Shown here in pieces: positions 1-64,000 of a stretch of DNA of 64,000 nucleotides (position 1 is the first letter of the stretch; every line of letters begins with the position of its first letter). The stretch comes from a virus. The stretch spans positions 1 to 64,000 of the IMG/VR virus record IMGVR_UViG_3300035698_007281; one strand, given 5' to 3'. The notes under the pieces are model-generated. The model made no database searches and had not been told where the DNA came from. It saw nothing but the letters and a program-made list of their open reading frames with translations. Both the position numbers and the translations under genes were made by a program.

Positions 1-4
1 CCTA

Positions 5-1378
5 ATGGCTTATGCTGACTTCGTCATTACGAAAGGATCGGCGGCTTCCGATGTGAATGGCGGTGGTCCCAATCTCGGGGTCAATGATGGTCCCGTTGAC
101 GCTAGCAATGACTGCACTTCCGATGGAGCCGGTACTTCCATTACAGACAATAACGCTGGAGGCTGGGCAACTGCATCGGTAGACGATTGGATCTGCTTCG
201 ACACGGCGGGGACCAAGGACTTCGCCCGCATCACGAACATCACAGGAGAAGTGCTGACTGTCACGCCTGCGGTTGCATTGGGCGCTGCTAATAAGAACGT
301 CAACGTCGGCGGGGCGTGGTCTACGTGGCAGCATGGGATAGAGGATACGATTACGACCGGATTTGTGAATAGCGCCGCCGATCCCCCGCGAATCAACATC
401 AAGTACAGCGCAACGGCGTGGTCGGATAATTCGATCATGCCGCCCGCTATGTCAGTCGATATTCCCTTGATGATCGAGGGGTACGAAACAACCTTTGGTG
501 ACGGATGCCCCAACGGGAATCGACCCAAGAACGTCGCAACGACCTCTAATTGTATCGTTATCTCGTCCGTTGGGTCCGCTCGATACCTAACAGTTAAGAA
601 TCTGTATATCGAGAGAACCAGCGGGAACGGTATCTACCTATACGGCCCGGACTACCTCAACTTCTCCAACATCTATATCAAGGTCAGCACGGGGACGGGC
701 GTACACGGTCAAGGGCGGACCGGCAATTATTGGGAGGGTTGCTATGTCGAAAAGAGTGGGGATGGGCCATGTTGGACGCTGATTTATGGCGGACAATTTG
801 CGTGCGTCGATTGTGTCGCGAAGGGCGGAACGAACGGTTGGGTTGTGGATGCGGGCGAAGATTTGTCGTTGATCGGATGCATTGGGTACGGTCAATCGGG
901 CGACATCGTTTACTACAACAACTTTGCGGGCATTGTCAAGAATTGCGTCTTTCACGGGTCCACTGGTGGAAGCGGTATTCGTTACGTGGACAACACAGCG
1001 GGAGTTGTGTCAAACTGCATATTCTACGATAACAACCAATATGGGATCGAATGCGACGGCCCAGGAAACCTCGTCCTACGCAACAACGCATACGGAGCGA
1101 ACGGAGTAGCGGCTACCAAGAACGCGCCTAGCGCGGTTGGGACAGCGACTCTGACCGGCGACCCGTTTACTAATGCAGCGAGCGGTGACTTCTCTCTGAA
1201 CGATACAGCGGGCGCGGGGGCAGCTTGTCGAGCGGCTGGTTTCCCTGGTGCGTTGATTCATGGCGGCACGGGCTTCCTCGACATCGGTGCATTGCAACAT
1301 GAAGATGCTGGTGGCGGTGGTGGGGGTGGTAATGGATTTACTGGCATAGGTTCAAAACTCCTCGGGAGAACTGGCTAA
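5..1378 (+). CDS. Right-handed parallel beta-helix (pectin lyase-like) virion accessory or receptor-binding protein
   Basis: 457 aa with repeated beta-helix turns (GIYLYG, VKNCVF, VSNCIFYDNNQYGI), C-terminal GDPF..AASGDFSL and DIGALQ motifs; sits in the structural module. Confidence 0.65.
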   Translation: MAYADFVITKGSAASDVNGGGPNLGVNDGPVDASNDCTSDGAGTSITDNNAGGWATASVDDWICFDTAGTKDFARITNITGEVLTVTPAVALGAANKNVNVGGAWSTWQHGIEDTITTGFVNSAADPPRINIKYSATAWSDNSIMPPAMSVDIPLMIEGYETTFGDGCPNGNRPKNVATTSNCIVISSVGSARYLTVKNLYIERTSGNGIYLYGPDYLNFSNIYIKVSTGTGVHGQGRTGNYWEGCYVEKSGDGPCWTLIYGGQFACVDCVAKGGTNGWVVDAGEDLSLIGCIGYGQSGDIVYYNNFAGIVKNCVFHGSTGGSGIRYVDNTAGVVSNCIFYDNNQYGIECDGPGNLVLRNNAYGANGVAATKNAPSAVGTATLTGDPFTNAASGDFSLNDTAGAGAACRAAGFPGALIHGGTGFLDIGALQHEDAGGGGGGGNGFTGIGSKLLGRTG

Positions 1379-4300
1379 TGTGGACGAAACCAGGACGAGC
1401 GGAAGGTGGGAGGTTCACTACCACGAACTCCGATGGCGCTCTTGTCGCCGCCGACGCTACCCCCACCGGGGTTGTGTTTTTCGATGGCGTCTCCGATACA
1501 TCCACGGTCACAATTACCAGTGACGCCGTTGGGAAGTACGCCTGGGCCGTCACCGTCTCTGATGTCGCCATCCCTGGAACAAGGGCCGAGATTGAACTCA
1601 GAGCCACCATTGTTTCCATCTCGACCGCCGATGTGATCGAGATCGGCCGGGTGGTTCCGGCGGATCGGTGGAACTCCTCAATGAGCGACACCGACGCCTG
1701 GGATGTAAACGTTACCCACATCTCTGACTTCCTTCAGTCCGCCGGGGATGTGGTCTCCGATGCTCTAGGAGCCTGGGCCGCCGCCTCGGCCGGGGCCGCG
1801 CCCACCAGTGATGCCAACGCGGTCGCCGTCTGGGCCAGCGCTTCCAGGACCATCACCACACCCGCCTCAGACTTCATGGCCACCGGATTCAGTGTTCACT
1901 CGGCCGCCGATGTTTGGACGGCGGGGTCCAGGGAACTCAGTACTCCCGCCAATTACAAGGCAACTGGATTTTCGACCCACGCCGCCGCCGACGTGTGGAC
2001 TTCGGGAACGCGAACCCTGACGACCCCGGCCTCCGACTTCATGGCCACCGGATTTGTCTTGGCCAGCAAGATGCCCCCGGCGTGGTCGGATCTCAACATT
2101 GTGGACGGGGTGATCGACGCCAACACAGTACAGATCTCCTCGGACGCCGGGGCGGCCGATGCCCTGGAGTCTCAGTACGACACGACCGGCCTTAACGGCC
2201 CGACCTACCCCGCCCCCCAGTCTCAGATCACCGGGATCGCCAACGTAGGCGCGGCCTCCAATGTTCCGGTCATCGCGGCCCCGAACGGGTTTGTGATCAC
2301 CACGGGAACGGGCGAGGTCAATGACGAAGACGCGACCAAGTCGCCGGACGGAACCCTCCACCAGATCAGCGATGATGGCGGGACTTTGGATGTCTACTAT
2401 CTGATCGACATCGAGGGCGATGGCGTCCCGGTTTCCGTCACGTTCCTGGGCCGGGCCAACGGCCTGAACGATGACCTGACCATCTGGGTCAACACGGGGA
2501 CGATTGCCTCGCCGACGTGGGAACAACGGGACACCTTGACCGGGATCCCCCAGTCAGTCAATACCCCCAAAACTGTCACCGTGTACACTACCGATGGCAT
2601 GACCGGGGCTGACGCCGGGAAGGTCGCCCTCCGATTCTACGGGACCGGGTTGAACTCGGCCACCTTGTCCATCGATCACATGTTCGGGAGTAAGACGAGC
2701 AAAGCGGACAACACCGGCTACCAACTAGGAGCGATCTGGATTGACGAGGACTCCGGCAACACAAACACGGTCGCGGACGTGGACGGAACTGCAAGGAACC
2801 CTTGCACCTGGGTGGCCGGGCAAACCCTGAACGGATCTCTCGGTTTCAACAAGTTCCGTATCGCCAACGGGAACACAATCGTCCCGTCGGATTCCCTGAC
2901 GAACTTCACCTTGGAGGGGCAAAACTGGACCCTCCAGTTGAACGGTCAGGTCATCACAGGCCTCCACACCCAGGGCGCGAACGTCTTCGGCACGGCCACG
3001 GCCACGGATGAACCTGGGTGGCATGATTGCAGTTTTGGCGTGGGTACTTATCCCCCTGGCGAGTGGAGGGATTGTGGGTTCGGTGTCAGTGACGGCCTAT
3101 TCACTGGAGGCCAGGACGGCAACTACACTTTCATCAACCCCGTTTCCCTGGTCCCCGATCCGGGGACTCCGGACTTCACCTGGGCCGGGCGGGGAACAAC
3201 TGGCATCAACTACCGGGGAGGTCATGGTGGGTTCGCGGGAACGTTGTCTTCGGATTGCACCGTTACCGTGGAAACGGATGGCGGGGGTGGCCAGACATTC
3301 AACACCAACGGGGCGAGCGTGGAACTTCGGGGGATCTTCCGAGAGGCTACGTTCAATTGTTCCGGTGCGGGTACGATCCAACAGGTCGGTGTTTGTGGAC
3401 CGATCACCATCACCGGCACGGCCACCACGGCGGTCAAACTTTACGGAGTCTCCTCCGAGGTGACCGACACCAGTACCGGGACCGCCGTATCCGATTACAC
3501 CGTCTCCCGATCCAACGTTCAGAGCGATGTTTGGACCAACACGGATCGGACCTTGACGACTCCCCTCAGTGATTTCCACGCCGTTCCGTCGGATACCTGG
3601 GCCGCCTCCTCCAGGACCTTGACCACAGAGGCCAGCGACTACTGGGTCCCGCCGTCTGATGTCTGGGCCGCCAGTGGACGCGCTTTGTCCACCCCCTCCG
3701 ACTACTACGGGATCCAGGGATCGGACGCCACAATCGCCGGTGTGTGGGCCTATGTTTCCCGGACCCTGACGACCCCGGCCAGTGACTTCAAGGCCACCGG
3801 GTTCAGCGTTCACTCGGCCGCTGATGTTTGGTCTTCGGGAACACGAACCCTGACCACACCGGCCAGTGACTTCAAGGCCACGGTCCCGACCTCGGACGCC
3901 AACGCGGTCGCCGTCTGGGCCAGCGCTTCCAGGACCTTGACGACCCCGGTCTCGGACTTCCACGCCCCGGCCTCCGATGTCTGGGCCGCCAGTGGCCGGT
4001 TGATTGAGAACCCGTCCAGCGATTACATGGCCACCGGGTTCAGTGTTCACTCGGCCGCCGATGTTTGGACGGCGGGGTCCAGAGCGTTGAGTGTCCCCTC
4101 CGACTACTATGGGGCATCGTCTGACGCCAACGCCACCGCCGTCTGGGTAAGTGGGACTCGGACCCTGACGACCCCGGCCTCCGACTTCATGTCCACCGGG
4201 TTCTCGACCCACGCGGCCTCTGATGTCTGGGCCTCCACCACCAGATCCTTGACGACCCCGGCCTCCGATTTCCAAGCCACGGTCCCGACCTCCGACGCCA

Positions 4301-4506
4301 TCGCCCAGGCCGTTCTGATCACCTCGGTCAGCGATGTCGTTGGCAGCCTGACCCCCCACAGTCTGGGCGTCTTGGTCCTGGGTGGTCTGGAGTCGTCCAG
4401 GAGTGGCCTGACGTGGACGATCTACCAAACGGACGGGGTCACCCCTCTGTTCACCAAGACCCTCACCAGTGATTCCACCGCCGTCCCGGTCACGGGGGTG
4501 ACTTAA
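1378..4506 (+). CDS. Large repeat-containing virion protein (VW..R.LTTPASDF repeats flanking a central beta-rich domain)
   Basis: 1042 aa, TAATG-coupled to the upstream gene; T/S/A/G-rich; about 38 SD dipeptides by hand count. Confidence 0.7.
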   Translation: MWTKPGRAEGGRFTTTNSDGALVAADATPTGVVFFDGVSDTSTVTITSDAVGKYAWAVTVSDVAIPGTRAEIELRATIVSISTADVIEIGRVVPADRWNSSMSDTDAWDVNVTHISDFLQSAGDVVSDALGAWAAASAGAAPTSDANAVAVWASASRTITTPASDFMATGFSVHSAADVWTAGSRELSTPANYKATGFSTHAAADVWTSGTRTLTTPASDFMATGFVLASKMPPAWSDLNIVDGVIDANTVQISSDAGAADALESQYDTTGLNGPTYPAPQSQITGIANVGAASNVPVIAAPNGFVITTGTGEVNDEDATKSPDGTLHQISDDGGTLDVYYLIDIEGDGVPVSVTFLGRANGLNDDLTIWVNTGTIASPTWEQRDTLTGIPQSVNTPKTVTVYTTDGMTGADAGKVALRFYGTGLNSATLSIDHMFGSKTSKADNTGYQLGAIWIDEDSGNTNTVADVDGTARNPCTWVAGQTLNGSLGFNKFRIANGNTIVPSDSLTNFTLEGQNWTLQLNGQVITGLHTQGANVFGTATATDEPGWHDCSFGVGTYPPGEWRDCGFGVSDGLFTGGQDGNYTFINPVSLVPDPGTPDFTWAGRGTTGINYRGGHGGFAGTLSSDCTVTVETDGGGGQTFNTNGASVELRGIFREATFNCSGAGTIQQVGVCGPITITGTATTAVKLYGVSSEVTDTSTGTAVSDYTVSRSNVQSDVWTNTDRTLTTPLSDFHAVPSDTWAASSRTLTTEASDYWVPPSDVWAASGRALSTPSDYYGIQGSDATIAGVWAYVSRTLTTPASDFKATGFSVHSAADVWSSGTRTLTTPASDFKATVPTSDANAVAVWASASRTLTTPVSDFHAPASDVWAASGRLIENPSSDYMATGFSVHSAADVWTAGSRALSVPSDYYGASSDANATAVWVSGTRTLTTPASDFMSTGFSTHAASDVWASTTRSLTTPASDFQATVPTSDAIAQAVLITSVSDVVGSLTPHSLGVLVLGGLESSRSGLTWTIYQTDGVTPLFTKTLTSDSTAVPVTGVT
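1801..2055 (+). repeat. N-terminal block of intragenic repeats (VW..G/S.R.L.TP.SDF)
   Basis: DNA nearly identical to copies near 3895-3940 and 4028-4082. Confidence 0.85.
3523..4308 (+). repeat. C-terminal block of about 10 intragenic repeats (VW...R.LTTP.SD[FY])
   Basis: Visible in both protein and DNA. Confidence 0.85.
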
Positions 4507-4757
4507 TGTCTTACCTCGGTGGACCTATTGGGTGGATCATTCTTCCTCTGGGTGGGTTCACCATACCGTCTCATGTTGTTCCTACCATGTCCATCGGGAT
4601 GACCGTGGGACGGTGGGCCACAGCGGGATCGGCGAAGCGGTGTCCCACGTCTGGATCGTCCAGACGTGGGGGTACGACAGGCACGGCCGGGCGCGGGGGT
4701 ACGTCCGGAAGCGTGGGCCGGAAGGGCTTTACAGTGACCGTTTCGGTCGAGGAGTAG
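4506..4757 (+). CDS. Small hypothetical virion-module protein
   Basis: 83 aa, TAATG-coupled; G/T/S/R quasi-repeats. Confidence 0.55.
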   Translation: MSYLGGPIGWIILPLGGFTIPSHVVPTMSIGMTVGRWATAGSAKRCPTSGSSRRGGTTGTAGRGGTSGSVGRKGFTVTVSVEE

Positions 4758-4760
4758 ATC

Positions 4761-5123
4761 ATGAGTGTGGATTTGCAGATCAAGAAAGGTGACACGCGGG
4801 ACTGGTCATTCACTCTGAGTGACTCCAGCGGAGACGCCGTGGATCTCACGAGCGCCAGGGTGTGGTTCCGCTTGAAAGCCTCGGAGTGGGCCTCCTCCAC
4901 CTACTTCGACCGGGACACAGGTGGATCCGGGAATGACTCGGACATCACGGTTGGTACACCGGCCTCGGATGGTGGGGTGACCATCACACCTTCGGCCTCG
5001 GACTGGACCGAGATCAGCGACAATTACGGTATCTACGTCGGGGAGTTCAAGGTCTCCGACGCGAACCAGGACGTGTTCTTCACGAAGGATGTGACGGTTG
5101 ACATCCAGGAGGCGTTGTTCTAA
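4761..5123 (+). CDS. BppU N-terminal-like Ig-fold structural protein
   Basis: IKKGDT..W.FTL.D..G.AVDLT.A.V.F pattern; GAGGAG RBS. Confidence 0.6.
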   Translation: MSVDLQIKKGDTRDWSFTLSDSSGDAVDLTSARVWFRLKASEWASSTYFDRDTGGSGNDSDITVGTPASDGGVTITPSASDWTEISDNYGIYVGEFKVSDANQDVFFTKDVTVDIQEALF

Positions 5124-5989
5124 TGGCCCTAGACTCAACCAAAACTCTGGCCCAACTCGCGGAGGTGAAACGATACCTCCAGATCCCGGAGTCCGACACT
5201 TCCGACGACCGCCTGATCGACGAACTGATCACCGTGGCCTCCCAGGTGATCCGGAACGATGTGGGATGTGACATCGTCCAGGCCACCTACACCAACGAGG
5301 CCCACGATGGGGATGGTGGGTGTCATCTCTTCCTGGACAACTGGCCCCTGGTCGGGGTGGACAATCTATCGGTGGGCTTCGCGGCCTCATGCACGGTCAC
5401 GTACACAGGTACAGGCACACACGCGACTGTGGAGGTCCGGAGCGACCGTGTACGCCTCCGACACGCCGAGGTCGGTGTCTGGACCGCCACCGAGTTCCTC
5501 TTCTCGTCCTACGCAACCCTGACCCTCCTGGCCGCCGCTATCGAGGCCGTCAGTGGATGGGGGACCAGCGTGGTCTCCGGATACGGGAACTATCCGGTGA
5601 CCGAGGTCCTGGCCAGACCGGCCAGAAGCGCCTTGAACCGGGCCGTGGATTTTGAAGTCCCTGACGAGTGTGAGACCGAGTACGAGATCTTCAACTCACC
5701 GAAGGCGGTCGTCTTTTCATCCTATGGGTTCACCGGGGGGACCAAGAACGTCTTCGTCACTTACACGGCCGGGTACTTGCGGAGCGAGATCCCTGAACCC
5801 CTTCGGTCGGCGTGTTCGGAACTCACCGCCCTGGTCTTCCGCCAAGCCAAGCGGGATATGACGATGTTGGAGGAGGATATCGGCGACTACCGGTACAAGG
5901 CCGTGGCGTCCGTCAAGGCCGTCTACGAGACTTCGATGTTGCCCCTGAAGACTCAACCCTATTCCCGGCCCATGATTTACGGAGCGTGA
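5123..5989 (+). CDS. Head-tail connector/adaptor (gp6/gp15-like) with an internal insertion
   Basis: LAEVKRYLQI...DDRLIDELITVAS at the N-terminus; VTYTAGY...IPEPLRSAC and E.IGDY.Y at the C-terminus. Confidence 0.8.
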   Translation: MALDSTKTLAQLAEVKRYLQIPESDTSDDRLIDELITVASQVIRNDVGCDIVQATYTNEAHDGDGGCHLFLDNWPLVGVDNLSVGFAASCTVTYTGTGTHATVEVRSDRVRLRHAEVGVWTATEFLFSSYATLTLLAAAIEAVSGWGTSVVSGYGNYPVTEVLARPARSALNRAVDFEVPDECETEYEIFNSPKAVVFSSYGFTGGTKNVFVTYTAGYLRSEIPEPLRSACSELTALVFRQAKRDMTMLEEDIGDYRYKAVASVKAVYETSMLPLKTQPYSRPMIYGA

Positions 5990-5992
5990 TCC

Positions 5993-6343
5993 ATGAGCGT
6001 CCGATCTCTATGCAACAAGACGGCTACGGTGAACTCGAAGACCCGGTCCGTCCGGAACGAGTACGGTGGTTGGGTTGAGACCGACACCGCCAAGTTCACG
6101 GATATGCCGATTCGGATTGCGCCCATTAAGGGTGATGAACACCGCCTATACAACATGGAACGGACTGTGGTGACCAACAAAGGTTTCGTTCCTCTCGACG
6201 GGACCGACTACTCCACGATTTCTAGGGATGATGAAATTGTGGTTGACGGGATCACCTACGAGATCCACGTCGTGCGAAACATCGACTTGATGGGGTCCCA
6301 CTTGGAGATCATGCTCCGACAGGTGGATCCCGAGGTGACTTGA
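5993..6343 (+). CDS. Head closure protein (SPP1 gp16-like)
   Basis: NEYGGW, DEIVVDGITYEI..V.N.D...SHLEI; synteny. Confidence 0.75.
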   Translation: MSVRSLCNKTATVNSKTRSVRNEYGGWVETDTAKFTDMPIRIAPIKGDEHRLYNMERTVVTNKGFVPLDGTDYSTISRDDEIVVDGITYEIHVVRNIDLMGSHLEIMLRQVDPEVT

Positions 6344-6344
6344 T

Positions 6345-6791
6345 ATGCCTTATGTGTGGTACGGAAAAAAGGTGAAATGGGAGATCCTCGATTGGACCAG
6401 GAAACGTTTGATTGAGGCGGCTTTCCTGTATGAACAGACCATCAAACTCTCCATGAAGAAGGGAGGCCGGACAGAATCCGGCTTTGCGCGGCCCCGCCGG
6501 GGGACTAAACGAACCATGGAGGATCCCCTTTCCGGGAAGAAGGTCGGGAAGATTAACTCCCACCGGTCCAAGCCGGGAGAGGTTCCTCGTGTCCAGACAG
6601 GCCGTCTTCGGCGGTCGATCACAACGTGGTTTCACCCTAAACTCCCGATTGCTAGGGTGGGAACTAATGTGAAGTATGCGAAACCCTTGGAACTGGGAAC
6701 CCGGCGAATGAAACCCAGGCCCTTCATGCGTCCGGCTCTGATGAAAGTGAAAGGTAAGATCGTGGCCATGTTTGCCAAGGGAAAAAAGTAA
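6345..6791 (+). CDS. HK97 gp10-like tail completion protein
   Basis: S.PGE.P.V.TG.LRRSI, VGTNVKYA..LE.GT.RM.PRPFMRPA. Confidence 0.85.
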   Translation: MPYVWYGKKVKWEILDWTRKRLIEAAFLYEQTIKLSMKKGGRTESGFARPRRGTKRTMEDPLSGKKVGKINSHRSKPGEVPRVQTGRLRRSITTWFHPKLPIARVGTNVKYAKPLELGTRRMKPRPFMRPALMKVKGKIVAMFAKGKK

Positions 6792-6831
6792 AGTTTGGAT
6801 CTCCCCAGGCCGATTACTTGGATAGGAAAAC

Positions 6832-7239
6832 ATGCTTCAACAGATACTGAAGATCATCCCGGCAACGATCAACGCCGACAGTGACTTGTCGGCCACACTG
6901 TCGTCTGATGTCTACTTCGACGAGGTTCCCCCGGACGGAACGGTGGGGATGCCCTATATCACGTATCACGTTGTGGGTGGGCCTTCCCCGATGATGGTGT
7001 TCGACCCGAACACGTCGTGGGATGAAGTCCTGGTCCAGGTCTCGATCTTCGAGGATACGCTACACAATCCGGCGGCCATCGAGATCATCGCCAGTGATGT
7101 TGATCTTCTCTTCCACCGCCAGATTTTGTCGTTTGATGGCGCAACCCACGTCGGTTGTGTCCGTTCAGGTGGGACCGGCCCGACCCGCCTGGATGATTGT
7201 TGGCAACGGACCATTGATTACACCATCGAACTTCTCTAG
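6832..7239 (+). CDS. Tail terminator (DUF3168-like)
   Basis: VYFDEVP....PYITY..V...VQVSIF; synteny. Confidence 0.75.
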   Translation: MLQQILKIIPATINADSDLSATLSSDVYFDEVPPDGTVGMPYITYHVVGGPSPMMVFDPNTSWDEVLVQVSIFEDTLHNPAAIEIIASDVDLLFHRQILSFDGATHVGCVRSGGTGPTRLDDCWQRTIDYTIELL

Positions 7240-7251
7240 GAGGCGTGCAAA

Positions 7252-7632
7252 ATGGCGGCAGTAAAAGGCTATACCGGACAGGTTGACCTCGGATTGGTTG
7301 TGGACTCGGATGTGGCCTACGCCACACACTCGTGGTCACTGAACCTCTCCGCTGAAACCAACGACATTACCGACTTCACCACCACCGGGTGGCGGAAGTT
7401 CCTGGCCGGACTCAAAGGCTGGGACGGCAGCGTGGAACTCTACGTGGATTCGACCAATATGATCCAGCCCTCCGATGTCGGGAGCGAGGTCACCGGCCGG
7501 TTCTACTTTAACGCCACCAACGGCCTGTCCGGCCTGTGTTTGATCACCGGCTGGAACCCGTCGGTCGGCGTCGAGGGCGTCGAGACCCAGACCCTGAACA
7601 TCCAGGGATCGTCGGATCTGACGTACTTCTAA
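7252..7632 (+). CDS. Tail tube protein, paralogue 1
   Basis: WSL..S.ET.D.TDF...GWR.F.AGLKGW.GS; AGGAGG RBS. Confidence 0.8.
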   Translation: MAAVKGYTGQVDLGLVVDSDVAYATHSWSLNLSAETNDITDFTTTGWRKFLAGLKGWDGSVELYVDSTNMIQPSDVGSEVTGRFYFNATNGLSGLCLITGWNPSVGVEGVETQTLNIQGSSDLTYF

Positions 7633-7666
7633 ACCACTCTGGCCCCTTGACACAGGAGGTGGTCAC

Positions 7667-8296
7667 ATGACCGCGCTCAAAGGATATGTAGGGGCGTTCT
7701 ATATTGTCAGTGATGCGTCGGTCTACTCCGACATCTCGGCCGAAGCAGTAGGTACGGGAACGGGAGCGGCCACCGACTTCGCACTGGTGAACGAGAACGT
7801 CGAGGACGACCCCGATCTCCTGACCGTGGCGGTCAGTGGGGTCAGCCAACAAAGGGGCGCGGACTTCACGTTCTCGCCCGACGGCCGGATCGTATTCTCC
7901 ACGGCCCCAACCAGTGACTATCTCGTGACGGCGGACTACCGGTATTACCCCAACATGATTCAGGCCGGTGGGTTCTACAGTTGGGCCTTCGAGGTTTCCT
8001 CCGAGACCCTTGACGACACCGACTTCTCCACCACCGGATGGCGGTCGTTCTGCGCCGGTCTCAAGGGTTGGACTGGGTCGGCCGAGAGGCATTGGTCCAC
8101 CCTGGTCACGTCGGACTTCATAACCATGGTCGGCAGTAAGACCATCGTCAAGTTCTTCCTGGACGAGGGCAACGTGAAGTACTACACCGGCTGGGCGCAG
8201 GTCACGGGTGTGAACCCGTCCACCTCCGTCGAGGCCTTGGTCGAAGAACCCCTGACGCTACAGGGGACGGAGTTGATGCGAGGCGTCGGGACGTAA
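7667..8296 (+). CDS. Tail tube protein, paralogue 2, with an inserted Ig-like domain
   Basis: Same tube motifs as 7252-7632 plus an ~80-aa insert (EAVGTG.G..TDF...GRIVFSTAP...VTADY). Confidence 0.75.
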   Translation: MTALKGYVGAFYIVSDASVYSDISAEAVGTGTGAATDFALVNENVEDDPDLLTVAVSGVSQQRGADFTFSPDGRIVFSTAPTSDYLVTADYRYYPNMIQAGGFYSWAFEVSSETLDDTDFSTTGWRSFCAGLKGWTGSAERHWSTLVTSDFITMVGSKTIVKFFLDEGNVKYYTGWAQVTGVNPSTSVEALVEEPLTLQGTELMRGVGT

Positions 8297-8323
8297 CCCT
8301 GGACCTCCCAACCTTAGGAGAGG

Positions 8324-8845
8324 ATGACGATGTCGAAGACAAGCAACAACCTGGACGAGGCCCTCGGCCGTGAACTGGAAGTGGAACTCGGTGGGAACGT
8401 GTACAAGATGAGTCCCTTGACTATGGGGGACTGGAAGGACTTCCGGGGCCATGTCCGGGGTCAGCGGATCAGGGCTGCCTTGGAGGGAGTCGGTGATACC
8501 CTGGACGCCGAAGACAAGAGATCCATTGTGGTCCAGTTGTCGTCGGCGGTGATCACTGAGTTCGAGCAGGCGCAAGAGTTCCTCACTCCGGAGGGGATCT
8601 CGTACATGTTGTGGAGATCCATCCGCCGGAACCATCCGGAGGTGACATGGTCCCAGATCGAAGAGGTCGTGGCCGACGAGGATCTCGACAAGTTGATGGC
8701 CCTCCAGGAGGGCCTGAACGTGGATCTCGAAGAGGACGGTGATGAGGCGGACCCTCCGGAGGGGGAGACACCTTCCGGTGGGACTATTGCGTCTCCCTCC
8801 TCCAGTGGCACTACAAGTTCTCCCTCCAAGACATCCTCGACCTGA
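8324..8845 (+). CDS. Tail assembly chaperone (gpG-like)
   Basis: Between tube and tape measure; acidic; low-complexity tail after DPP. Confidence 0.75.
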   Translation: MTMSKTSNNLDEALGRELEVELGGNVYKMSPLTMGDWKDFRGHVRGQRIRAALEGVGDTLDAEDKRSIVVQLSSAVITEFEQAQEFLTPEGISYMLWRSIRRNHPEVTWSQIEEVVADEDLDKLMALQEGLNVDLEEDGDEADPPEGETPSGGTIASPSSSGTTSSPSKTSST

Positions 8846-9006
8846 CTCCGTCCCAGTTCAGGATCAGGTTGGGTGATGTGTTCGAGATTCTCTCACACAT
8901 GAACTCGCCCGACGGCAAAGGCCGAATCGTGAAGGAGGACCGGCGGAAGATCGCGGCCAAGATCGCGGACAAAGGAATCAGACCCCCGGTGTTCATTCCA
9001 GGCTAG
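8746..9006 (+). CDS. Tail chaperone gpT-like extension reached by -1 frameshift
   Basis: -1 frame open from 8746 to TAG 9004-9006 (FRWDYCVSLLQWHYKFSLQDILDLTPSQF...) with no start codon of its own upstream of this motif. Confidence 0.7.
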   Translation, partial: GGPSGGGDTFRWDYCVSLLQWHYKFSLQDILDLTPSQFRIRLGDVFEILSHMNSPDGKGRIVKEDRRKIAAKIADKGIRPPVFIPG

Positions 9007-9018
9007 TAGGAGTTTCCC

Positions 9019-11730
9019 ATGGCGTCGAAGTTGACCGAGTTGTATGTTCAGTTCTCGACCAAAGGACTGGCCCGTGTCCAGGGCGCGATGGGCAAACTTC
9101 ACGCCAACATGAAGACCATCAGCGCGGGGGCCGATCAGATTGGGCGACACACCAAGAGGGCGCTTATGGCCGTTGGTGGGTTCGCGGCCTTGGCCATCCG
9201 TGAGGCGGCTAAGTTCGAGGCCCAGTTGGCCGAAGTCAACACCATGTTGGACAAGGGGTCGATGCACCACCTCGCCAATTACGAGAAGGGCCTTCGTCGG
9301 TTGGCCACCACCTACGGCGAGTCCACCCAGACCCTGGCCAAGGGTCTGTACGACATTCTCTCGGCCTCGGTCGAACCGGGTAAGGCTATGCAAGTCCTGG
9401 AGGTCTCAACCAGAGCGGCCGCCGGTGGACTGACCGACACTGGTGTGGCGGCCGACGCCATCACCACCATCCTCAACGCCTACGGCATGAACGCGGCCGA
9501 GGCCGGGGACATCTCCGACAAACTCTTCGCCACCGTCAAGCGGGGTAAGATCACGTTCGGCCAGTTGGCCTCCTCCATCGGTAAGGTTGCGGCCACCGGC
9601 AACATGGCGGGTCTTAGCTTGGAGGAACTCTTGGCCTCGGTCAGTACCATCACACGCGCGGGCATCTCGGCCGATCAGGCGATGACGGCCATCCAGGGAA
9701 CTCTTCGTTCGTTCTTGAAACCCGCCACCGAGGCCAAGAAGGTCTTCAAGGAATTGTATGGACGAGAGATGAATGTTGCCACCCTGAGGGCCGAAGGCCT
9801 ACAGAAGATACTCCTCGGACTGAAGGACGCCACCGCGCAGCAAGTGGCGGCCATGTTTCCGAACATTAGAGGGTTGAAGGGCGTAGCGGCGGCCATGGGT
9901 GACGCGGCCGGGCTGGCCACGGATCTCACCATGCAAATGAACGCCGGAGGGATGGCCACCGACGCCTTCCGTAAACGGCAACAGACATTGTCCTTCCAGT
10001 TAAACCGAGTGAAACAGGGCTTCTTTGAGATCCTCCGGGCCGTGGGTAAAGCGTTGATGCCGGAGATGAGAGAGTTCTCAGACTGGATGTTGAGCCTCAC
10101 GCGCGCCATCGCCAGGAATGCGGACAAGATCGCGGCTTGGATCAAGAAGATCGTCATGGTCGGGATCAAGGTCTTGGCCGTGGTTGGGACCATCAAACTG
10201 ATCACCGCCGCCCTGGGTGTGTTGAATTCCGTCATGCAGGGATCTCCGATTGGAATCATCCTCCGGATCGCCGCCGCCGTTGCGATCTCGATGGGGGCGT
10301 GGAGCGCGTTCGACGGGATCATGGGAGACGTAAAGAAGGGAATGGATGGGTTCATTGAGTCATCCAGAACTCTGACCGACATCATGGAAGACCAGCGGGA
10401 GGCGATGGAGTCGGGACAGGCCGAGTCCCGTGGAATGGTGGATGAGTTGGAGTCCATCATCAACAGCGAGGACCGGTCCTACACCGCGCACGCGAGGGTG
10501 TCCGAGATCATTTCAGAACTCTCGATGAAGTATCCCAAGTTGGCTAGTATCTTAAGCCGGTTGACGGGGGACCAGGAGGCGCAGACGAACGCCGTCAAGG
10601 ACTACAGCAAGGCCCTCGTGGAACAACAACGGCAAGAAGCCCAGGCCCTTCGGAAGAAGGAACTGGGTCAGGCCCAGGATCAGTACACAAAAGTCCAACG
10701 GCGTCGAGGTTCTATTGACAAGGACATCGAGAAGTTCACAGCGATGGAGGTCAAGCGGCGGGCCGCAAGGACTTTGTACGCCGGGAGGGTTGCGAAACAA
10801 TCTACCTTTGGGACCAATATGGGGGATGCTTGGTCGGCCGTGGGTGGAGAGTCCGAGACCGGGAAGTACAGGAAGGCCAAGAAGGACCACATCTACGCCA
10901 AACAAAGGTTGAAGGAACTCCATGAGGAGAAGAAGAAACTTGGGAGACAAGCGGGGGAATCCCAGGGCGTCTTCGACAAGTACAACAAACAGGACGCGAT
11001 GGAGCGTGAGGCCGAGAAGTCCCGCGCGAAACGCAAGAAGGATCTGGCCACTAGGGTCTCCAAAGATACTACACGCGAGGAAGCCGAGGCAGCCAAGAAA
11101 CTCGCGGACGAGCGTGGGAAGAACAACCTAAAGGCGAACGTTGCCCTTGTCAAGTCTGAATGGAATGGTGTCGAAGACAAACACAAACGGGAACTCGGTC
11201 TGATGAAGGTCCGCCACTTCGAGGAGAAGAAGTCCGCCGAGAAGTTGAACGTGGACATGGGCATCATCAAGAAGCGTCAGGCCGTCGAGATCGCCAACCT
11301 TGAAGCGAGGACGGCCGAGGAGAACGCCAAGAAAGCGGAGCGCCTGGCGGATCACAAACAAGGTAAGTCCCGATCCTGGCGTCAGGATCTGACCAGTGGC
11401 ATCATGAAGGGTCTCCCGGAAGACATGCGCCGGAAGCTGGAGGCTGATGACTGGTGGGGGAAAATGTATGATCGGATGAGTGAAGAGGAACGAGCCAATC
11501 CGGAGATTGCGGCGGCGGCCAAGGAAGTCTACCACAGTATGGTCGAGGGGGCGGCTCCTGGTGGATCGTTCCAGGGACTGGGGGCGGTCTCGAAACAGGC
11601 GCAACAACAGGCCTTCAAACAAGACTCTACGATGGTCAAACTTTATGGACTGGCGAAGGAACAGATGGAGTTGTTCCGGAAGTGGGACAAGGAAAAGGCC
11701 GACAAGGCCGTGGCCAAACTTGGCCCCTGA
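9019..11730 (+). CDS. Tape measure protein (TP901-type core)
   Basis: 903 aa helical; LAKGLYDILSA, ISDKLFATV..G.ITF.QLA..IGKV. Confidence 0.92.
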   Translation: MASKLTELYVQFSTKGLARVQGAMGKLHANMKTISAGADQIGRHTKRALMAVGGFAALAIREAAKFEAQLAEVNTMLDKGSMHHLANYEKGLRRLATTYGESTQTLAKGLYDILSASVEPGKAMQVLEVSTRAAAGGLTDTGVAADAITTILNAYGMNAAEAGDISDKLFATVKRGKITFGQLASSIGKVAATGNMAGLSLEELLASVSTITRAGISADQAMTAIQGTLRSFLKPATEAKKVFKELYGREMNVATLRAEGLQKILLGLKDATAQQVAAMFPNIRGLKGVAAAMGDAAGLATDLTMQMNAGGMATDAFRKRQQTLSFQLNRVKQGFFEILRAVGKALMPEMREFSDWMLSLTRAIARNADKIAAWIKKIVMVGIKVLAVVGTIKLITAALGVLNSVMQGSPIGIILRIAAAVAISMGAWSAFDGIMGDVKKGMDGFIESSRTLTDIMEDQREAMESGQAESRGMVDELESIINSEDRSYTAHARVSEIISELSMKYPKLASILSRLTGDQEAQTNAVKDYSKALVEQQRQEAQALRKKELGQAQDQYTKVQRRRGSIDKDIEKFTAMEVKRRAARTLYAGRVAKQSTFGTNMGDAWSAVGGESETGKYRKAKKDHIYAKQRLKELHEEKKKLGRQAGESQGVFDKYNKQDAMEREAEKSRAKRKKDLATRVSKDTTREEAEAAKKLADERGKNNLKANVALVKSEWNGVEDKHKRELGLMKVRHFEEKKSAEKLNVDMGIIKKRQAVEIANLEARTAEENAKKAERLADHKQGKSRSWRQDLTSGIMKGLPEDMRRKLEADDWWGKMYDRMSEEERANPEIAAAAKEVYHSMVEGAAPGGSFQGLGAVSKQAQQQAFKQDSTMVKLYGLAKEQMELFRKWDKEKADKAVAKLGP

Positions 11731-11742
11731 GGAGAGTGACTT

Positions 11743-12513
11743 ATGGCAGCAGTTCTGAGTGATGCAACCAAACTATGGGACGGGTACTCCGAGGGACACA
11801 CCACCTCGGCCCAGACGATCACCGAAACGTATCGGTGCGCGTGGAGTGATCGGACTGCTATACGTTCGTCGTTCATGGGATCGTTCCACTCGGAGTTCGT
11901 TTACGATGTCTGCACTGATGTAAAGGTCAGGCCCCTGGGAGATCCGAACACGGTCGCGGGCGGTCCCAAACAAGCACTCCTCACATGCACCTACAAACCG
12001 GCGACCTTCGTGACACCGGAGGAGCGGCCGGTTGATACGGATTGGGCCAACTGGACTGAGAACTGGCAAAGCGGCGGCGAGGCCCTCCAGATGGGTAAGG
12101 GATTCAAGTGGTCCACCGCCCCGAAATCTGACCTGTCGAAGACCGGGGTCCAGGCCGTTCGGGTGTTCCCCAACGCGGCCCTCTCGATCACCGGCAAAGT
12201 GAACACCGTCTCGAAGGCTGATATCCTCTCAACCATCGGAAAAGTCAATTCGACGGCCGTGACCATCAAAGGGTACGAGTACCCCATTGGGAAACTTCTT
12301 TTTGAGGGTGCGGATCTCAACGAACAACAGCAAGCCGACGCCTCCGACGCGGCCTACAATGTGACCCTGAAGTTCTCCTACAAACACGTCTCCATCTGGA
12401 ACCAGATCTGGAGGCCGGACACCTCAAAGTGGGACGGGATCGAGGATCAGGCCGGGAACCCGATGTATTCCGAGGCGGACTTCACAGCGACCCTAGATCC
12501 TTCGACGTGGTAA
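11743..12513 (+). CDS. Distal tail / tail tip protein
   Basis: Directly after the tape measure; IGKVNS, GKLLFEGA motifs. Confidence 0.55.
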   Translation: MAAVLSDATKLWDGYSEGHTTSAQTITETYRCAWSDRTAIRSSFMGSFHSEFVYDVCTDVKVRPLGDPNTVAGGPKQALLTCTYKPATFVTPEERPVDTDWANWTENWQSGGEALQMGKGFKWSTAPKSDLSKTGVQAVRVFPNAALSITGKVNTVSKADILSTIGKVNSTAVTIKGYEYPIGKLLFEGADLNEQQQADASDAAYNVTLKFSYKHVSIWNQIWRPDTSKWDGIEDQAGNPMYSEADFTATLDPSTW

Positions 12514-12517
12514 ACCA

Positions 12518-13690
12518 ATGCCGACTCAACCAAAAAGATTGGCGGACTGGAAGTCAGGGGATCCCCTCTCGGCCGCGAGGCTGAACGAGGTCCAGCATAT
12601 TCTCCGGAGTATCCTCCGGGTATCGGCCCCCCTCCAACTACAAAGTCTCACGGGGGGCCTGTACCTGACCATGGACGAGGCCGGTGGGGGTTGGTTTGGT
12701 GAGGTTGTCGCGTCGGATCTGGTATCCACGTCGGACTACTCCGACGCGCGGTACTTCGTCAAGCCGGTGGATGCGGCCACCGATGGATCCGGCGATGATG
12801 CCATGGTTGCGGTATTCGACGCCGTCTTCCCGGCGGCGGCCGACTCTGATACCATCACGGCCACCAATATCCGAGAACTGGGGAAGGACACACATGGCCT
12901 GACCACTGGGGACAAGGTCTGGATCTTCGATGTCCCCCGCACGGGTAACGATGCACTCAACGACCATTTCTTCCTCAAGGACGTTCCCGCCGGGCGGAAG
13001 TTCGCATTGGCAAAACAGAACTGGTCCACCAGTATCTACCCCTCGGCGGGCCAGTGCCGGGTGATCCCGATGACTGATGAACAGATCCCTCCGGTCAATT
13101 CCGACGGAGAGATCACCGCCTTCATCTTCGGGCCAAGTGATACGAACAGCAGATCCTGGGGAACGCCCAACGTTGTCTCCGGGATGGTCGTGTCTTACAC
13201 CATGGACGCCAACGGGAAGGCCTGGATCGATTATCCCCCATCGGCCGTCCAGGACGGTGTGGCGGCTCGATCCCTGGAGATGTGGAACGGCCCCTCCGAT
13301 TCGATGCCCTCCGGGTGGGTGTTCTGTAATGGCCTCCTTGGGACGCCTGATATGCGGGGGCGTGTACCCGTGGGCGTGTGGAGTGACACGGGGGGAATCC
13401 CCGCCGGTCTGGCGGCCAGTGACTCGGTTGGGGAGACCGGAGATTACGCCGCGCCGATGGAGGTTGGTGGGACGCCGTTCATGAAGAACGTCTATGTGGA
13501 ACATGATCCCCACGGCCACACAACCACAACTTGTATTGCCAGCCAACAGGCCTTGGATTTTACATTCGTGTATACAATCAACGCGGCGACCGTGGCGGCC
13601 CATTCGGACTGGTACGATTTCCGGCAACCCTACACTGTGGTCGGGTTCATGATGAGATCTGATAACTCGATCACCTGGACAGGAGAGTAG
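12518..13690 (+). CDS. Tail tip/fibre protein with a tail-collar domain
   Basis: MWNG....PSGWVFCNG..GTPDMRGRVPVG and QPY.VVGFMMR collar motifs. Confidence 0.75.
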   Translation: MPTQPKRLADWKSGDPLSAARLNEVQHILRSILRVSAPLQLQSLTGGLYLTMDEAGGGWFGEVVASDLVSTSDYSDARYFVKPVDAATDGSGDDAMVAVFDAVFPAAADSDTITATNIRELGKDTHGLTTGDKVWIFDVPRTGNDALNDHFFLKDVPAGRKFALAKQNWSTSIYPSAGQCRVIPMTDEQIPPVNSDGEITAFIFGPSDTNSRSWGTPNVVSGMVVSYTMDANGKAWIDYPPSAVQDGVAARSLEMWNGPSDSMPSGWVFCNGLLGTPDMRGRVPVGVWSDTGGIPAGLAASDSVGETGDYAAPMEVGGTPFMKNVYVEHDPHGHTTTTCIASQQALDFTFVYTINAATVAAHSDWYDFRQPYTVVGFMMRSDNSITWTGE

Positions 13691-13694
13691 AACC

Positions 13695-14246
13695 TTGGGA
13701 GAGGAAAAATTCAACATCGAGAACGCGGCGGCCTTCGTCAACTGTTTCCCACGGGGCCACTGTGACCCGACGATCCCCGTGTGGTTGATCCAGGCGGGCC
13801 TCTCGGCCAAACGATTCATGACGTACTCGAAGCGGGAGTACCCCATCGAGACGTGTTACAATCTCGCCATCAAGGCGGCCATTGAGAATCCGGTCCTGAA
13901 GGATGTGGGTTGGTTCATCTTCAGCGACAACGATATGATCCTCGGCGAGGAACTTCAACCCTGGTTCTCGGCCGAGGGTGACGTGGTGGGGGTGACTTAC
14001 GATATGGGGGATCTCAACCGAACCTGGGGGAGGTCGGATTCGTTTCATTCTGGACTCTGGCGGGCGAGGCGGGATGTCCTCGAAAGGGTTCACGCGCCGT
14101 GGTTCGATACGGTCTTGACTGACGATGGGTGTGACATCGACAAATGTTGTTGTGAGTATTTCGCCCGGAAGGTTCGCGCCTACGGGTATACAATCACCCG
14201 CGCCGGTTGGGCCGGTCACGGGGTTTCAACAGGTCAGCAAACCTGA
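13695..14246 (+). CDS. GT-A fold glycosyltransferase-like protein (start uncertain, TTG)
   Basis: WFIFSDNDM DxD motif; HSGLWRARRDVL...PWF; CCCEYF where GED is usual; terminal GH. Confidence 0.6.
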   Translation: MGEEKFNIENAAAFVNCFPRGHCDPTIPVWLIQAGLSAKRFMTYSKREYPIETCYNLAIKAAIENPVLKDVGWFIFSDNDMILGEELQPWFSAEGDVVGVTYDMGDLNRTWGRSDSFHSGLWRARRDVLERVHAPWFDTVLTDDGCDIDKCCCEYFARKVRAYGYTITRAGWAGHGVSTGQQT

Positions 14247-14262
14247 CCAAGGAGATGACGCC

Positions 14263-15003
14263 ATGAAGAAGCTGACGATCCTCGCCGTTGTTCTCACAAT
14301 CCCGTTGATCGCGTTATTTGCATGTTCGGACGCCTACCCTTTCAGGCCCGTCGCGGATCAACAGGTCGTCCTGGCCTCTGAGGGGGTCCCTGTGGAACTC
14401 GCCAAGGCCGAGGCGGCCGTGGAGGGGGAGGTGTCCTTGGCGCTCGTTAAAGAGGCCAAGGAGGCCTCCAAGGCGGTCGGGAAATACGTCCGGGGCGGGG
14501 GCGACTCGAAAAACGTATGGAAGCCCAGCGAGGCCACCAAACAAGTGGCGGGCCTAGTCGTGACGGATCTCCGGAAGGCCATGGAGTTGGAGGAGGGTCC
14601 GGAGGCCTCGGCGGCCCTGGCGGCCGCGCACGAGAAGGCGGCCCAGGTCCAGGCCTGGGTGGGTTTCCCGGAGATCCCCCTAGTTCCCCTCGACCCGATC
14701 AACAAGGAAGCATTCCTCCGGGTCCAGGCCCAACCGGTCATCCCCACCGCCTCCGACCGGGTCAATGCCGGGATTGACGAGGGAATGGCCTGGGCTGATA
14801 TAGCGGCCCTGATCGCGTCCGGCTTTGGCGCGGGTGGGGCGGCCGTCGGCCTAATCTACCTCCGCAACCGGAAGCAAGTCCGGGCGGCCCAGGAAGTCCT
14901 GAAGAATGGCGTGAAGCCTCTGACCGATGAACAAGCCGACCGCCTCCTGACTCAACTGGAGGAGCGGGCGAAGGAGACAGACAATGAACCTACGAAGGCC
15001 TAA
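14263..15003 (+). CDS. Lipoprotein with a C-terminal transmembrane helix (unimolecular spanin-like topology)
   Basis: AGGAG RBS; MKKLTILAVVLTIPLIALFAC lipobox; helical middle; hydrophobic IAALIASGFGAGGAAVGLIYL near the C-terminus. Confidence 0.55.
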   Translation: MKKLTILAVVLTIPLIALFACSDAYPFRPVADQQVVLASEGVPVELAKAEAAVEGEVSLALVKEAKEASKAVGKYVRGGGDSKNVWKPSEATKQVAGLVVTDLRKAMELEEGPEASAALAAAHEKAAQVQAWVGFPEIPLVPLDPINKEAFLRVQAQPVIPTASDRVNAGIDEGMAWADIAALIASGFGAGGAAVGLIYLRNRKQVRAAQEVLKNGVKPLTDEQADRLLTQLEERAKETDNEPTKA

Positions 15004-15736
15004 ACTTTTCATTCTCGCCTTGACCGCCGTAGTGGTTCTGGGGTGCGCCGATACTGGCGCACCCCAGACCGTTGTGGTCCACGTTCCTCCCCGACAGGTC
15101 CAGGTCACCGAGTGGCCGGATCAATCGGGGGTCGTGCCTGTGTGGTGCGCTTTCCAGATCAAGGACGCCTGGGCATCCCCTATTTTTCGTGGGTCCGGGA
15201 CCGTTGTCCGGAAAGAGGGGGGTAAATGGTGGATTCTGACCTGTGAACACGTCATTTCATTCCAATCCCTGAAGTGGGTAGGGGTGACCGGTGTGAAGAT
15301 CTACTTGGGGAACGGGAAGCGGCTCTGTACGGTATTCCGTAGGGATCCCCTGTCAGACCTTGCAGTCCTGGAGATCGTTGATCCTGGGGCATCCTGGCGG
15401 CCCTACCGGGTATCCACGGAGGCCTTGGCCATGGGCCAGAAGGTCTTCTCCCTGGGGGTTGGTCTGGTTCCGCCCCTGGGGGAGGGAGATCCGCCGGTCT
15501 ATGCCACCCACACCCAACCGGGCCACGTATCCTCGGCAACGGTGGATCCACAGATCCCCACCAATTGTTCGATCAAGGGCGGCTTCTCCGGCGGCCCCCT
15601 CCTGAACACCAGGGGAGAACTGATCGGGGTCAACCGCGCGGCCAATGGGCCTGGGTATTCCTACCACATCCCGATCACCCAGGCCATGATCGTCGAGGAG
15701 GTCTGGACTACGCCAGCGCGACCTTCCGGCCCGTGA
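14984..15736 (+). CDS. Trypsin-like (S1) serine protease, lipoprotein
   Basis: VVLGC lipobox; triad motifs ILTCEHV, DLAVL, GFSGGPL. Confidence 0.85.
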   Translation: MNLRRPKLFILALTAVVVLGCADTGAPQTVVVHVPPRQVQVTEWPDQSGVVPVWCAFQIKDAWASPIFRGSGTVVRKEGGKWWILTCEHVISFQSLKWVGVTGVKIYLGNGKRLCTVFRRDPLSDLAVLEIVDPGASWRPYRVSTEALAMGQKVFSLGVGLVPPLGEGDPPVYATHTQPGHVSSATVDPQIPTNCSIKGGFSGGPLLNTRGELIGVNRAANGPGYSYHIPITQAMIVEEVWTTPARPSGP

Positions 15737-16253
15737 TCTTCTCCCGGATCTCGTTGAGGATCTTGTTCTGGCGGTAGCGGGGGATTCCCAGGAACTCGAA
15801 GACCCGTTTCCGCTTTGTGACGGGGTTGGTCTTGTTCGGGATGATCAGGCCCTCGGCTCCGTTTGCCATGGCCTCGGCGAAGGCCAAGGCGTCCTTCGAC
15901 GGGGCGTTGATGAACAGGGCGCTGATCTTGGGGGTGGTAGCGTCAGCGGCGGTCAACCCATCCACGTCGTATTCGTATATGGTGCGGACCCGTTTCCTCA
16001 TGGCCTTGTCGAGGAGTTTGGAGAAGCATTGGCCCAGGCGGGTGTGAAAGGGGGTCATGAACGAACTACGGGCCGGGTCGAAGTCTTCGACCAGTTTGAT
16101 GTATACGATCATCCCCTCCTGGACGATGTCATCGTACTGGATCGCGCCGGGTTTGGGCATTCTCGCCCAGCAGTAGTTGGCCTGTTTGTGGACGAGTTTC
16201 ATGTACGACTCACGGTGTTCCTCGGTTCCGGGTTTGGCGGTGGTCTGGGTCAC
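15708..16253 (-). CDS. Phage sigma70-like factor (region 2)
   Basis: YDDIVQEGMIVYIKLVEDFDPARSSF.T; AAAGGA RBS before GTG at 16253. Confidence 0.7.
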   Translation of the reverse strand: MTQTTAKPGTEEHRESYMKLVHKQANYCWARMPKPGAIQYDDIVQEGMIVYIKLVEDFDPARSSFMTPFHTRLGQCFSKLLDKAMRKRVRTIYEYDVDGLTAADATTPKISALFINAPSKDALAFAEAMANGAEGLIIPNKTNPVTKRKRVFEFLGIPRYRQNKILNEIREKITGRKVALA

Positions 16254-16273
16254 GGGGCGTTCCTTTGGGTGGT

Positions 16274-16351
16274 AGACAAACAAGAAGCCGGGAACGAATG
16301 GGAAAGGGACGGGAACCCACTCGTTCGACCGGCTTCAAGTTCTGTTTGTCT
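16274..16351 (-). promoter_or_regulatory. Long imperfect hairpin in the 5' leader of the sigma-like gene
   Basis: Nested complementary blocks AGACAAACA/TGTTTGTCT, GAAGCCGG/CCGGCTTC, GAACGA/TCGTTC. Confidence 0.65.
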
Positions 16352-16388
16352 TGTCGTGATCACTGTGTTGTCCCTTGTGCGTCGGTTC

Positions 16389-16417
16389 AGTATATCGGGC
16401 GGCGGTGAGGTACGCAA
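16389..16417 (-). promoter_or_regulatory. Sigma70-type promoter for the sigma-like gene
   Basis: TTGCGT-17-TATACT with an upstream T-tract. Confidence 0.65.
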
Positions 16418-16440
16418 GAAGAAAATCAAGAAAGTTTCTC

Positions 16441-16635
16441 TCAGGCCGGTAGGGCCGTCTGGTCGGAGGTGTCGAAGTCGTAGGAACCTTCGGGGGTTTT
16501 GATCTGGACGATCAGGATACCGGCCACGTTGAATGGGTGGATCTCCCGGATCTCGTCCAGGTGGAGGGCCGCCTCCCCGTTCAGGCGGCGGAAGGTGTTG
16601 ATGGCCTTCAGGGCTTTGGCGATTGAGTATCTCAT
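16441..16635 (-). CDS. Small early hypothetical protein
   Basis: MRYSIAKAL...; RBS. Confidence 0.6.
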   Translation of the reverse strand: MRYSIAKALKAINTFRRLNGEAALHLDEIREIHPFNVAGILIVQIKTPEGSYDFDTSDQTALPA

Positions 16636-16658
16636 GTTGAGTCCCTTTCTGGTTGGGT

Positions 16659-16955
16659 TTACTGGGCGAGGAGGAACATCGAGATATTGGCCATCTGCGC
16701 GGCGTTCGTCACGGTGTACTGGTCGATGACCTGGAGGCCTTCCTGGAGGCAAACGTGGGGGAGTCCACCGTTGATCTCACCGATGGTGAGGGTGGCGGTC
16801 CGGCCACCAACGAGTAGGCGGCCGATGGAGTAGCGGCTCTGGGGGTAGGCGAAGGCCTCAAACCCGTGGCGGTCGGCGGCGACTTCCATATCCTGGCCCA
16901 GGGTGATGAAGGCTTCGTGAACGTTCTTGATGATGATGTGGTTCGGGTTGGTCAT
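16659..16955 (-). CDS. Small early hypothetical protein
   Basis: 98 aa directly after a promoter cassette. Confidence 0.65.
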   Translation of the reverse strand: MTNPNHIIIKNVHEAFITLGQDMEVAADRHGFEAFAYPQSRYSIGRLLVGGRTATLTIGEINGGLPHVCLQEGLQVIDQYTVTNAAQMANISMFLLAQ

Positions 16956-17002
16956 GGTTGTGTCCCTTGGTCTCGTGTTCGGTTGTTTGCTTCACTGAGG
17001 GT

Positions 17003-17031
17003 ATTATCGGATGAACCGCCCAGGATGTCAA
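17003..17031 (-). promoter_or_regulatory. Repeated early sigma70 promoter
   Basis: TTGACA-17-GATAAT plus conserved leader CAGTGAAGCAAACAACCGAACAC. Confidence 0.85.
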
Positions 17032-17063
17032 GGACAATCTCAAAAAACTTTTCGGGTTGAAAA

Positions 17064-17306
17064 TCAACCCCCCTGGTAGATCTGGTAATCCTCACAGAGG
17101 ATCTCAATCAGCCGGGCCTTATCCCCCTCGGCCACGGACACCTGGACCTCCCCCACTTGATCGGCGGGGATCACACGATCCTCCCCCGTCTCAGGATCCC
17201 CCCACTCGCCGGAGAGGGTAACCTCCTCGGTCTCGGTGTCGTAGTCCGCCGAGAAGGACGTGGGGAACCGTCCACCCGTTTGGCAATCAACAAGACATTC
17301 GATCAT
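17064..17306 (-). CDS. Small acidic early hypothetical protein
   Basis: MIECLVDCQ...; GGGAGG RBS. Confidence 0.55.
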   Translation of the reverse strand: MIECLVDCQTGGRFPTSFSADYDTETEEVTLSGEWGDPETGEDRVIPADQVGEVQVSVAEGDKARLIEILCEDYQIYQGG

Positions 17307-17476
17307 GATGACCTCCCCCCTTCCTTGCAATGCCTCACCAACGCCATGTCCGCGCCCACCACACCTTTCAGCGTGTGGTGGAGTCGCTCCAGTTCGGAGT
17401 AGAATCTTCCGCGAAACCACTGGATGCCCTCCATCCAATGTGGCTTTCCAGAGAGTAGTTGTCCGGGATCTTCCAT
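17303..17476 (-). CDS. Small early hypothetical protein
   Basis: MEDPGQLL...; AAGGA RBS; ATGA overlap with the next gene. Confidence 0.5.
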   Translation of the reverse strand: MEDPGQLLSGKPHWMEGIQWFRGRFYSELERLHHTLKGVVGADMALVRHCKEGGRSS

Positions 17477-17526
17477 GGTGTTCCTTTCGTCCCCTCCCCC
17501 GGCGTGGGGGGGGTTGGTAGGTCGGC

Positions 17527-17943
17527 CTAGTAATCGATGAGGGCGGCGGCGGCGTTCACGTCGCCCTTGGCGGCGGCGGCCTTGACGGCGGCGTGTTCCT
17601 TGGCCATCCGGTTGTTGCGGTCGGCGGCCTCGACACACAGGGCCAGGAACTTCTTCACGGCGGTGGTGCGGGTTTGACAGACGAAGACCTTCCGGCCGTA
17701 CTCGTTACGGTAGACGTTTTTGTTCTTCCCGGCCAACCGGTCACTGGCGGCTTGGAACTTGACATCGTCCAGGGCCAACTCCGGGCCGACCAGATAGTGT
17801 GTGGGGGATTGGCGGTAGGGGCTTCTCATGATGCAGGGGCGAGTCCCGGTCCCGAAGCATCCGTAGAACTCCGGGCCGAGGAGGCCTTGTCCCTTACTGA
17901 AGCGGGCGGGGAGTTTGGTTTTGATCTGGTCGATGATGGTCAT
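17527..17943 (-). CDS. Early hypothetical protein
   Basis: 138 aa after a promoter cassette. Confidence 0.65.
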   Translation of the reverse strand: MTIIDQIKTKLPARFSKGQGLLGPEFYGCFGTGTRPCIMRSPYRQSPTHYLVGPELALDDVKFQAASDRLAGKNKNVYRNEYGRKVFVCQTRTTAVKKFLALCVEAADRNNRMAKEHAAVKAAAAKGDVNAAAALIDY

Positions 17944-17990
17944 GTCTGTGTCCCTTGTTCTCGTGTTCGGTTGTTTGCTTCACTGAGGGT

Positions 17991-18019
17991 ATTATCGGCG
18001 AGGGTGGTTCGTTTGTCAA
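17991..18019 (-). promoter_or_regulatory. Repeated early sigma70 promoter
   Basis: TTGACA-17-GATAAT plus conserved leader. Confidence 0.85.
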
Positions 18020-18045
18020 GGGGAAAATCAGATTTATTTTTGGGT

Positions 18046-18387
18046 TTAGATTTCCTTGGCCGAGGTGATCGTGGTCCTCACCTTGGGAAACGTAACCGGC
18101 CCGGCGTTGGGTTGGGTTGTAACGGAGTCGGTCAGGAGGATCTCCTCCAGGACAATGACCCAACCACCGTTGTCCATCTTCATGATCACCCACTTGGTGT
18201 CCAGGGGCCAGGAACCCTTGGCGGCCGCGCGGGCCAGGGCGGCCTTGGCGGCCCCGGTGTTCTTGTAACGTTTCCCAGCGGTCGGGAAGATCTGGCCTTC
18301 GACCTTCGCCCAGAACCTGAAGGCCTCGACCCTCATCAACGTTTCGTTGGAGGTTGTGATCGTGAGGAGTTCGTTGGGGGTGTTCAT
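18046..18387 (-). CDS. Early hypothetical protein
   Basis: 113 aa; AGGAGA RBS following a hairpin. Confidence 0.6.
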   Translation of the reverse strand: MNTPNELLTITTSNETLMRVEAFRFWAKVEGQIFPTAGKRYKNTGAAKAALARAAAKGSWPLDTKWVIMKMDNGGWVIVLEEILLTDSVTTQPNAGPVTFPKVRTTITSAKEI

Positions 18388-18435
18388 GATGGTCTCCTCC
18401 CCGCCCCCCAGAGGGGGAGGGGTTGGTGGTGTTGG

Positions 18436-19107
18436 TTAGATGGCGATGACGCCTCGGGTGATCACCTCGTCGCCGAACCCGAACGCCACCTGAGTCCCGT
18501 TGACGGGCGGGAGGACCAGGGCTTCGGCCTGGGAGATCTCAACGTCCTTCCCGTCGAAGACCCGGCGGGTCGTGGTGATCTGGTAGCGGCGGCAACCTTC
18601 GATCTTCTCCTCGGTGATTCCCATCAGAACACCTTCGACAAAACACGTCGGGCGGGACAGGCCGAAGTCGTAGGACCGGACTCGCATCCCGGCCCGGAGG
18701 ATCTGGAACTGTTCCTTGTCGTCGATGATCGCGGCGATGGTCCCGGCGGCCGTGGCGTCGTCCTTCTCGGTCGGAGTCAGGGCCTTGTGGAGGCCGCCCT
18801 CGTCCTCTTCGCCATCGCGGAGGTACTTGGCCAGGGCGATGATCGTCGGGTTGTCCGAGGAGTCCTCAGGGAAGTCGATGGTGGAGGAGAACAACGTCGT
18901 GAGGTCGAACTCTTCCGCGACGGTCCGGGCGTGGATCTCGGTGATGATCTCGGCAATGGCGGCCTTGTACTCTCGTCGGTTGCGGATCGTCTTGGTCTTC
19001 GTGGCGTCGAGGAGGTCGGTGTCGAGGCGGTAGGTCAACTGGATCTCTTCGTTGGTGATGATCCCGATGAACATTCTCAGGGCTGGGTTGGTGTTCTTGT
19101 TGTTCAT
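18436..19107 (-). CDS. Early hypothetical protein (C-terminal SH3-like segment)
   Basis: MNNKNTNP...; after a promoter cassette. Confidence 0.65.
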   Translation of the reverse strand: MNNKNTNPALRMFIGIITNEEIQLTYRLDTDLLDATKTKTIRNRREYKAAIAEIITEIHARTVAEEFDLTTLFSSTIDFPEDSSDNPTIIALAKYLRDGEEDEGGLHKALTPTEKDDATAAGTIAAIIDDKEQFQILRAGMRVRSYDFGLSRPTCFVEGVLMGITEEKIEGCRRYQITTTRRVFDGKDVEISQAEALVLPPVNGTQVAFGFGDEVITRGVIAI

Positions 19108-19161
19108 GGTCAGGCCTTTCGGTTGGGTGTTTCGTGTTCGGTTGTTTGCTTCACTGAGAGT

Positions 19162-19190
19162 ATTATCGGGTGGGCCAACCAAGATGCCAA
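19162..19190 (-). promoter_or_regulatory. Repeated early sigma70 promoter
   Basis: TTGGCA-17-GATAAT plus conserved leader. Confidence 0.8.
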
Positions 19191-19225
19191 GAGGAAAATA
19201 AGAAAAACTTCGGCCCATAGAAATG

Positions 19226-20716
19226 CTACGCCTTGAAGTCTCTGATGAAGTCGAGGATCTTACTGGCGGTCTGGCCCAGGTCCATGGCCCGGTCAAGGCG
19301 CTTCTCGTCGATAGTGCCTCGGCATAGGAGGTCCAGATAGAGACAGGGCTTCTCCTGGCCGAGTCTCCAGATCCGCCCCTCGGCCTGGGTGCGCACGGGA
19401 GCGCCGTGTGTTCCGTTGCCGAAGAAGACAATGGCGGTGGCGACTTGAAGATTTAGACCTTCCCCTCCGGACTTGGGGTGGGTGATCAGGAACCGGCATT
19501 CCGGGTCATTACGGAACCGGTCGATCTCGTTTTGTTTGTGCTTGACCTCGGAGCGGAGGGCGGCGAACTGTTCCGGCTTGAAGATCTCCTCGATCATCCG
19601 GGCCTCTTCCTGGTAGGAGTGGAAGATGATGATCTTGGCGTCCGGCCTGAACTCCTTGACCACGCCTCGGAGGAGTTCGATCTTCGGGTTCTTCCCGGCG
19701 GTCCGGACCACGGACTTGTCGGGTAGGATCAGGAACCCGGCGGCAACCTGGGCCAACTTGTTCCCGGTCTGGAGGATCTCCTGAGGGCCGAGTTCCCCCT
19801 TGTCGGTGACGATGAACTCCCCGTCGATGATCCGGCGGGTCCAGTCCTTCTGTTCTTTGGTCATGTCACAGCGGCGGGTCTCGTAGGTCTTGGGAGGTAG
19901 GTCGAAGCATTCCTCGCGGTCGTATCGGAGAGTGATCGGGGCGAGGGCTTCGAGGAACTCCTCCTGATCGCCAGCCTTCAGGACAGCGTTCCCGAAGAAG
20001 TCCACGTCGAACCAATCCTCCAGGAAGTTCTTCCGCGACTTCGAGAACACCCGGCCGGAGTTCAGGGTGTCGTATTGCGACCAGAGATCCGCCTCCGAGG
20101 TGGAGTAGGGTGTCCCCGACATGGCGATCACCTTCCGGGCCTCTCGGGACAACTCACGGCACATCCGGGTGGAGAGGGCCTTCGAGTCCTGGAGGCGGTG
20201 GCACTCATCGAGGATCAACCCGTCGAACCCGGCTTTCTCGATCACATCATAGGCGACGTGGAAGGGGCGTTTCCTTCCCTTCTTCCTCTTCCCCACGTAC
20301 CGGCCGAAGAGGGAGCGGAGGCCTTCGTAGTTGATGACGCAGACCTGGGCCTTGGACTCAGCCAGGAGTTTCCGGCGCTTCTCCGAGGTTCCTTGGAGGA
20401 GGGTGTATGACAGGTCGGTGTGTTCCTCGATCTGTTCCCCCCATCCTTCGATCACGGTGTTCGGACAGACGACAAGAAGTCTCTCGTATTTCCACACCTC
20501 CATGGTATAGAGGGCGGCCAGGGATTTCCCCGTCCCCACGTCGTGCCACAACATGATCCGGCGGTCCTCGTTCTCGGCGGCCCACACCAGGGTGATCCCC
20601 TGGTGGAGTTTGGGCTTGGTCTTGAACCGATCCGGTCCGAGGATGAAGTCCACATCTTCCTGAGTCAGGCTTTTGACATCATCCGGTGTCGCCATGGGCA
20701 TCTCCATGAGATTCAA
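19226..20716 (-). CDS. SNF2-family SF2 helicase
   Basis: HDVGTGKS, LVVCP, ILDECH, MSGTP, GGEGLNLQ, QAEGRIWRLGQ. Confidence 0.9.
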   Translation of the reverse strand: MNLMEMPMATPDDVKSLTQEDVDFILGPDRFKTKPKLHQGITLVWAAENEDRRIMLWHDVGTGKSLAALYTMEVWKYERLLVVCPNTVIEGWGEQIEEHTDLSYTLLQGTSEKRRKLLAESKAQVCVINYEGLRSLFGRYVGKRKKGRKRPFHVAYDVIEKAGFDGLILDECHRLQDSKALSTRMCRELSREARKVIAMSGTPYSTSEADLWSQYDTLNSGRVFSKSRKNFLEDWFDVDFFGNAVLKAGDQEEFLEALAPITLRYDREECFDLPPKTYETRRCDMTKEQKDWTRRIIDGEFIVTDKGELGPQEILQTGNKLAQVAAGFLILPDKSVVRTAGKNPKIELLRGVVKEFRPDAKIIIFHSYQEEARMIEEIFKPEQFAALRSEVKHKQNEIDRFRNDPECRFLITHPKSGGEGLNLQVATAIVFFGNGTHGAPVRTQAEGRIWRLGQEKPCLYLDLLCRGTIDEKRLDRAMDLGQTASKILDFIRDFKA

Positions 20717-22082
20717 TCTCGTCGGTGATCTCGTCCTTCATCCAGGAGGCCATGGCGAACCGGCCCACATCGAAGCATGGGGAGAACATGACGTGTCCCC
20801 CCTGCCGGTCACCACGGGAGGCCAAGACGTTGAAGGCGGCCATCCCGTTCTTCACATCGTCCTTGGAGCGGCCGATTGCAAACATCAGGTCACAATTTCC
20901 CACCTTCCGGCGATCTTCACTCACGTCCTTCTGAGAGACCCGGCGTTTCTCCAGCGCCGAGGTGGTGACCTGGGAGACGGTGGCCACTACGATCTGGAGG
21001 CGGTCGGCAAGGCCCTTGGCCCAGATGTAGGCGCGGTTGAGTTGGTGGCGGTAGTCCTGCGCCAGGGGGGTGAGGTCCATGATGTCGATGTAGTCGATCA
21101 GGAGGACATCCGGCGTCCACCCCTCGTGGGCTTCGAGGTAGTGGATGTATCGTTCGATCTCCGCGCAGGTACACTGGCCCATGGCGTACTTCTTCAGCCG
21201 GAGAGATCCACCGAGGCGGTCGATAGTCCGACGCGCCTTCAGGATCGCGGTGATCCCCTCCTGGGTGTAGATGCTTTCAAGGGCGATCTCCCGTTGTTCG
21301 GGTTCCCCGTTGCGGACGGCCCAGTAGTCGATGATCTCACCGATGTGTTTTGTCGCCCTCATGGTGAGGGCCATATCGTACCGGGCCTCCAGGGTATGGA
21401 CAGGAACCTCATGGGAGATCTGGAGGACGTTCCTCCCACGGGACAGGCCGTCGATCCCCAGGGAGGACAACCAGAAAGTCTTCCCGGCTTTGTAGCCTCC
21501 CAGAGTGACGATCAGTTCCCCCCGGCGGAACCCGTCCACCAGTTTGTCCATGGCGGGGATCCCGGTGGAGATGATCACCTCGGAGGTCTCAGGGCGGCCG
21601 ACGTTCTTGGTGTCTTTGGTGTAGTTGATCCCATCGTCGGTCAGGACCGATCCGGATCTCAGGGCCTCGTACATCATGTTGTCGTACTCATCCAACTTCC
21701 CGTCCTGTAGGAGATCCGACGCGCCCAGGTGGGCCTCCTCACGCACACGAGCGCGGATGAAGTCACCCAGGCGGTTGATCACATAGGCGCGGTTGGGTTG
21801 ATGGATCTCCCCCAACCTCTGGGCATAGAGGACATGCTCGTCCACGTCATCTTCGGGGAGGGAGGCGCAAAATCGGAAGAGTTCGTCCTGGAAGTGATCC
21901 TTGGGGGCCTTCTCGGAGACCTCGTAAAACCCATAACAGATCCCCAGGAGATTGTCGGCCAGTCGAGAGGTTAGGTGTTTGGGTTCGAGTTGGCCGTGGA
22001 TCTGTTTGATGAACTCGGTATCGGTGATGGCCAGCCGGAGGATTGAATCTTGGAGATGTTGGTTTAGTTGAATCATATCCAC
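20679..22082 (-). CDS. dnaB: DnaB-like replicative helicase
   Basis: ISTGIPAMD, GGYKAGKT, ISHE, LLIDYIDIM, TVSQ. Confidence 0.85.
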   Translation of the reverse strand: MDMIQLNQHLQDSILRLAITDTEFIKQIHGQLEPKHLTSRLADNLLGICYGFYEVSEKAPKDHFQDELFRFCASLPEDDVDEHVLYAQRLGEIHQPNRAYVINRLGDFIRARVREEAHLGASDLLQDGKLDEYDNMMYEALRSGSVLTDDGINYTKDTKNVGRPETSEVIISTGIPAMDKLVDGFRRGELIVTLGGYKAGKTFWLSSLGIDGLSRGRNVLQISHEVPVHTLEARYDMALTMRATKHIGEIIDYWAVRNGEPEQREIALESIYTQEGITAILKARRTIDRLGGSLRLKKYAMGQCTCAEIERYIHYLEAHEGWTPDVLLIDYIDIMDLTPLAQDYRHQLNRAYIWAKGLADRLQIVVATVSQVTTSALEKRRVSQKDVSEDRRKVGNCDLMFAIGRSKDDVKNGMAAFNVLASRGDRQGGHVMFSPCFDVGRFAMASWMKDEITDEIESHGDAHGDTG

Positions 22083-23017
22083 CTTATCGGAAGTTCACGG
22101 ATCACGTCCCCACCCAGACTGTCGGGGTCTTCCCCCTCGGGTAGGCGGGCAACACCCACTCGGCCCATTATAGGAGCGAGGGAGTAGGCAGCACTCAAAG
22201 ATTTGTCCCAGGAATCAGAATCCCAACAAATGACCACCTCATCGATCAGAGGATCGGTAACGAGTTGGCGGCGTTGGGCGAGGGTTAGGGCATGGGTGAA
22301 TGACCCCACGGCGTTCCACTCCATCCTCCAGACATCGAAGGCCCCTTCCACCACGTAGATCGGCTCCCTCCGTTCGATGACCGGCGACCAGTAGAGGAAC
22401 TCTCCGACCGGGCCTTCGGAGAGGTATTTGGCCTTCTTGCGGCCAGTGGTGTCCCGGCCTTGGAAGGCGACGACCTTCCCCTGGTAGTCGTGGACGGGGA
22501 TGATCAGGCGGTGGCCGTGCTTCCCGTTCCGGCCTGGGTAGTGGGTCTCGTAGAGGCGGCAGTGGTCCTGGGTGAAGTCTCGATCCCTGATGAACCTCCG
22601 GATCTCTGGGTAGACCTCCCACACGTCCTCGTCTACGGGAAGGCCTGGGAGGTCGATCTCTGGGTGAACGGCCGTCTGGAGCGATTCTCCGGACCCACGG
22701 AGGCGTTCTCGCACACGGGCGGCCAGGGGAAGATCCTCGTCGGCGGTTTCGGTTCGGCCCAGGTAGGATTCGTACTGGGTCCAGGTCAGACCCACCATCA
22801 TCTTCAGGAGGGTGAAGAGAGGCCCGACTCGCTTACAACGGAAACAGTGGAACCGGAGGGTGGAATAGAAGATTCCACAACGTTCCTTTGAGTCCCGGCG
22901 GCCGGATGTCCTTCCCGTACAGAAAGGGCAATTGACGTTGACGGCCTTCTCGGTGATCTCTGTGAAGGGGATGGACAGGGTCCGGAGTAACGGTACTAGG
23001 TCTCGCCTTGTGGCCAT
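22073..23017 (-). CDS. DNA primase (Zn finger plus TOPRIM)
   Basis: CPFC...HCFRC; RLIIP...AFQGR...KY; VVEG.FD; WDSD; DPD. Confidence 0.88.
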   Translation of the reverse strand: MATRRDLVPLLRTLSIPFTEITEKAVNVNCPFCTGRTSGRRDSKERCGIFYSTLRFHCFRCKRVGPLFTLLKMMVGLTWTQYESYLGRTETADEDLPLAARVRERLRGSGESLQTAVHPEIDLPGLPVDEDVWEVYPEIRRFIRDRDFTQDHCRLYETHYPGRNGKHGHRLIIPVHDYQGKVVAFQGRDTTGRKKAKYLSEGPVGEFLYWSPVIERREPIYVVEGAFDVWRMEWNAVGSFTHALTLAQRRQLVTDPLIDEVVICWDSDSWDKSLSAAYSLAPIMGRVGVARLPEGEDPDSLGGDVIRELPIRWI

Positions 23018-23202
23018 GTGAAAATCGGTCTCCGTCGCGTGGTCTTCACCCAGTTGGTCAGGTATCGCCCGGTCCCCCGACAGGCGAACCGTAGCGCCTT
23101 AGTGTATCCGTGGCGGTAGGTACGACCCGTTTTTGTCGCGCCAACCACCCGGCGACAGACCGGGCAGCGACCCGACCCGTTCTTATACGTTCGTTTGCTC
23201 AT
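22996..23202 (-). CDS. Small basic Zn-ribbon protein
   Basis: CPVC...H...CRG. Confidence 0.5.
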   Translation of the reverse strand: MSKRTYKNGSGRCPVCRRVVGATKTGRTYRHGYTKALRFACRGTGRYLTNWVKTTRRRPIFTWPQGET

Positions 23203-23204
23203 GG

Positions 23205-23720
23205 CTAGAGAATGATCCCCAGGTGACGTTCGGTGATATCGGCCCAGTTGTTCCGGAAGGGTTCGGTGGGGACGCCTGTCCGCCGGGCGGCCTCGTAGAT
23301 CCTGGTGGTGAGGACCGGGATCTGGAATTCCTGACCGGAGGTGAAGTCGTCAACGAACAAGCGGAACGTCTTCGGTGTTCTGCAACCACGGATCTCATCC
23401 GCCCCGATGACGGCCATCTTGTGTTCGGCGGCTTCGACCACGATGATTTCATCAAAGGTGAAACCATGGAAATTCAACCAGTCCAGGGTGGCCTCCCCTT
23501 CCATATCCCAGGGGCGGGCCGTTAGGATGAAGATCTTCCACCCGGCGTTCTCGAACTCGTCCAAAGCTTCTTTGGCGAGTGGGAGCGGTTGGTCGGTGAT
23601 CGTGTTCTTAAACGCCTCCTGGGGGTTGATTATCCCATTGGACGAAAACTCCCGGATCCGCTTCCAGTGGTTGTTCAGGGTGGAGTCAACATCGACGAAG
23701 AGAAGTTGTTGTTCAGACAT
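23205..23720 (-). CDS. HAD-superfamily phosphatase
   Basis: FVDVDSTL, ILTAR, K, FVDD. Confidence 0.8.
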   Translation of the reverse strand: MSEQQLLFVDVDSTLNNHWKRIREFSSNGIINPQEAFKNTITDQPLPLAKEALDEFENAGWKIFILTARPWDMEGEATLDWLNFHGFTFDEIIVVEAAEHKMAVIGADEIRGCRTPKTFRLFVDDFTSGQEFQIPVLTTRIYEAARRTGVPTEPFRNNWADITERHLGIIL

Positions 23721-24801
23721 TCGGTTTGATCTCCAGGTTGGTGGCGAGCGCCTCGAAGCATTCACGGAACAAGGTTTCCTTGTTGAGCCAATGCGTATAC
23801 ATGGGGCAAATTGCCTCGATGATCGGCCTCGACTCTTCGAGGAACGTTACAAGGGCGGGGTAAGACGGGTTGTAGAACGGAGGTTTGTCCCCGGCTCGGG
23901 GGTTCCCTGTGGAGAAGTCCGGTTGCACTTCCAGGAATACGGGAGCGCCGTTGCCCCGGAAGATCACGTCCACGCCCTGGAAGTTGAGGCCCAGGACATG
24001 GACGGCCCGGACGATTTCGGCCTCGTTGGCCAAACACCATTTCTGACAGTGTTGTTGGAATATGAGGAACGAGTGGCCCATGTCGGGGGTGAACTTGCCG
24101 GTGATGGCCACCCAGTCGGGGGCAATACACAGACGGGCGTAGGCGGTGACAACCTTGTCCCCGGCCACGATGATCCGGAGTGATTGCCTGTATCCCAGGT
24201 GTTCGGTCTCGATGAACTCTTGGACCACGATCTTCCGACCGAGGCCCGGACCCCATCGACGCTCGATATCGCCCGTGTCCGGTCCCCATCGACGCTCGAT
24301 ATCGCCCGTGTCCGGTCCCTTGAGATTCTCGATAGCGTCCCGGTATTCGTCGCCGGTCTGGCATAGGTATGAATGCTCCCCAGAGACTGAGTTGTTGAAC
24401 CGTACCAGGAGGGGGAGTCCGGTCGGGCCTTCCTCTTCGACGTACCTCCAGTTGGAGATCGGCACATCCTTATCGGCCCAACGCTTCCAGGCCACGTCCT
24501 TGGAATGAACGTTGGGGAACCCGTTAGGGTCGTTGATGGATGGCGCAACCCCATCCAGTTCCAACGCCAGGGCGCGGGCCTTGGTGAACTCTTCGGTGTT
24601 GGTTCGTTCGGCGTGGAGTTTCCAGTAGATGACCGAGACCCCGGCGACGGTCTCCGAGGGGTGTTCGTTCAGGGTGGACACCAGATCGTCGATGCCATAT
24701 TCGGTCACCGGCCCGAAGCAGTTCTCGAACTCGGCCTTCTCGTAAGGCCATCGCCATCGGTTCGGGTTGCGGGGGTCGGTGAAGACAACTATGGATCTCA
24801 T
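23713..24801 (-). CDS. ATP-grasp ligase (RimK-like fold)
   Basis: VVQEFIE, LRIIVAG, LGLNFQGVDVI, FLEVQP. Confidence 0.75.
   Translation of the reverse strand: MRSIVVFTDPRNPNRWRWPYEKAEFENCFGPVTEYGIDDLVSTLNEHPSETVAGVSVIYWKLHAERTNTEEFTKARALALELDGVAPSINDPNGFPNVHSKDVAWKRWADKDVPISNWRYVEEEGPTGLPLLVRFNNSVSGEHSYLCQTGDEYRDAIENLKGPDTGDIERRWGPDTGDIERRWGPGLGRKIVVQEFIETEHLGYRQSLRIIVAGDKVVTAYARLCIAPDWVAITGKFTPDMGHSFLIFQQHCQKWCLANEAEIVRAVHVLGLNFQGVDVIFRGNGAPVFLEVQPDFSTGNPRAGDKPPFYNPSYPALVTFLEESRPIIEAICPMYTHWLNKETLFRECFEALATNLEIKPNV
24251..24319. repeat. Perfect 33-bp tandem duplication in the ATP-grasp gene (GPDTGDIERRW x2)
   Basis: ccccatcgacgctcgatatcgcccgtgtccggt at 24251-24283 and 24284-24316. Confidence 0.95.
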
Positions 24802-25727
24802 CAGTAGTTTCCTTTTGAAAGATCTCGAACAAAATCTCCATGGTCCTCATCTCTCCCGGACCACAGAAACACCTGATACCCGCGCTTGCCCCGATACAGT
24901 CCCCACTTTCCGGCGAACCGTTCAGACAACATCCCACAGGGGAAAGTGATGACCGGCCCCTCCCCCATTATCGACATGGGAAAATCTGACACGGCGTCTA
25001 TTATGTTTTTGCGGCGGGTTAGAATTTCCAGCCGGTGTTCCTTGAGGTCGAACTCCATCAACCTGGACCGCAGTTGAGCGAAGAGTTGAATGGCCGAAGT
25101 GTGGGGTGTCTCGTTACACTGGGCGAAGTTGATGCGGTCCCGTAGGGACAGTTCAGATCCGGCGAGCGCCGTTTGTTTGAACAGGTTCCGGAGAACCTTC
25201 TTGACCACGATGACCGATAGGCCGGGGGCAACGCCCAGGGCTTTCCCGGTCACGGTCACCCACACAGAGGCGTTGTCCGGAATCGGGTAGAACGGGAAGG
25301 CGGACACCATGTCATAGAACTTGGTTTGCCCTGGGGCGGCCGACCGGTTGTTCGTGGGGCGGGACTCGGCGGTCTCGTATGAACAAAAACAATTGAGGAT
25401 CTTTTGGTGGTGTCGGTAACCAACGGACGCCCAGAAAGTGCAGAGGCGGCGAAGGCGGTTAATGAATTCACCATCGTCATCTGGATCCGTGGCGAAACTC
25501 CCGCCCCAAGAGGCCAGGACGTTCTCGATGGCCAGAGTTCCGGATCCAGTAACGAAAAGAATTTCAAAGGTGTCCGGGATCTCGAACTTCTGACGGAAGA
25601 GTTTGGTTGTCACCCGGAGGAGGTTCTGGAAGTTGACGCTCCGGTGGTGGGTGTTTCCGTAATTGGTTGTTTGTATTTCACTAGGTCCGAACATGATTCC
25701 ATCGGTCTCCATTTGTGACACGAACAC
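24801..25727 (-). CDS. PLP-dependent class V aminotransferase (SerC/AEP transaminase-like; start may be 25712 or 25694)
   Basis: FGP, HHRS..F, TGSGT, ET, DMVSAF, GKALG..PGL, TPHT. Confidence 0.8.
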   Translation of the reverse strand: MFVSQMETDGIMFGPSEIQTTNYGNTHHRSVNFQNLLRVTTKLFRQKFEIPDTFEILFVTGSGTLAIENVLASWGGSFATDPDDDGEFINRLRRLCTFWASVGYRHHQKILNCFCSYETAESRPTNNRSAAPGQTKFYDMVSAFPFYPIPDNASVWVTVTGKALGVAPGLSVIVVKKVLRNLFKQTALAGSELSLRDRINFAQCNETPHTSAIQLFAQLRSRLMEFDLKEHRLEILTRRKNIIDAVSDFPMSIMGEGPVITFPCGMLSERFAGKWGLYRGKRGYQVFLWSGRDEDHGDFVRDLSKGNY

Positions 25728-26667
25728 AAAGGGCTTCCAACTCCTCCCCGTACCGGGAGGGATCGGCCTTGTCCATTATAGTCTGGCGAACGACCGTTCG
25801 ATCCATTTTTTCGGTGGCCATCAAGGCCTTATACATCATCTCCACGTTGTCGCACACGAACCCGTTGTGGAATGGTTTGATCCTGGAGATGATTCCTCCG
25901 TTGTTGGAACACACCACGGGGGTCCCCCTCAACATAGCCTCCTTGGGTGCGCCTGGATCGGCATCACACACGGTCGCGGTATGTAGGAAGACCTTCGCTC
26001 GTCCGAAGACTTTATCCCGTCCTTCTTGGCCCAGTTCCCCACAGTACTGGAAGGCGGAGAACGTTTCCAGATCGGCCAAGTATTGTTTGTCCCTCACAGG
26101 CCCGTAGACCTTGAACTCCATCTCCAATTCGGAACACACAGCGGCGGCGACGTGAATTCCTTTCATCGGATGGATAGGCCCTACGAAGAGGGCATACTTC
26201 CCCCCCTTGCCGAGAGGAACCAGTTCGGGATCTTCAGTCAAGGGGTTCATTAGAACGGGGTGGTCCGGGCATCCCCAGAACTCGGCGAACTCCTTGGAGA
26301 CGTACACCCGATTCTGGACGGTGTCGTGGGGGTATCGTTTGAAGGGGTCGCCACACATCAGGCCGATGACCTTCCCACTGATCAGGCCCTGGGCGGTGAT
26401 GTGGAAGGCGGCCCGGTCGATGATCGCGTCGTACTGGTCGGCGGCCTTGGCGATCATGGCGACCAGTTCCTTCTCGGCCCCCATCTCGGCCACGGAGGAG
26501 GTGACCAAGTTGGTGGCCGGGCAGGTAGATCCGGGCGCGGCGTAGAGGTCCACCTCGTGTCCTCGTTTCATCAATTCAAGGACCATGGTGTTGGCCACCC
26601 GTTCCCCTCCACCATAACCGGTGGGGGGAACGGGATTCTCCGGGGTGACTACGAGGGCCAGTTTCAT
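25681..26667 (-). CDS. GT4-family glycosyltransferase
   Basis: PVPPTGYGGGERV, RGHEVDLYA, KG, EAM..GTPVV. Confidence 0.85.
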   Translation of the reverse strand: MKLALVVTPENPVPPTGYGGGERVANTMVLELMKRGHEVDLYAAPGSTCPATNLVTSSVAEMGAEKELVAMIAKAADQYDAIIDRAAFHITAQGLISGKVIGLMCGDPFKRYPHDTVQNRVYVSKEFAEFWGCPDHPVLMNPLTEDPELVPLGKGGKYALFVGPIHPMKGIHVAAAVCSELEMEFKVYGPVRDKQYLADLETFSAFQYCGELGQEGRDKVFGRAKVFLHTATVCDADPGAPKEAMLRGTPVVCSNNGGIISRIKPFHNGFVCDNVEMMYKALMATEKMDRTVVRQTIMDKADPSRYGEELEALCVRVTNGDRWNHVRT

Positions 26668-26945
26668 TTCTCGGTCCTCAGGATGGAGAGATCGGTCCCA
26701 TGGTCCACCACCACGGCCTTGGTCCCCTCGGGGAGGATGTTCTTCAGCCGGGACATCCAGGCCCCCCTCATGAACTCGGCCGCCTTGTCCGGTAACGTAA
26801 CCACGAGAATGTCACCGGGTTGGAGTTCCAATTTGGAGATCCCGATCTCGAAGGAGTAGATCTTGACCTCCGGCGGGGGCTTGATCGGTGGTAGTGGTTT
26901 CGGTAGGGGGACGTTGGGTTTCAGATCTTCAGTCATCGTCACCAC
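26664..26945 (-). CDS. Small hypothetical protein
   Basis: 93 aa, overlaps both neighbours; LELQPGDILVV. Confidence 0.55.
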   Translation of the reverse strand: MVTMTEDLKPNVPLPKPLPPIKPPPEVKIYSFEIGISKLELQPGDILVVTLPDKAAEFMRGAWMSRLKNILPEGTKAVVVDHGTDLSILRTEK

Positions 26946-27669
26946 GCCCGATCAGGTCGGCGGGCGAGACACAGTCGATGTATCCACCTTCGACCATCTC
27001 GCCCACGAAGCCGATCTCCTGTTGGAATTGTTCCCAGGTGATGTCCTGGCCGGATCCGTGGTGGTGCGCTACGTTGTGGTAGCAGATCACGGCGAGGCGG
27101 CCCAGGTCGGCGGCCCACTGGACCACGTCCATGGTACGCTCCGGGTGGCGAACATCGGCGGCGGCGGTGATGCCGATGATCTTCTCGGCGTAGTTGGCCG
27201 GGTAGAGGCGCTTCCCGCCGAGGATCGTCCAGTTCCCGAACTTCTCCGGGAGCGGCGTTCCCACGGTCATCCGGATCCACCTGAAGTGGTCAACGTACTC
27301 TCGGAGGTGATCCGGCCCCCCGACGTTGGGAGTCCCGAACGGAACAAGGAGGAAGTCTCCGTCGTATCCCCAGGAGTTGACCGCATCACGGCCCTCGATG
27401 ACATCCTCGATCACACCTTCCGGGCCGGAAGGTGTGATGTCCTTCTCGGGTTGCCCACCCAACCAAGCGTGGGCGGCCCCGTGGGAGGCTATGGTGTGGC
27501 CGTTGTCGGACATGTCGGAGAGATCCTCGTGGTCGAGGAAGCCGGGAGTCCCGACCTTGTCAGTGACCACACCGAAGGTGGCTTGGAGTTCGCGGTCCGC
27601 CAGGGCCTTGGCGGCGGCCAGATGGATGGCGGTCCCATCGTCAAATGTGAATAGTACTTGGCCTTTCAT
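26929..27669 (-). CDS. Polysaccharide deacetylase (NodB/CE4-like)
   Basis: LFTFDDG, ATF.V, GH.IASHG..H, P.G, ICYH. Confidence 0.85.
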   Translation of the reverse strand: MKGQVLFTFDDGTAIHLAAAKALADRELQATFGVVTDKVGTPGFLDHEDLSDMSDNGHTIASHGAAHAWLGGQPEKDITPSGPEGVIEDVIEGRDAVNSWGYDGDFLLVPFGTPNVGGPDHLREYVDHFRWIRMTVGTPLPEKFGNWTILGGKRLYPANYAEKIIGITAAADVRHPERTMDVVQWAADLGRLAVICYHNVAHHHGSGQDITWEQFQQEIGFVGEMVEGGYIDCVSPADLIGRGDDD

Positions 27670-27671
27670 GA

Positions 27672-28604
27672 TTACAAGAAACTCCTTGTCTCGAAGTAGT
27701 GGTTGACGGCCATGACGACCTCGCCGGTCTCGGCGTCCCAACCCCACTCGTATACCTTGTGGGGAGTGGCGAACCAGTTGGTCTCCGCGTATCGCATGAC
27801 ATTTTTTTCACCTCCCCAGACAAGGTGTGGACACCCGCACTGGGAGGCGAGGTGGAGGGTCCCCGTGGATCCGCCGATGGCCAGGACGTTCTCGCAGGAG
27901 AACAAGTGGATCAGATCGTCCACGGTCGTTTTGCCGAGGCGGTTGTCACATCCGTCGGGGATGGCCTCATCCCAGGACTTACGGGTCTGGCCCACGAAGA
28001 TGACGTTGTGACCGGCTTTAATCAGGGCCTCGGCCAGTTCGATCCAGTCCTCCTGGTCCCAGTTCCGGAAGTCCGACAGGGCGCGGTCACGAATACAGAG
28101 GACGGCGGTCGGCTTCTCATCGGCCGGGGCCGTCGAAGGAACCCGGAGGAGGCCGGGCATCCCTGCGCCGTAGTGGGGATCGTTGAGGGGTTGAAGGCGG
28201 GCCAAGGTGAATACGTCGGCGTTGTCCTTGGTCTCCTCACGGATGTCGGCGACCATTTGCTGGGTCCACGTATTCAACTCTTCCATGTGGTCCTTGAAGT
28301 CCCGCCAGCCGAGACACTCGGACTCATGGTTCCCCAGGCCATCACATTGGCGAACCTCGTTGGCGAAGGGGTAGAGGAGGTTTTTCCCCTCGGCCCCGTT
28401 TTGGGTGTAGATGATGACCTTGTCGTAGGGCTTCCGGAGGGACAGGGCGCGGATGATCGGCCCCCAGGTCAGGATCTCCCAACCGAACTCGCCGATGTAG
28501 GGACCGGCCACAAGGGTCCGATCTTCCATAAGCGGCCTCTCATCCTCGGGAACCGAAGGTGGGTTGGTTGGCGGCGGTGGTGCTGGTGTTTGTTTCTCGG
28601 TCAC
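27672..28604 (-). CDS. GT-B glycosyltransferase (GT9 heptosyltransferase-like)
   Basis: GPYIGEFGWE, RNW...W..L, IGGSTGTLHLA..CGCP. Confidence 0.75.
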   Translation of the reverse strand: MTEKQTPAPPPPTNPPSVPEDERPLMEDRTLVAGPYIGEFGWEILTWGPIIRALSLRKPYDKVIIYTQNGAEGKNLLYPFANEVRQCDGLGNHESECLGWRDFKDHMEELNTWTQQMVADIREETKDNADVFTLARLQPLNDPHYGAGMPGLLRVPSTAPADEKPTAVLCIRDRALSDFRNWDQEDWIELAEALIKAGHNVIFVGQTRKSWDEAIPDGCDNRLGKTTVDDLIHLFSCENVLAIGGSTGTLHLASQCGCPHLVWGGEKNVMRYAETNWFATPHKVYEWGWDAETGEVVMAVNHYFETRSFL

Positions 28605-29215
28605 GTCTTGATCTCCTTGACGGTTGAGACCCCGTCTTCCTGGGTCACTTCATAGGCCCGTTCGGCCTGTTCAATTATAGCCATCGAGTGGGACACTAGG
28701 ACGATTTGAATCCCTAAAGATTTCGCCAGGGCCACGAGCATCTGGCCGAAGCGTACCTGAAGATCCTTCGACAGGAACTTGGCGGGTTCGTCCAGGACGA
28801 ATACCGGTTCCGGGCGCGGGTCGGTCAGCGCCCACAGGGCGAAGCGGAGGGCCAGGGAGCATATGTCCAGGACGCCTCCTCCGAGTTCATCACGGGGTGA
28901 ATACCGGGAGTCCCCTTTGGTGACCCAGGGGGTGGCGGAACTTGCCCCTCTTGAGATGGCATATTCCAACTCGAACCCGTACTCCTCCCCGTACACGTCG
29001 GCGAGGGCTTGCCCGACCACACCTTCGATGAAGGTTTTCGCTTGCCCTTGGGTGGCCATGAGGACCTCGTTGGTCACCTGGATTGAGTCGGCCAGGGTGG
29101 CTTCGGCCTCGGTGAGGCGTTCGATTTTCAACGAGGTTCGGTCGGCCCAGGCTTGGTTGGCCTGAACGGCCACTGTCAACTGGGCGAGGGCTTCCTTGTG
29201 GTCTTCGAGGTTCAT
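28601..29215 (-). CDS. SbcC/Rad50 C-terminal half (ABC signature and Walker B)
   Basis: LGGG...SLALR, FVLDEP.K.L, Q..LVSH. Confidence 0.85.
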   Translation of the reverse strand: MNLEDHKEALAQLTVAVQANQAWADRTSLKIERLTEAEATLADSIQVTNEVLMATQGQAKTFIEGVVGQALADVYGEEYGFELEYAISRGASSATPWVTKGDSRYSPRDELGGGVLDICSLALRFALWALTDPRPEPVFVLDEPAKFLSKDLQVRFGQMLVALAKSLGIQIVLVSHSMAIIEQAERAYEVTQEDGVSTVKEIKT

Positions 29216-29463
29216 TTGAGGCCCTTCAACATTTCCCCCAACTTGTCCATCAGGTCGTTGAGTTTGTCTTTCTGGTCTTCCAGTTGGTCCTCCAGTTCGT
29301 CGATCCGTTTCTCCCCGGTGGCGACCGTGTCGATTCGGAACTCCTCTTTGAGTCTGGCCATGAGGGTCCGGCGGGATCCTTCCAGTTCGGCCTTGCGCCG
29401 GGTAGCGTCGGCCACGGCCTCCTTGGCGGTCTGGATATTCCTGAGGGCTTGGTCCGGTGTCAT
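29212..29463 (-). CDS. Small coiled-coil protein
   Basis: 83 aa with heptad pattern; ATGA-coupled on both sides. Confidence 0.7.
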   Translation of the reverse strand: MTPDQALRNIQTAKEAVADATRRKAELEGSRRTLMARLKEEFRIDTVATGEKRIDELEDQLEDQKDKLNDLMDKLGEMLKGLK

Positions 29464-30383
29464 GCGCTCACCTCTTCCATGGCGGTCCGGATCGTGTCGC
29501 GGACTCGGGTTGGGGTTTCATGTGTTGAATAATACGTCTCCAAGTTTTGTGTGAAGTCGATTCCCGATTCCCCTCGGGCCTTGAGGAGATCCGCCAGGGC
29601 CTCGAAGTCGAAGTCTGTCTCGCGTTTCTCCACTCCCTTGGCGGTCAGGTCAAACACCTCCTCGGACGGTGGGAACCCCAGAGAAACGTCTTCGGGTTCA
29701 TTGGCCTCAGTGTCGAAGATGACGACCTTCGGGTCGTGGGCCAGTTCCCGGTCGGCGGTGGTTTTGCGGATCAGGGTTCCGGGGTTGATCACCCATTGGG
29801 ATCCGACCTTCGCGGTGAATGGATAGTGATAGTCCCCCAGGCAGTACAGGTCAAACTGGGGATGTTTCTTGACGAACTCCCTGGGGCCGGTCAGGCCTTG
29901 CCCTGGGTACAGTTCCCGGTTGCCCACCATGACGTGGGCCACGAGGACCAGGAGGCGATCCTTCGGAGGGCGGCGGACCTTCGGGATCTCTTGGCCGAAG
30001 TCGGCTCCGTAGAGAACACAGTCCCCAAACCCCTCTCCCTTGTGGTTGATGATTTTGACGGCCCCGGCGGCCTCCATGATTCGGAGGGCGGATTTACGAC
30101 GGGAGGCTTCGGTATGGTAGGCGAGGTCGTGTTGGCCATGGATGGCGTACACGGGAGGGTGAACCTTTCGGAGTTCCCTGATCATCTCCACCACGAGTTC
30201 CCCGGAAGGGTTCGGAGAGTCAAACCAATCACCCACCTGGATCAGGGCGTCACAGTTGGCCCGGTCGGCGGCGGCCAGGGCGGCCCGGAGTTTCGCCATC
30301 GAAACTTCCAGGAAGTCCTCCTCGACCCGGTGGCGGGGAGGGCGGACTCTAAAGTGAGTATCTCCGAGGATACACAGTTTCAT
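29460..30383 (-). CDS. SbcD/Mre11-like metallophosphoesterase nuclease
   Basis: GDTH, GDWFD, GQHD, AH, GDYH, NPG. Confidence 0.88.
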   Translation of the reverse strand: MKLCILGDTHFRVRPPRHRVEEDFLEVSMAKLRAALAAADRANCDALIQVGDWFDSPNPSGELVVEMIRELRKVHPPVYAIHGQHDLAYHTEASRRKSALRIMEAAGAVKIINHKGEGFGDCVLYGADFGQEIPKVRRPPKDRLLVLVAHVMVGNRELYPGQGLTGPREFVKKHPQFDLYCLGDYHYPFTAKVGSQWVINPGTLIRKTTADRELAHDPKVVIFDTEANEPEDVSLGFPPSEEVFDLTAKGVEKRETDFDFEALADLLKARGESGIDFTQNLETYYSTHETPTRVRDTIRTAMEEVSA

Positions 30384-30498
30384 CTGTTAGGTTCCTTGTA
30401 ATAGTAGGTCCGGGCGCTCGTGCCTCATCTAAGGCCGATCACGGACAGCGAGGCGGAAAGAAGACCAAAACACCTCCCGGCACGCCCGGACCAAACCT

Positions 30499-31557
30499 TC
30501 ATTCGTCAGTCAGGAGGTGGCCACACACGGGACAGACTCGGATCTCCGCTCGTAATTCAGTATAGCGTTCTGTCGCTCGATGGAGTTTGTTTTCCATCTC
30601 GGCCAACGTCTTTTCGATCTCGTCGAGATCCAACACGGTATCCCTCAGGTCAGACAGTTCCCGGAGGATGTGGTCGCACTTGGCGGCGTTGGTTCGGATG
30701 TGGCCTTCCATGGCGGTGAGGTCTGGCATCTCTGGGATGTCATCCAGGTCGGCTTGGTTCCCGGCTAGGCCGGTTAGGACGAACCTCAGAGTCCCTGTAA
30801 GGCGTCTTGTTGCTTCAACGTCTCTCTGGGCCTCTTCGGCCTTGGAGATCATCTCGGCGGCGTTTGGAGGTATTCCCAGGCCCTTCAGATCCTGATTGGC
30901 CCGGTCGATGTTGTCGAGAAGAGTCCCCAGGGCCAGGAACTCCTGGCGGGCGCTCTTGTGGGCCGTTTTGAGGGTCTCAGCGGTCTTGACGGCCTGTCGG
31001 TAGGCTTCGACGCCTTCGAGGGCCTGGAGGGCCTCCTGGGCCTCCAGAGACTCCCCCTGGGTGGCTTTCAGGTCGGTCCGCGTGGTCCGGAGGTTGGAGG
31101 CGAGGCGATTGGCGACAGCGCGGGCCTTTTCCAGATGGAGCGCATCGTTGATCGTGTTGGCGATCTGAGAGGGTGGGGCCAGGACCAGGAAGTGGGGGTC
31201 CAGTTGATGCGCGAGGTTCAGATCTCCCAGGGGTAGGGCGGCCTGTACCGGTGTCGGCACGTCGGCCCCCATGGCCTCCAAGATCTCGGTGTTCAAGGTG
31301 TACCGGTTCTTGGTCTTCGTCCTGGATCTCTCGATCACGTCCCCGTCGGTGGTTTCGACCGTGACAGTGGCTTCCTTCTCTCCGGTCCGGATCATTCCGG
31401 TCCCACGCGGTCGGTTCTCGGTGATCCACCGAAGGCCCCGGAGGATAGCGGTCTTCCCGACATTCGATGAACCGACCAGGACGGTGACCCCAGGGCCGAG
31501 ATCCACCTCGGAGGAGTCGTGGGACTGGAAGTTGTCGAGGGTGATGGATTTGATCAT
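30499..31557 (-). CDS. SbcC/Rad50 N-terminal half (Walker A, coiled coil, Zn hook)
   Basis: NFQSH, GSSNVGKT, terminal CPVCG. Confidence 0.88.
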   Translation of the reverse strand: MIKSITLDNFQSHDSSEVDLGPGVTVLVGSSNVGKTAILRGLRWITENRPRGTGMIRTGEKEATVTVETTDGDVIERSRTKTKNRYTLNTEILEAMGADVPTPVQAALPLGDLNLAHQLDPHFLVLAPPSQIANTINDALHLEKARAVANRLASNLRTTRTDLKATQGESLEAQEALQALEGVEAYRQAVKTAETLKTAHKSARQEFLALGTLLDNIDRANQDLKGLGIPPNAAEMISKAEEAQRDVEATRRLTGTLRFVLTGLAGNQADLDDIPEMPDLTAMEGHIRTNAAKCDHILRELSDLRDTVLDLDEIEKTLAEMENKLHRATERYTELRAEIRVCPVCGHLLTDE

Positions 31558-32063
31558 CCTCGTGTCCTCCGAGAGTACTCGGCCAGGAGGAGGGCCTCGG
31601 CAATGTTGTCATCCTTGACCCGACACCGGGGTGTCCGTAGGAGGGAGATGTCCGGGAAGAGTTTCCCGGCGGCGAGGATTGACCGGGCCTTCTGATCGGT
31701 TCCGGGGATGTCGCGGAGGATCACCTTCTTCCACGTCCGGGGGTGGACGATGGCGTGGGAGATCTTGAGGGAGGCTAGGATGGCGACCCAGATCCCGTAC
31801 CCATACCCGATCTGAAAACAGGACGACCGTCCCTGGCCGGGCATGGCCTGTTGTTTCTCGACCACGGCCATGACCTCACAGGGTGCGTCGGCCATTCTCT
31901 GGATCATCTCCACCATGGCGGGGATGTCGTACTCGGGGCGGTTCTTGTCGGTGACCAGGGTGGGAGTCAGTTCCCAACTATAGAGGGATCCTCCCCGGCG
32001 TTGGTTGTCCCAGATTCGAGCGACTGCGCCCTTCTTGCCGGGGTCGATTCCGATGTGGATCAT
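31554..32063 (-). CDS. RuvC-like Holliday junction resolvase
   Basis: IGIDPG, VVE, F..G..YG, P..WK, D..AEALL.A. Confidence 0.85.
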   Translation of the reverse strand: MIHIGIDPGKKGAVARIWDNQRRGGSLYSWELTPTLVTDKNRPEYDIPAMVEMIQRMADAPCEVMAVVEKQQAMPGQGRSSCFQIGYGYGIWVAILASLKISHAIVHPRTWKKVILRDIPGTDQKARSILAAGKLFPDISLLRTPRCRVKDDNIAEALLLAEYSRRTRG

Positions 32064-32272
32064 GGATTAGTTCCTTTGTAGATTCCGAGGTTGAGGCGGT
32101 AGTCGATCCAATACTCATGATAGGTGAACGGGCTGGGTATCGGCCAGGGTTGCCCGAACTTGTCCTTCTCCCAGGTGGACGGTTTCTTTGTTGGGACACA
32201 AAAAACTGACGCCCCCTCGTTGACGTTGTACCATCTACCATCCGCCGGGCCGCCTCTCAATAAGATCCTCAT
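32060..32272 (-). CDS. Small hypothetical protein
   Basis: MRILLRGGPADG...; ATGA-coupled. Confidence 0.55.
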   Translation of the reverse strand: MRILLRGGPADGRWYNVNEGASVFCVPTKKPSTWEKDKFGQPWPIPSPFTYHEYWIDYRLNLGIYKGTNP

Positions 32273-32361
32273 GGGAAGGCGAACCACCCAACCACAAATG
32301 ATCCGATCATCAGTAGGAGTCCGATCACTAGAAGGGTGACGGTTGCGGTCTTCTGTTTCAT
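32269..32361 (-). CDS. 30-aa single-TM peptide (not in the ORF track)
   Basis: MKQKTATVTLLVIGLLLMIGSFVVGWFAFP; ATGA overlaps at both ends. Confidence 0.55.
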   Translation of the reverse strand: MKQKTATVTLLVIGLLLMIGSFVVGWFAFP

Positions 32362-33572
32362 CGTTGCCTCGGCTTTCGTTCCGGGGGTTCGTGGACCACG
32401 TTCCAGATCCGGACCACCTCCTGACGGACTTCCTCTTCGAGGCTGTTCTTCTCAATCCCGGCGATGGCGGCTCCCATTCCCTGGCCCAGGGCGAGATCTC
32501 CCCAGGAGAACCACGATCCGGCTTTGACGAACTTGGAGTCGTCAACGGCGTCATCGTTTTCCTTCAACCATTCGAGGTTGGACCGGACATCGTCCACACC
32601 GTAGTCGAACACAACGAAGAAAAATCCCTCGCGGTGAGGGGGCGCAATCTTGTTTTTGACCACAGAGAACTTGACCTTGATCCCGATCAACTTCTCGTGT
32701 TTGTTCTTGATGTCTCCGGTCTTGTCACGGGCCAGGAAGATCCGGGTGGAGGCGTACTGTTGCATAGCCTTCCCGCCGGAAGTCGTCCATTTTGGCCCGA
32801 AGATCACACCGACGTTGTCGCGGATGTGGTCCACGGCGACCACGGTCAGGTCGTGGGTGGCGATGGGCTTCAGCCATTTCCGGAACCCGGCCGACATCCG
32901 CTTGGCGCGGACCGTGTTGTAGGAGGCCCCCTCCAGGGCTTCGTCGGTCTCGTCACAGGACGGGAGCGCCGTAAATGTATCGACCGACATGACCACAGGC
33001 TGGGGCATCCTGGGGAGGCCCTTCTTCTTGCCCCACACACCGTCAATCAGATCCACGGCCCCGGAGATCTCGTCGTCGAATACTTCCTCGATAGAGGCGG
33101 GGTTCCGGTAGAGGTATCCCTCGGCGTATCTCTGGGCGTCCTTCATTGTCTTGTCGGGGCCGTCGAGTTGGACATCCTCCTTCACCCAGTCTCCCACGTC
33201 CAGGCCGAATAGTTCGGCGCGGTCGAAGTCCGGGGTGAATTCGGCGTCCTCCTCGATGGCGGTTCCACCGGCTCGTTGGGCGGATCCCATTATCTCCTTT
33301 GAGATCACGCTCTTGGCGGTGGAGTTGTTCCCGATGATCTGGGTGACCCGGCCGGACCCAACGCCTCCAGGGTAGCGGCCGGAGATGGCGAGGTCCAGGA
33401 TGGTCGATCCCGTCGAAAGGAAGAACCGGACCGGCGGAAGGTTCTCACGGACCAGATCTTCCGAAACCGAATCCACCTCACTCGGCGGTTGGGGGGGCCG
33501 TCTCTGTTTGGGTTTCTCGGCGTCGGCGGCGGCGTTTGCTTTCGTTAGGTCGCTCATTGTGTTGGTCTCCAT
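32358..33572 (-). CDS. recA: RecA/UvsX-like recombinase
   Basis: STGS..LDLAISG, variant Walker A GNNSTAKS, DAE, TTSGGKA..YAS.RI, VVKNK..PP. Confidence 0.85.
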   Translation of the reverse strand: METNTMSDLTKANAAADAEKPKQRRPPQPPSEVDSVSEDLVRENLPPVRFFLSTGSTILDLAISGRYPGGVGSGRVTQIIGNNSTAKSVISKEIMGSAQRAGGTAIEEDAEFTPDFDRAELFGLDVGDWVKEDVQLDGPDKTMKDAQRYAEGYLYRNPASIEEVFDDEISGAVDLIDGVWGKKKGLPRMPQPVVMSVDTFTALPSCDETDEALEGASYNTVRAKRMSAGFRKWLKPIATHDLTVVAVDHIRDNVGVIFGPKWTTSGGKAMQQYASTRIFLARDKTGDIKNKHEKLIGIKVKFSVVKNKIAPPHREGFFFVVFDYGVDDVRSNLEWLKENDDAVDDSKFVKAGSWFSWGDLALGQGMGAAIAGIEKNSLEEEVRQEVVRIWNVVHEPPERKPRQR

Positions 33573-34035
33573 CTTTCCTGTCCACGGTATCCTCGGCCCC
33601 AGTCATTTCCTTCTGGACCACTTCACCGAAGTAATTTCGCGTGTAGAGTTCGACTTCGAGTTTGAGCATACTCCGGCGATGCTCGTAAGAGTTGGCGACC
33701 ACGGCGGCCCGGTCAGCGTCCCGGTCGGCGTCGATGGACTTCTCGGCCGCCGTGCTGACCCGTTCGTCACAGGTTACCGCCGCGCCGACGGCCGCCTCGG
33801 TCGTCTTCTCCAGACCGAATTTCTCGGGGTTCCGCCTGACCTCGGTGGCCGTGGCGGCCCGGATCTCCTCCAAACGGATCTTGGCCCGTTTGGATCCGGC
33901 CTTGAGTTCGGCCGTGAGTTCCCCGGCTCTGGCGGCTAGGTCCGGTTGCCACTTGGCGTCCTCATGGAGACCAGTGGGATGGATCATCAACTTCTTCCGG
34001 AGGTCGGCGTATTCTTCTTGGGATTCCGTGTTCAT
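33478..34035 (-). CDS. Helical recombination accessory protein (UvsY-like)
   Basis: Between SSB and RecA; K.TE..V...V, EHRRSML. Confidence 0.5.
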   Translation of the reverse strand: MNTESQEEYADLRKKLMIHPTGLHEDAKWQPDLAARAGELTAELKAGSKRAKIRLEEIRAATATEVRRNPEKFGLEKTTEAAVGAAVTCDERVSTAAEKSIDADRDADRAAVVANSYEHRRSMLKLEVELYTRNYFGEVVQKEMTGAEDTVDRKDGDQHNERPNESKRRRRRRETQTETAPPTAE

Positions 34036-34319
34036 GGCATCATCGGCTTTTCGGCCGGTCCTTTTTTGCCCTCGGCGACGGAACCTTGGTCGAAGTCCGG
34101 GGTGGGCATCACGGGTTCTGCGTTGGTGATGCCAACCCGGCCGATGTCAAACCAACGACCATCCTCACACTTGCCGTTCTCACCCACCTGGGGTTGTAGT
34201 ACAACCTGGATGCAACCAAAGAGATCGAAGCTGATGGATGTCACCACACCAACGACTCCAGTCACTTTGTCCCGGCCCAACATGCCGAGAACCTTCAGGT
34301 GTTTTTTCATTGCTTTCAT
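34032..34319 (-). CDS. Hypothetical phage protein (SH3-like)
   Basis: DKVTG..GVVTS...DL.GC.Q....P...WFD. Confidence 0.6.
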   Translation of the reverse strand: MKAMKKHLKVLGMLGRDKVTGVVGVVTSISFDLFGCIQVVLQPQVGENGKCEDGRWFDIGRVGITNAEPVMPTPDFDQGSVAEGKKGPAEKPMMP

Positions 34320-34371
34320 GGGGTGTTCCTTTCCGAACGATGTTTGTACTTGGTGAACGGTTCAACGGAGG

Positions 34372-35760
34372 TTAGTACGGCATCTCCTCATCGTCGTCCT
34401 TGCCCTTGCCCCGGCCGTTGTCGTCCTTGGCCCGGCGTCCCGCCCGACGGCGGCGAATCTCGGCGACCTCGTCGTCCTCGTCGTCTTTGGTATCGTCCCG
34501 GCTCCGGCGGCGGGGTTCGTCGTCCTTCTTGGGATCGTCGTCCGAATCCCGGCGGCTCCGGCGTCTCGGCTCCTCGGCGGGAGGATCATCGTCGGGATCC
34601 CGACGGCTCCGGCGGCGGGGTTCTTCCTTGGGGTCATCGCCATCATCCCGGTCCCGTTTGGGATTGGTGTTATCAAAGTGGTCGCCCACCTCGTCCTTGA
34701 CACCCTCCCGGCGGCGGGGTTCCTCGGCCGGAGGATCATCGTCGTCCCGGCTTCGGGACCGGCTCCGGCGGCGTGTGTCGTCGCCCTCGTCGGCCTCGTC
34801 CCGGCCCCGGCGGCTGGACCGGCTACGGCGGCGGGGTTCTTCCTCGTCGTCTCGGTTCCGGCGGCGTGTGTCGTCGCCCTCGTCGTCATCGTCGGCCTCG
34901 GTCATCGTACCCATCGCGGCCCTGATGGTGTCGTAGTCCTCGAACTGGAGGACATCGTAGTAATGAGGGACGGCGTCCATCCACTCATCCGGGACCGGGT
35001 CTCTGTCGGTCAGCCCGTAGCCGGAGTACTCGATCTCGTGCCACTCCTTCCCCTCCCGCTCGAACTCGAAGATATACCCATCATCGGGGTCCAGAGGATC
35101 TTTGCCCTTGCGGTCACCCGAAGGTTTGATGAACTTCACCAGACCCTTGTCGTGGATCGTGGGGGCCATCAGGAAGACTTTGACGCCCTCGTCCTCGGTG
35201 TCCCTGTCGGTGGCGTCAACGACCCAGGTCAGGAACTTGACGGGTCCCGGTTCGTTCCATTTGCCGGAGGAAGCGCGGTACTTGCGCAACTCCTGCCACA
35301 TCTGGTTCCGGACCTTCTCCCCCACCTTGTCCTTCTTCTTCTTGTAGACCGACAGGAGTTTCTCGTGGTGTTCGCACATCGGACACCGGCCGTCCTCGAT
35401 CTTCGGCGGAATGGGGAGTTGCTGCTTGGCCAGATACGCCCGCATCTCCTTCGGGCATAGGAAGGCGTCTCCGTTGCCTCCCACATCACGGTGGCCGTAG
35501 AGGCCCAGGCCGACGAGGTTGGGATCATCGGGATGCGGTTCCAGGACGTGGATGGAATGGAGTTTGGCGGCCCCGTCCTTCCCGGATGCGGTTTGGTACA
35601 TTGTGATCCCGGCCTTGGTCAACTCGGCTTCCGATTTCAGGAAACCGGCGCGGTCGTCGAACGTCCCTTTGTCGTCTCGGTTCCGTGTGACATTCTCGGC
35701 GCGTTCTCCTGCGCCTCGGCCTCGGCTTCGTCTGCTGTTTCGGTCTAGTGCCATCTTCAT
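34372..35760 (-). CDS. Single-stranded DNA-binding protein (gp32-like) with a long charged repeat tail
   Basis: H...LCP...CP.C, DP.DG..F...R.G.....Y; tail of EEPRRR/DD repeats ending EEMPY. Confidence 0.7.
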   Translation of the reverse strand: MKMALDRNSRRSRGRGAGERAENVTRNRDDKGTFDDRAGFLKSEAELTKAGITMYQTASGKDGAAKLHSIHVLEPHPDDPNLVGLGLYGHRDVGGNGDAFLCPKEMRAYLAKQQLPIPPKIEDGRCPMCEHHEKLLSVYKKKKDKVGEKVRNQMWQELRKYRASSGKWNEPGPVKFLTWVVDATDRDTEDEGVKVFLMAPTIHDKGLVKFIKPSGDRKGKDPLDPDDGYIFEFEREGKEWHEIEYSGYGLTDRDPVPDEWMDAVPHYYDVLQFEDYDTIRAAMGTMTEADDDDEGDDTRRRNRDDEEEPRRRSRSSRRGRDEADEGDDTRRRSRSRSRDDDDPPAEEPRRREGVKDEVGDHFDNTNPKRDRDDGDDPKEEPRRRSRRDPDDDPPAEEPRRRSRRDSDDDPKKDDEPRRRSRDDTKDDEDDEVAEIRRRRAGRRAKDDNGRGKGKDDDEEMPY

Positions 35761-35788
35761 CTGCTCCTTGGTTTGGGTTCCGTGTTGG

Positions 35789-36721
35789 TTAGCGGTTGTA
35801 CGCGGTGAACATCATCGCCAGGAGTTTCGGTTCCCCGGCGTCATACGTGTTTTCCGACAGATCCAAGATCATGTCGGCGAACTTCCCGCCCTCGGCGTCC
35901 GACTTGGATCTCTTCAGGCATCCGGCGAAGTATCCCATGAGGCATCTCCGGACCCGTTCCGGATCGTGGTCTTCTAACGCATTATAGATCTTCACAAGAC
36001 CATTCCACGATTTTGTTCGTTCAACCATCTTCCGGCACAACTCAATCATCTCCGAAGCGCCGTTGAGATGCCTTTTGACGATGTTGAGGGCGTCCAATGG
36101 TTCCATCCCGATGGTCTGTTCCAGGAGGACCAACGCTTGGCGTGGGCATCCCTCACAGGCCCGGACGATAGCGGCGATCACATCATCCCCAGGGTCAGGG
36201 ATCCTATCGGAGTCCTGGACCAGTACATCGTCGATCAGGTCGAAGAGATCGTCCTTCTTCAGGGGTGCGACTTCAACTAATTCGGCCCGGCCTCGGATGG
36301 TGGGTTTGAGTTTCTTGGGTTCGGTCGAACACAGGAAATAGTAACAGTGGGGCGGGATGTCCTCCAGGGTCTTCAGGAGACAGTTCTGCGCCTCGCTTGT
36401 CAACATGTGCGCCTCGTCCAAGAGGACCACCCGGTTCCCTCCTCCGAGGGGAGTGTGTCGGGCGAACTTGTCCAACTCTCTGGCGGTGGCCACTCCACGT
36501 TCATTGGCGGCGTTGATCTCGATGATGTTGGACGGGTCGTTGGTTAGAGACAGTCCCATGATACGGGCGAGGGTGGTCTTCCCACATCCGGAGGCCCCGT
36601 AGAAGAGGTAGACGTGGGCGCGGTTGTCTGGGTTGTCCAGGGCGCGTTGGAGTTGGGCCTTGGCGGCCTTGTTCCCGAAGACCTTGTTGAGAGTGGTGGG
36701 CCTCACATCCTGATAGAGCAT
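35789..36721 (-). CDS. dnaX: Clamp loader, DNA Pol III gamma/tau-like AAA+ ATPase
   Basis: LYQ..RP, GASGCGKTT, EINAA, LDEAH.L...AQN.LLK.LE. Confidence 0.88.
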   Translation of the reverse strand: MLYQDVRPTTLNKVFGNKAAKAQLQRALDNPDNRAHVYLFYGASGCGKTTLARIMGLSLTNDPSNIIEINAANERGVATARELDKFARHTPLGGGNRVVLLDEAHMLTSEAQNCLLKTLEDIPPHCYYFLCSTEPKKLKPTIRGRAELVEVAPLKKDDLFDLIDDVLVQDSDRIPDPGDDVIAAIVRACEGCPRQALVLLEQTIGMEPLDALNIVKRHLNGASEMIELCRKMVERTKSWNGLVKIYNALEDHDPERVRRCLMGYFAGCLKRSKSDAEGGKFADMILDLSENTYDAGEPKLLAMMFTAYNR

Positions 36722-36737
36722 AGAGTATTTTTCCTTT

Positions 36738-37286
36738 TTAGAAGTCGTCGTCGTAGTCAGGCTGGACGACTTCGCCTTCCAGTATATCCCCACCGCTGGG
36801 GGTAGCCACTGTTTTTCCTGGAAGGCCTGGGAGACCCCCGGATCCATCTGGCGCGGGCATCACAGGGAAGACCACCTGGACCTGACCACTACCTCCCCCG
36901 GAGTCCTGTTGGGCCTGGGCCAATTGCGCCTCGATTTCCTTCAACCGGATCTCCTTCTCGTCGGGGGACATCTCGTCGGGGATCAGTTTTTTGAAGACCG
37001 GGTTGAAGATGTAGCGGAGGTACATGTCGAGGCGCTCGTTGTTTGGTTCCCTCAGGAGGGCGGCCAGACCGGCGGCGAAGTCGGCCCCACCTTCATCGGC
37101 CTGGAGGGCGATGGCCCTGACGATCTCGGCGGCGTAGGCCTTCCGAGAACCCTCTCGGGCATTGGTGGGAGGCCCCTTCTCGGACCCCGGCCGATGGTCC
37201 GGGAACTCCCTGTAATGCACACCCAGGGTGGCCGGACCATTGGCCAAGAATCCACACTCCAGACAGTTGAAGTTTCGCTTCTTCAT
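36738..37286 (-). CDS. Hypothetical protein with an N-terminal C2H2-like Zn finger
   Basis: CLECG...L.VH....H. Confidence 0.6.
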   Translation of the reverse strand: MKKRNFNCLECGFLANGPATLGVHYREFPDHRPGSEKGPPTNAREGSRKAYAAEIVRAIALQADEGGADFAAGLAALLREPNNERLDMYLRYIFNPVFKKLIPDEMSPDEKEIRLKEIEAQLAQAQQDSGGGSGQVQVVFPVMPAPDGSGGLPGLPGKTVATPSGGDILEGEVVQPDYDDDF

Positions 37287-38263
37287 CGGGCCTTCACCAT
37301 TTCCTTGGCGGCCCGGAAGGCGGTGGCCCGGAGTTTCGCACCGGACCCGAACCACGAATACGACAGGCGCTTGCCCGGATCCCGCCCGGCGAATTTGACG
37401 TGATCGACGTATTCGGTGGCGGCATTGTAGGCGGCCCAGAGAGTTCCTCGGGTTCCGTCCAGGGCGTTCCCCTTGCCGGTCTCGAAGAGTTCACCCATCT
37501 TGGCGCGGACGTTGGCCTTCGACTTGTAGGTGGCCTGTTTCTCCGGATCGTCTGGGATGATCTTCTCGAAGTACTCGGCGGCCGTGGAGGTGGTCAGGCC
37601 GAAGTCCCGCATCATCGAGTAACAACCTCCGGTAGTCTGGAAGGCCTTGGTGGCAATCCCCAGGATCTCGGCGGCGTTGGAGAACTGCCACGCGGTGTTC
37701 CCGGTGTGCCAGACACAGGCCTTGACACCGGCCGTCTGTACGGCGATGTTCAGGGTGTTCTGGCAGACGATCCGGATCGGGGTGAAGAAGATCCGGGCGG
37801 CCTCGGTCCCGTCGTGACAGTTGGAGATGGCGAGGTACTGCGCCACGCGGTCCTGGGACGTCACCTCGATCTCCCCAGGGAGTTTGGCCAGAATCCACAC
37901 CCGGCGGCCGTTGTGAAGGACACCGCCGGCGTGGTAGATGGCCTTCGACTCCCCGACGATCTTGTCCATCACGTCGAAGAGTTCGGAGGTCTGGATCGGG
38001 ACGTACTTTCCCTTGACCAACCCCAAGACGTTCTCACCGGTCGGCTTGTCGGTTCGCACCACGGCCCACCAGTTGGGGACCGGGATGGCGGCGTCACCCA
38101 GGCGGACCTGTTGTTTCTCGACCTCGAAACCCAGACCGGCGTTCTCGGCCAGGAACTCTCGGGTCATGGCCCCGTCGTGGGCTTGGCCCATTCCATGCCA
38201 AGGTGGGTTCCCTGAGTAAGCGATACTGGCGCGGCCGTTGATGACTTCGATCTCGTCTGACAT
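37283..38263 (-). CDS. DUF932 family phage/plasmid protein
   Basis: PWHG.G, VR.D....LG.V...Y...Q, N.HDG, RIVC.NTL, GTLW.AYNA.TEY.DH. Confidence 0.88.
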   Translation of the reverse strand: MSDEIEVINGRASIAYSGNPPWHGMGQAHDGAMTREFLAENAGLGFEVEKQQVRLGDAAIPVPNWWAVVRTDKPTGENVLGLVKGKYVPIQTSELFDVMDKIVGESKAIYHAGGVLHNGRRVWILAKLPGEIEVTSQDRVAQYLAISNCHDGTEAARIFFTPIRIVCQNTLNIAVQTAGVKACVWHTGNTAWQFSNAAEILGIATKAFQTTGGCYSMMRDFGLTTSTAAEYFEKIIPDDPEKQATYKSKANVRAKMGELFETGKGNALDGTRGTLWAAYNAATEYVDHVKFAGRDPGKRLSYSWFGSGAKLRATAFRAAKEMVKAR

Positions 38264-38317
38264 TTTGTGTTCTCCTTGTGGGTTCGTGTTGCTTTAGTTT
38301 ATCTTCCAGGGTAGGGA

Positions 38318-38764
38318 TCAGGTGAAGGTAATACCGATTTTTTTTGCGGCGGCCTCGTATCGCTTCCGAAGGCTGGCCCAGTTTTCGGCCAGGGGGCTTC
38401 GGTGGTAGTTGACCCACAAGTCGGCGGCCTTCACGGCCATGGCGTCCGGGTCGCCCATCAGGCGGTCGATGTAATCCAGGTAGATCTCCCCCTCTCGGCG
38501 AGACAGGTGATCCACCACCCGGCGGACATCGGGGCCGAGGGCGGCTTCCACATCGTCCAGGGTGGCCCCGGTGTCCTCGACCGTGTCGTGGACCAGGGCG
38601 GCCTGTTCCTGGAGTTCGTTGGGGTCTGCCAGGGCCATCAGAACTTTGAGGGGGTGGAGGATCTCTGGTAGTCCGGCTTTGTCCTTCCGGCCCCGGTGAG
38701 CCTCGGTGGCGAAGGCCAGGGCGGCGTCCAGGTGGGTCGGCCTCGGGAGGTCTTCGTATTTCAT
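38318..38764 (-). CDS. Stand-alone HD-domain hydrolase (RelA/SpoT-Mesh1-like)
   Basis: AH.G..DKAG.P.I.HP..V, AALVHDTVEDT, VK.AD. Confidence 0.85.
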   Translation of the reverse strand: MKYEDLPRPTHLDAALAFATEAHRGRKDKAGLPEILHPLKVLMALADPNELQEQAALVHDTVEDTGATLDDVEAALGPDVRRVVDHLSRREGEIYLDYIDRLMGDPDAMAVKAADLWVNYHRSPLAENWASLRKRYEAAAKKIGITFT

Positions 38765-38925
38765 GGTGAGTTCCTCAGGTCTCGGACCGCGCTCCAAATG
38801 AGGGCGACTCCGGCGATGATCATGGTCAGGAGGATGTGTTCGTTCTTCATCACCTCCTCGTGGGTGGAGGCGATAATCACGCCCCCACCCAGGAGAAGGA
38901 GAATCACTCTGGCGGTCCGGTTCAT
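38761..38925 (-). CDS. Small two-TM membrane protein (not in the ORF track)
   Basis: MNRTARVILLLLGGGVIIA...HILLTMIIAGVALIW; ATGA-coupled to the HD gene. Confidence 0.5.
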   Translation of the reverse strand: MNRTARVILLLLGGGVIIASTHEEVMKNEHILLTMIIAGVALIWSAVRDLRNSP

Positions 38926-38926
38926 G

Positions 38927-39115
38927 TCACTTCGCCTTTCCGGCCTGGACGTTCAGGGCGGCGGCCAGGGCCTTGGCCTCGGCGGCGTCCAGGTAGTCCA
39001 CGGCCACTTCGGTGTCGGGACTGTCGTCGCGGTAGTGGCGAGTGACGGACAGGCGGATTCCCAGGCCCAGTTCGTTCCGGGTTTCGATGGTGTGGTAGGC
39101 GAGGCGGATTTTCAT
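38927..39115 (-). CDS. Small early hypothetical protein
   Basis: AAGGAG RBS. Confidence 0.6.
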   Translation of the reverse strand: MKIRLAYHTIETRNELGLGIRLSVTRHYRDDSPDTEVAVDYLDAAEAKALAAALNVQAGKAK

Positions 39116-39153
39116 GGTGGTCTCCTTGCAGCGGGTTAGGGGTTGGGGGTTGG

Positions 39154-39393
39154 TTACTCCGACGCCTTCTCGTCCCGGATCTCCTGGGCGGCCTGGATCA
39201 ACTTCCGGCCGATCAGTTCAGCATCGTCCACCGACAGGGCCGAGACGGATTCGATGCTTCCGGCGGTCAGCGCCAACAACTGGACGGTGAGGCCTTCGCC
39301 GAGAACGTCGGCTTCGGTGTAGCGGGAAACCTCGATGGCGTCGGAGTCATCCAGGCCTAGTCTGATCAGGGTCTTTTTCGTTCGGGTCTTCAT
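39154..39393 (-). CDS. Small early hypothetical protein
   Basis: After a promoter cassette. Confidence 0.6.
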   Translation of the reverse strand: MKTRTKKTLIRLGLDDSDAIEVSRYTEADVLGEGLTVQLLALTAGSIESVSALSVDDAELIGRKLIQAAQEIRDEKASE

Positions 39394-39442
39394 GGTCTCG
39401 GTTCCTTGGTTGGGGGTTCGTGTTGTTTGCTTCACTGAACAC

Positions 39443-39471
39443 AGTATCGGTCAGGCCCAACCATTTGTCAA
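39443..39471 (-). promoter_or_regulatory. Repeated early sigma70 promoter
   Basis: TTGACA-17-GATACT plus leader. Confidence 0.8.
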
Positions 39472-39854
39472 GAGGAAAAACAAAATAATTTCGAGGCCTC
39501 CAGAATGGAGTCGATCCGTTGGGCCAAGTAGGACCGGCCGTTTGGGAGAAGTTCTTCCCGGAGGATGGCCAGGGTCTCCGGGTCACCGTGGGCCATTCGG
39601 TCACAACGCTCCTTGGCCCAGGCGTCGGAGTCGGCGGCGATGACCAGGGCGTTGGCCTTGGACCGGTACTGGATCGCCTCGGCCAAGGAGGCCACGCTGG
39701 GGGCCTCTGGGGACTCTCCGTTGAGGGTGGCGGCCGCCTGGGCCATTTGGAGGACTTCGGCGATCTGGGGGCCGTTCAGGCCCAGTTCCTTGGCGGCGTG
39801 GGCCAGGAGTCTCTGGCCCATGATGTCGAGGTTGTCGGGGGTGATCATGTTCAC
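39468..39854 (-). CDS. Early hypothetical protein
   Basis: 128 aa; its 3' end runs into the next promoter. Confidence 0.55.
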   Translation of the reverse strand: MNMITPDNLDIMGQRLLAHAAKELGLNGPQIAEVLQMAQAAATLNGESPEAPSVASLAEAIQYRSKANALVIAADSDAWAKERCDRMAHGDPETLAILREELLPNGRSYLAQRIDSILEASKLFCFSS

Positions 39855-40159
39855 ACCCCCCAGGCCGAGACGGCCCAGGACGAGTCCGCTTCCAGGTTCA
39901 CGCCCATGGCCTTGATCTTCTCGACGGCGGCCTGGAGGTTGGCTTGGAGGGGGGTGGAGTAGTTACCCGACTCCCCGGCCAGGATCGAGGAACCGATGGT
40001 CACACACACGGCCCATTCGTAGATGCCTTCCCAGACCAGGATGGGGTGGTCGTATTCGGCCTCGGTGATCCTGGGTGGGTCTTCGTCCGGGAACAACTCG
40101 ACTACGGCGTCCCGGAGGATGATGAGGGCTTTGATCTTCTTGACGTTGTCGGTGATCAT
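39851..40159 (-). CDS. Early hypothetical protein
   Basis: 102 aa. Confidence 0.6.
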   Translation of the reverse strand: MITDNVKKIKALIILRDAVVELFPDEDPPRITEAEYDHPILVWEGIYEWAVCVTIGSSILAGESGNYSTPLQANLQAAVEKIKAMGVNLEADSSWAVSAWGV

Positions 40160-40174
40160 GGTGTGTCCCTTTCG

Positions 40175-40411
40175 TTACCGGTAGGAGGGGTCGTCGTAGT
40201 ACAGATCCGTGATGTTGTTGCAGCGGTCCCAGGTGATCCCGTGGTTGGTGACCTGTCCGCCTCTGGCGAGGCCGCCCCGGCGGGGGGTCCATCCCTGGGC
40301 TTCCTTCAGTTCGATGTAGGCGTCCTTGGCGTCTACCATCGTGACCTCTTCCGGGCCGATGCCCTTGGCCTTCAGTTTCTCACAGACCATCGTGTTCGTG
40401 ATGCGTTTCAT
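40175..40411 (-). CDS. Early hypothetical protein
   Basis: 78 aa following a hairpin-RBS. Confidence 0.55.
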   Translation of the reverse strand: MKRITNTMVCEKLKAKGIGPEEVTMVDAKDAYIELKEAQGWTPRRGGLARGGQVTNHGITWDRCNNITDLYYDDPSYR

Positions 40412-40464
40412 GATTGTGTCCCTTCCCTCCCCCCCCCGGAGGGGGAGGGGTTGGTGGTGGTTGG

Positions 40465-40707
40465 TTAGGCGGCGATTGCCTTAGCAAGATATTTGAAGTA
40501 GTGCATCACGTTCCCGTTCATGTAGTCGATCTTGACGATGGTCGTCTTGATCTTCTTCTGTTCGTTGGCGGGGGCGCTGATCATGGCGTCGATCAGGATG
40601 GCGACCGGCATGATGTTGAGGCCGGAGGGGCCTTCGATTTCCATCAGGGCCTCGGTGTCGATGTTCTTCTCGGCAACAAACGTTTTGATCCAGGTTTTGA
40701 AGTTCAT
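40465..40707 (-). CDS. Early hypothetical protein
   Basis: MNFKTWIKTFVAEK...; after a promoter. Confidence 0.65.
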   Translation of the reverse strand: MNFKTWIKTFVAEKNIDTEALMEIEGPSGLNIMPVAILIDAMISAPANEQKKIKTTIVKIDYMNGNVMHYFKYLAKAIAA

Positions 40708-40764
40708 GGTGAGGCCTTTCGGTTGGGTGCTTTGCTTGGTTGTGTTCGTGTTGCTCATGTAGGT

Positions 40765-40793
40765 ATAGTACACCACACCCAACCTTTTGTCAA
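40765..40793 (-). promoter_or_regulatory. Early sigma70 promoter (second leader type, ACATGAGCA)
   Basis: TTGACA-17-TACTAT. Confidence 0.8.
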
Positions 40794-40801
40794 GGGGAAA
40801 A

Positions 40802-41056
40802 TCAAAATAATTTCGCGGCCCATTTATCGAGGATCGAGCGTAGGGCGATTGACTGGTCGGCCTCGACCGACAGGCCGAAGATGTGGCCGGTTCGGGCGAC
40901 GTATTCGGTGGCGTCGGCCTGGAAAATCTGACCCCGGAACGCGAAGGCCAGGATCTCCCGATCCTCGACAATGGTGGCCACTGGATTTTTGATCTCGGAC
41001 CTCAGGGCCTCGACGGCGTCGGCCCCTGCCTTCAGTAGTTGTTCGGTCAGGTTCAT
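40802..41056 (-). CDS. Early hypothetical protein
   Basis: 84 aa following a hairpin-RBS. Confidence 0.6.
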   Translation of the reverse strand: MNLTEQLLKAGADAVEALRSEIKNPVATIVEDREILAFAFRGQIFQADATEYVARTGHIFGLSVEADQSIALRSILDKWAAKLF

Positions 41057-41105
41057 CGGAGGGTCTCCTCCCCGCCCCCCGGAGGGGGAGGGGTTGGCTT
41101 GGGGT

Positions 41106-41372
41106 TTAGGCGGTCAAGGCGGCCCTGGTCCTATCCTCGTAGGCCTGGACCTCCGAGTCCAGGAACTTCGGGTCGGCCTGTTCCACGGTGGCCCTGTAGA
41201 TCGCGTAGGCTTCCTTGGCCAGGACTTCCAGTTCCTTGACCGTCTTCCGGCGGTAGTTGGTGGTGGTCTCGATGGCGGCAGCCTTGCCGACAACACCACA
41301 TCTCGACATCTGGATCTGGGTGATGAGGTCTGTCTTCCGGCTTCTCTCGGCGATGTTGTTTCCAAATGCCAT
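41106..41372 (-). CDS. Early hypothetical protein
   Basis: MAFGNNIAER... Confidence 0.6.
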   Translation of the reverse strand: MAFGNNIAERSRKTDLITQIQMSRCGVVGKAAAIETTTNYRRKTVKELEVLAKEAYAIYRATVEQADPKFLDSEVQAYEDRTRAALTA

Positions 41373-41426
41373 GTCTGTCCCTTTCGTCTCGTGGTTACGT
41401 GTTCGGTTGTTTACTTCACTGAGAGT

Positions 41427-41455
41427 ATTATCGGCGAGGGTGGTTCGTTTGTCAA
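41427..41455 (-). promoter_or_regulatory. Repeated early sigma70 promoter
   Basis: TTGACA-17-GATAAT; about 58 nt match the 17.97-18.02 kb copy with 2 mismatches. Confidence 0.85.
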
Positions 41456-41481
41456 GGATAAAATCAGAAAAACTTTCCGGC

Positions 41482-41745
41482 CTAGAACTCCAAGGCCTGG
41501 AGGCCCAGTTCGTCGGCCGACATCCCGACGGTATCGAGTTGCGGCTTCCCGCCCCAGTACACGTCCGACATCTGGCCACGGCCCTGGGCCATCCGGACGA
41601 TCACGTCGGTGACCTGGACGGTGGGATCCTCGTTGAACTTCGAGGAGGACAGGTAACGGATCAAGTCGTCGTGATTCTCGCGGTTGGCTTCCAACATCTC
41701 AGTGAGGCGGACGACCTGGGCTTCCAGTTTCTTGATGTGGTTCAT
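41482..41745 (-). CDS. Early hypothetical protein downstream of the structured RNA
   Basis: MNHIKKLEAQ...YLSSSKF..D.TVQV.DV. Confidence 0.6.
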   Translation of the reverse strand: MNHIKKLEAQVVRLTEMLEANRENHDDLIRYLSSSKFNEDPTVQVTDVIVRMAQGRGQMSDVYWGGKPQLDTVGMSADELGLQALEF

Positions 41746-41774
41746 GGTGAGGCCTTTCCGGTTGGGGTTGGTTT

Positions 41775-42064
41775 CGGTTGTCATCGACGAGCGGTGATAT
41801 TGTCCCGTGTCGGGTCTTGTCCGGCGGGCCGCCTGGGCGGTTCTTATCACTATCCGTTTGGACCGGCGCGACGTTGTTATCGCGTCACCTTCGCCGATGG
41901 TTTGTGACACACCGCCGGGCGTCTCTCTGAGACTACCTCTGCCTTTCGCGGACAGAACTCCGGATGGGTGAGAACCTGGGTCTTCTCGGCTGTCTACTGG
42001 CCTTGCCCTTGCGGTCACCTTCCCGGCGGTGTGTCGTATTCGGTTGTCAATACGTCATTCATCT
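41775..42064 (-). ncRNA. Candidate structured ncRNA or long 5' leader with two multibranch domains
   Basis: Starts just after the promoter at 42071-42099; perfect 14-bp inverted repeat 41906-41919/42022-42035; second closing stem 41782-41797/41885-41899; several internal hairpins. Confidence 0.65.
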
Positions 42065-42070
42065 ACAAAC

Positions 42071-42099
42071 ATTATCGGCCAAGGTGGATCATTTGTCAA
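42071..42099 (-). promoter_or_regulatory. Early sigma70 promoter driving the structured RNA
   Basis: TTGACA-17-GATAAT. Confidence 0.85.
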
Positions 42100-42127
42100 G
42101 AGGAAAATAAGAAAAACTTCGGCCCAT

Positions 42128-42161
42128 AGAAAAGGCCCCCCGGTTGGCGGCCGGAAGGCCT
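42128..42161 (-). terminator. Rho-independent terminator
   Basis: GGCCTTCCGG-loop-CCGGGGGGCC followed by TTTTCT. Confidence 0.65.
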
Positions 42162-42181
42162 GGGGCGCTGAGTTGGTTTTC

Positions 42182-42571
42182 TCAATCGTCCGAGATCTCC
42201 AGGGTGAGTTGGAGTTCGTCCAGGAGGGCCTGGGTCAGGGGGTCGAGGAACGCCCCGTTGAGATCTTCGGCGGCCATGGCGGACTCCAAACCATCGTTGG
42301 ACGGGACCCCGTTGTATCGGTAGTGGACGCCCTCGGGGAGATCCTGTTCCCCGTCGGTCGGCCAGTCGTCGAAGTCGGTTGGGTCGGCGTCGTGCATGAT
42401 CTCGTCAATCACGCACTCGTAGGCCTCCTCCCAGGTCGAGGCCCGGACGATCCCCAGGACCCCCAGGGGTTCCCGGTAGATCCACAGGGGGCCGAACCCC
42501 GCGTCCCAGATCCGGATGGGGGAACCGAAGCGCGTCTTCGCTCCGCTGAGACTCTGGTCGTCGGCGATCAC
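42182..42571 (-). CDS. Early hypothetical protein (acidic)
   Basis: 129 aa; GAGGAGG RBS; GTGA coupling. Confidence 0.6.
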   Translation of the reverse strand: MIADDQSLSGAKTRFGSPIRIWDAGFGPLWIYREPLGVLGIVRASTWEEAYECVIDEIMHDADPTDFDDWPTDGEQDLPEGVHYRYNGVPSNDGLESAMAAEDLNGAFLDPLTQALLDELQLTLEISDD

Positions 42572-42843
42572 TTGGACACCTCCTCGGCGCGTTCGGCCTG
42601 GGAGTCGTACACGGCCACGTCACCCAGGAACATCCGGGCGGTCGAGATGAAGAACCACGACATCCCGATGGTCTCGATCACGTCCCAGGTGGTCAACCAC
42701 TCGGGGACACAATCAGCGATGGCGGCGATGACCATGATGACCAGGGCCAGGACACCGATCCCGCCCAGGACTCCGGCGATCATACCCATGATCATCCGGT
42801 CGTTCCGGCTTTCCTTGTTGATGCTGATCTCGATTCGCTTCAT
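42568..42843 (-). CDS. Small membrane protein
   Basis: Two hydrophobic segments. Confidence 0.55.
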   Translation of the reverse strand: MKRIEISINKESRNDRMIMGMIAGVLGGIGVLALVIMVIAAIADCVPEWLTTWDVIETIGMSWFFISTARMFLGDVAVYDSQAERAEEVSK

Positions 42844-42865
42844 GCTGCACGTCCCTTTCCGGGGG

Positions 42866-43036
42866 TTAGATATTCGAGTCGGCCAGGATGGCCTTCTCTT
42901 CGGTGGTGAGGGCGAGGTCCAGGTCGCGGCCCTTGCACTCGGGGCAACCGTTGATCCGTGCGTTCTGGACGGCCTTCAGGTTCTGGAAGGTTCGGCCACA
43001 GGCCAGGCATTCGTAGCGGGCGGTCTTTTGAGTCAT
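42866..43036 (-). CDS. Small Zn-ribbon protein
   Basis: YECLACG...CPECKG. Confidence 0.6.
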   Translation of the reverse strand: MTQKTARYECLACGRTFQNLKAVQNARINGCPECKGRDLDLALTTEEKAILADSNI

Positions 43037-43126
43037 GATTTTTTCCTTGGAAAATCTTTGTGCGACACTTGGTTCGTGCGACAATTCCCCGCCCCCCTCC
43101 AAGGAGGGCGGGGTCCGGCGGTTGAT

Positions 43127-43588
43127 TCAACCGTTGGCCAGATCCTCCAGGGAGGTCAGGGTCGTCCGGCGGTAGCCACAGGCCTCCATGGATCGGGCGG
43201 TCCGTTCGGCCTCTTCCAGGCCCTGGCGGGTGACGGCGGCTTCGGGAGCGCCCTGGTCGTGGTCGGCCCCACAGACGATGTAGGCGTCCTTGACGGCCAC
43301 GGCCCGGCCGCCGAAGACCAGGAGGGCCACGAGGCGGTCCAGGTCTTCGATGTGGCGGCCGGGCGGGGCGATGGCGAACCGGGCGAGAACCTTACCCGGC
43401 CCGGCGGACATTCGGACCCGAACCTCGAACATCACGCCGGTGTTCCGGATCTCGTGGAGATCTGAGTAACCGGTCCCATTGTCATCGGGGCGGATGATGC
43501 TGATGTCGGTGGAGGCCTTGGCGACGGCGGCCAGGAGGGTGTTCCAGGCGGTGGCTTTGATGGTCTGGATCATTTCTTCGGTGGTCAT
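43127..43588 (-). CDS. Early hypothetical protein
   Basis: MTTEEMIQ... Confidence 0.6.
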   Translation of the reverse strand: MTTEEMIQTIKATAWNTLLAAVAKASTDISIIRPDDNGTGYSDLHEIRNTGVMFEVRVRMSAGPGKVLARFAIAPPGRHIEDLDRLVALLVFGGRAVAVKDAYIVCGADHDQGAPEAAVTRQGLEEAERTARSMEACGYRRTTLTSLEDLANG

Positions 43589-43599
43589 GGTCTTGTCCC

Positions 43600-43731
43600 T
43601 TAGGCGGCCTTGTGGGCCTTGTACCAGATCGCGGCGAGTTCTCGGATGCCCGTGCATCCGGGAAGATTCGTGCTTTGGTTCTCTCGGAGAAACTTGTAGA
43701 GGTCGGCTTCGTGCCTTGCCTTGCTCGTCAT
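43600..43731 (-). CDS. 43-aa early peptide (not in the ORF track)
   Basis: MTSKARHEADLYKFLRENQ...; first ORF after a promoter. Confidence 0.4.
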   Translation of the reverse strand: MTSKARHEADLYKFLRENQSTNLPGCTGIRELAAIWYKAHKAA

Positions 43732-43761
43732 CGCTTTGTTCTGTTCGTTGCTCATGTATGT

Positions 43762-43790
43762 ATAATACGCTCGCCACAAACAAAAGTCAA
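43762..43790 (-). promoter_or_regulatory. Early sigma70 promoter (ACATGAGCA leader)
   Basis: TTGACT-17-TATTAT. Confidence 0.75.
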
Positions 43791-43817
43791 CAAGAAAATC
43801 AGAAAAACTTTCCGGGC

Positions 43818-43850
43818 GAAAAATCCCCCTCCCCGGAGGGAGGAGGATCC
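43818..43850 (-). terminator. Rho-independent terminator
   Basis: ATCCTCCTCCC-TCCG-GGGAGGGGGAT followed by TTTT. Confidence 0.65.
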
Positions 43851-43860
43851 CGGCGGCTTC

Positions 43861-44280
43861 TTACGGCCCGGCCGGTCCGGCGCGGTAACCGGCGGCCTTG
43901 ATCCGAAGGTAGTTCCGGCCGGTCCGTTCCATGATGGCGGGGACGGTGGCGGTGAAGTGGATGATCGCGGCCTTGACCCGGTCGAAGTCTCTGGTTCGGA
44001 TGATGGCGTCGATGGGATTCCGCCAGTCGATCTTGTTCTCGACCATCTCGAAGGCGGCGGTCAGTTGGACCTGGGTGTACTCTCGGAGGGAGGCCTTGAT
44101 CTCCTTGGAGGTCATCGGGAGATCCCGGTCATCGGCCGAGAGGTCACGGGCCATCACACTGAACGTTCCGAAGACGGTCTGGACTCTGGCGAGTCTGGGC
44201 GACACCATCTCGATGATCCGGCCGAAGGCTTCTTGGTTGTACGTGGCGAGGAAGAATTTCACTCGGCCGTTGATCTTCAT
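43861..44280 (-). CDS. Early hypothetical protein
   Basis: DWRNPIDA...AIIHFTAT...AAGYRAGP. Confidence 0.65.
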   Translation of the reverse strand: MKINGRVKFFLATYNQEAFGRIIEMVSPRLARVQTVFGTFSVMARDLSADDRDLPMTSKEIKASLREYTQVQLTAAFEMVENKIDWRNPIDAIIRTRDFDRVKAAIIHFTATVPAIMERTGRNYLRIKAAGYRAGPAGP

Positions 44281-44332
44281 GGTCTGGTTCCTTGTTGAGG
44301 TTCCGCGTTCGGGTTTGTGCTTCACTGAGAGT

Positions 44333-44361
44333 ATTATCGGCGAGGGCGGATCATTTGTCAA
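44333..44361 (-). promoter_or_regulatory. Repeated early sigma70 promoter
   Basis: TTGACA-17-GATAAT plus CAGTGAAGCAC leader. Confidence 0.85.
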
Positions 44362-44393
44362 GGGGAAAATCAGAAAAACTTTCGGGCCTGTTT

Positions 44394-44570
44394 TTACATG
44401 GTCCCGATGAAGTAGCCGTCCTCGTCGAACACCTCGATGGTGGCGGTCTTCCCGGAGGGCGACCCCTTGACGCGGTAGTCCCAGTCCGGGTCCTCGATGT
44501 TCAGGCACTCACCGTGGTTCTCGGCCTTGGCGGTGGGGAAGACGGTGGGGGGTTCTTCATTGAGTTTCAT
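44394..44570 (-). CDS. 58-aa early protein (not in the ORF track)
   Basis: MKLNEEP...DPDWDYRV...IEVFDEDGYFIGTM; AAGGA RBS. Confidence 0.55.
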   Translation of the reverse strand: MKLNEEPPTVFPTAKAENHGECLNIEDPDWDYRVKGSPSGKTATIEVFDEDGYFIGTM

Positions 44571-44593
44571 GGCCTTGGTTCCTTATCTAGGGG

Positions 44594-44956
44594 TTACAGG
44601 TTCTCTACGTGGGTGATGAACTCCTCGGCCGTGTCGAGGCCGAAGTGATTGTTGACCGTCCAGATGTGGAGGCGCTTCACGAAGTCTACCACCTTGGCCC
44701 GGTCGTGACTGGCCAGGAACTTCTGGACCTTGCCAACCAAGTCCACCTTCGTCTTGGTGATGGCCAGGGCAACCTTGGCGGCCGGGCGAAGGGCCTTGGC
44801 CACGCACTCGGACCCCAGGACTCTCTGGGCGTTGGTGTCAAGGTTCTCGACGTGGTGATGCCAACGGATCTTGGTCCCACAGGCATCACAGAAACCCTGG
44901 CCGCCGTCTTCTACGCCAAGGAGTCGTTCGTTTGTCTTGGTCTCGTTAGTGTTCAT
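44594..44956 (-). CDS. Early hypothetical protein (Zn-binding)
   Basis: CDACG..I.......GSECV. Confidence 0.65.
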   Translation of the reverse strand: MNTNETKTNERLLGVEDGGQGFCDACGTKIRWHHHVENLDTNAQRVLGSECVAKALRPAAKVALAITKTKVDLVGKVQKFLASHDRAKVVDFVKRLHIWTVNNHFGLDTAEEFITHVENL

Positions 44957-44997
44957 GGCCTTGGTTCCTTGTTGGGGGTTCGTGCTTCACTGAAAGC

Positions 44998-45026
44998 ATT
45001 ATCGGCCAGGGGTAACCATTTGTCAA
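44998..45026 (-). promoter_or_regulatory. Repeated early sigma70 promoter
   Basis: TTGACA-17-GATAAT plus leader. Confidence 0.85.
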
Positions 45027-45085
45027 GAGGAAAACCAGAAAAACTTTCCGAGAAAGAAATGATGGGACACTTGGTATTGTGGGCG

Positions 45086-45841
45086 CTACCCTCCGAACAT
45101 CCTCTTGATACGCTGGGGGATGTAATCGGTCCAGAGAACGTCGAGGATCAACTTGGACGGTGAAACCCAACCACCATCCCCCCAACGTTCCTCGACCTCG
45201 TCCAACATGAACTTGATCAACTGGTCCTCAGAGTAGTTGGTCCTCTCGGCACGGAGGGTGATCCAATCACCGGCCCCGGCGAAGGCCGAGTACTGGGAAC
45301 CTGTTTCTTTGAGGTTGTACCTCTTCCGGCCCAGGAATCTTTTGGCGTATGAGTCAGCGATGTGTTGGGTGAGTTTCGGGTTGGGGTCGTTGAATTTTGG
45401 TTTGCCCCACCAGGGAATGACTTTTGGATTCTGGTGCAACTTACGAAGGCGTCTGATGAACCCGATCAGGTTCTTGTAGGCGTTGTTCCTTCCTTGGAAC
45501 AAATGGAGGCCAGCATCACACGCCTCGAAGTATTTGGCCATGGCGGCCTTGATTGCCCCCACGCCCATCTCTTCCACGATTTTGGCCAAGAGGTTTTTCT
45601 GTTCGATGATCTCGTCATCGGAGACCCTGTTGTTCTTGGGATCCTGGATTGATTCGACCAGGATGAAGTCGGACTTGTTCCAGGCATCAACCACGACCTC
45701 GACTCGTTTGGGGATGTCCATGTTTGAGACCTCCCTCTCTCGTTTCGTTTCCCCTGGGTGGAGGATCGTGACGGTTAGAGGTTCGCCTTGGACAAATCGT
45801 TGGTGTTGTTCCTTGGACAGTTTCACTGTGAGGTTGGCCAT
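45086..45841 (-). CDS. Hypothetical protein adjacent to the strand switch
   Basis: About 251 aa from ATG 45841; GGAG RBS. Confidence 0.6.
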   Translation of the reverse strand: MANLTVKLSKEQHQRFVQGEPLTVTILHPGETKREREVSNMDIPKRVEVVVDAWNKSDFILVESIQDPKNNRVSDDEIIEQKNLLAKIVEEMGVGAIKAAMAKYFEACDAGLHLFQGRNNAYKNLIGFIRRLRKLHQNPKVIPWWGKPKFNDPNPKLTQHIADSYAKRFLGRKRYNLKETGSQYSAFAGAGDWITLRAERTNYSEDQLIKFMLDEVEERWGDGGWVSPSKLILDVLWTDYIPQRIKRMFGG

Positions 45842-45949
45842 TCTGTTCTCCGTTCTTCTTGGCCCAGTATAGCGACCGGGGTTGATATTCGGCGCGCAAC
45901 TACTAACGCTCGTCGGGGGCTTGCGCCCCCTTCTCACGCTGGGTGTCGT

Positions 45950-46110
45950 TTTTTGATTCTCGTGGGTTCTCTCCCCCTAAAGGGGGAGAGAACTAAGGGG
46001 GTTAAGGGCCTCAGTTTGGTAAGGGTGTGGAGATCCTCTGAATAATCAGAACCCACGAAAAAATTGGATTGAGAAAAATTACATACCCCTTGATGAGATT
46101 CTCTGAGGAA
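45950..46110. other. Divergent intergenic region with inverted repeats and an AT-rich tract (candidate origin)
   Basis: Perfect 13-bp IR 45966-45993; second IR 45960-45970/46048-46058; A-tracts. Confidence 0.4.
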
Positions 46111-46178
46111 ACTTTGAGGGGACCCTGACCCTGGTCGGTATAGTGTGCTGGCACCCAAACCGAAGGAGATCCACCAAC

Positions 46179-47183
46179 ATGACCAAGAAGAAGTCCAAGA
46201 CAACGGCGGATTCAATGACCCCCACCGATGTGGCCGACATGGCCGACATCAAGAAGCAGTACTCGAAGGATTGCGGCCTGTTCGGTGAGGATCCGGACAT
46301 GACCGTCGCTGAGTGTAAGGGGTGCAAGGTCGAGGACCACGTCATGTGGGTCCTCTGCCAGAAGTCCCACGCCCTCAAGAAGGGTGAGGCCCCTGAGGCC
46401 CCCCAGGAGGCACCGGAACCCCCGGCCGCCCCTGAGGTCGTTGAGAAGGTCGAAGACGCCCCTGAGGCCGTCCAGGCCGTCGAGGAGATCCCCGAGGGGG
46501 TCACTCCTCCGGTCGATGAGATCCCTGAGAACCAGTGGCGCAATAGGACCACCGGGGAAATTATCTTCTTCCCTGAGAATGTGGCGGTTAACGTGGATAA
46601 TTGGGAGAGGATCGAAGGCGCCCTTGAGGAGGCCGAGGTGGACCAGACCGATGGCGGGGACCAGATGTCCGATCAGGAAATGCGGCTCAACCAAAACAAC
46701 GCCATCAGTGGGAGTGGTGGGACTCCGGCCGAGGATGATCCAGGTACTGCCGTCGCGGCCGCCGAGGATGCCCCGTCCAGTGAGTCCCACCCCACCGATG
46801 GCGTGGCCAGTGCCGATGACAAGACCGAGGCGGTCTCGGAGATCCCGGACGCCGGGACGGGTGACCGAGGAGAGGACGCCCCCGACGAGGCCGCCTCGCC
46901 CCCCCGGCCCAAGAAGCTGAAGCCCAAGAAGCCCAGGCCCGCCGGGAAGGAAACTCTCCGGGGGATGGTGGCCGATATCATCTACGCCCTGGGTGACGGC
47001 CTCCACACGGCCCAGGAGGTCACCAAACGTACCATGGAGGCCTATGGGGACAAGATCGCCTCCAGGGCCTCCCTGGAGAAAACGGTGGGGTACGGTATCG
47101 GGTTCGGGAAGGCGTTCGGGATCCTCATCCCCGAGGGCCGGATCACGTTCCGTCTGAAGGTCGGCATCAGCCGGGAAGGGTAG
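46179..47183 (+). CDS. Hypothetical protein (Cys-rich N-terminus, acidic disordered middle, basic/wHTH-like C-terminus)
   Basis: AAGGAG RBS; C..FG....ECKGC...C. Confidence 0.65.
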   Translation: MTKKKSKTTADSMTPTDVADMADIKKQYSKDCGLFGEDPDMTVAECKGCKVEDHVMWVLCQKSHALKKGEAPEAPQEAPEPPAAPEVVEKVEDAPEAVQAVEEIPEGVTPPVDEIPENQWRNRTTGEIIFFPENVAVNVDNWERIEGALEEAEVDQTDGGDQMSDQEMRLNQNNAISGSGGTPAEDDPGTAVAAAEDAPSSESHPTDGVASADDKTEAVSEIPDAGTGDRGEDAPDEAASPPRPKKLKPKKPRPAGKETLRGMVADIIYALGDGLHTAQEVTKRTMEAYGDKIASRASLEKTVGYGIGFGKAFGILIPEGRITFRLKVGISREG

Positions 47184-47186
47184 ATC

Positions 47187-47771
47187 ATGCGTTGTATCAT
47201 CGGAGCGTTCGGCAACAAGGACATTCTCAACCTCGGTTGGTTCCTGGGTATGCTCGACCGGGTCAAGGCCGAGGGGTTGGTGGGCCAGTATCGGCGCTAT
47301 GCCATGACGCCGTACTGTACCGTCTTGGGTGTGTTCGAGACCAAGTTGAAAGGGCGACAACCTCCCACGGCCGAGGCCGGTGTGGTGGCCGCTGGTAGTT
47401 TCACCAATGCCGAGTCCCTGGGTCTCCGTGGAGGAGAGCGCCCGCTGGATCTTCTCTCCCGTTTCATGGGCCGGACAACTATCGATGATGTGGCGTTGTC
47501 GTGCCGCCTGATCGAGACCACGCCGGTTGAGGGGGTGGCCTTGGTAGTCGTTGGGAATGAACCCGAGAACCCGAGAACCTTCCTCGTCAGAACGTCGAGC
47601 GACCCCTCTATGTTTTTCTGGCGACATGCCCCGAGTGGGTCGATTTACTTCGCCTCTCGGAACGAGCATATTCAACCGTGCGTGTCTTGGGGAACGGCCC
47701 CAGTTGAACTACAACCCGACCACGTCCTGGATCTCAGAACGGGTGGGGTCGCCACAATCACAGGAGTGTAG
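47187..47771 (+). CDS. Degenerate class II glutamine amidotransferase (Ntn)-like protein
   Basis: N-terminal MRCIIGAF and C-terminal IYFAS; usual RG.D and HNG motifs not recognisable. Confidence 0.45.
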   Translation: MRCIIGAFGNKDILNLGWFLGMLDRVKAEGLVGQYRRYAMTPYCTVLGVFETKLKGRQPPTAEAGVVAAGSFTNAESLGLRGGERPLDLLSRFMGRTTIDDVALSCRLIETTPVEGVALVVVGNEPENPRTFLVRTSSDPSMFFWRHAPSGSIYFASRNEHIQPCVSWGTAPVELQPDHVLDLRTGGVATITGV

Positions 47772-47774
47772 AAC

Positions 47775-48206
47775 ATGGCCTCATCGTCTGTCACCAAGTC
47801 GTTCGTGATGAATTTCATTCACCGCCTATTGTCGTCCGGTTTTACCGATCCGGAACGGATACTCCACGGGCACACCGCCGAGGTGGAGATCACTTTCACT
47901 GGCCGTTTGCAGGCCGGGCGTGTCGTGGGTGATGAAGACGTGGGGGAACTTATAAATCCGATTATGGAGGGTTTGAAGAACATCACGATTTTGAATGGTA
48001 CGGCGGATCAGGATCTCATCACCAACTTGGTCAAAATCGCTACCGTCCAGATGTTCTCGTTCGATGGAGAACCAACCCCCTGTAATATCGCCGCCGAGAT
48101 CGGGGCGGTCCTCAACCGGGTCTCGAAGACTGGGTCCCGTTCGTGGGCCGTGTCGAATGTCACGCTCTGGATCGAGGAAGAGATGTTTTCTTGGGATGTT
48201 GGGTAG
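47775..48206 (+). CDS. Degenerate QueD/PTPS-like T-fold protein
   Basis: HRL...LHGH..EVEITF.G...LN...PT..NIA; catalytic Cys and the PTxEN Glu are not conserved. Confidence 0.65.
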   Translation: MASSSVTKSFVMNFIHRLLSSGFTDPERILHGHTAEVEITFTGRLQAGRVVGDEDVGELINPIMEGLKNITILNGTADQDLITNLVKIATVQMFSFDGEPTPCNIAAEIGAVLNRVSKTGSRSWAVSNVTLWIEEEMFSWDVG

Positions 48207-48250
48207 GCCCCTGGCCCGCCCGCTATACTGAACCACAAGGAGATTTACCG

Positions 48251-49294
48251 ATGAATAGACAAACTCTCGTTGACGCCATGGCCCAGGTGTTCCCCGCTGT
48301 GGCGTCCAACCCGACCGCCGAGGAGTGCGTTGACTTCCTCTTCACCGGCAACAAGATACGGGCCAGTGACGGCCAGATCCTGATCGAGGCCACTCTACCT
48401 GAGGACGCCGGTCTGGGGTGTCGTGTTCCGGCCGACGGGTTCTTCAAGTACATCCGGGCCATCCATGACGAGGAGATCAAATTCGACCTCGACGAGACGA
48501 CCCTTACGGTCAAGGCCGGGCGGAAGAAGTACAAGACCTCCGTGGCCATGGATCCGAAACAACTCTCGAAGCTGACCCTCGAAAACATCGATTGGAAGCC
48601 GGTCCCCGCTGGCCTGATCGAGGGGATCCGCCGGGTTCGGTTCGCCGCCGCCAAGACCACCTCCCAAGGTGCGCTTTGTGGGGTGCGTGTCGAGGACAAC
48701 CACGTCATGGCCGCGAACGCTTTCCGGATCGCGGTCTTCACGATGGACGATGCCGTGATGGAGGACGGTGGATTCAACGTGACCCAGGAACTCGCCTCCC
48801 AGTTGGTTCGGTATGAGTGTGAGATCACCGAGTGGGCCTGGAAGTCCGGGGTGTTGTACTTCCGAACACCGACCCTGGTCATCGCCGCCCTGGCCCTCTT
48901 CGGGCAGTACCCCGACGTGATGAAGTGGGTCGAGGACACCGAGGATCTCTCCATCGAGGTCAACCTCCCCGAGGAGACCCGTGAGTCCCTCCGGCGACTC
49001 CAGGCCCTCCAGAAGGAAGAGGCGACCTTGGACCAGGAGGTGTTGGTCTCGTTCGCCGAGGGCGAGATGACCCTGACCTCCGAAGGCCGCGACGGATCCT
49101 ACCGCGTGGACGAGAAGTTCGATGTCCCGGCCGAGGTCGCCCCCATGAAGTTCAAGATCCATCCGGGGTTCTTCTCCGACATCCTCGGCGAGTCCCAGGT
49201 TGTCAAGGTTGTCAAGGTGGCTGAGAACGGCCAGTTCGCCCGGTTCGAGTCCGAAGGGTTTGTGTACCTTTCGGCCACCGAACGTGTGGGATGA
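48251..49294 (+). CDS. dnaN: DNA sliding clamp (Pol III beta-like)
   Basis: 347 aa; ASDG, V.FAA.......L.GV, R.A, GQYPD. Confidence 0.8.
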   Translation: MNRQTLVDAMAQVFPAVASNPTAEECVDFLFTGNKIRASDGQILIEATLPEDAGLGCRVPADGFFKYIRAIHDEEIKFDLDETTLTVKAGRKKYKTSVAMDPKQLSKLTLENIDWKPVPAGLIEGIRRVRFAAAKTTSQGALCGVRVEDNHVMAANAFRIAVFTMDDAVMEDGGFNVTQELASQLVRYECEITEWAWKSGVLYFRTPTLVIAALALFGQYPDVMKWVEDTEDLSIEVNLPEETRESLRRLQALQKEEATLDQEVLVSFAEGEMTLTSEGRDGSYRVDEKFDVPAEVAPMKFKIHPGFFSDILGESQVVKVVKVAENGQFARFESEGFVYLSATERVG

Positions 49295-49342
49295 TCGCTA
49301 CAATGTCTTGGTTGTCGTTTCGTGTGTTGTGTCTCCTCGTGG

Positions 49343-49380
49343 ACCCCGGTCCGGTGACCCTAATCACCGGGCCGGGGTTT
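49343..49380 (+). terminator. 15-bp hairpin upstream of the polymerase (terminator or leader structure)
   Basis: ACCCCGGTCCGGTGA-CCCTAA-TCACCGGGCCGGGGT then TT. Confidence 0.5.
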
Positions 49381-49389
49381 GGATAAACA

Positions 49390-50628
49390 ATGGGAATTAA
49401 AAACTCATTCTTCTTCACGCCGGAAGAACTGTCGAAGACGGTCATCAAGAAGGCCGCCCGCCGGACCCCCACTCGTGGGTGTCAGGATTGTGGCCTGGAT
49501 CGCCTGTGTCGATCCGGTAGGATGGATCCCGCCGGTGGTGGTGACTTGGGGATCGCGGTGGTCATGGGATTCCCAGGCGATGAGGAGGGCCGTATCGACC
49601 GGCCGATGGTGGGCCGCCAGGGCGCTTTCCTCCGGAAGCATTTCCGGAAGGTGGGGATCAGCCTGGATGACGACTGCCTGAAGGTCCACGTCCTCCAGTG
49701 CCGGACCCCGAAGGACCGGCTTCCGGAGGGGGAGGAGTTGATGTGTTGCCGGTCGAGAGTGACCAAACAACTCCGTGAGTTCAAACCGGATCTGATCTTC
49801 GCCTTCGGGACTCCTGCCATCTCCGAGATCCTGAGGGACGCCCCCTTCAGCGCCAACGCCTCCAACATGCACGGCCGGGTCGTCCCGTCCCACCTGTGGG
49901 GGTGTCCGGTGGTGTGTGGGTTTGCCCCCTCGTTTTACCTGTCCGAGAGGCAACGGGGAGAGAAGACCGGGAAGTTCGACGCCCGGATGACCGAGGCCAT
50001 GAGGTTGGGCCTGACCGCCCTCGCCGGTCCTCCCCTGGTGGATACACGCCTCGACCCTGTCGGGTTCGAGATGGTCGAAGACTTGGCCGGGGTGGAGCGC
50101 CTCCTGAACCGCCTGACCGCCGAGAAGAAGCCCACGGCCTTCGACTGGGAGACAAACGGCCTCGACTCATTTCAACCTGATGCCAAACTCCTCCTGGCCT
50201 CCCTGGCCAACGTTGAGGAGACCGCCTGGGTGATCCCCCTGGAACACCGCCAAGCGCGATGGTCCCCCGAGGATCTGGTCCAGGTTAAGGAGTACCTGAA
50301 AAACTGGTTGGCCGGGCCGACGCCGAAGATCATACAGAATTGGCAATTTGAGGAGGTGTGGTCTGTCGTCAAACTGGGGACGACCATCAAGAACGTGGTG
50401 GCCGATACGATGGTCCGCGCCCACATCCTGGACAACCGATCTGGTGTGACCAAACAGGAGTTCATGGAGTTTGTCCGGTACGGGGAATCAGGACACAAAG
50501 GATCCGTGGATCGGGCCGCCCTACACCACGAGTACCTCGACACGGTGGCCCGATATGGTGCGCTTGACGTGAGGTACGACCTCCGGATATATTACGATCA
50601 ACTCGCCGAACTACCTATGGAGTTTTGA
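49390..50628 (+). CDS. DNA polymerase A N-terminal part: family-4 UDG-like domain plus 3'-5' exonuclease (SPO1-type)
   Basis: C..C.L...C, PG.EE....P.VG..G, CR.P; AFDWETNGL, N..F, DTM, Y.A.D. Confidence 0.85.
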   Translation: MGIKNSFFFTPEELSKTVIKKAARRTPTRGCQDCGLDRLCRSGRMDPAGGGDLGIAVVMGFPGDEEGRIDRPMVGRQGAFLRKHFRKVGISLDDDCLKVHVLQCRTPKDRLPEGEELMCCRSRVTKQLREFKPDLIFAFGTPAISEILRDAPFSANASNMHGRVVPSHLWGCPVVCGFAPSFYLSERQRGEKTGKFDARMTEAMRLGLTALAGPPLVDTRLDPVGFEMVEDLAGVERLLNRLTAEKKPTAFDWETNGLDSFQPDAKLLLASLANVEETAWVIPLEHRQARWSPEDLVQVKEYLKNWLAGPTPKIIQNWQFEEVWSVVKLGTTIKNVVADTMVRAHILDNRSGVTKQEFMEFVRYGESGHKGSVDRAALHHEYLDTVARYGALDVRYDLRIYYDQLAELPMEF

Positions 50629-50630
50629 TA

Positions 50631-52910
50631 ATGCCTATTCTTGTTGGTGATTGCATCGAAGTCCTCGCTACCCTACCCTCCGGCCACTTCCACACCTGCA
50701 TCACGTCCCCGCCCTACTGGGGCCTGCGTGACTACGGAACGGCTGAGTGGGAGGGCGGGGACGCGGAGTGCGATCACAGAAGCCCGGCGCAGGAGGCGAG
50801 TGACCGAACAGCCCTCAGAGTGATGCGGCTATGCCCCAAGTGCGGCGCTCGCAAAACCGACAAGCAACTCGGCCTCGAACCCACCCCCGCCGAGTACGTC
50901 GCCAAGATGGTCGCCGTGTTCCGCGAGGTCCGGCGCGTGCTGCGGGACGACGCAAGTCTTTGGCTTAACCTTGGCTCATCTTACGCTTCTGGTGATATAC
51001 ATCCCAGCCAGTCTCCCCTGCTTCGGCGTGCTTCTGCATGTGACACCGATGGCACAGCACGGCAAGGTTCTCAATGCGATTGTCTCGCCGGTCACGGTTC
51101 CGATGATGAACATCCAACCGGGACTCAGACCCGTCGTGACTGCAACACTCGCACCGACCAACCTTCTCCGCGAGAGCATTCAGGCCCCGCTTCGTCAAGC
51201 CGCGATTCGGCTGCGTCGAGTGAAAGCGAGCCACCTGCTCCCGCTTCTCTTGACGGCGTTCCTTCGTCCACCATGCGGCAATCTTCTTGCCAACCTTCGG
51301 ACGCTTCCGACCTCGGAGCCAAGGCTTTGGCTTCCCGGCTGTCGCCTCAGACATCTTGCGGCAACAATCCTTGGTCCGCTCATATGGGCGACTGCACGCC
51401 CGGCACGTCTTCGATGTCGCCGCCATTGGCTGTCCGCACTCAGGGCAAGGAATCTTTCTTCTCGGCATGTGGTCGCTCCGACTGTCAAGGAATAGGACGG
51501 TGTGGCTTCTGTTGGTGTAGTTTAGCAATCCCATCCCTTGCAGTCAAGCAAAAAGACTTGGTTCCGATACCGTGGCTGGTCGCCCTTGCCCTCCAGGCAG
51601 ACGGCTGGTATCTCCGCCAGGAAATCATCTGGTCGAAGCCCAACCCCATGCCGGAGTCCGTCACCGACCGCTGCACCAAGGCACACGAGAGCATCTTCCT
51701 GCTCACGAAGAAGCCAAGGTACTACTACGACCAGGACGCGATTCGGGAGCCACACCAGGACGCACATCGGGAAGCCAACCGCCCGACTCGGCGAGCCAAC
51801 TTGAAAAAGGCCGTTGCTGATGGATGCCCTACATACCACACCGAAGATCACCAGCCGTCCATGGATCTCCCTATGGCCGGGCACGCCAATGGCCGCAACA
51901 AACGCTCCGTCTGGACCGTCAGCACCAGGCCGTTCAGCGGATGGTCTGAAACCTACCATCTGGCCCGTGTGGAACCGGGTGACGCTTCCGGTGGCACGAA
52001 TCGCATAGAGTCTCCAGGTTGCCCAGTGCATGATCGTCAGGATCGTCAAGATGGTGGACGTTCAGGCGATCATCCGACCCACACTGGCAGCAGTGGAACT
52101 GATCCCGTTCAAGAGCAGCCTGCCGCGCCGTCGAGTGCTTCCACGCCCCGCGCGAGTTTGCATCCTCCCGATGATTCGGGTTCGCAGGCCCCTGGCAGTT
52201 CTCAGCCTGCCAAGCCCCGTAGCAATCGAACCCGCAAAACGGGCCACGCTCCTGCGACCACTTCGCCATGTACGCCTTCCGGTGAAACACCTGGCCGCAC
52301 TGACGGCACGTCAGGGTCACCCGATCCCGCTGGGCCTGGTGAGAGCACGCCCGAGAGCAGAACTTGGCCGGATGAGATGGCCGCTGATTCACTGGATCAA
52401 ACGCCGCACCACACTGTTCGCAAGTCGTCATTGCCAATATCTCCTAAATGCACCTGTGTATTCTACCACAAGATAACCAAGAAAACAAGCCACTTCGCCA
52501 CCTTCCCGCCCAAACTCATCGAGCCCTGCGTACTCGCCGGAACCTCCGCCAAGGGATGCTGCCCGGAATGCGGGGCGCCGTGGGAGAGAGTGGTAGAACG
52601 CAAGGCCATGGTCATCGACCGCAGCTCTCGCACGCACAGCAGGGGCCAGACCAGGAGCAGCGGAACGATGGTCGAGCCCCCGAGCAGCACCACGACCGGC
52701 TGGGAACCCGCCTGCCAGCACGACCAGCCACCCGAACCCTGCCGCGTCCTAGACCCCTTCGGCGGGGCAGGAACCACCGGCATGGTCGCCGCGCAGCACG
52801 GGAGGGACTACACCCTAATCGAACTCAACCCGGAGTACGCCGCCATTGCCGAGGACCGGGTTGGCAAGGCCGAGTGGTCCTATGAGAAACGAAGGAAGAG
52901 GTTTTTTTGA
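50631..52910 (+). CDS. Beta-class N4-C/N6-A DNA methyltransferase with two large in-frame insertions
   Basis: ITSPPYW, RVLR, WLNLG, KDL..IPW, PESV.DR.TK.HE, RSVW, HFATFPP.L, VLDPF.G.GTT, IELNPEY. Confidence 0.9.
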   Translation: MPILVGDCIEVLATLPSGHFHTCITSPPYWGLRDYGTAEWEGGDAECDHRSPAQEASDRTALRVMRLCPKCGARKTDKQLGLEPTPAEYVAKMVAVFREVRRVLRDDASLWLNLGSSYASGDIHPSQSPLLRRASACDTDGTARQGSQCDCLAGHGSDDEHPTGTQTRRDCNTRTDQPSPREHSGPASSSRDSAASSESEPPAPASLDGVPSSTMRQSSCQPSDASDLGAKALASRLSPQTSCGNNPWSAHMGDCTPGTSSMSPPLAVRTQGKESFFSACGRSDCQGIGRCGFCWCSLAIPSLAVKQKDLVPIPWLVALALQADGWYLRQEIIWSKPNPMPESVTDRCTKAHESIFLLTKKPRYYYDQDAIREPHQDAHREANRPTRRANLKKAVADGCPTYHTEDHQPSMDLPMAGHANGRNKRSVWTVSTRPFSGWSETYHLARVEPGDASGGTNRIESPGCPVHDRQDRQDGGRSGDHPTHTGSSGTDPVQEQPAAPSSASTPRASLHPPDDSGSQAPGSSQPAKPRSNRTRKTGHAPATTSPCTPSGETPGRTDGTSGSPDPAGPGESTPESRTWPDEMAADSLDQTPHHTVRKSSLPISPKCTCVFYHKITKKTSHFATFPPKLIEPCVLAGTSAKGCCPECGAPWERVVERKAMVIDRSSRTHSRGQTRSSGTMVEPPSSTTTGWEPACQHDQPPEPCRVLDPFGGAGTTGMVAAQHGRDYTLIELNPEYAAIAEDRVGKAEWSYEKRRKRFF
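50965..51468 (-). CDS. HNH endonuclease 1, nested antisense within the methyltransferase
   Basis: CPECG Zn finger, NUMOD3-like KMSEA..GK, CECC...VHH.N....DN..ENL..LC..CH...H; GGAG RBS. Confidence 0.85.
   Translation of the reverse strand: MPRRKIPCPECGQPMAATSKTCRACSRPYERTKDCCRKMSEATAGKPKPWLRGRKRPKVGKKIAAWWTKERRQEKREQVARFHSTQPNRGLTKRGLNALAEKVGRCECCSHDGSESRLDVHHRNRDRRDNRIENLAVLCHRCHMQKHAEAGETGWDVYHQKRKMSQG
51519..51547 (-). promoter_or_regulatory. Sigma70 promoter for antisense HNH 1
   Basis: TTGACT-17-TAAACT. Confidence 0.7.
51934..52431 (-). CDS. HNH endonuclease 2, nested antisense within the methyltransferase
   Basis: Two C..CG..F...FC...C fingers; R..ALERD...C..CG....VHH....NL.TLC..CH...H; AGGAGA RBS. 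Confidence 0.85.
   Translation of the reverse strand: MTTCEQCGAAFDPVNQRPSHPAKFCSRACSHQAQRDRVTLTCRQCGQVFHRKAYMAKWSQERGPFCGFDCYGAWQAENCQGPANPNHREDANSRGAWKHSTARQAALERDQFHCCQCGSDDRLNVHHLDDPDDHALGNLETLCDSCHRKRHPVPHGPDGRFQTIR
52460..52488 (-). promoter_or_regulatory. Sigma70 promoter (extended -10) for antisense HNH 2
   Basis: TTGTTT-17-TAGAAT with TG upstream of the -10. Confidence 0.7.
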
Positions 52911-54274
52911 TGTCCAGTAAAGGCCTCGACATGATGGACGCGGACGCCCTCTTCCATGAGGCCATTCCGGTTTTTGCCCAGATGAAGATCCGGGGTGTCC
53001 AACTGAACCTCGGCAAACTGAACGAACTGGACGCCGACGTTCTCGATGAACTTGATGAGGTTCGCCGTGCGATGTCCGGCCCTGAGGCCAAACGGTTCCT
53101 GAAGAAGTACGGCCGGGACTTCGACTCCGGCAAGGACGCCGACAAGCGGAAACTCTTCCTCGGCCTCTTGGGGTTGAAGGCCTTCCGAACTACAAACGAG
53201 AAGGGGAACATCGATACACCGGGCGACTGTTCAGTTGACGCTGAATCGATCCGCCATCTGATGACCCAGGTCAGTGAGAACTCGTCAACCTACCGACTCC
53301 TGGAGGCTTGCATCGACGAGGCCCACCTGATCAAGTTGAGGGGGTACGTTAAGAACTTCCGGAAGATGGCCGACCCAAACGGTCGCCTTCATCCATCGTT
53401 TCTCCTCCATATCGTGTCGTCCTTCAGATCCTCCAGCGCTGATCCCAACTGGCAGAACATCCCGGTGAGGAACCCGGTACTGGCCAGGATCCGCCGGACC
53501 ATCGTTCCGACCTACGACTACTTCATGGAGATGGATTTCTCCGGGGCCGAGGTGCGTGGGTATGGTGTCCACACACTTGACGCCACACTGATCGACAACA
53601 TCCGAAACAAGGTTGACTTCCACCGCAAGTATGCCGGGCTTTTGTACGAGAAGCCTGAGGATGAGATCACTGGGGAGGAGCGATTTCAAGGGAAGAATCA
53701 ATTCATCTTCCCGGAGTTTTATGGGTCGTACCATAAGTCCATTGCCAAGAAGAATCCCCAGTGGAGGGCGAGGGCCGTCGAGAAGGCCGAGAAGATTTTG
53801 TGGGATGACATGCCCGACGTTAAGCGTTGGCAGGAGGACACGGCCGAGGATTACTACAAGGACGGTTACATCGACTACCTCACCGGCTTCCGGATCAAGT
53901 ATGGGAAGCGCGGGTTCCTGACCTTCAACCAGATCTGTAACCTCCCCAACCAGGGGTTCGCCTTCCACCGCCTCCTTCGGATCCTGATCAATGTTGAGAA
54001 TGAGATGAGACGCCGGAACATGAAGTCCTGGATCTGTGGCCAGATCCATGACTCGGTTGTGGTTGACGTTGTCAAGGAAGAGGCCCACGATCTGATGGCG
54101 ATCTTCGAGACCCACGTCCGGAAACCGTGTTGGGGTTTCGACGATGTGGTCCCGTGGGAGGCGGAATACAAACTGGGGAAGAACTTCGTTGATTCGATAG
54201 AGGTGGAGACTGGTGTGGATCTCGATGATCTGGATCTGCGCCTCATAGAGAAGATGGGAAAGGCCCTATCATGA
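52910..54274 (+). CDS. DNA polymerase A catalytic part
   Basis: RSSS.DPN.QNIP, motif A DFSGAEVR, motif B R..GKN.F.FP.FYG, N.PNQG, motif C QIHDS. Confidence 0.92.
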   Translation: MSSKGLDMMDADALFHEAIPVFAQMKIRGVQLNLGKLNELDADVLDELDEVRRAMSGPEAKRFLKKYGRDFDSGKDADKRKLFLGLLGLKAFRTTNEKGNIDTPGDCSVDAESIRHLMTQVSENSSTYRLLEACIDEAHLIKLRGYVKNFRKMADPNGRLHPSFLLHIVSSFRSSSADPNWQNIPVRNPVLARIRRTIVPTYDYFMEMDFSGAEVRGYGVHTLDATLIDNIRNKVDFHRKYAGLLYEKPEDEITGEERFQGKNQFIFPEFYGSYHKSIAKKNPQWRARAVEKAEKILWDDMPDVKRWQEDTAEDYYKDGYIDYLTGFRIKYGKRGFLTFNQICNLPNQGFAFHRLLRILINVENEMRRRNMKSWICGQIHDSVVVDVVKEEAHDLMAIFETHVRKPCWGFDDVVPWEAEYKLGKNFVDSIEVETGVDLDDLDLRLIEKMGKALS

Positions 54275-54528
54275 AATGCCCCTACTGTGGATCCCATGAT
54301 GCCGTGTGGATGTACCGAGAATGTTCAATCGGGTTCGTCCCTGAGATCCCCGATCCCCACTTCCACTACACCTGTCCTGATTGTGGTGGGAACTGGGCCA
54401 CGCCTCTGTTCCCGAGGCCGGGTGAGGAGAAAACCAACCGGCTTCAAACCGCCCTTAAGATCGTGGTGGTGGCCACGGTTGCCTTGGCGACGCTTGGTGT
54501 GGCCGCTATCCTCGGCGGGAGGTTCTGA
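54271..54528 (+). CDS. Small Zn-ribbon protein with a C-terminal TM helix
   Basis: CPYCG...CPDCG; hydrophobic tail. Confidence 0.6.
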   Translation: MKCPYCGSHDAVWMYRECSIGFVPEIPDPHFHYTCPDCGGNWATPLFPRPGEEKTNRLQTALKIVVVATVALATLGVAAILGGRF

Positions 54529-54701
54529 TGGAGTACCCAACATGCCCTGATTGTGGGTTTGAGGACCAGGACTGGTGGGACGGCCTCGGCAACAAGGGCG
54601 ACGGTGATTCCTGGAAATACGACTGTCCTGGGTGTGGGAATAGGTTGAAGGTCACCCTGTCACTATCCCCTGAGTTTGATACTGTACTTGTCGAAGGATG
54701 A
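54528..54701 (+). CDS. 57-aa Zn-ribbon protein (not in the ORF track)
   Basis: MEYPTCPDCG...DCPGCG; TGATG-coupled; GGAGG RBS. Confidence 0.6.
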   Translation: MEYPTCPDCGFEDQDWWDGLGNKGDGDSWKYDCPGCGNRLKVTLSLSPEFDTVLVEG

Positions 54702-54708
54702 TTGAAAC

Positions 54709-55551
54709 ATGAGATACGCCGTCTGTATTCCAACGTGTGGCCGGACCGAGGTTCTTGAACGGACCCTCACCGCCGTCCTGGCCCAGAGGCCCGCCCCCGG
54801 TGCTGTGTGGTTGGTGGACAACAATGAGGATCCCACCTACCTGGACGCCATCCAACTCCCCGCCGGTGTGGGGAAGACCTCGGTGAGAAGTGGTGTCCCC
54901 CAATCAGATCCGGCCGGTTCAAATTGCGGTCTCCAACTTGCCGCCCAGTTCGGGTACGAGTACCTGATCAAATGGGATGACGACCTGATCCCCCTCCCTG
55001 GTTGTTTCAAGGCCCTGGTGGCCCCTCTGGAGTCCTACGACTCCGTGGTCGCCGTTGGAGGCCTTTACCCCTCTCCGGAGAACCAAGGGCGATTGTCGGC
55101 CCTTGTGGATGGCCAACTGAAGATCCCCGACGAACGGCCCAACCACCTCCAGTTCTTTCCCTGGGAGGGTAGACGCCGAAGGTTCGTCGTCCACCACCTC
55201 TACTCGTCCTTCGCCTACCGGGTGTCGAGGGCGCTCCTGGTGGGTGGTTTCTGTGAGGACTACTCCCTGGTGGCCCACCGCCACGAGACCGACTTCACGA
55301 TGCGCCTGGACGCTGTGGGCGACCTGATGGTCGATACCAATGCCACAGCCATCCACCTCGTTGAAGCCGGAGGGACGAGGAGGTTCTCTCAGATGGAGCG
55401 CCATGGGATGGTGAACCTGGACGAGGAGATCTTCCGCCGCCGGATGGTGAGGATGGATCTCCTGTGGAACCTGGACATTGAGACGGTCAACGCCGCCCCC
55501 TCCGACCCGAGGCACATGGTGGCCGTGGGTGGTATAGGCCCTTGCCGGTGA
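54709..55551 (+). CDS. GT2-family glycosyltransferase
   Basis: VCIPT.GR, LVDN, N.GL, KWDDD, VGGF.E, ETDF..RL. Confidence 0.85.
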   Translation: MRYAVCIPTCGRTEVLERTLTAVLAQRPAPGAVWLVDNNEDPTYLDAIQLPAGVGKTSVRSGVPQSDPAGSNCGLQLAAQFGYEYLIKWDDDLIPLPGCFKALVAPLESYDSVVAVGGLYPSPENQGRLSALVDGQLKIPDERPNHLQFFPWEGRRRRFVVHHLYSSFAYRVSRALLVGGFCEDYSLVAHRHETDFTMRLDAVGDLMVDTNATAIHLVEAGGTRRFSQMERHGMVNLDEEIFRRRMVRMDLLWNLDIETVNAAPSDPRHMVAVGGIGPCR

Positions 55552-55634
55552 AAGTCTGAGGTGAACCTCCTGGGGTTTCGCTATACTGTGGCGTGGCCGG
55601 GATGATCTGGCCGGTACTTGTAAGGGATCTCTTG

Positions 55635-56189
55635 ATGACGAAACACAAGGCCAGGAATTGTAAAGAATGTTTGGTTTCTTATACACCAACGACGGGCAAT
55701 CAAAAGTACTGTGTCGATTGTGGGGAAGAGGCCCAGAAGGTCAAGTCCAAGGAGTGGCACGCCGAATCTTACGCCAACCTGACCCCCAAGGAGAGAGAAG
55801 CCCGGTTGGCCTACTGCAGGGAGTACGATGCCAAACGAAAGGCCAACATGACCCCCAAGGAGAGAGAAGCCCAGAAGGTTAAGAGGCGGAAAACAAATAG
55901 GGCTGCAAGAAGCAAGACCCTCCGGTTCGATATCCTTGAACGTGACAACTTCACCTGTCAATACTGTGGATGGCAACCCGGCCACGGAGGGGGCCGCCGC
56001 CTCGAAGTGGACCATCGGGATCCCCTGGCCGGTAAGAAGAGGCGATACTCCAAGGACGATCTCGTGACGGCGTGTAGTGAATGCAACGGCGGGAAGTCCG
56101 ATAAGTTCCTGACTCCCAGAGAGTGTTGTGGGTTGTCGTTCACCCGAGGCCGGGACTTCATCACGCATCGGGCCGAGGCCCACACATAG
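55635..56189 (+). CDS. HNH endonuclease (free-standing)
   Basis: RFDILERDNFTCQYCG...LEVDH..P......DLVTACSECNGGK; internal AN.TPKEREA repeat. Confidence 0.85.
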   Translation: MTKHKARNCKECLVSYTPTTGNQKYCVDCGEEAQKVKSKEWHAESYANLTPKEREARLAYCREYDAKRKANMTPKEREAQKVKRRKTNRAARSKTLRFDILERDNFTCQYCGWQPGHGGGRRLEVDHRDPLAGKKRRYSKDDLVTACSECNGGKSDKFLTPRECCGLSFTRGRDFITHRAEAHT

Positions 56190-56237
56190 AAAAACTTCGA
56201 TGAACCCCCTGAGGCTTTGCTATATTAAGGAAAAACA

Positions 56238-56363
56238 ATGGCCCTGATCCTGATGGCTATACTATCACTGAAGCCGGTGGCCTGGACCGAAGGCGATAAG
56301 ACGTTCCTGGTCTACCATACTGACATCCCCCGGCTGGTCGAACTGAAGGAGACTCAACAATGA
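56238..56363 (+). CDS. 41-aa peptide (not in the ORF track)
   Basis: AAGGA RBS; MALILMAILSLKP... Confidence 0.4.
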   Translation: MALILMAILSLKPVAWTEGDKTFLVYHTDIPRLVELKETQQ

Positions 56364-56370
56364 ACCTGAT
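56330..56370 (+). repeat. 41-bp direct repeat, left copy
   Basis: ccggctggtcgaactgaaggagactcaacaatgaacctgat, identical at 57749-57789. Confidence 0.95.
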
Positions 56371-56426
56371 TCTCTGGATGATATTCTCACTGAAGCCGCA
56401 GCCCGCGAGGCGAAGGGAGAACTCAC

Positions 56427-57167
56427 ATGACTGACCAGACACCCCCGGCGAGCAACTGCCCGAAGTGCGGGGCGGGGAGACGAAAGCTCGATAAACACGA
56501 GAAGGAGAACCGCCGCCTCCACCGGCAACTATCCCAGGCCCAGGCCGAGATCGAGCGGATGCGTGTCGCGATTGAGATACAGCGGGACGCGATTGAGATA
56601 CGCAATGGCGACCTGGGCACGGCCCAGGCCCGCATCGCCGAACTGGAGGCCGAGCTAGCCCCTCGCCAGGTCGAGTGCCAGCACGCGGCAGGCGTGACGC
56701 ACGACGCCACTGGTATCCCGTGCGTGTGGTGCGAGGTGGAGAGTCTGGAAGCTGACGCGAAATCCCGCGACGTGATCGAGAAGGCCCAGGCCGAACGAGC
56801 GAAGAGGTTGATGGCCAAACTCGCCACGGCCCGGCGGGATGCGTTGGCCGTCTACATCCAGGAGCAGAGGGCATGGAGCGAGCGAACCTTTGGGCCTGGA
56901 ATGCGGACGATTGGTTTGACTCGACACATCCGGAAGGAGTTAATCGAAATCGCAGCAGACCCGCACGACGTGACCGAATGGATTGACGTTGTGATTCTGG
57001 CACTGGATGGGGCGTGGCGATGCGGTAAGACGCCTAAAGAAGTCGCCCTTGCTATGCTGGCAAAACAGGCAGTGAACTTCGCCCGTGAGTGGCCGCCGCC
57101 TGGGCCAGACGACGAACCCAGCGAGCATGTCCGCGACCTCGTGGGGAAGGAGCGCACTGATGATTGA
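56427..57167 (+). CDS. Coiled-coil plus DUF550 dATP/dGTP pyrophosphohydrolase-domain protein
   Basis: WS..TFGP....GL..HI.KE..E....P.D..EW.D..IL..DG.WR.G...K...N..R.WP. Confidence 0.8.
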   Translation: MTDQTPPASNCPKCGAGRRKLDKHEKENRRLHRQLSQAQAEIERMRVAIEIQRDAIEIRNGDLGTAQARIAELEAELAPRQVECQHAAGVTHDATGIPCVWCEVESLEADAKSRDVIEKAQAERAKRLMAKLATARRDALAVYIQEQRAWSERTFGPGMRTIGLTRHIRKELIEIAADPHDVTEWIDVVILALDGAWRCGKTPKEVALAMLAKQAVNFAREWPPPGPDDEPSEHVRDLVGKERTDD

Positions 57168-57282
57168 GGCGCTACTCGTAGGCATAATACTCCAGATCTT
57201 CACCGTTGCTGTCTGCTTGACTGGTATCGCGAAGCCGTTGTCCCGTATCGCCGACGCGCTTGAGCGGAAGGAGAAGCCATGA
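57160..57282 (+). CDS. Small TM protein
   Basis: MIEALLVGIILQIF...RIADALER. Confidence 0.5.
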   Translation: MIEALLVGIILQIFTVAVCLTGIAKPLSRIADALERKEKP

Positions 57283-57668
57283 CCCCCGACCAGGTACAGG
57301 CCCGCTGGGACCGACAGACCGACGCCGAGAACAACGCCGACGTGGCCTTGAGGGTGATGGGGTGGCGAACGCGAGAGGTATTCGGGACCGTACTCGGATG
57401 GGAGTCTCCGCTAGGCGTCAAGCAGACGTACCCATCTCACTACACCACCGACCACAACCACGCCCACGAGGCCCTGGCGACGTTCTCTGGGGAAGGCTGG
57501 ATGTGGTTCGTGTCACAGGGCGGCTGTAGCATCCACCGTGGCATTGAGCTATCGCCGGGTGACTGGGATGAGGATTGGGTGGTCCGGGCAAAACTCGCCG
57601 TCACCCCCGCCGCGATCTCCCTCGCCTGCCTCATGGCGATGGAGTGTGAGGAGAACGCCGATTACTGA
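57279..57668 (+). CDS. Phage ABA-sandwich-like protein
   Basis: VA..VMGW...YTTD...A....P.AI..ACL.A. Confidence 0.55.
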   Translation: MTPDQVQARWDRQTDAENNADVALRVMGWRTREVFGTVLGWESPLGVKQTYPSHYTTDHNHAHEALATFSGEGWMWFVSQGGCSIHRGIELSPGDWDEDWVVRAKLAVTPAAISLACLMAMECEENADY

Positions 57669-57748
57669 ACACCCGATACTGTTTTCCGCCCCGAATGACG
57701 AGCCCGGCGTGTGGCACAACGCGATCCCCGCCTACACCACCACCTGGT

Positions 57749-57789
57749 CCGGCTGGTCGAACTGAAGGAGACTCAACAATGAACCTGAT
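57749..57789 (+). repeat. 41-bp direct repeat, right copy
   Basis: Identical to 56330-56370. Confidence 0.95.
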
Positions 57790-58183
57790 CTGGAAACGAT
57801 TCCGAACTGCCCGCCGGGTACTCGCCATCCTGGCCGTCGTATACATCCTGACCCTGATCGTCATGTCGGCCGGGTGTCATCCCGACCAGGGAATGACCTG
57901 GATCTCGGTCCGGGTGTCCGAGAACCCGGTACTGGTCAGGAAGACCATGGACGCCGACCGGGTGATCTTCAGCGCCGAGTACGCTGGGAGGATCGTGTCC
58001 ATGACAATGATGGGTGACGAACGCGCCGCCCTCTTCGCCGCCTCGGTCAAACCGGGAGACTGGGTGGTCGTCCGGGTGTACACCTCGGATCTAGGCAAGG
58101 GCAAGACCGAGTTTAACGCCTACGGGTTCCGCCGGATGATGCCCTCGGAGACTCAACCCACCACCCAGGAGACCGAACAATGA
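57779..58183 (+). CDS. Membrane-anchored or lipoprotein hypothetical protein
   Basis: AAGGAG RBS; hydrophobic leader ending SAGC. Confidence 0.6.
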   Translation: MNLIWKRFRTARRVLAILAVVYILTLIVMSAGCHPDQGMTWISVRVSENPVLVRKTMDADRVIFSAEYAGRIVSMTMMGDERAALFAASVKPGDWVVVRVYTSDLGKGKTEFNAYGFRRMMPSETQPTTQETEQ

Positions 58184-58392
58184 ACCCCATTATGAAGAGA
58201 CGCCTGGAGCGGTACAAGACGAACCACCCGATCACAAACAAACCGATCAAGCCCACGGCCGACCTGTCCGAGGTTCAGTTGTTGGGCCTACTCCTGAAGG
58301 AGGCCCGATTCACCAATGCCCTGATCACGGCCTACATCGCCCTGTTCCTCCTCAGTGCCGCCGCTATGGCCGCCTGGGTGGCCTGGAGTTGA
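58180..58392 (+). CDS. Small protein with a C-terminal TM helix
   Basis: ATGA-coupled. Confidence 0.55.
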   Translation: MNPIMKRRLERYKTNHPITNKPIKPTADLSEVQLLGLLLKEARFTNALITAYIALFLLSAAAMAAWVAWS

Positions 58393-58396
58393 ACCA

Positions 58397-58714
58397 ATGC
58401 CCTATGTGACCGGAGACGGTGTTGAGATCACCATCGGCCTCACGGTGTGGTTCCACACCACCTCTTGGACGGGCAAGGATCTGAGGCAAGGGCGAGTCAT
58501 GGAGATTGGCCAACCTCACTGGGCCAAGGAACCGATGGCCAAGGTCTCCAACTCCGGAGAAGCCGGGTTCCCGTCCTGGTGCGACATGGAGTGGATCTTC
58601 TTTGACAAGGACAAGACAACGAACTGGTACGATGAACTCCCGTTCGAGGACTTCGAGGAGATCCAACCCAACGACACGTTGATCGCTAATTCGTTTTTTC
58701 GTATCTTCCCCTGA
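58397..58714 (+). CDS. Hypothetical protein
   Basis: MPYVTGDGVEITIG..VW. Confidence 0.55.
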   Translation: MPYVTGDGVEITIGLTVWFHTTSWTGKDLRQGRVMEIGQPHWAKEPMAKVSNSGEAGFPSWCDMEWIFFDKDKTTNWYDELPFEDFEEIQPNDTLIANSFFRIFP

Positions 58715-58729
58715 GAGGTTTACTGGACA

Positions 58730-59008
58730 ATGAACGACAAGGATCTGATCAAGAAGTTGGCCCTATGCTTGCGGGAACTGACCGGAAGCTACAAGGACGC
58801 TGTGTCAGTGGGAACGGGTGGCCTGATGGATCTCCTGGTGTGTGGGGAGGATGTCAAGACCGCCTTCCACCTGATCAAGGAAGCCGAAGCCAATGAACCC
58901 GACGAGGTTCTCACAAGTTGTCCGAAATGTGCGAGTTGGAGTTGGGTGAGGAAAGATCGCCCCCGGCCATGTGATTCTACCTACTGCCTGAGGGCCAACT
59001 CTAAATGA
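58730..59008 (+). CDS. Hypothetical protein with a C-terminal Zn ribbon
   Basis: CPKC..W.W......PC...C; coupled to terL. Confidence 0.55.
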   Translation: MNDKDLIKKLALCLRELTGSYKDAVSVGTGGLMDLLVCGEDVKTAFHLIKEAEANEPDEVLTSCPKCASWSWVRKDRPRPCDSTYCLRANSK

Positions 59009-60339
59009 ACACCATCGAGATACCCTACACGCCCCACGCCCAACAAATGAAGGCCCACCAAGCCAAGGAACCGTACATCCTCTTCGGGGGTGCGGTAGGG
59101 GGAGGGAAGTCGGTGTGTCTGGTCAATGATGCCCTATACCGATCCATGTGGTGGTCAGGGAACCGGGTGGGTATATATCGTTGGGAGTACGCCTCATTCA
59201 TGAAGACCACCTTCAAGACCCTGGAGGAATGGGTCTTCGGTGTCCCCGGCCTCGTCACCTACCACAACGAACAGAAGAAGGTGATCCGCCTGTGTAACGG
59301 GTCAGAGATCTTTTATGGGGGCCTGAAGCCCTCCTCCATGGTATCAGGAGATCCCCTGTCCGTGGTCAAGTCCCTGGAACTGTCCACAGCGTATCTCGAC
59401 GAGGTCACCGACTTCCCCGAGAACGTGTATTCATTTCTCCCGGCCCGTGTCGGCCGTGTTAAGTGCATGAACTCCCGAACGGGCATCAGAGAGTTTCCTC
59501 CTGCAAGGATACTTGCGTCTTGCAACCCAGCCCTGGGGTGGGTCAAACTGAAGTGGGTTGATGAACCTGTATTAAAAGACCACGTATTTATTCCCTCGAA
59601 AGTCTCCGACAACCCCTATCTGACGAAGGAGTACGAGGAGCGGTTGAGAGAAACATGGTCATCAACCCCCATGGACCTGGAGCGGTATCTTGATGGATCC
59701 TGGGACGCTGTAATCGATTACGAGGCGGTCTGCCCTGCGCCCTGGTTGACCCGTGCGACCAAGTTGTCCTATAGGCCTACCCGTGGGGATGTGGTGGCCT
59801 TCGGTGTTGATGTGGGAGCGTATGGGAACGATAAGACCGTCGTGATCAAAAGGACAGGCCGAAAAGCGGAGATCCTCTACGAGGCCTCCTGTCAGTCAAC
59901 CACCAAGACTACCGCCGACATCGAGACCCTGGCCGGTATCCACAACCCATCCATCATCGTGGTCGATTCTATCGGTGTAGGCCAGGGCGTGTACGACTCC
60001 CTGAACGATGACGGGTATCCCGTCTTTGGGTTCATCGGTGGAGCGAAGGCCCGAGACCCTCGGTTCCTGAACCTTCGTGCTGAAACCTACTGGGGCTTCC
60101 GGAACATGTTGGAGAAGGGCCTCGTGGACATCCCGGCCTCGGCGGCCCTGATCAACGACATCGGTGTGATCAAGTACACAAGGAACGCTTCGGACCGGGT
60201 CATCCAGATCGAGTCCAAGGGGGGTATCAAGAAGCGCCTGGGCAAGTCCCCTGACTACGCCGATGCCCTGATCTACGCCTACTATGGTGAAGGTTTCGAG
60301 TATGGGATCGGTGGAGTGTTCGGGGCCAGTGAAGGATGA
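59005..60339 (+). CDS. terL: Terminase large subunit
   Basis: P...Q, GGAVGGGKS, YLDE, SCNP, DNPYL, GVDVG..G.D, SPDYADAL. Confidence 0.93.
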   Translation: MNTIEIPYTPHAQQMKAHQAKEPYILFGGAVGGGKSVCLVNDALYRSMWWSGNRVGIYRWEYASFMKTTFKTLEEWVFGVPGLVTYHNEQKKVIRLCNGSEIFYGGLKPSSMVSGDPLSVVKSLELSTAYLDEVTDFPENVYSFLPARVGRVKCMNSRTGIREFPPARILASCNPALGWVKLKWVDEPVLKDHVFIPSKVSDNPYLTKEYEERLRETWSSTPMDLERYLDGSWDAVIDYEAVCPAPWLTRATKLSYRPTRGDVVAFGVDVGAYGNDKTVVIKRTGRKAEILYEASCQSTTKTTADIETLAGIHNPSIIVVDSIGVGQGVYDSLNDDGYPVFGFIGGAKARDPRFLNLRAETYWGFRNMLEKGLVDIPASAALINDIGVIKYTRNASDRVIQIESKGGIKKRLGKSPDYADALIYAYYGEGFEYGIGGVFGASEG

Positions 60340-60582
60340 ACCTGTGAAAGGAACAGAGCGATGACGAAAACCGAACTGATTGTGGCCTCCACGAGGATCT
60401 GTGTCCGGTGTGGGGGAACGGGGTGGATCTCCAGGACGTGTACCGCTACGGTGGCCCCAGGCTGATCTTCCGCCTGGGTACGTTATGCGCCCAGGCCCCC
60501 AGGCCATGCCCCTGTGTGAGGACCAACCAGGGTGAATCCGAGGGGGATGTTTTCCAGGCCGGATAATAATTTGAGATTATCC

Positions 60583-60611
60583 TTGACATCCTGAGGGCCT
60601 TGGCCGATAAT
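60583..60611 (+). promoter_or_regulatory. Early-type sigma70 promoter between terL and portal
   Basis: TTGACA-17-GATAAT with ACATGAGCA leader. Confidence 0.85.
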
Positions 60612-60662
60612 GCTTACATGAGCATTAACGAACACAATGAAACGCCCAAAGGAACCAAGGCC

Positions 60663-60950
60663 ATGAAACTGACCGACCTCGAAACCAAGATGATCCTGAA
60701 CATCGCCCTGAACAACTTCCAGGATGACCCCAACTACGCCAACCCCGTCTGGGCCGATTGCCTCGTCTTCGAGGGTCCATTCAACGAGATCAAGGACAAC
60801 CAGATCGGCGGGATCGTTTCCAGCCTGACCAAAAAGGGGCTCGCCAGGGCCGAAGGCGAGAACCGGGACGCCATCACCTCACTGACCGAAGCCGGACAGG
60901 CCCAGGCCAAGATCCTGGTCCCCGAGTTCCGGGCCTCCCTGGCCGTCTGA
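60663..60950 (+). CDS. Small wHTH-like hypothetical protein
   Basis: MKLT.LE....GIVSSL.KKGL......LTEAG. Confidence 0.65.
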   Translation: MKLTDLETKMILNIALNNFQDDPNYANPVWADCLVFEGPFNEIKDNQIGGIVSSLTKKGLARAEGENRDAITSLTEAGQAQAKILVPEFRASLAV

Positions 60951-60983
60951 ACCTCCACACTGAACCTTCAAAGGGACACAACC

Positions 60984-61268
60984 ATGACCAACTCGACCTG
61001 GACCAACTACGCCGATCCCATCACCGAGGCCTTCCCCGCCGTCCACGGGTTCAAGGTCGTCCTCCTGTGTGGTGGCCGTCGTGACGTGGTCGTCGTGTCG
61101 TCCGGGGGTATCGAGTTCGATTACGAGGCCGTTGACGTGGCCGTTGCCGCCGGTCGCCTCGGCTACCCTGGCCAGGAGGTCAAGTGGGTCGAGATGTCCT
61201 CCGTTGGGACATGGTGTCCGACTGGTCACAATGCCAACGAGGAGGGGACGGCTATCTGGGCCGACTGA
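60984..61268 (+). CDS. Small hypothetical protein
   Basis: AAAGGGA RBS of early-gene style. Confidence 0.55.
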   Translation: MTNSTWTNYADPITEAFPAVHGFKVVLLCGGRRDVVVVSSGGIEFDYEAVDVAVAAGRLGYPGQEVKWVEMSSVGTWCPTGHNANEEGTAIWAD

Positions 61269-61294
61269 CCCCACGCAACCAGGAAACCAAACCC

Positions 61295-61334
61295 GCCCCG
61301 ACCCCCTGTGAATAGGGGGCCGGGGTTTTGCTTT
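61295..61334 (+). terminator. Rho-independent terminator closing the cassette
   Basis: CCCCGACCCCCTG-loop-TAGGGGGCCGGGG followed by TTTTGCTTT. Confidence 0.7.
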
Positions 61335-61444
61335 CCAGGGGGTAAGCAAACAACCACGGGCCAACCTCAACTCGGAACCCCCTCTTGTCCGATTGGAGGG
61401 ATAGGAAGGTCCGCAACCTGGACCCTACCAAAGGAGAACCCGAC

Positions 61445-61876
61445 ATGAACTTCCAGGCCCCCTGCAAGACAATCACCGTTGAGACCTCCAACAAGGAGAC
61501 CTTTAGCTTCACCCACCTCCTGATCAAGCTGACCTCTCGGAAGTTCCTGGTGGCCGTCGGTGTGTTGGTGGGTGGCCTGATCAAGGTCTTCACACGATCC
61601 AACGACCCCGAGAACATCGATCAGGTAGTGACCCTGACCTGCGCCGTGGGGGCTGCCATCGCCCCGATTGTCTACATCCTGGCCGAGGGCAAGGCCGACC
61701 GGGAACGGGAGCAGTACCTCCAGGAACATCAGGAGGACGTGGATCTCGACCTGAGTGATGGAGACCGGGAAGCCCTGGCCGCCGAACTGGGCCTCGGTGG
61801 TATCGAGCCGCCCCCCACTTGGGGTGGTCAGATTCCGCTGGGTGATGAACTCGACAAGGAACATCCCCCGGCCTGA
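61445..61876 (+). CDS. Holin-like two-TM protein
   Basis: KL.SRKF.VA...VYI.AEG.AD pattern; AAAGGAG RBS. Confidence 0.55.
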   Translation: MNFQAPCKTITVETSNKETFSFTHLLIKLTSRKFLVAVGVLVGGLIKVFTRSNDPENIDQVVTLTCAVGAAIAPIVYILAEGKADREREQYLQEHQEDVDLDLSDGDREALAAELGLGGIEPPPTWGGQIPLGDELDKEHPPA

Positions 61877-61906
61877 ACCCCTACACTGAAACCCCCGAGG
61901 TAATAC

Positions 61907-63589
61907 ATGACCGACCGAACCCGCCTATCGAAAAACGCTCCTGTGGCCAAACGGAGGACGCCCTCCGATCAACCCGCCGCCGCCGATGCCCGAGAGGCCC
62001 TGAGGGTGATGGATCCGCCCTCGGCTGATGAACTCGAACACATCCTCGGCAACGTCTCCGACGAGGCCCTGGCCAAGGCGTCCATGTCCGCCGCCATCGC
62101 CGTACAGGGGATGTACGAGACCGGCAAGGCCCTCAAAAACCCTGAGACCGTTGAGGACTGGATCGCCCTGTACCATGACCACGTCTGGGCCTACGCTGGG
62201 ATCTACGCCATCGCCTCGACCATCTCCCGGCTGGAAGTCCAACTCTATCAGAAGCCGAAGAAGGGTCAACTCGACGAGGACGGCCAACCGGCCGGACCGA
62301 TCCGGATCTACGACCACCCGATCCTGGACCGCCTCCAGAAACCGAACGATTCCCAAACCGGGTACGACCTCATGGAGATGTTGGTGATCTACCTGGAGAC
62401 CGCCGGTGAGGGGTACTGGGAGGTGGTGTGGGGGCGCGAGGCCAAGGTCCAGGTCACAACCGGGAAGCGGATCGTCCCGAAGACCGGCCTGAACATCCCG
62501 ACCGAACTCTACAACATCAGGCCGTCCAGGATCACACCTCGGCCCGACAAGGCCGGGAAGGGTATCAAGGAGTATGTGTACCAACTGAAAATGTATGCCA
62601 AGAAACACGAGTTCTCCAGGGATCAGGTCATCCCATTCATGTACGCCAACCCCCTCCAGGACTGGGCCGGTCAAGGTTCACTGGAGGCCGCCGTGGATGA
62701 CCTCCGTGGCGACAAACAGATGGCCCAGTGGAACAACGATTTCTTCAAGAACGGGGCGACCCCCGAGGGGATCATCCGGACTGACCAAAACATGACCGTC
62801 AACGAACTGAAGGTCATCGGCGCGCAGATCCGCCAGTTCCTCAAGGGCAAGGGGCGGAACATCCTCCTCCTGACCAAAGGCCTGGAGTGGCAAACGATCT
62901 CTCTGGATCCGAAGGACGTGGACTTCCTGGAGGGGCGCAAAGCCAAGCGCGAGGCCATCCTGGCCTGTCTGGGTGTGCCTCCCTGCAAGGTCGGCCTCCT
63001 CGATTCGGCCAAGTACGACAACTACCGCCTCCAACTCTCCGCGTTCGCCCAGGACACCGTGATCCCGAAGGTCCGGAAACTGGAGAGCGTCTTCAACTGC
63101 TACCTCGCCCCCCTGTATTCTGTCGAGAAACTCCTCCCGCCTGGGTTCGCCGGGCTGACAGCAATCCAGCAAAAGACGGCCCTGACCAGGGCCAAGGAAC
63201 TCGCCCTCGTCGATGAAACGGACAACGCCACACACTACCTGACAATTGACGTGGGTCCGATCACTCGTGAGGACGAGGACAAGCTGACTGACCGGTTGGT
63301 CAAACAGATGGAGACCGGTCTGGTCACACCGGATGAGGCCCGCGAAGTCCTGGGCCGGAAGGCGTGGAAGGGCCAGAAGGGCGGGGACAAGTTCTACATG
63401 AAGACCACCCTTACCGAGGTGGGGACGGTTCCCGCCGGAGGGGAGACCGGGCTGGAAGGCCAAAGCGACATCATGTCCAAACGCCTGGAATCCCTGGAGC
63501 ATGGTCTGACCGAGGAACTGGGCCTGATCAAGGCGGAACTGATCGAGATCATCGCCGCCGAGGTGACCAGACGGGTCCGAGAGGCCTGA
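61907..63589 (+). CDS. Portal protein (HK97-like)
   Basis: WAYA.I.AIA..I, HP....L..PN, L..AGE.YW, FF.NGA.P, D..F.E.R...I....GVPP..VG, TPDEAR..LG. Confidence 0.92.
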   Translation: MTDRTRLSKNAPVAKRRTPSDQPAAADAREALRVMDPPSADELEHILGNVSDEALAKASMSAAIAVQGMYETGKALKNPETVEDWIALYHDHVWAYAGIYAIASTISRLEVQLYQKPKKGQLDEDGQPAGPIRIYDHPILDRLQKPNDSQTGYDLMEMLVIYLETAGEGYWEVVWGREAKVQVTTGKRIVPKTGLNIPTELYNIRPSRITPRPDKAGKGIKEYVYQLKMYAKKHEFSRDQVIPFMYANPLQDWAGQGSLEAAVDDLRGDKQMAQWNNDFFKNGATPEGIIRTDQNMTVNELKVIGAQIRQFLKGKGRNILLLTKGLEWQTISLDPKDVDFLEGRKAKREAILACLGVPPCKVGLLDSAKYDNYRLQLSAFAQDTVIPKVRKLESVFNCYLAPLYSVEKLLPPGFAGLTAIQQKTALTRAKELALVDETDNATHYLTIDVGPITREDEDKLTDRLVKQMETGLVTPDEAREVLGRKAWKGQKGGDKFYMKTTLTEVGTVPAGGETGLEGQSDIMSKRLESLEHGLTEELGLIKAELIEIIAAEVTRRVREA

Positions 63590-63608
63590 TCTCCTGGAGA
63601 GACCCCCG

Positions 63609-64000
63609 ATGGACCTTGCAACCAAGAAGATCAACGAGAAACGCCTCAGGGGAGACCTTGGGGCCATCTCGACGGTGTTGGACCAGATCCGGGAGAACAA
63701 GTACCTCACGGTGGAGGTCAAGGAGGGGGATGACACCCAAGCCGTCCTGGTCCATCCGGGTCTCCTGGCGTTCCTGGTGGACATGTATGACCGCCTGTGT
63801 GAGGCCCAGGCCACGCCGGATTGGGGGGCGTTGCGGGCTGAGTCCCGTAAGTTCAAACGAATCGCCGCCTCGGTGACAAGGGAGTTGGCTAAGATGGGGG
63901 GTGCGGAGAGGATCTCCGAGGATCTGTGGACGGAGATCAAGACCAGTATCTTCGAGGCCATCGAGGGGGGCCAGGAAGTCTGGACCGAGAACCGTGACCC
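63609..64000 (+). CDS. Partial ORF after the portal (head morphogenesis region), truncated by the window end
   Basis: ATG 63609 with GGAG RBS; open to the end of the window. Confidence 0.55.
   Translation, partial: MDLATKKINEKRLRGDLGAISTVLDQIRENKYLTVEVKEGDDTQAVLVHPGLLAFLVDMYDRLCEAQATPDWGALRAESRKFKRIAASVTRELAKMGGAERISEDLWTEIKTSIFEAIEGGQEVWTENRD

Follow-up and report, generated by a model that had tools for sequence, protein, structure and literature searches.

The structural genes of this uncultured phage (genome of 93.5 kb) encode proteins unusually rich in Ser-Asp (SD) dipeptides. This raises the question of whether the phage glycosylates its own particle at an S-D tag, as an earlier note on this DNA had proposed. 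We analyzed a stretch of 64,000 nucleotides of the genome, here called the window, and cite some genes at genome coordinates. To our knowledge, virion glycosylation has so far been shown only for a few mycobacteriophages, and we know of no sequence tag for it. Literature searches turned up no previous report of an S-D tag in phages, and no close relative of the window DNA, of its 1,042-amino-acid (aa) fibre-like protein, or of the transferase described below was found among deposited phages.

Ser-Asp dipeptides in the virion proteins

Recounting reproduced exactly the per-protein SD counts of the earlier note, including the three DS in the 1042-aa protein. After correction for composition by expectations and within-protein shuffles (2000 per protein), SD in the outer particle proteins was found at 2 to 5 times chance. 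The 1042-aa protein carries 38 SD at 8.5 expected and the 390-aa tail tip protein 11 at 2.9 expected, and in both cases the observed number was reached in 0 of 2000 shuffles. Pooling the virion genes without the 1042-aa protein yielded 39 SD versus 18.0 expected, which makes SD the top-ranking of 400 dipeptides (z 5.0), and 10 DS in the same pool. The remaining, non-structural part of the genome has 57 to 73 SD versus 67 to 75 expected. No enrichment of TD, SE, TE, SN, or DS was observed in this phage, and a general Ser/Thr-acid motif was ruled out by the behavior of TD, SE, and TE. The low counts for the tape measure protein (2 in 903 aa), the chaperone-position open reading frame (ORF) (0 in 173 aa), and the terminase (2 in 444 aa), as well as the lack of SD in the genes at 5993 and 6345, were also the same upon recounting. 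As a contrast case, the chaperone-position ORF and its five orthologs together have 0 SD where 5.2 are expected.

Table 1. Coordinates of the genes discussed (window positions unless marked as genome) and their SD content; pooled values are observed versus expected SD in the clade.
Feature	Position	Strand	SD	Remarks
Fibre-like protein, 1042 aa	1378..4506	+	38	No Pfam or PHROG match
120-aa protein	4761..5123	+	6	phrog_1084, function unknown
Head-tail adaptor	5123..5989	+		SD weakly enriched; clade pooled 25 vs 17.1
Tail terminator, 135 aa	6832..7239	+	3	Clade pooled 23 vs 7.7
Tail tube paralog 1, 126 aa	7252..7632	+	3	Clade pooled 50 vs 22.6
Tail tube paralog 2, 209 aa	7667..8296	+	4	Clade pooled 35 vs 15.3
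173-aa ORF	8324..8845	+	0	Tail assembly chaperone by position only; no Pfam or PHROG match
Tape measure protein, 903 aa	9019..11730	+	2	Not enriched (contrast case)
Distal tail protein, 256 aa	11743..12513	+	4	Assigned by position only
Tail tip or fibre protein, 390 aa	12518..13690	+	11	Weak PHROG tail matches
183-aa ORF	13695..14246	+		Candidate small GT-A-like glycosyltransferase (lead only); directly 3' of tail tip gene
Glycan-enzyme cluster	23205..28604	-		Inside replication operon
HAD-like (weak)	23205-23765	-		
RimK-like ATP-grasp	23713-24801	-		
Unknown gene	24801-25727	-		
GT4	25681-26667	-		Pfam; small ORF next
CE4 deacetylase	26929-27747	-		
GT9 (heptosyltransferase-like)	27672-28604	-		Pfam
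GT2-family glycosyltransferase	54709..55551	+		Pfam
Terminase, 444 aa	59005-60339		2	
Major capsid protein, 368 aa	genome 88419-89525		1	
GT-B/GT4-like glycosyltransferase	genome 91551-92771			Outside window; head module, 6 kb upstream of adaptor across contig end

It appears hardly credible that the excess stems from amino acid composition or codon bias, from internal repeats, or from miscalled genes. The 1042-aa protein consists of an SD-rich N-terminal domain (7 SD in 140 aa), 3 + 10 repeats, and a central domain. Its thirteen repeats are 22 to 29 aa long, of the type (S/A)D-VW-x4-R-x-L-T-T-P-A-SD-F/Y, and hold roughly two thirds of its SDs (about 23 of 38), as an artefact of repetition would have it. 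However, composition is controlled by the shuffles, and the region outside the repeats is still enriched (14 SD versus 4.1 expected, p 1e-4), so that the excess stays after both corrections. Neither do the non-structural genes of the same genome share it. Ser is encoded by all six of its codons and Asp by both, in nine codon pairs, and the excess spans 35 to 70% GC among loci; the bias is hence one at the protein level, as previously proposed from the varied codons, and a DNA-level motif is ruled out. Repeats of the same type also occur in SD-poor relatives, where A, N, or T replaces Ser. One SD-poor homolog (P0006) had no match in IMG/VR.

The earlier note had also asked whether the capsid gene outside the window shares the bias. 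It does not: the major capsid protein of this phage has a single SD, and over four orthologs 1 SD was counted versus 5.4 expected. A full coat would thus depend on a decoration protein. The gene following the capsid gene encodes a 168-aa protein without a match in Pfam and PHROG searches, which is predicted to form a jellyroll (model pLDDT 81) like that of phage cement proteins (VIA Z 7.3 to BPP-1 3j4u_H, 23% identity). Its six SD sites rank with the most conserved columns among 20 homologs. In the model, all six are located in loops, in turns, or at the first residue of a strand, which at the level of secondary structure agrees, for this one folded SD-rich protein, with the loop positions expected for glycosylated serines.

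A glycosyltransferase of the head module

Using the head-tail adaptor as a marker, we retrieved related loci and compared those with and without a glycosyltransferase encoded in the head module, the fifth transferase of the genome and the one that tracks the SD bias. Every adaptor-found locus with this transferase has an SD observed/expected ratio (O/E) of 1.55 to 2.74, while the twenty loci without it, taken together, are at chance (420 versus 419.5, O/E 1.00). The difference between relatives with and without glycosyltransferases that the proposal predicted was therefore found, for the head-module enzyme. With this genome excluded, SD is again the top-ranking of 400 dipeptides in the virion proteins of the relatives (286 versus 157, z 10.3), and TD, SE, and DS are not enriched. 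Since the diffusely SD-enriched, transferase-positive relatives form one clade, the association counts as one evolutionary event.

Within this clade, the SD serines are conserved in 50% of cells and other serines in 31%. The outgroup orthologs show the reverse relation, with serine kept at 11% of the SD positions versus 22% for other serines, and D, T, G, or A found in its place. In the tail terminator, the SD serines are conserved in 15 of 22 in-clade cells and in 0 of 9 outgroup cells. Four SD sites of the 120-aa protein are conserved in the ortholog of locus L005 (55% identity), and the distal tail protein pooled with its ortholog of locus L032 has 11 SD versus 3.3.

The transferase comprises two Rossmann-like domains (GT-B fold; AF2 model pLDDT 85, pTM 0.80). 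Its model aligned over ~330 residues with MshA, BshA, SPS, and GlgM, which are retaining enzymes of family GT4 (VIA Z 26 to 28), and the best Foldseek match had an E value of 1e-14. At the sequence level, Pfam Glyco_trans_1_4 scored 27.5 bits (cut-off 27), a search of PDB sequences found weak matches only, to other GT4 enzymes, and tblastn against 50,697 phage genome records gave no match at E 1e-3. In an alignment of six transferase sequences, the second Glu of the C-terminal E-x7-E motif (E321) is invariant, but no acidic residue occupies the place of the first Glu.

The glycosyltransferases might instead modify DNA or alter the host envelope, with the SD bias having an unrelated cause. Two observations fit this reading: the fold of the head-module enzyme also resembles phage T4 DNA alpha-glucosyltransferase (Z 22), and the GT4/CE4/GT9/ATP-grasp cluster lies within the replication operon, flanked by primase and SbcCD-like genes. 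However, the transferase that tracks the bias belongs in all lineages to the late structural operon and is often translationally coupled to the gene of an SD-rich fibre, and a partial scan of genes found none of the hydroxymethylase type. We consider a role in DNA or envelope modification improbable. A modification of the serine other than by sugar, such as an ester cross-link or a phosphate added by an acid-directed kinase, seems more improbable still. A preference for serine before an acidic residue is common among kinases, but a typical acidophilic Ser/Thr kinase would not be expected to leave SE and TD without enrichment, and the glycosyltransferase gene is the only enzyme gene that travels with the SD-rich proteins across lineages.

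SD-heptad fibres adjoining the transferase

Searching IMG/VR with the transferase alone yielded 79 loci with a total of 2507 SD versus 1447 expected. Among the loci with a protein of SD p<1e-4, the SD-rich protein adjoins the transferase in 23 of 30 (4.4 expected, p 4e-14), and the stop and start of the two genes often overlap, as in translational coupling. These proteins, for example with 53 SD in 669 aa, 59 in 529 aa, or 63 in 955 aa, are fibres made of heptads with SD at the start: 51% of their Asp residues are preceded by Ser, and 52% of the distances from one SD to the next are multiples of 7. The transferase family and the SD-repeat fibres adjoin each other in unrelated phage contigs. 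The transferase family is not uniformly tied to SD; several of its subclades, together about 20 loci, show neither an SD bias nor enrichment of another dipeptide.

The distant loci bear on a further explanation, in which S-D is a building motif of the fold (heptad f-g, strand start or turn, helix cap) that is inherited with the protein families, and the transferase modifies another target or other residues. At these loci only the fibre beside the transferase is SD-rich, with O/E values of 0.88 and 1.10 for the other proteins, so that SD there could be a property of a fibre family travelling with the transferase gene. Hydrophobic residues flank SD in the context logo, as in regular secondary structure. 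In addition, all 20 homologs of the jellyroll retain its SD sites, among them one from a Planctomycetaceae metagenome-assembled genome (MAG), where the jellyroll protein (6 SD) is encoded on a bacterial contig, together with the capsid gene and a protease, in a small island of low GC that is no full phage; no homolog of the head-module transferase was found in this MAG, which is incomplete.

On the other side, the homologous repeats and heptads of SD-poor proteins (P0007, P0018, and the heptads of Bacillus phage Goe3) retain Asp and have A, V, T, N, or G before it, which indicates that the fold does not require Ser. Moreover, proteins of unrelated folds (jellyroll, tube, terminator, tip, and fibre) gained SD together in one clade, and a building motif leaves unexplained both why internal and non-particle proteins escape and why SD-rich genes adjoin one enzyme family so often. 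Taken together, we judge a building motif unlikely, though the most serious of the alternatives. Glycosylation of the S-D serine by the head-module transferase of the phage, with the tag spread over decoration, neck, and tail proteins in the clade, is the best reading and appears somewhat more probable than not.

The heptad "minor head protein" fibres of SPO1-like Bacillus phages (phrog_19577; vB_BsuM-Goe3 gp212) have the same framework, x-D-hydrophobic-x-x-hydrophobic-K. In Goe3 gp212, however, S, A, T, and G occupy the first heptad position about equally often (6, 5, and 5 of 24 Asp), whereas it is nearly always Ser in the fibres beside the transferase.

Proposed glycosylation pathway and known systems

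We infer that the transferase acts on protein and that the Ser of S-D is its site; the identity of the sugar and the purpose of a coat (shielding or adhesion) are likewise matters of inference. A cytoplasmic GT-B enzyme, GT4-like and probably retaining, would attach a sugar to the Ser of S-D before or during virion assembly. Its ancestral substrate would be the fibre of the adjoining gene, with heptads starting with S-D; in a coiled coil of such heptads, should they form one, the serine would take the f position and face outward. In the clade, the tag may have spread by point changes from xD to SD, in the head to the jellyroll decoration protein and small head proteins, in the tail to the terminator, both tubes, the distal tail protein, and the tip, and also to the 1042-aa fibre. 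Internal or non-particle proteins (tape measure, chaperone, head completion protein, scaffold, enzymes) lack it. Lineage-specific transferases and tailoring enzymes might then extend and decorate the sugar, with the GT-A-like ORF, the GT4, GT9, and GT2 enzymes, the CE4 deacetylase, and the ATP-grasp enzyme as candidates in this phage. The proposal that the phage encodes virion glycosylation at S-D is supported, in that all computational checks listed in the earlier note as able to refute it came out in its favor. What the data establish is the enrichment with its specificity and conservation, the link to the transferase family, and the fold of the enzyme; the capsid is not part of the pattern, and the relevant transferase is not among the four enzymes originally named.

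Staphylococcal SdgA and SdgB O-GlcNAcylate the serine-aspartate repeat adhesins, and the minimal acceptor motif of SdgB is DSD, with Ser beside Asp (PMC3794999, PMC8561734). Like them, the phage enzyme has a GT-B fold, is presumed cytoplasmic, and is proposed to act on Ser beside Asp, and its model was matched to SdgB by Foldseek at E 1e-10. The sdgA and sdgB genes adjoin sdrCDE, just as the phage transferase gene adjoins genes for SD-rich proteins, and the extended surface stalk that is their substrate has its counterpart in the fibre. However, the phage enzyme is no nearer to SdgB (Foldseek rank 35 to 49) than to many GT4 enzymes (Z 28 to MshA and BshA). It lacks the ten-stranded DUF1975 insert of the acceptor-binding half of SdgA/SdgB (no Pfam match); in its place, the model has a beta-hairpin insert of ~50 residues in the N-terminal half, with two long and two short strands at residues 68 to 109. 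Furthermore, the acceptors of SdgA/SdgB are tandem (SD)n, whereas SDs in the phages are isolated or spaced 7, 10, 11, or 14 residues apart without (SD)n runs, and the system is phage encoded with virion proteins as proposed targets.

For the mycobacteriophages Che8, Corndog, and Myrna, phage glycosyltransferases are reported to modify capsid-associated and tail tube proteins, with glycans that shield the particle (PMC12363180, on Freeman et al. 2023, Cell Host Microbe 31:1216). Glycosyltransferases are phage encoded here as well (GT4, GT9, GT2, the head-module GT-B enzyme, and the GT-A-like lead), but the head-module transferase is without a sequence match in the 50,697 phage genomes and the capsid protein is without the tag. 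We know of no dipeptide tag described for the mycobacteriophage systems. Their sugars reportedly sit on C-terminal stretches. What would be new in the present case is the combination of SdgB-type SD glycosylation with virion glycosylation of the mycobacteriophage kind. The general O-glycosylation motif of Bacteroidetes is D-(S/T)-(A/I/L/V/M/T), is used in the periplasm, and is one of several short bacterial sequons. It is likewise a tag of two to three residues with Asp next to Ser across many unrelated proteins, but here the order is S-D, Thr is not used, and the process is proposed to be cytoplasmic and phage encoded.

In a wider sense, these data might reflect a widespread, undescribed O-glycosylation system of uncultured tailed phages with a bare Ser-Asp tag, at its core a GT4-like transferase and an SD-heptad fibre as a sugar-coated bottle-brush, and with the tag selected into most outward-facing virion proteins in one clade; we consider the chances of this even. 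Should S-D prove to be such a tag, metagenome sequence could be used to predict which phage proteins are glycosylated and where, and the glycan coat of a particle could be read from it. A two-residue tag across unrelated folds in one clade would be a clear proteome-level adaptation to a modifying enzyme. The study of particle shielding and decoration would open beyond actinobacteriophages, with a bearing on phage therapy and phage-host adhesion, and the enzyme-fibre gene pair is a small two-gene system that can be tested in E. coli.

Of the four glycosyltransferases counted previously, those at 25681, 27672, and 54709 were confirmed by Pfam. The ORF at 13695 had no match in Pfam and PHROG; in the ESM Atlas it fell among viral clusters of which some members carry Anp1 or Glycos_transf_2 (TM 0.74 to 0.78), which leaves it a GT-A-like lead. 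The GT9 protein, for which the autotransporter heptosyltransferases TibC/Aah were considered as a model, matched Glyco_transf_9 with 35.5 bits (cut-off 22) and no PDB chain by sequence at E 1. The cluster containing it may extend or tailor the putative glycan, and its location in the replication operon could also point to another purpose. In two other lineages, sugar genes lie beside the transferase in the structural operon, namely, those for a GDP-mannose 4,6-dehydratase, a DegT aminotransferase, methyltransferases, and a second glycosyltransferase (L011) and those for GT8, DUF4422, a sulfotransferase, a methyltransferase, and GT9 (L007). An actinobacterial host is improbable, and two weak pointers suggest Planctomycetota.

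SD pairs in the virion proteins

The IMG/VR phage contig is 93,511 bp long, with the window covering its first 64 kb; it has terminal repeats and is rated complete. No similar deposited phage was found for this genome. Its structural module spans the contig end.

Features of the phage genome, with Ser-Asp (SD) counts (observed vs expected) pooled over the clade of relatives carrying the head-module transferase, this genome included
Feature	Position	Family or place	SD in clade
Scaffold-like gene	genome 87499	structural module
Major capsid protein	genome 88419-89525	Pfam Phage_capsid	1 vs 5.4 (4 orthologs; depleted)
168-aa ORF		between capsid and transferase genes	26 vs 5.4
87-aa ORF		between capsid and transferase genes	16 vs 5.7
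128- and 132-aa ORFs		between capsid and transferase genes
Head-module transferase	genome 91551-92771	Pfam Glyco_trans_1_4	5 vs 5.5
140-aa ORF		after transferase
457-aa right-handed beta-helix protein	window 5-1378	Pfam Beta_helix 2e-11, NosD; between transferase and 1042-aa fibre
1042-aa protein	window 1378-4506
83- and 120-aa ORFs	window	downstream of 1042-aa protein
Head-tail adaptor	window	after 120-aa ORF
Head completion protein	window	after adaptor	3 vs 3.6
Neck1-type protein	window	after head completion protein	4 vs 2.9
Tail terminator	window	after Neck1-type protein	23 vs 7.7
Tube paralogs 1 and 2	window 7252-8296	tandem	50 vs 22.6; 35 vs 15.3
173-aa ORF at chaperone position	window 8324-8845		0 vs 5.2 (6 orthologs; depleted)
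Tape measure	window	after 173-aa ORF	6 vs 4.9
256- and 390-aa tail-end proteins	window	after tape measure
Distal tail protein (the 256-aa tail-end protein)			11 vs 3.3
RimK-like ATP-grasp enzyme	window 23713-24801	Pfam
308-aa ORF of glycan cluster	window 24801-25727	no Pfam match at E 0.01 in two scans
GT4	window 25681-26667	Pfam
CE4 deacetylase	window 26929-27747	Pfam
GT9	window 27672-28604	Pfam
GT2	window 54709-55551	Pfam
Terminase	window 59005-60339	apart from structural module
Portal	window 61907-63589	apart from structural module

A recount reproduced all hand counts of SD in the earlier note, which had read SD enrichment in surface virion proteins as a candidate glycosylation sequon. The 1042-aa protein holds 38 SD versus 8.5 expected from its own composition, with 3 of the reverse pair (DS), and the remaining virion proteins of positions 5-13690 together hold 39 versus 18.0 (z = 5.0; DS, 10), the top excess of all 400 dipeptides. 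The other genes of the genome are at 57 to 73 SD versus 67 to 75 expected. Outside the window, the 168-aa and 132-aa head proteins are also enriched (6 and 4 SD). The effect is SD specific, as none of TD, SE, TE, SN and DS was enriched in this genome, and it acts at the protein level, as previously noted from the varied codons: TCC, TCG, AGT, TCT, AGC and TCA were all seen with GAT or GAC. This use of all six Ser codons and both Asp codons rules out a nucleotide motif as the cause. In the virion genes (window 1-13690 plus genome 89602-93389), AGT encodes 24% of SD serines (22/92) versus 11.5% of other serines (40/347); recent point mutations that turned xD into SD, starting from AAT, GGT or ACT codons, may have left this signature. 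The beta-helix protein, possibly a depolymerase-like spike of the head or neck, is not enriched (3 SD versus 1.9). A trypsin-like serine peptidase (Trypsin_2, 1e-19; window 14984-15736) closes the tail gene row.

Thirteen repeats of 22 to 29 residues, each with two SD positions, contain 23 of the 38 SD pairs of the 1042-aa protein. Outside the repeats there are 14 versus 4.1 expected (P = 1e-4), 7 of them in residues 1 to 140; the enrichment thus survives repeat correction, and the repeats account for part, not all, of the excess. In a search of 5.8 billion proteins, repeats of these types were common in metagenomic fibre-like proteins that show no SD excess. Homolog P0018, with 12 repeats, has 8 SD versus 8.6 expected, and P0007 has TP-(A/N/S/T)-DY at the position of TPASDF in the 1042-aa protein. 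Only P0008 (45 versus 10.9) and P0015 (33 versus 12.3) have the excess in common with it, and there Ser precedes the conserved Asp. These homologs bear on the alternative that SD is a structural feature of these proteins and not a glycan tag, which we consider unlikely: the repeats of P0007 and P0018 keep the Asp without the Ser, and since SD-poor homologous repeats have other residues before this Asp, the fold does not require Ser. The repeats W-x4-R-x-L-T and DAVWDE..H....G, for which no Pfam family was found, are seen in the 1042-aa protein and are widespread in metagenomic fibre-like proteins (P0007, P0018, P0022 and P0023); one of the repeats occurs in P0018, a cell-surface-type protein with dockerin-like ends.

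SD bias and the head-module transferase in other loci

An alignment of four adaptors yielded 40 IMG/VR loci, 38 of them new, for which up to 10 kb was fetched on each side. Comparing relatives with and without a glycosyltransferase, as the earlier note had suggested, we found that the bias follows the head-module transferase: every locus with a homolog had a pooled SD observed/expected ratio (O/E) of 1.55 to 2.74, at 35 to 60% GC, whereas all loci covering the upstream 10 kb without the gene were at 0.64 to 1.29. The contigs of two other enriched loci, L005 and L032, are short and end before the expected place of the gene. Pooled without this genome, the clade had 286 SD versus 157.1 (z = 10.3; rank 1 of 400), and the 20 outgroup loci had 420 versus 419.5. 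Retention of SD serines was 50% of alignment cells within the clade, versus 31% for serines outside SD; among outgroup orthologs it was 11% versus 22%, with D, T, G and A as replacements. SD enrichment in these proteins is under selection and is linked to the transferase family. A bias shared by the capsid gene outside the window, considered in the earlier note, was not found; the major capsid protein is SD-poor (table), and its depletion is present in outgroup phages too (3 versus 7.9). Tube paralog 2 of three relatives (L004:4618-5835, L009:12415-13638 and L032:1978-3222) contains an SD-rich insert of about 200 aa (9 SD in 405 aa in L004).

An alignment of six transferases yielded 80 loci (79 new, 27 to 51% identity). 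The new loci pooled to 2,507 SD versus 1,447 expected (DS, 1,270), with a median locus O/E of 1.70. In about 25 enriched loci, the transferase is the sole gene in common with this phage, and the excess lies in one large protein adjoining it, frequently with a stop/start overlap (e.g., 53 SD in 669 aa, 59 in 529 aa, 63 in 955 aa and 22 in 350 aa). Thirty loci had distinct transferases together with a strongly SD-rich protein (SD P < 1e-4); in 23 of them this protein was encoded right beside the transferase, versus 4.4 expected (P = 4e-14). These neighbours are heptad runs (SDTVVFK, SDIVSLK; SDTTAIH, SDTTIIA) after an N-terminal domain resembling that of the 1042-aa protein; Ser precedes 51% of all Asp, and the distance from one SD to the next is a multiple of seven in 52% of cases. 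They show sub-threshold coiled-coil Pfam matches and PHROG 19577 (“minor head protein”). Ser would occupy f, the outermost position, if these heptads make up a coiled coil whose a and d positions are hydrophobic. The counterpart encoded by Bacillus phage Goe3 shares the heptads, but its Asp residues are preceded in similar shares by S, A, T or G.

After removal of strongly SD-rich proteins, the distant loci were at O/E 0.88 and 1.10, whereas the close clade was still at 1.64 (P = 4e-21). Thus, only in the clade of this phage has the tag spread diffusely; as a caveat, this diffuse enrichment in one clade counts as a single evolutionary event. A quick tree built from 70 transferases showed clustering of the SD-rich label (8 changes versus 19.6 in shuffles). 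One half had 28 SD-rich rows of 30, and the other mixed SD-rich with SD-poor subclades, one of the latter with nine members. No other enriched dipeptide was found in SD-poor transferase loci, and the subclades without an SD partner are a caveat on the enzyme-tag link.

Sugar genes and proposed glycosylation

AF2 models the head-module transferase as a GT-B enzyme (pLDDT 85), with Z scores of 26 to 28 to MshA, BshA, sucrose-phosphate synthase, GlgM and TarM and of 22 to T4 DNA alpha-glucosyltransferase; a beta-hairpin insert (residues 68-109) lies in its N-terminal half. SdgB, by which staphylococcal adhesins are glycosylated at the Ser of DSD motifs (PMC8561734, PMC3794999), was among the Foldseek matches (E = 1e-10), yet other GT4 enzymes were equally close or closer. 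Four glycosyltransferases had been named previously; Pfam supports those at 25681, 27672 and 54709, and the ORF at 13695 has an ESM Atlas lead to GT-A-like viral clusters as its sole support. The glycan cluster in the replication operon may act on DNA.

In glycan gene clusters, the first enzyme is conserved and those that extend the glycan vary. By analogy, the phage lineages would match this pattern, with a constant first transferase and changing companions: in other lineages, different sugar genes flank the conserved transferase inside the structural operon. In L007:856-7921 (35% GC), genes for GT8, DUF4422, a sulfotransferase, a radical-SAM/SPASM enzyme, a CmcI-like methyltransferase and GT9 lie just upstream of it, which suggests a sulfated and methylated glycan. 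In L011:775-9420, the conserved transferase is separated from a 281-aa protein (16 SD) by genes for GDP-mannose 4,6-dehydratase, a DegT-type aminotransferase, three methyltransferases and a second transferase; the dehydratase and the aminotransferase would fit a perosamine-type pathway. In the structural module of a relative, the gene just upstream of that for the transferase encodes a caspase-like peptidase (Peptidase_C14, 5e-21; L010:1219-2058).

We propose that, in the cytoplasm, the head-module transferase would read the Asp of S-D in virion proteins and glycosylate the adjoining Ser. The remaining transferases and the tailoring enzymes would build on this first sugar, giving a sugar-coated fibre and, in this clade, also a partly coated particle. 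We lean slightly towards this mechanism as a whole, for which we infer the chemistry. Of the S-D glycan pathway put forward earlier, the enrichment stands, with a link to the family of the head-module enzyme; the capsid protein proved untagged. This differs from mycobacteriophages, whose capsid and tube proteins are glycosylated by their own enzymes, according to the statement in PMC12363180 that cites Freeman et al. 2023. No earlier description of an S-D tag in phages was found in the literature searched.

The 168-aa jellyroll protein and the host

All six SD sites of the 168-aa protein are kept in 20 homologs of 38 to 68% identity, among which S51, S79, D80 and D90 are invariant. Its model (pLDDT 81) is a jellyroll with Z scores of 9.3 to the XepA C-terminal domain, 7.3 to the cement protein of Bordetella phage BPP-1 (23% identity) and 6.7 to a capsid-associated chain of phage Carin1 (20% identity). 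Because its gene directly follows the capsid gene, the predicted protein is most likely a capsid decoration protein. Its six SD sites all map to loops, a short turn or a strand's first residue, in line with the exposure anticipated in the earlier note.

A bacterial Planctomycetaceae MAG contig (L046; G001:C9:30000-40000) carries a low-GC island (42% versus 50%) in which only the capsid gene, a jellyroll gene (6 SD) and an XkdF-like protease are related to this phage. No adaptor, tube or transferase homolog was found in this incomplete MAG, which lends some support to a structural role of SD. One possibility is that the island is a capsid-forming satellite which depends on a helper phage; another is that its jellyroll protein requires SD pairs for a different reason. 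Two weak pointers suggest a planctomycete host, namely this Planctomycetaceae island and a Phycisphaerae MAG that encodes a homolog of the 168-aa protein.

Follow-up and report, generated by a model that had tools for sequence, protein, structure and literature searches.

A two-domain, stem-rich non-coding insert in an early-gene leader of an uncultured tailed phage

The 5′ leader of a small early gene in an uncultured tailed phage carries ~266 additional bases that are predicted to fold into two closed domains, here named D1 and D2. Sequence comparison shows this ~320-nt non-coding leader to consist of a standard leader of ~50 nt plus ~266 inserted non-coding bases that appear specific to the lineage; neighboring early leaders measure ~45 nt. 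The insert is real and unclassified, and its standing as a functional structured RNA is read from a single sequence. We tentatively view it as a lineage-specific RNA module that arose by cassette recombination and may be processed or protective, a reading that could well be wrong, and below we weigh it against the alternatives.

The DNA analyzed here (the window) comprises bases 1–64,000 of IMG/VR record IMGVR_UViG_3300035698_007281, which totals 93,511 bp, has a GC content of ~60% and contains direct terminal repeats. Judged by its sequence, the record is an uncultured tailed phage distant from any cultured one. It encodes the tailed-phage markers portal, terminase, tape-measure, family A polymerase, gp32-like SSB, clamp-loader and helicase, and best identities to GenBank phages were ≤26% for the portal and ≤24% for the polymerase. 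Prophage relatives were not found in GTDB. Four portal-based relatives (G001, G002, G003 and G004) were 41–48% identical; G001 is syntenic with the phage in the structural and replication modules, and all four lack the region corresponding to bases 36.6–48 kb, the promoters and the leader.

The leader stands behind a consensus promoter, TTGACA-17-GATAAT, that the initial annotation had noted and that is indeed present at 42099–42071 on the minus strand. Nine such sites occur in the 64,000-nt window against 0.09 expected by chance, and the whole genome has 12–13 of the same type, arranged in three arrays, with terminator–promoter pairs at 42.1, 43.8 and 85.1 kb. Because a terminator (42161–42133) lies directly upstream, the promoter at 42099–42071 begins its own transcription unit, for which we infer a start at ~42064. 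The distance from −10 box to start codon is 41–57 nt in nine cassettes, all with a good ribosome-binding site, in agreement with the earlier remark that the other cassettes have short leaders. Three cassettes are longer, with 325 nt ahead of the 41745 gene, 198 nt at genome 87 kb and 173 nt at 43790. The last of these served as a control: its 173-nt gap holds a small ORF and has a folding z score of −1.2 against shuffles. This ORF (window 43602–43756, minus strand) starts with an ATG 6 nt past the −10 box of the 43790 promoter, runs for 51 codons with a positive coding score and looks like a leaderless small gene; a plus-strand promoter at 60583 shares the ACATGAGCA start with it.

Repeats of a leader motif delimit the insert (Table 1). 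The core 9-mer ACAACCGAA occurs ten times in the genome, eight of them within early leaders, and only the D1–D2 leader contains it twice (42047 and 41781), on either side of D1–D2. As the 11-mer TGACAACCGAA, the two copies in this leader are 266 nt apart, and the linker between the domains is a degenerate third copy. An 8-mer core variant flanks both D1–D2 and E2, a sister element in the leader at 87 kb, and the sequence at the 5′ start of the D1–D2 leader is common only to that sister leader. From core copy 2 onward, the leader can be aligned, through the ribosome-binding site and the first codons, with the 19190 cassette, whose leader is of the ordinary kind. The sequence initially labeled boxA-like turned out to be a variant of this leader core, common to most early cassettes (eight leaders). 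Directly abutting repeats, each pair with one mismatch, flank E2 (10 nt) and D2 (6 nt); D1 alone has none. Reading the 3′ end of D2 as a decayed promoter gave no significant result. Two short reading frames were also seen. An ATG 8 nt past the −10 box, placed at the transcript’s 5′ end or close to it, opens a 15-codon ORF (window 42062–42015, minus strand) that stops within the first GGUGA of D1, and an ATG at the equivalent position of the 87-kb sister leader opens a 58-codon ORF spanning all of E2; the two are alike in their first eight codons only, a likeness at the nucleotide level.

Table 1 Features of the D1–D2 leader and its surroundings, in window coordinates
Feature	Position	Strand	Description
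Intrinsic terminator of upstream gene	42133..42161	−	11-bp stem followed by T-run
T-rich UP-like stretch	42101..42120	−	Conserved ahead of early promoters (cassette alignment)
Consensus sigma-70-type early promoter	42071..42099	−	TTGACA-17-GATAAT
5′ leader segment	42036..42064	−	Core copy 1 (TGACAACCGAA, 42049–42039) within a 5-bp hairpin
D1	41906..42035	−	130 nt; perfect 14-bp closing stem, predicted four-way junction, three arms
Linker ACAAAC	41900..41905	−	Unpaired probability 1.00; resembles leader core
D2	41782..41899	−	118 nt; 9-bp and 5-bp GGUGA/UCACC stems around four short hairpins
Leader core copy 2 (TGACAACCGAA)	41773..41783	−	Direct repeat of copy 1, 266 nt downstream
Standard 3′ leader	41746..41772	−	Ribosome-binding site GGAAAGG (41759–41753), predicted mostly unpaired
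Small early gene (P0001), 87 aa	41482..41745	−	Start ATG 41745; widespread phage family, MN[YH]IK start

Codon usage separates the leader from the gene that follows. A log-odds score trained on 46 long genes fell below zero in each of the leader’s six frames (−0.10 to −0.52 per codon; GC3 0.57–0.66) and reached +0.84 with GC3 0.87 in the ORF from ATG 41745, similar to neighboring genes. The original description of a two-domain, stem-rich leader that is non-coding and transcribed is supported. A HMMER scan of 1.84 billion representative proteins recovered 43 remote homologues of the 87-aa product, counted as clusters in a 50%-identity library (P0005–P0046). They measure 60–110 aa, are 35–55% identical over the first ~55 residues and share a family core around SSKF..DPTVQV.DV. 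Nearly all have MN[YH]IK as their first residues, beginning where ATG 41745 falls in the alignment. The open frame of 91 codons upstream is, therefore, no N-terminal extension, as the negative codon scores also indicate; the initial annotation had named translation as the N-terminus of the 41482 ORF as grounds for refutation, and this was not borne out. These comparisons fix the start of the downstream gene at ATG 41745 and define a widespread family of small phage proteins. The protein had no Pfam match, and its sole PHROG match was marginal (phrog_38641, function unassigned, E 0.006).

Seven IMG/VR contigs encode homologues of the 87-aa protein. The gene is translationally coupled to the preceding gene in four of them and follows a short intergenic gap in another; one (G005) has its own promoter and a 33-nt leader before the homologue, and one has a repeat-rich leader of ~190 nt ending in three copies of CGGACAAC. 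As D1–D2 is absent from all seven, the insert is no regulator conserved across the family. Two side observations concern the same gene neighborhoods: the ~190-nt leader at L154:1330–1500, in an unrelated phage contig of 50% GC, is full of GCTAGC-containing tandem repeats and lacks a Shine–Dalgarno sequence, and an ACAAC-type motif recurs ahead of the family’s genes.

The perfect 14-bp stem attributed to D1 is present (42035–42022 / 41919–41906) and gives the domain its span of 130 nt. Perfect repeats of at least 14 bp with a spacer of 60–300 nt occur only twice in the genome, at D1 and at E2 (genome 86913–87042), against 0.17 in shuffled genomes; both span exactly 130 nt, and they lie in the sole two leaders that share the variant 5′ start. 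The closing pairs proposed for D2 were likewise recovered (41899–41891 / 41790–41782, continued by GGUGA/UCACC past a one-base bulge), and the closing helices have pair probabilities of 0.96–0.99 in the ensemble, with the 9-bp repeat of D2 taken by itself falling within chance expectation. Probabilities of being unpaired in the predicted ensemble were 0.61 for the ribosome-binding site and 0.70 for the AUG; in this model, two self-contained domains would leave the ribosome-binding site free. Inside the domains, the earlier hairpin assignments stood only in part. All exist as sequence, but the fold skips GAGAA/TTCTC and pairs CGGG with a different CCCG, and the CCGCC-CA-GGCGG hairpin, whose 2-nt loop is impossible, is replaced by one of 4 bp with a 4-nt loop. 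The shared domain start was confirmed in that GAAGGTGAC follows both closing stems, but a 9-mer repeat within 320 nt is not significant alone.

Folding energies were compared with several backgrounds. Against dinucleotide shuffles, z scores were −4.2 for the whole leader, −4.35 for D1 and −3.45 for D2; GC-corrected values against 4,344 native 130-nt windows of the genome were −1.9 and −1.2 for D1 and D2. An RNALfold z-score scan of both strands placed D1 at rank 92 and D2 at rank 131 of 420 non-redundant local structures, and ~90 other loci in the genome, mostly coding sequence, match the D1 score. Because this GC-rich genome folds well everywhere, folding energy alone proves nothing for D1 or D2. 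RNALfold gave z scores of −4.15 (D1) and −3.9 (D2) on the transcribed strand and one weaker match over D1 on the opposite strand (−3.1). The minimum free energy is about equal on both strands because almost all pairs are Watson–Crick, and G–U pairs, considered as evidence for the transcribed strand, were uninformative. D1 resembles neither D2 nor E2. The leader showed no enrichment of Shine–Dalgarno-like AAGG or CsrA-type GGA motifs, and its base-pairing targets elsewhere in the phage genome were at chance level. Within the gp32-like SSB gene, window 35102–35118 (minus strand) repeats exactly, and in the same sense, 17 nt at the start of the first D1 arm (blastn-short E 0.001), which is either chance or a small copied segment.

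The sister element E2 (L002:6914–7043, minus strand, 130 nt) lies outside the 64,000-nt window and is the more compelling RNA of this genome. It is predicted to form a cloverleaf set on a 24-bp stem without mismatches; its canonical T arm is 14/15 identical to the T arms of the phage’s own tRNA-Met and tRNA-Glu, and its local-structure z score of −8.6 is the best in the genome. One copy of the leader motif lies on each side of E2, and the gene downstream of it encodes 268 aa with a SprT-like Pfam match that is weak and below threshold. An acceptor stem set on a T arm with a UUCRANY-type loop was found only in E2 and not in D1–D2. A global alignment of D2 with E2 scored better than 1,499 of 1,500 native genome windows, and the likeness was invisible to nhmmer and strict local alignment; homology between the two is only suggested by their sequences. 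The equivalent position of E2 within its leader hints at a device shared with D1–D2.

Other structured RNAs were noted along the way. A 1.2-kb non-coding RNA cluster on the plus strand (L002:2200–3400; genome 82.2–83.4 kb), closed off by a strong terminator, holds a tmRNA-like RNA, a tRNA-Leu-like RNA, tRNA-Met, an extra stand-alone T arm and tRNA-Glu, the last enclosed in a 259-nt domain with a 13-bp closing stem. The tmRNA-like member (L002:2364–2502; genome 82363–82501, plus strand) is a 139-nt Rfam tmRNA match scoring 47.7 bits against a gathering score of 47. It has a tRNA-like end including G3:U70, with ~70 nt in place of the model’s 304-nt middle, and ARAGORN made no call; it may be a minimal phage tmRNA-like RNA. 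The distant relative G001 has a 109-nt leader element (L005:10195–10303, minus strand) with perfect 14-bp arms followed by a T-run; a 9-nt stretch that includes the ribosome-binding site occurs once on each side of the element. The likeness of the element’s stem to that of D1 was judged coincidental.

Searches for known families found none, in line with the initial remark that the family was not recognized. Rfam 15 at gathering thresholds gave no match anywhere in the window; at E values up to 10, the interval 41400–42200 produced only three chance matches of 12–14 bits and no aptamer. ARAGORN detected no tRNA or tmRNA in the window, and the Rfam tRNA, tmRNA and Y-RNA-like models did not match D1–D2. 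The whole phage genome encodes no reverse transcriptase (RVT_1), as a retron would call for, and the phage has neither a Ro/TROVE gene, which Y RNA or YrlA would lead one to expect, nor an RNase III gene of its own. Nucleotide homologues were sought in several collections, which may lack very near relatives. Within the phage, nhmmer returned only self-matches for D1, D2 and E2; 20–25-mers searched against GTDB genomes gave chance matches or none; and no D1–D2 homologue emerged from blastn against GenBank phages, from IMG/VR motif scans or from a protein scan of JGI metagenomes with the neighboring DUF932 gene. Scanning metagenomes for the promoter–leader pattern yielded 118 loci, none related by blastn or tblastx.

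The early-region cassettes fit a PeSL-like context: the region is hypervariable, and its small ORFans are flanked by repeated strong sigma-70 promoters and terminator stem-loops. In T4-type phages, PeSL cassettes comprise many strong sigma-70 promoters, often placed after a stem-loop terminator, that bracket small genes in the hypervariable early region, and recombination between the repeats moves the cargo (Arbiol et al. 2010, PMC2839356; PMC4122927). The present phage is similar in having 12–13 cassettes in three arrays and an early region without counterpart in its nearest relatives. It differs in having non-coding cargo placed after the promoter and ahead of the ribosome-binding site, with a duplicated 11-nt leader motif rather than whole cassettes on either side; the phage is, moreover, unrelated to T4, and neither mini-circles nor variants were seen.

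Our tentatively preferred reading builds on this arrangement. The insert would have arrived by recombination between repeated promoter–leader cassettes at the leader motif and would act as RNA rather than as a ligand switch. Its closing helices might serve as RNase III-type double-strand processing sites or shield the transcript. In both cases they would determine the 5′ end of the mature mRNA and could free D1 and D2 early in infection as small, stable RNAs. In the RNase III-processed early leaders of coliphages, such as the T7 R sites and the lambda N leader, the sites are single irregular hairpins of ~60 nt whose cleavage defines the ends of mRNAs and influences their stability or translation. 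D1–D2 resembles them as double-stranded RNA elements in early transcripts just behind strong promoters, but its stems close multi-branch domains of 118–130 nt. RNase III processing sites comprise about two turns of regular double-stranded RNA; the helices measure 14 bp in D1, 9+5 bp in D2 and 24 bp in E2, and the D1 stem is short for a classical site. The processed or protected module is consistent with the non-coding character, separate transcription unit, insertion anatomy, rare closing stems and well-defined predicted fold of the leader, and with the slight RNALfold preference for the transcribed strand. The canonical T arm of E2, a D2–E2 alignment exceeding 99.9% of native windows and the control cassette at 43790, whose 173-nt gap reached just z −1.2, point the same way. 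Several results weaken it: folding energy is ordinary for this genome, pairing gives little strand signal given the similar minimum free energies, the D2–E2 likeness is fragile, RNA homologues were absent from the GenBank phages, IMG/VR, JGI metagenomes and GTDB genomes searched, and homologues of the downstream gene in seven contigs have no such leader.

Nearly as likely as a processed or protected module, and still doubtful, is a neutral or selfish stretch of palindromic DNA that serves no dedicated function as RNA. Template switching or cassette recombination could have produced the palindrome, or the insert could be MITE-like; it would be tolerated as a self-folding sequence that leaves the ribosome-binding site unblocked. 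Bacterial MITEs and palindromic repeats such as Correia and ERIC are 100–150 bp long, have terminal inverted and flanking direct repeats, often reside in transcribed leaders and fold as RNA. D1, D2 and E2 share the size and the terminal inverted repeats (arms of 14, 9 and 24 bp, respectively), and direct repeats border D1–D2, D2 alone, E2 and the 109-nt element of G001. Perfect Watson–Crick stems, equal folding on both strands, unexceptional folding energy and the lack of conservation in the collections searched also speak for this reading. Unlike MITEs, however, D1, D2 and E2 form no multi-copy family and have no common terminal sequence or repeat, with no further copy in the phage and none in GTDB genomes by 20–25-mers. 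The repeats also do not abut the stems of D1 when that domain is taken alone, the canonical T arm of E2 is strand-specific, and the inserts are confined to transcribed leaders behind the strongest promoters of a compact genome.

We consider it unlikely that D1–D2, alone or with E2, provides trans-acting early RNAs (decoys, anti-defense RNAs or mimics of host RNA) that are merely co-transcribed with the gene. The consensus early promoter, the self-contained domains, the tRNA mimicry of E2 and the phage’s 1.2-kb cluster of tRNA-like and tmRNA-like RNAs are compatible with such a role, but neither a target nor a partner protein or complementary site emerged, genome matches stayed at chance level, D1–D2 has no tRNA-like arm and no conservation was detected in the collections searched. 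The comparison with tRNA-like and YrlA modules is divided in the same manner: E2 shares the long terminal stem closing a cloverleaf and the canonical T arm, whereas D1–D2 has no T arm or other tRNA feature and the phage has no Ro/TROVE gene. An equally speculative extension would unite D1–D2 and E2 in a new class of leader-borne phage RNAs that are mobile between early promoter cassettes through core-motif recombination, are excised from the earliest transcripts of the infection and act in trans on the host; decoys for RNA-targeting defenses or tRNA-handling enzymes would be examples.

A cis-acting modifier of elongation, either put-like or a nut/boxA-type antiterminator (the initial annotation listed an antiterminator), would act on RNA polymerase leaving this promoter. 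It is improbable because short leaders also contain the supposed boxA, which is the generic leader core, and because no strong terminator was found for ~5 kb downstream of the D1–D2 leader. Two structured domains right behind an early promoter, a second structured leader in another early array and a terminator downstream of the E2 transcription unit would suit antitermination; put RNAs are ~70 nt, and the element, at ~250 nt, is far above that size. The tandem riboswitch also suggested at the outset fares worse still and is rejected on its lack of an expression platform and its very stable P1. Like tandem (glycine) riboswitches, the leader has two adjacent closed domains, each with a P1-like stem around a multi-helix junction. 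No aptamer for a metabolite matched in Rfam even at E values up to 10, however, neither closing stem is followed by a U-tract, the ribosome-binding site and start codon are predicted to be largely unpaired, a perfect 14-bp P1 is too stable to switch, and the downstream gene encodes a small ORFan-like early protein. Finally, translation of the leader from GTG 42018 as an N-terminal extension of the 41482 ORF is refuted on present evidence. Upstream of ATG 41745 the frame stays open for 91 codons, a length estimated to arise by chance in ~5% of cases per frame at this GC content. Its codon score of −0.16 and GC3 of 0.60 contrast with +0.84 and 0.87 for the ORF itself, the GTG lacks a preceding ribosome-binding site, and nearly all homologues start at the residue aligned with the later ATG.

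The two leading readings carry different meanings for phage biology. If the modules work as RNA, early-promoter cassettes of phages would carry non-coding cargo besides small genes, and D1–D2 would represent an unclassified structured RNA of the first minutes of infection in a phage lineage without cultured relatives. If the insert is neutral, it would offer a clear case of 5′ leader growth by insertion via repeated leader motifs.
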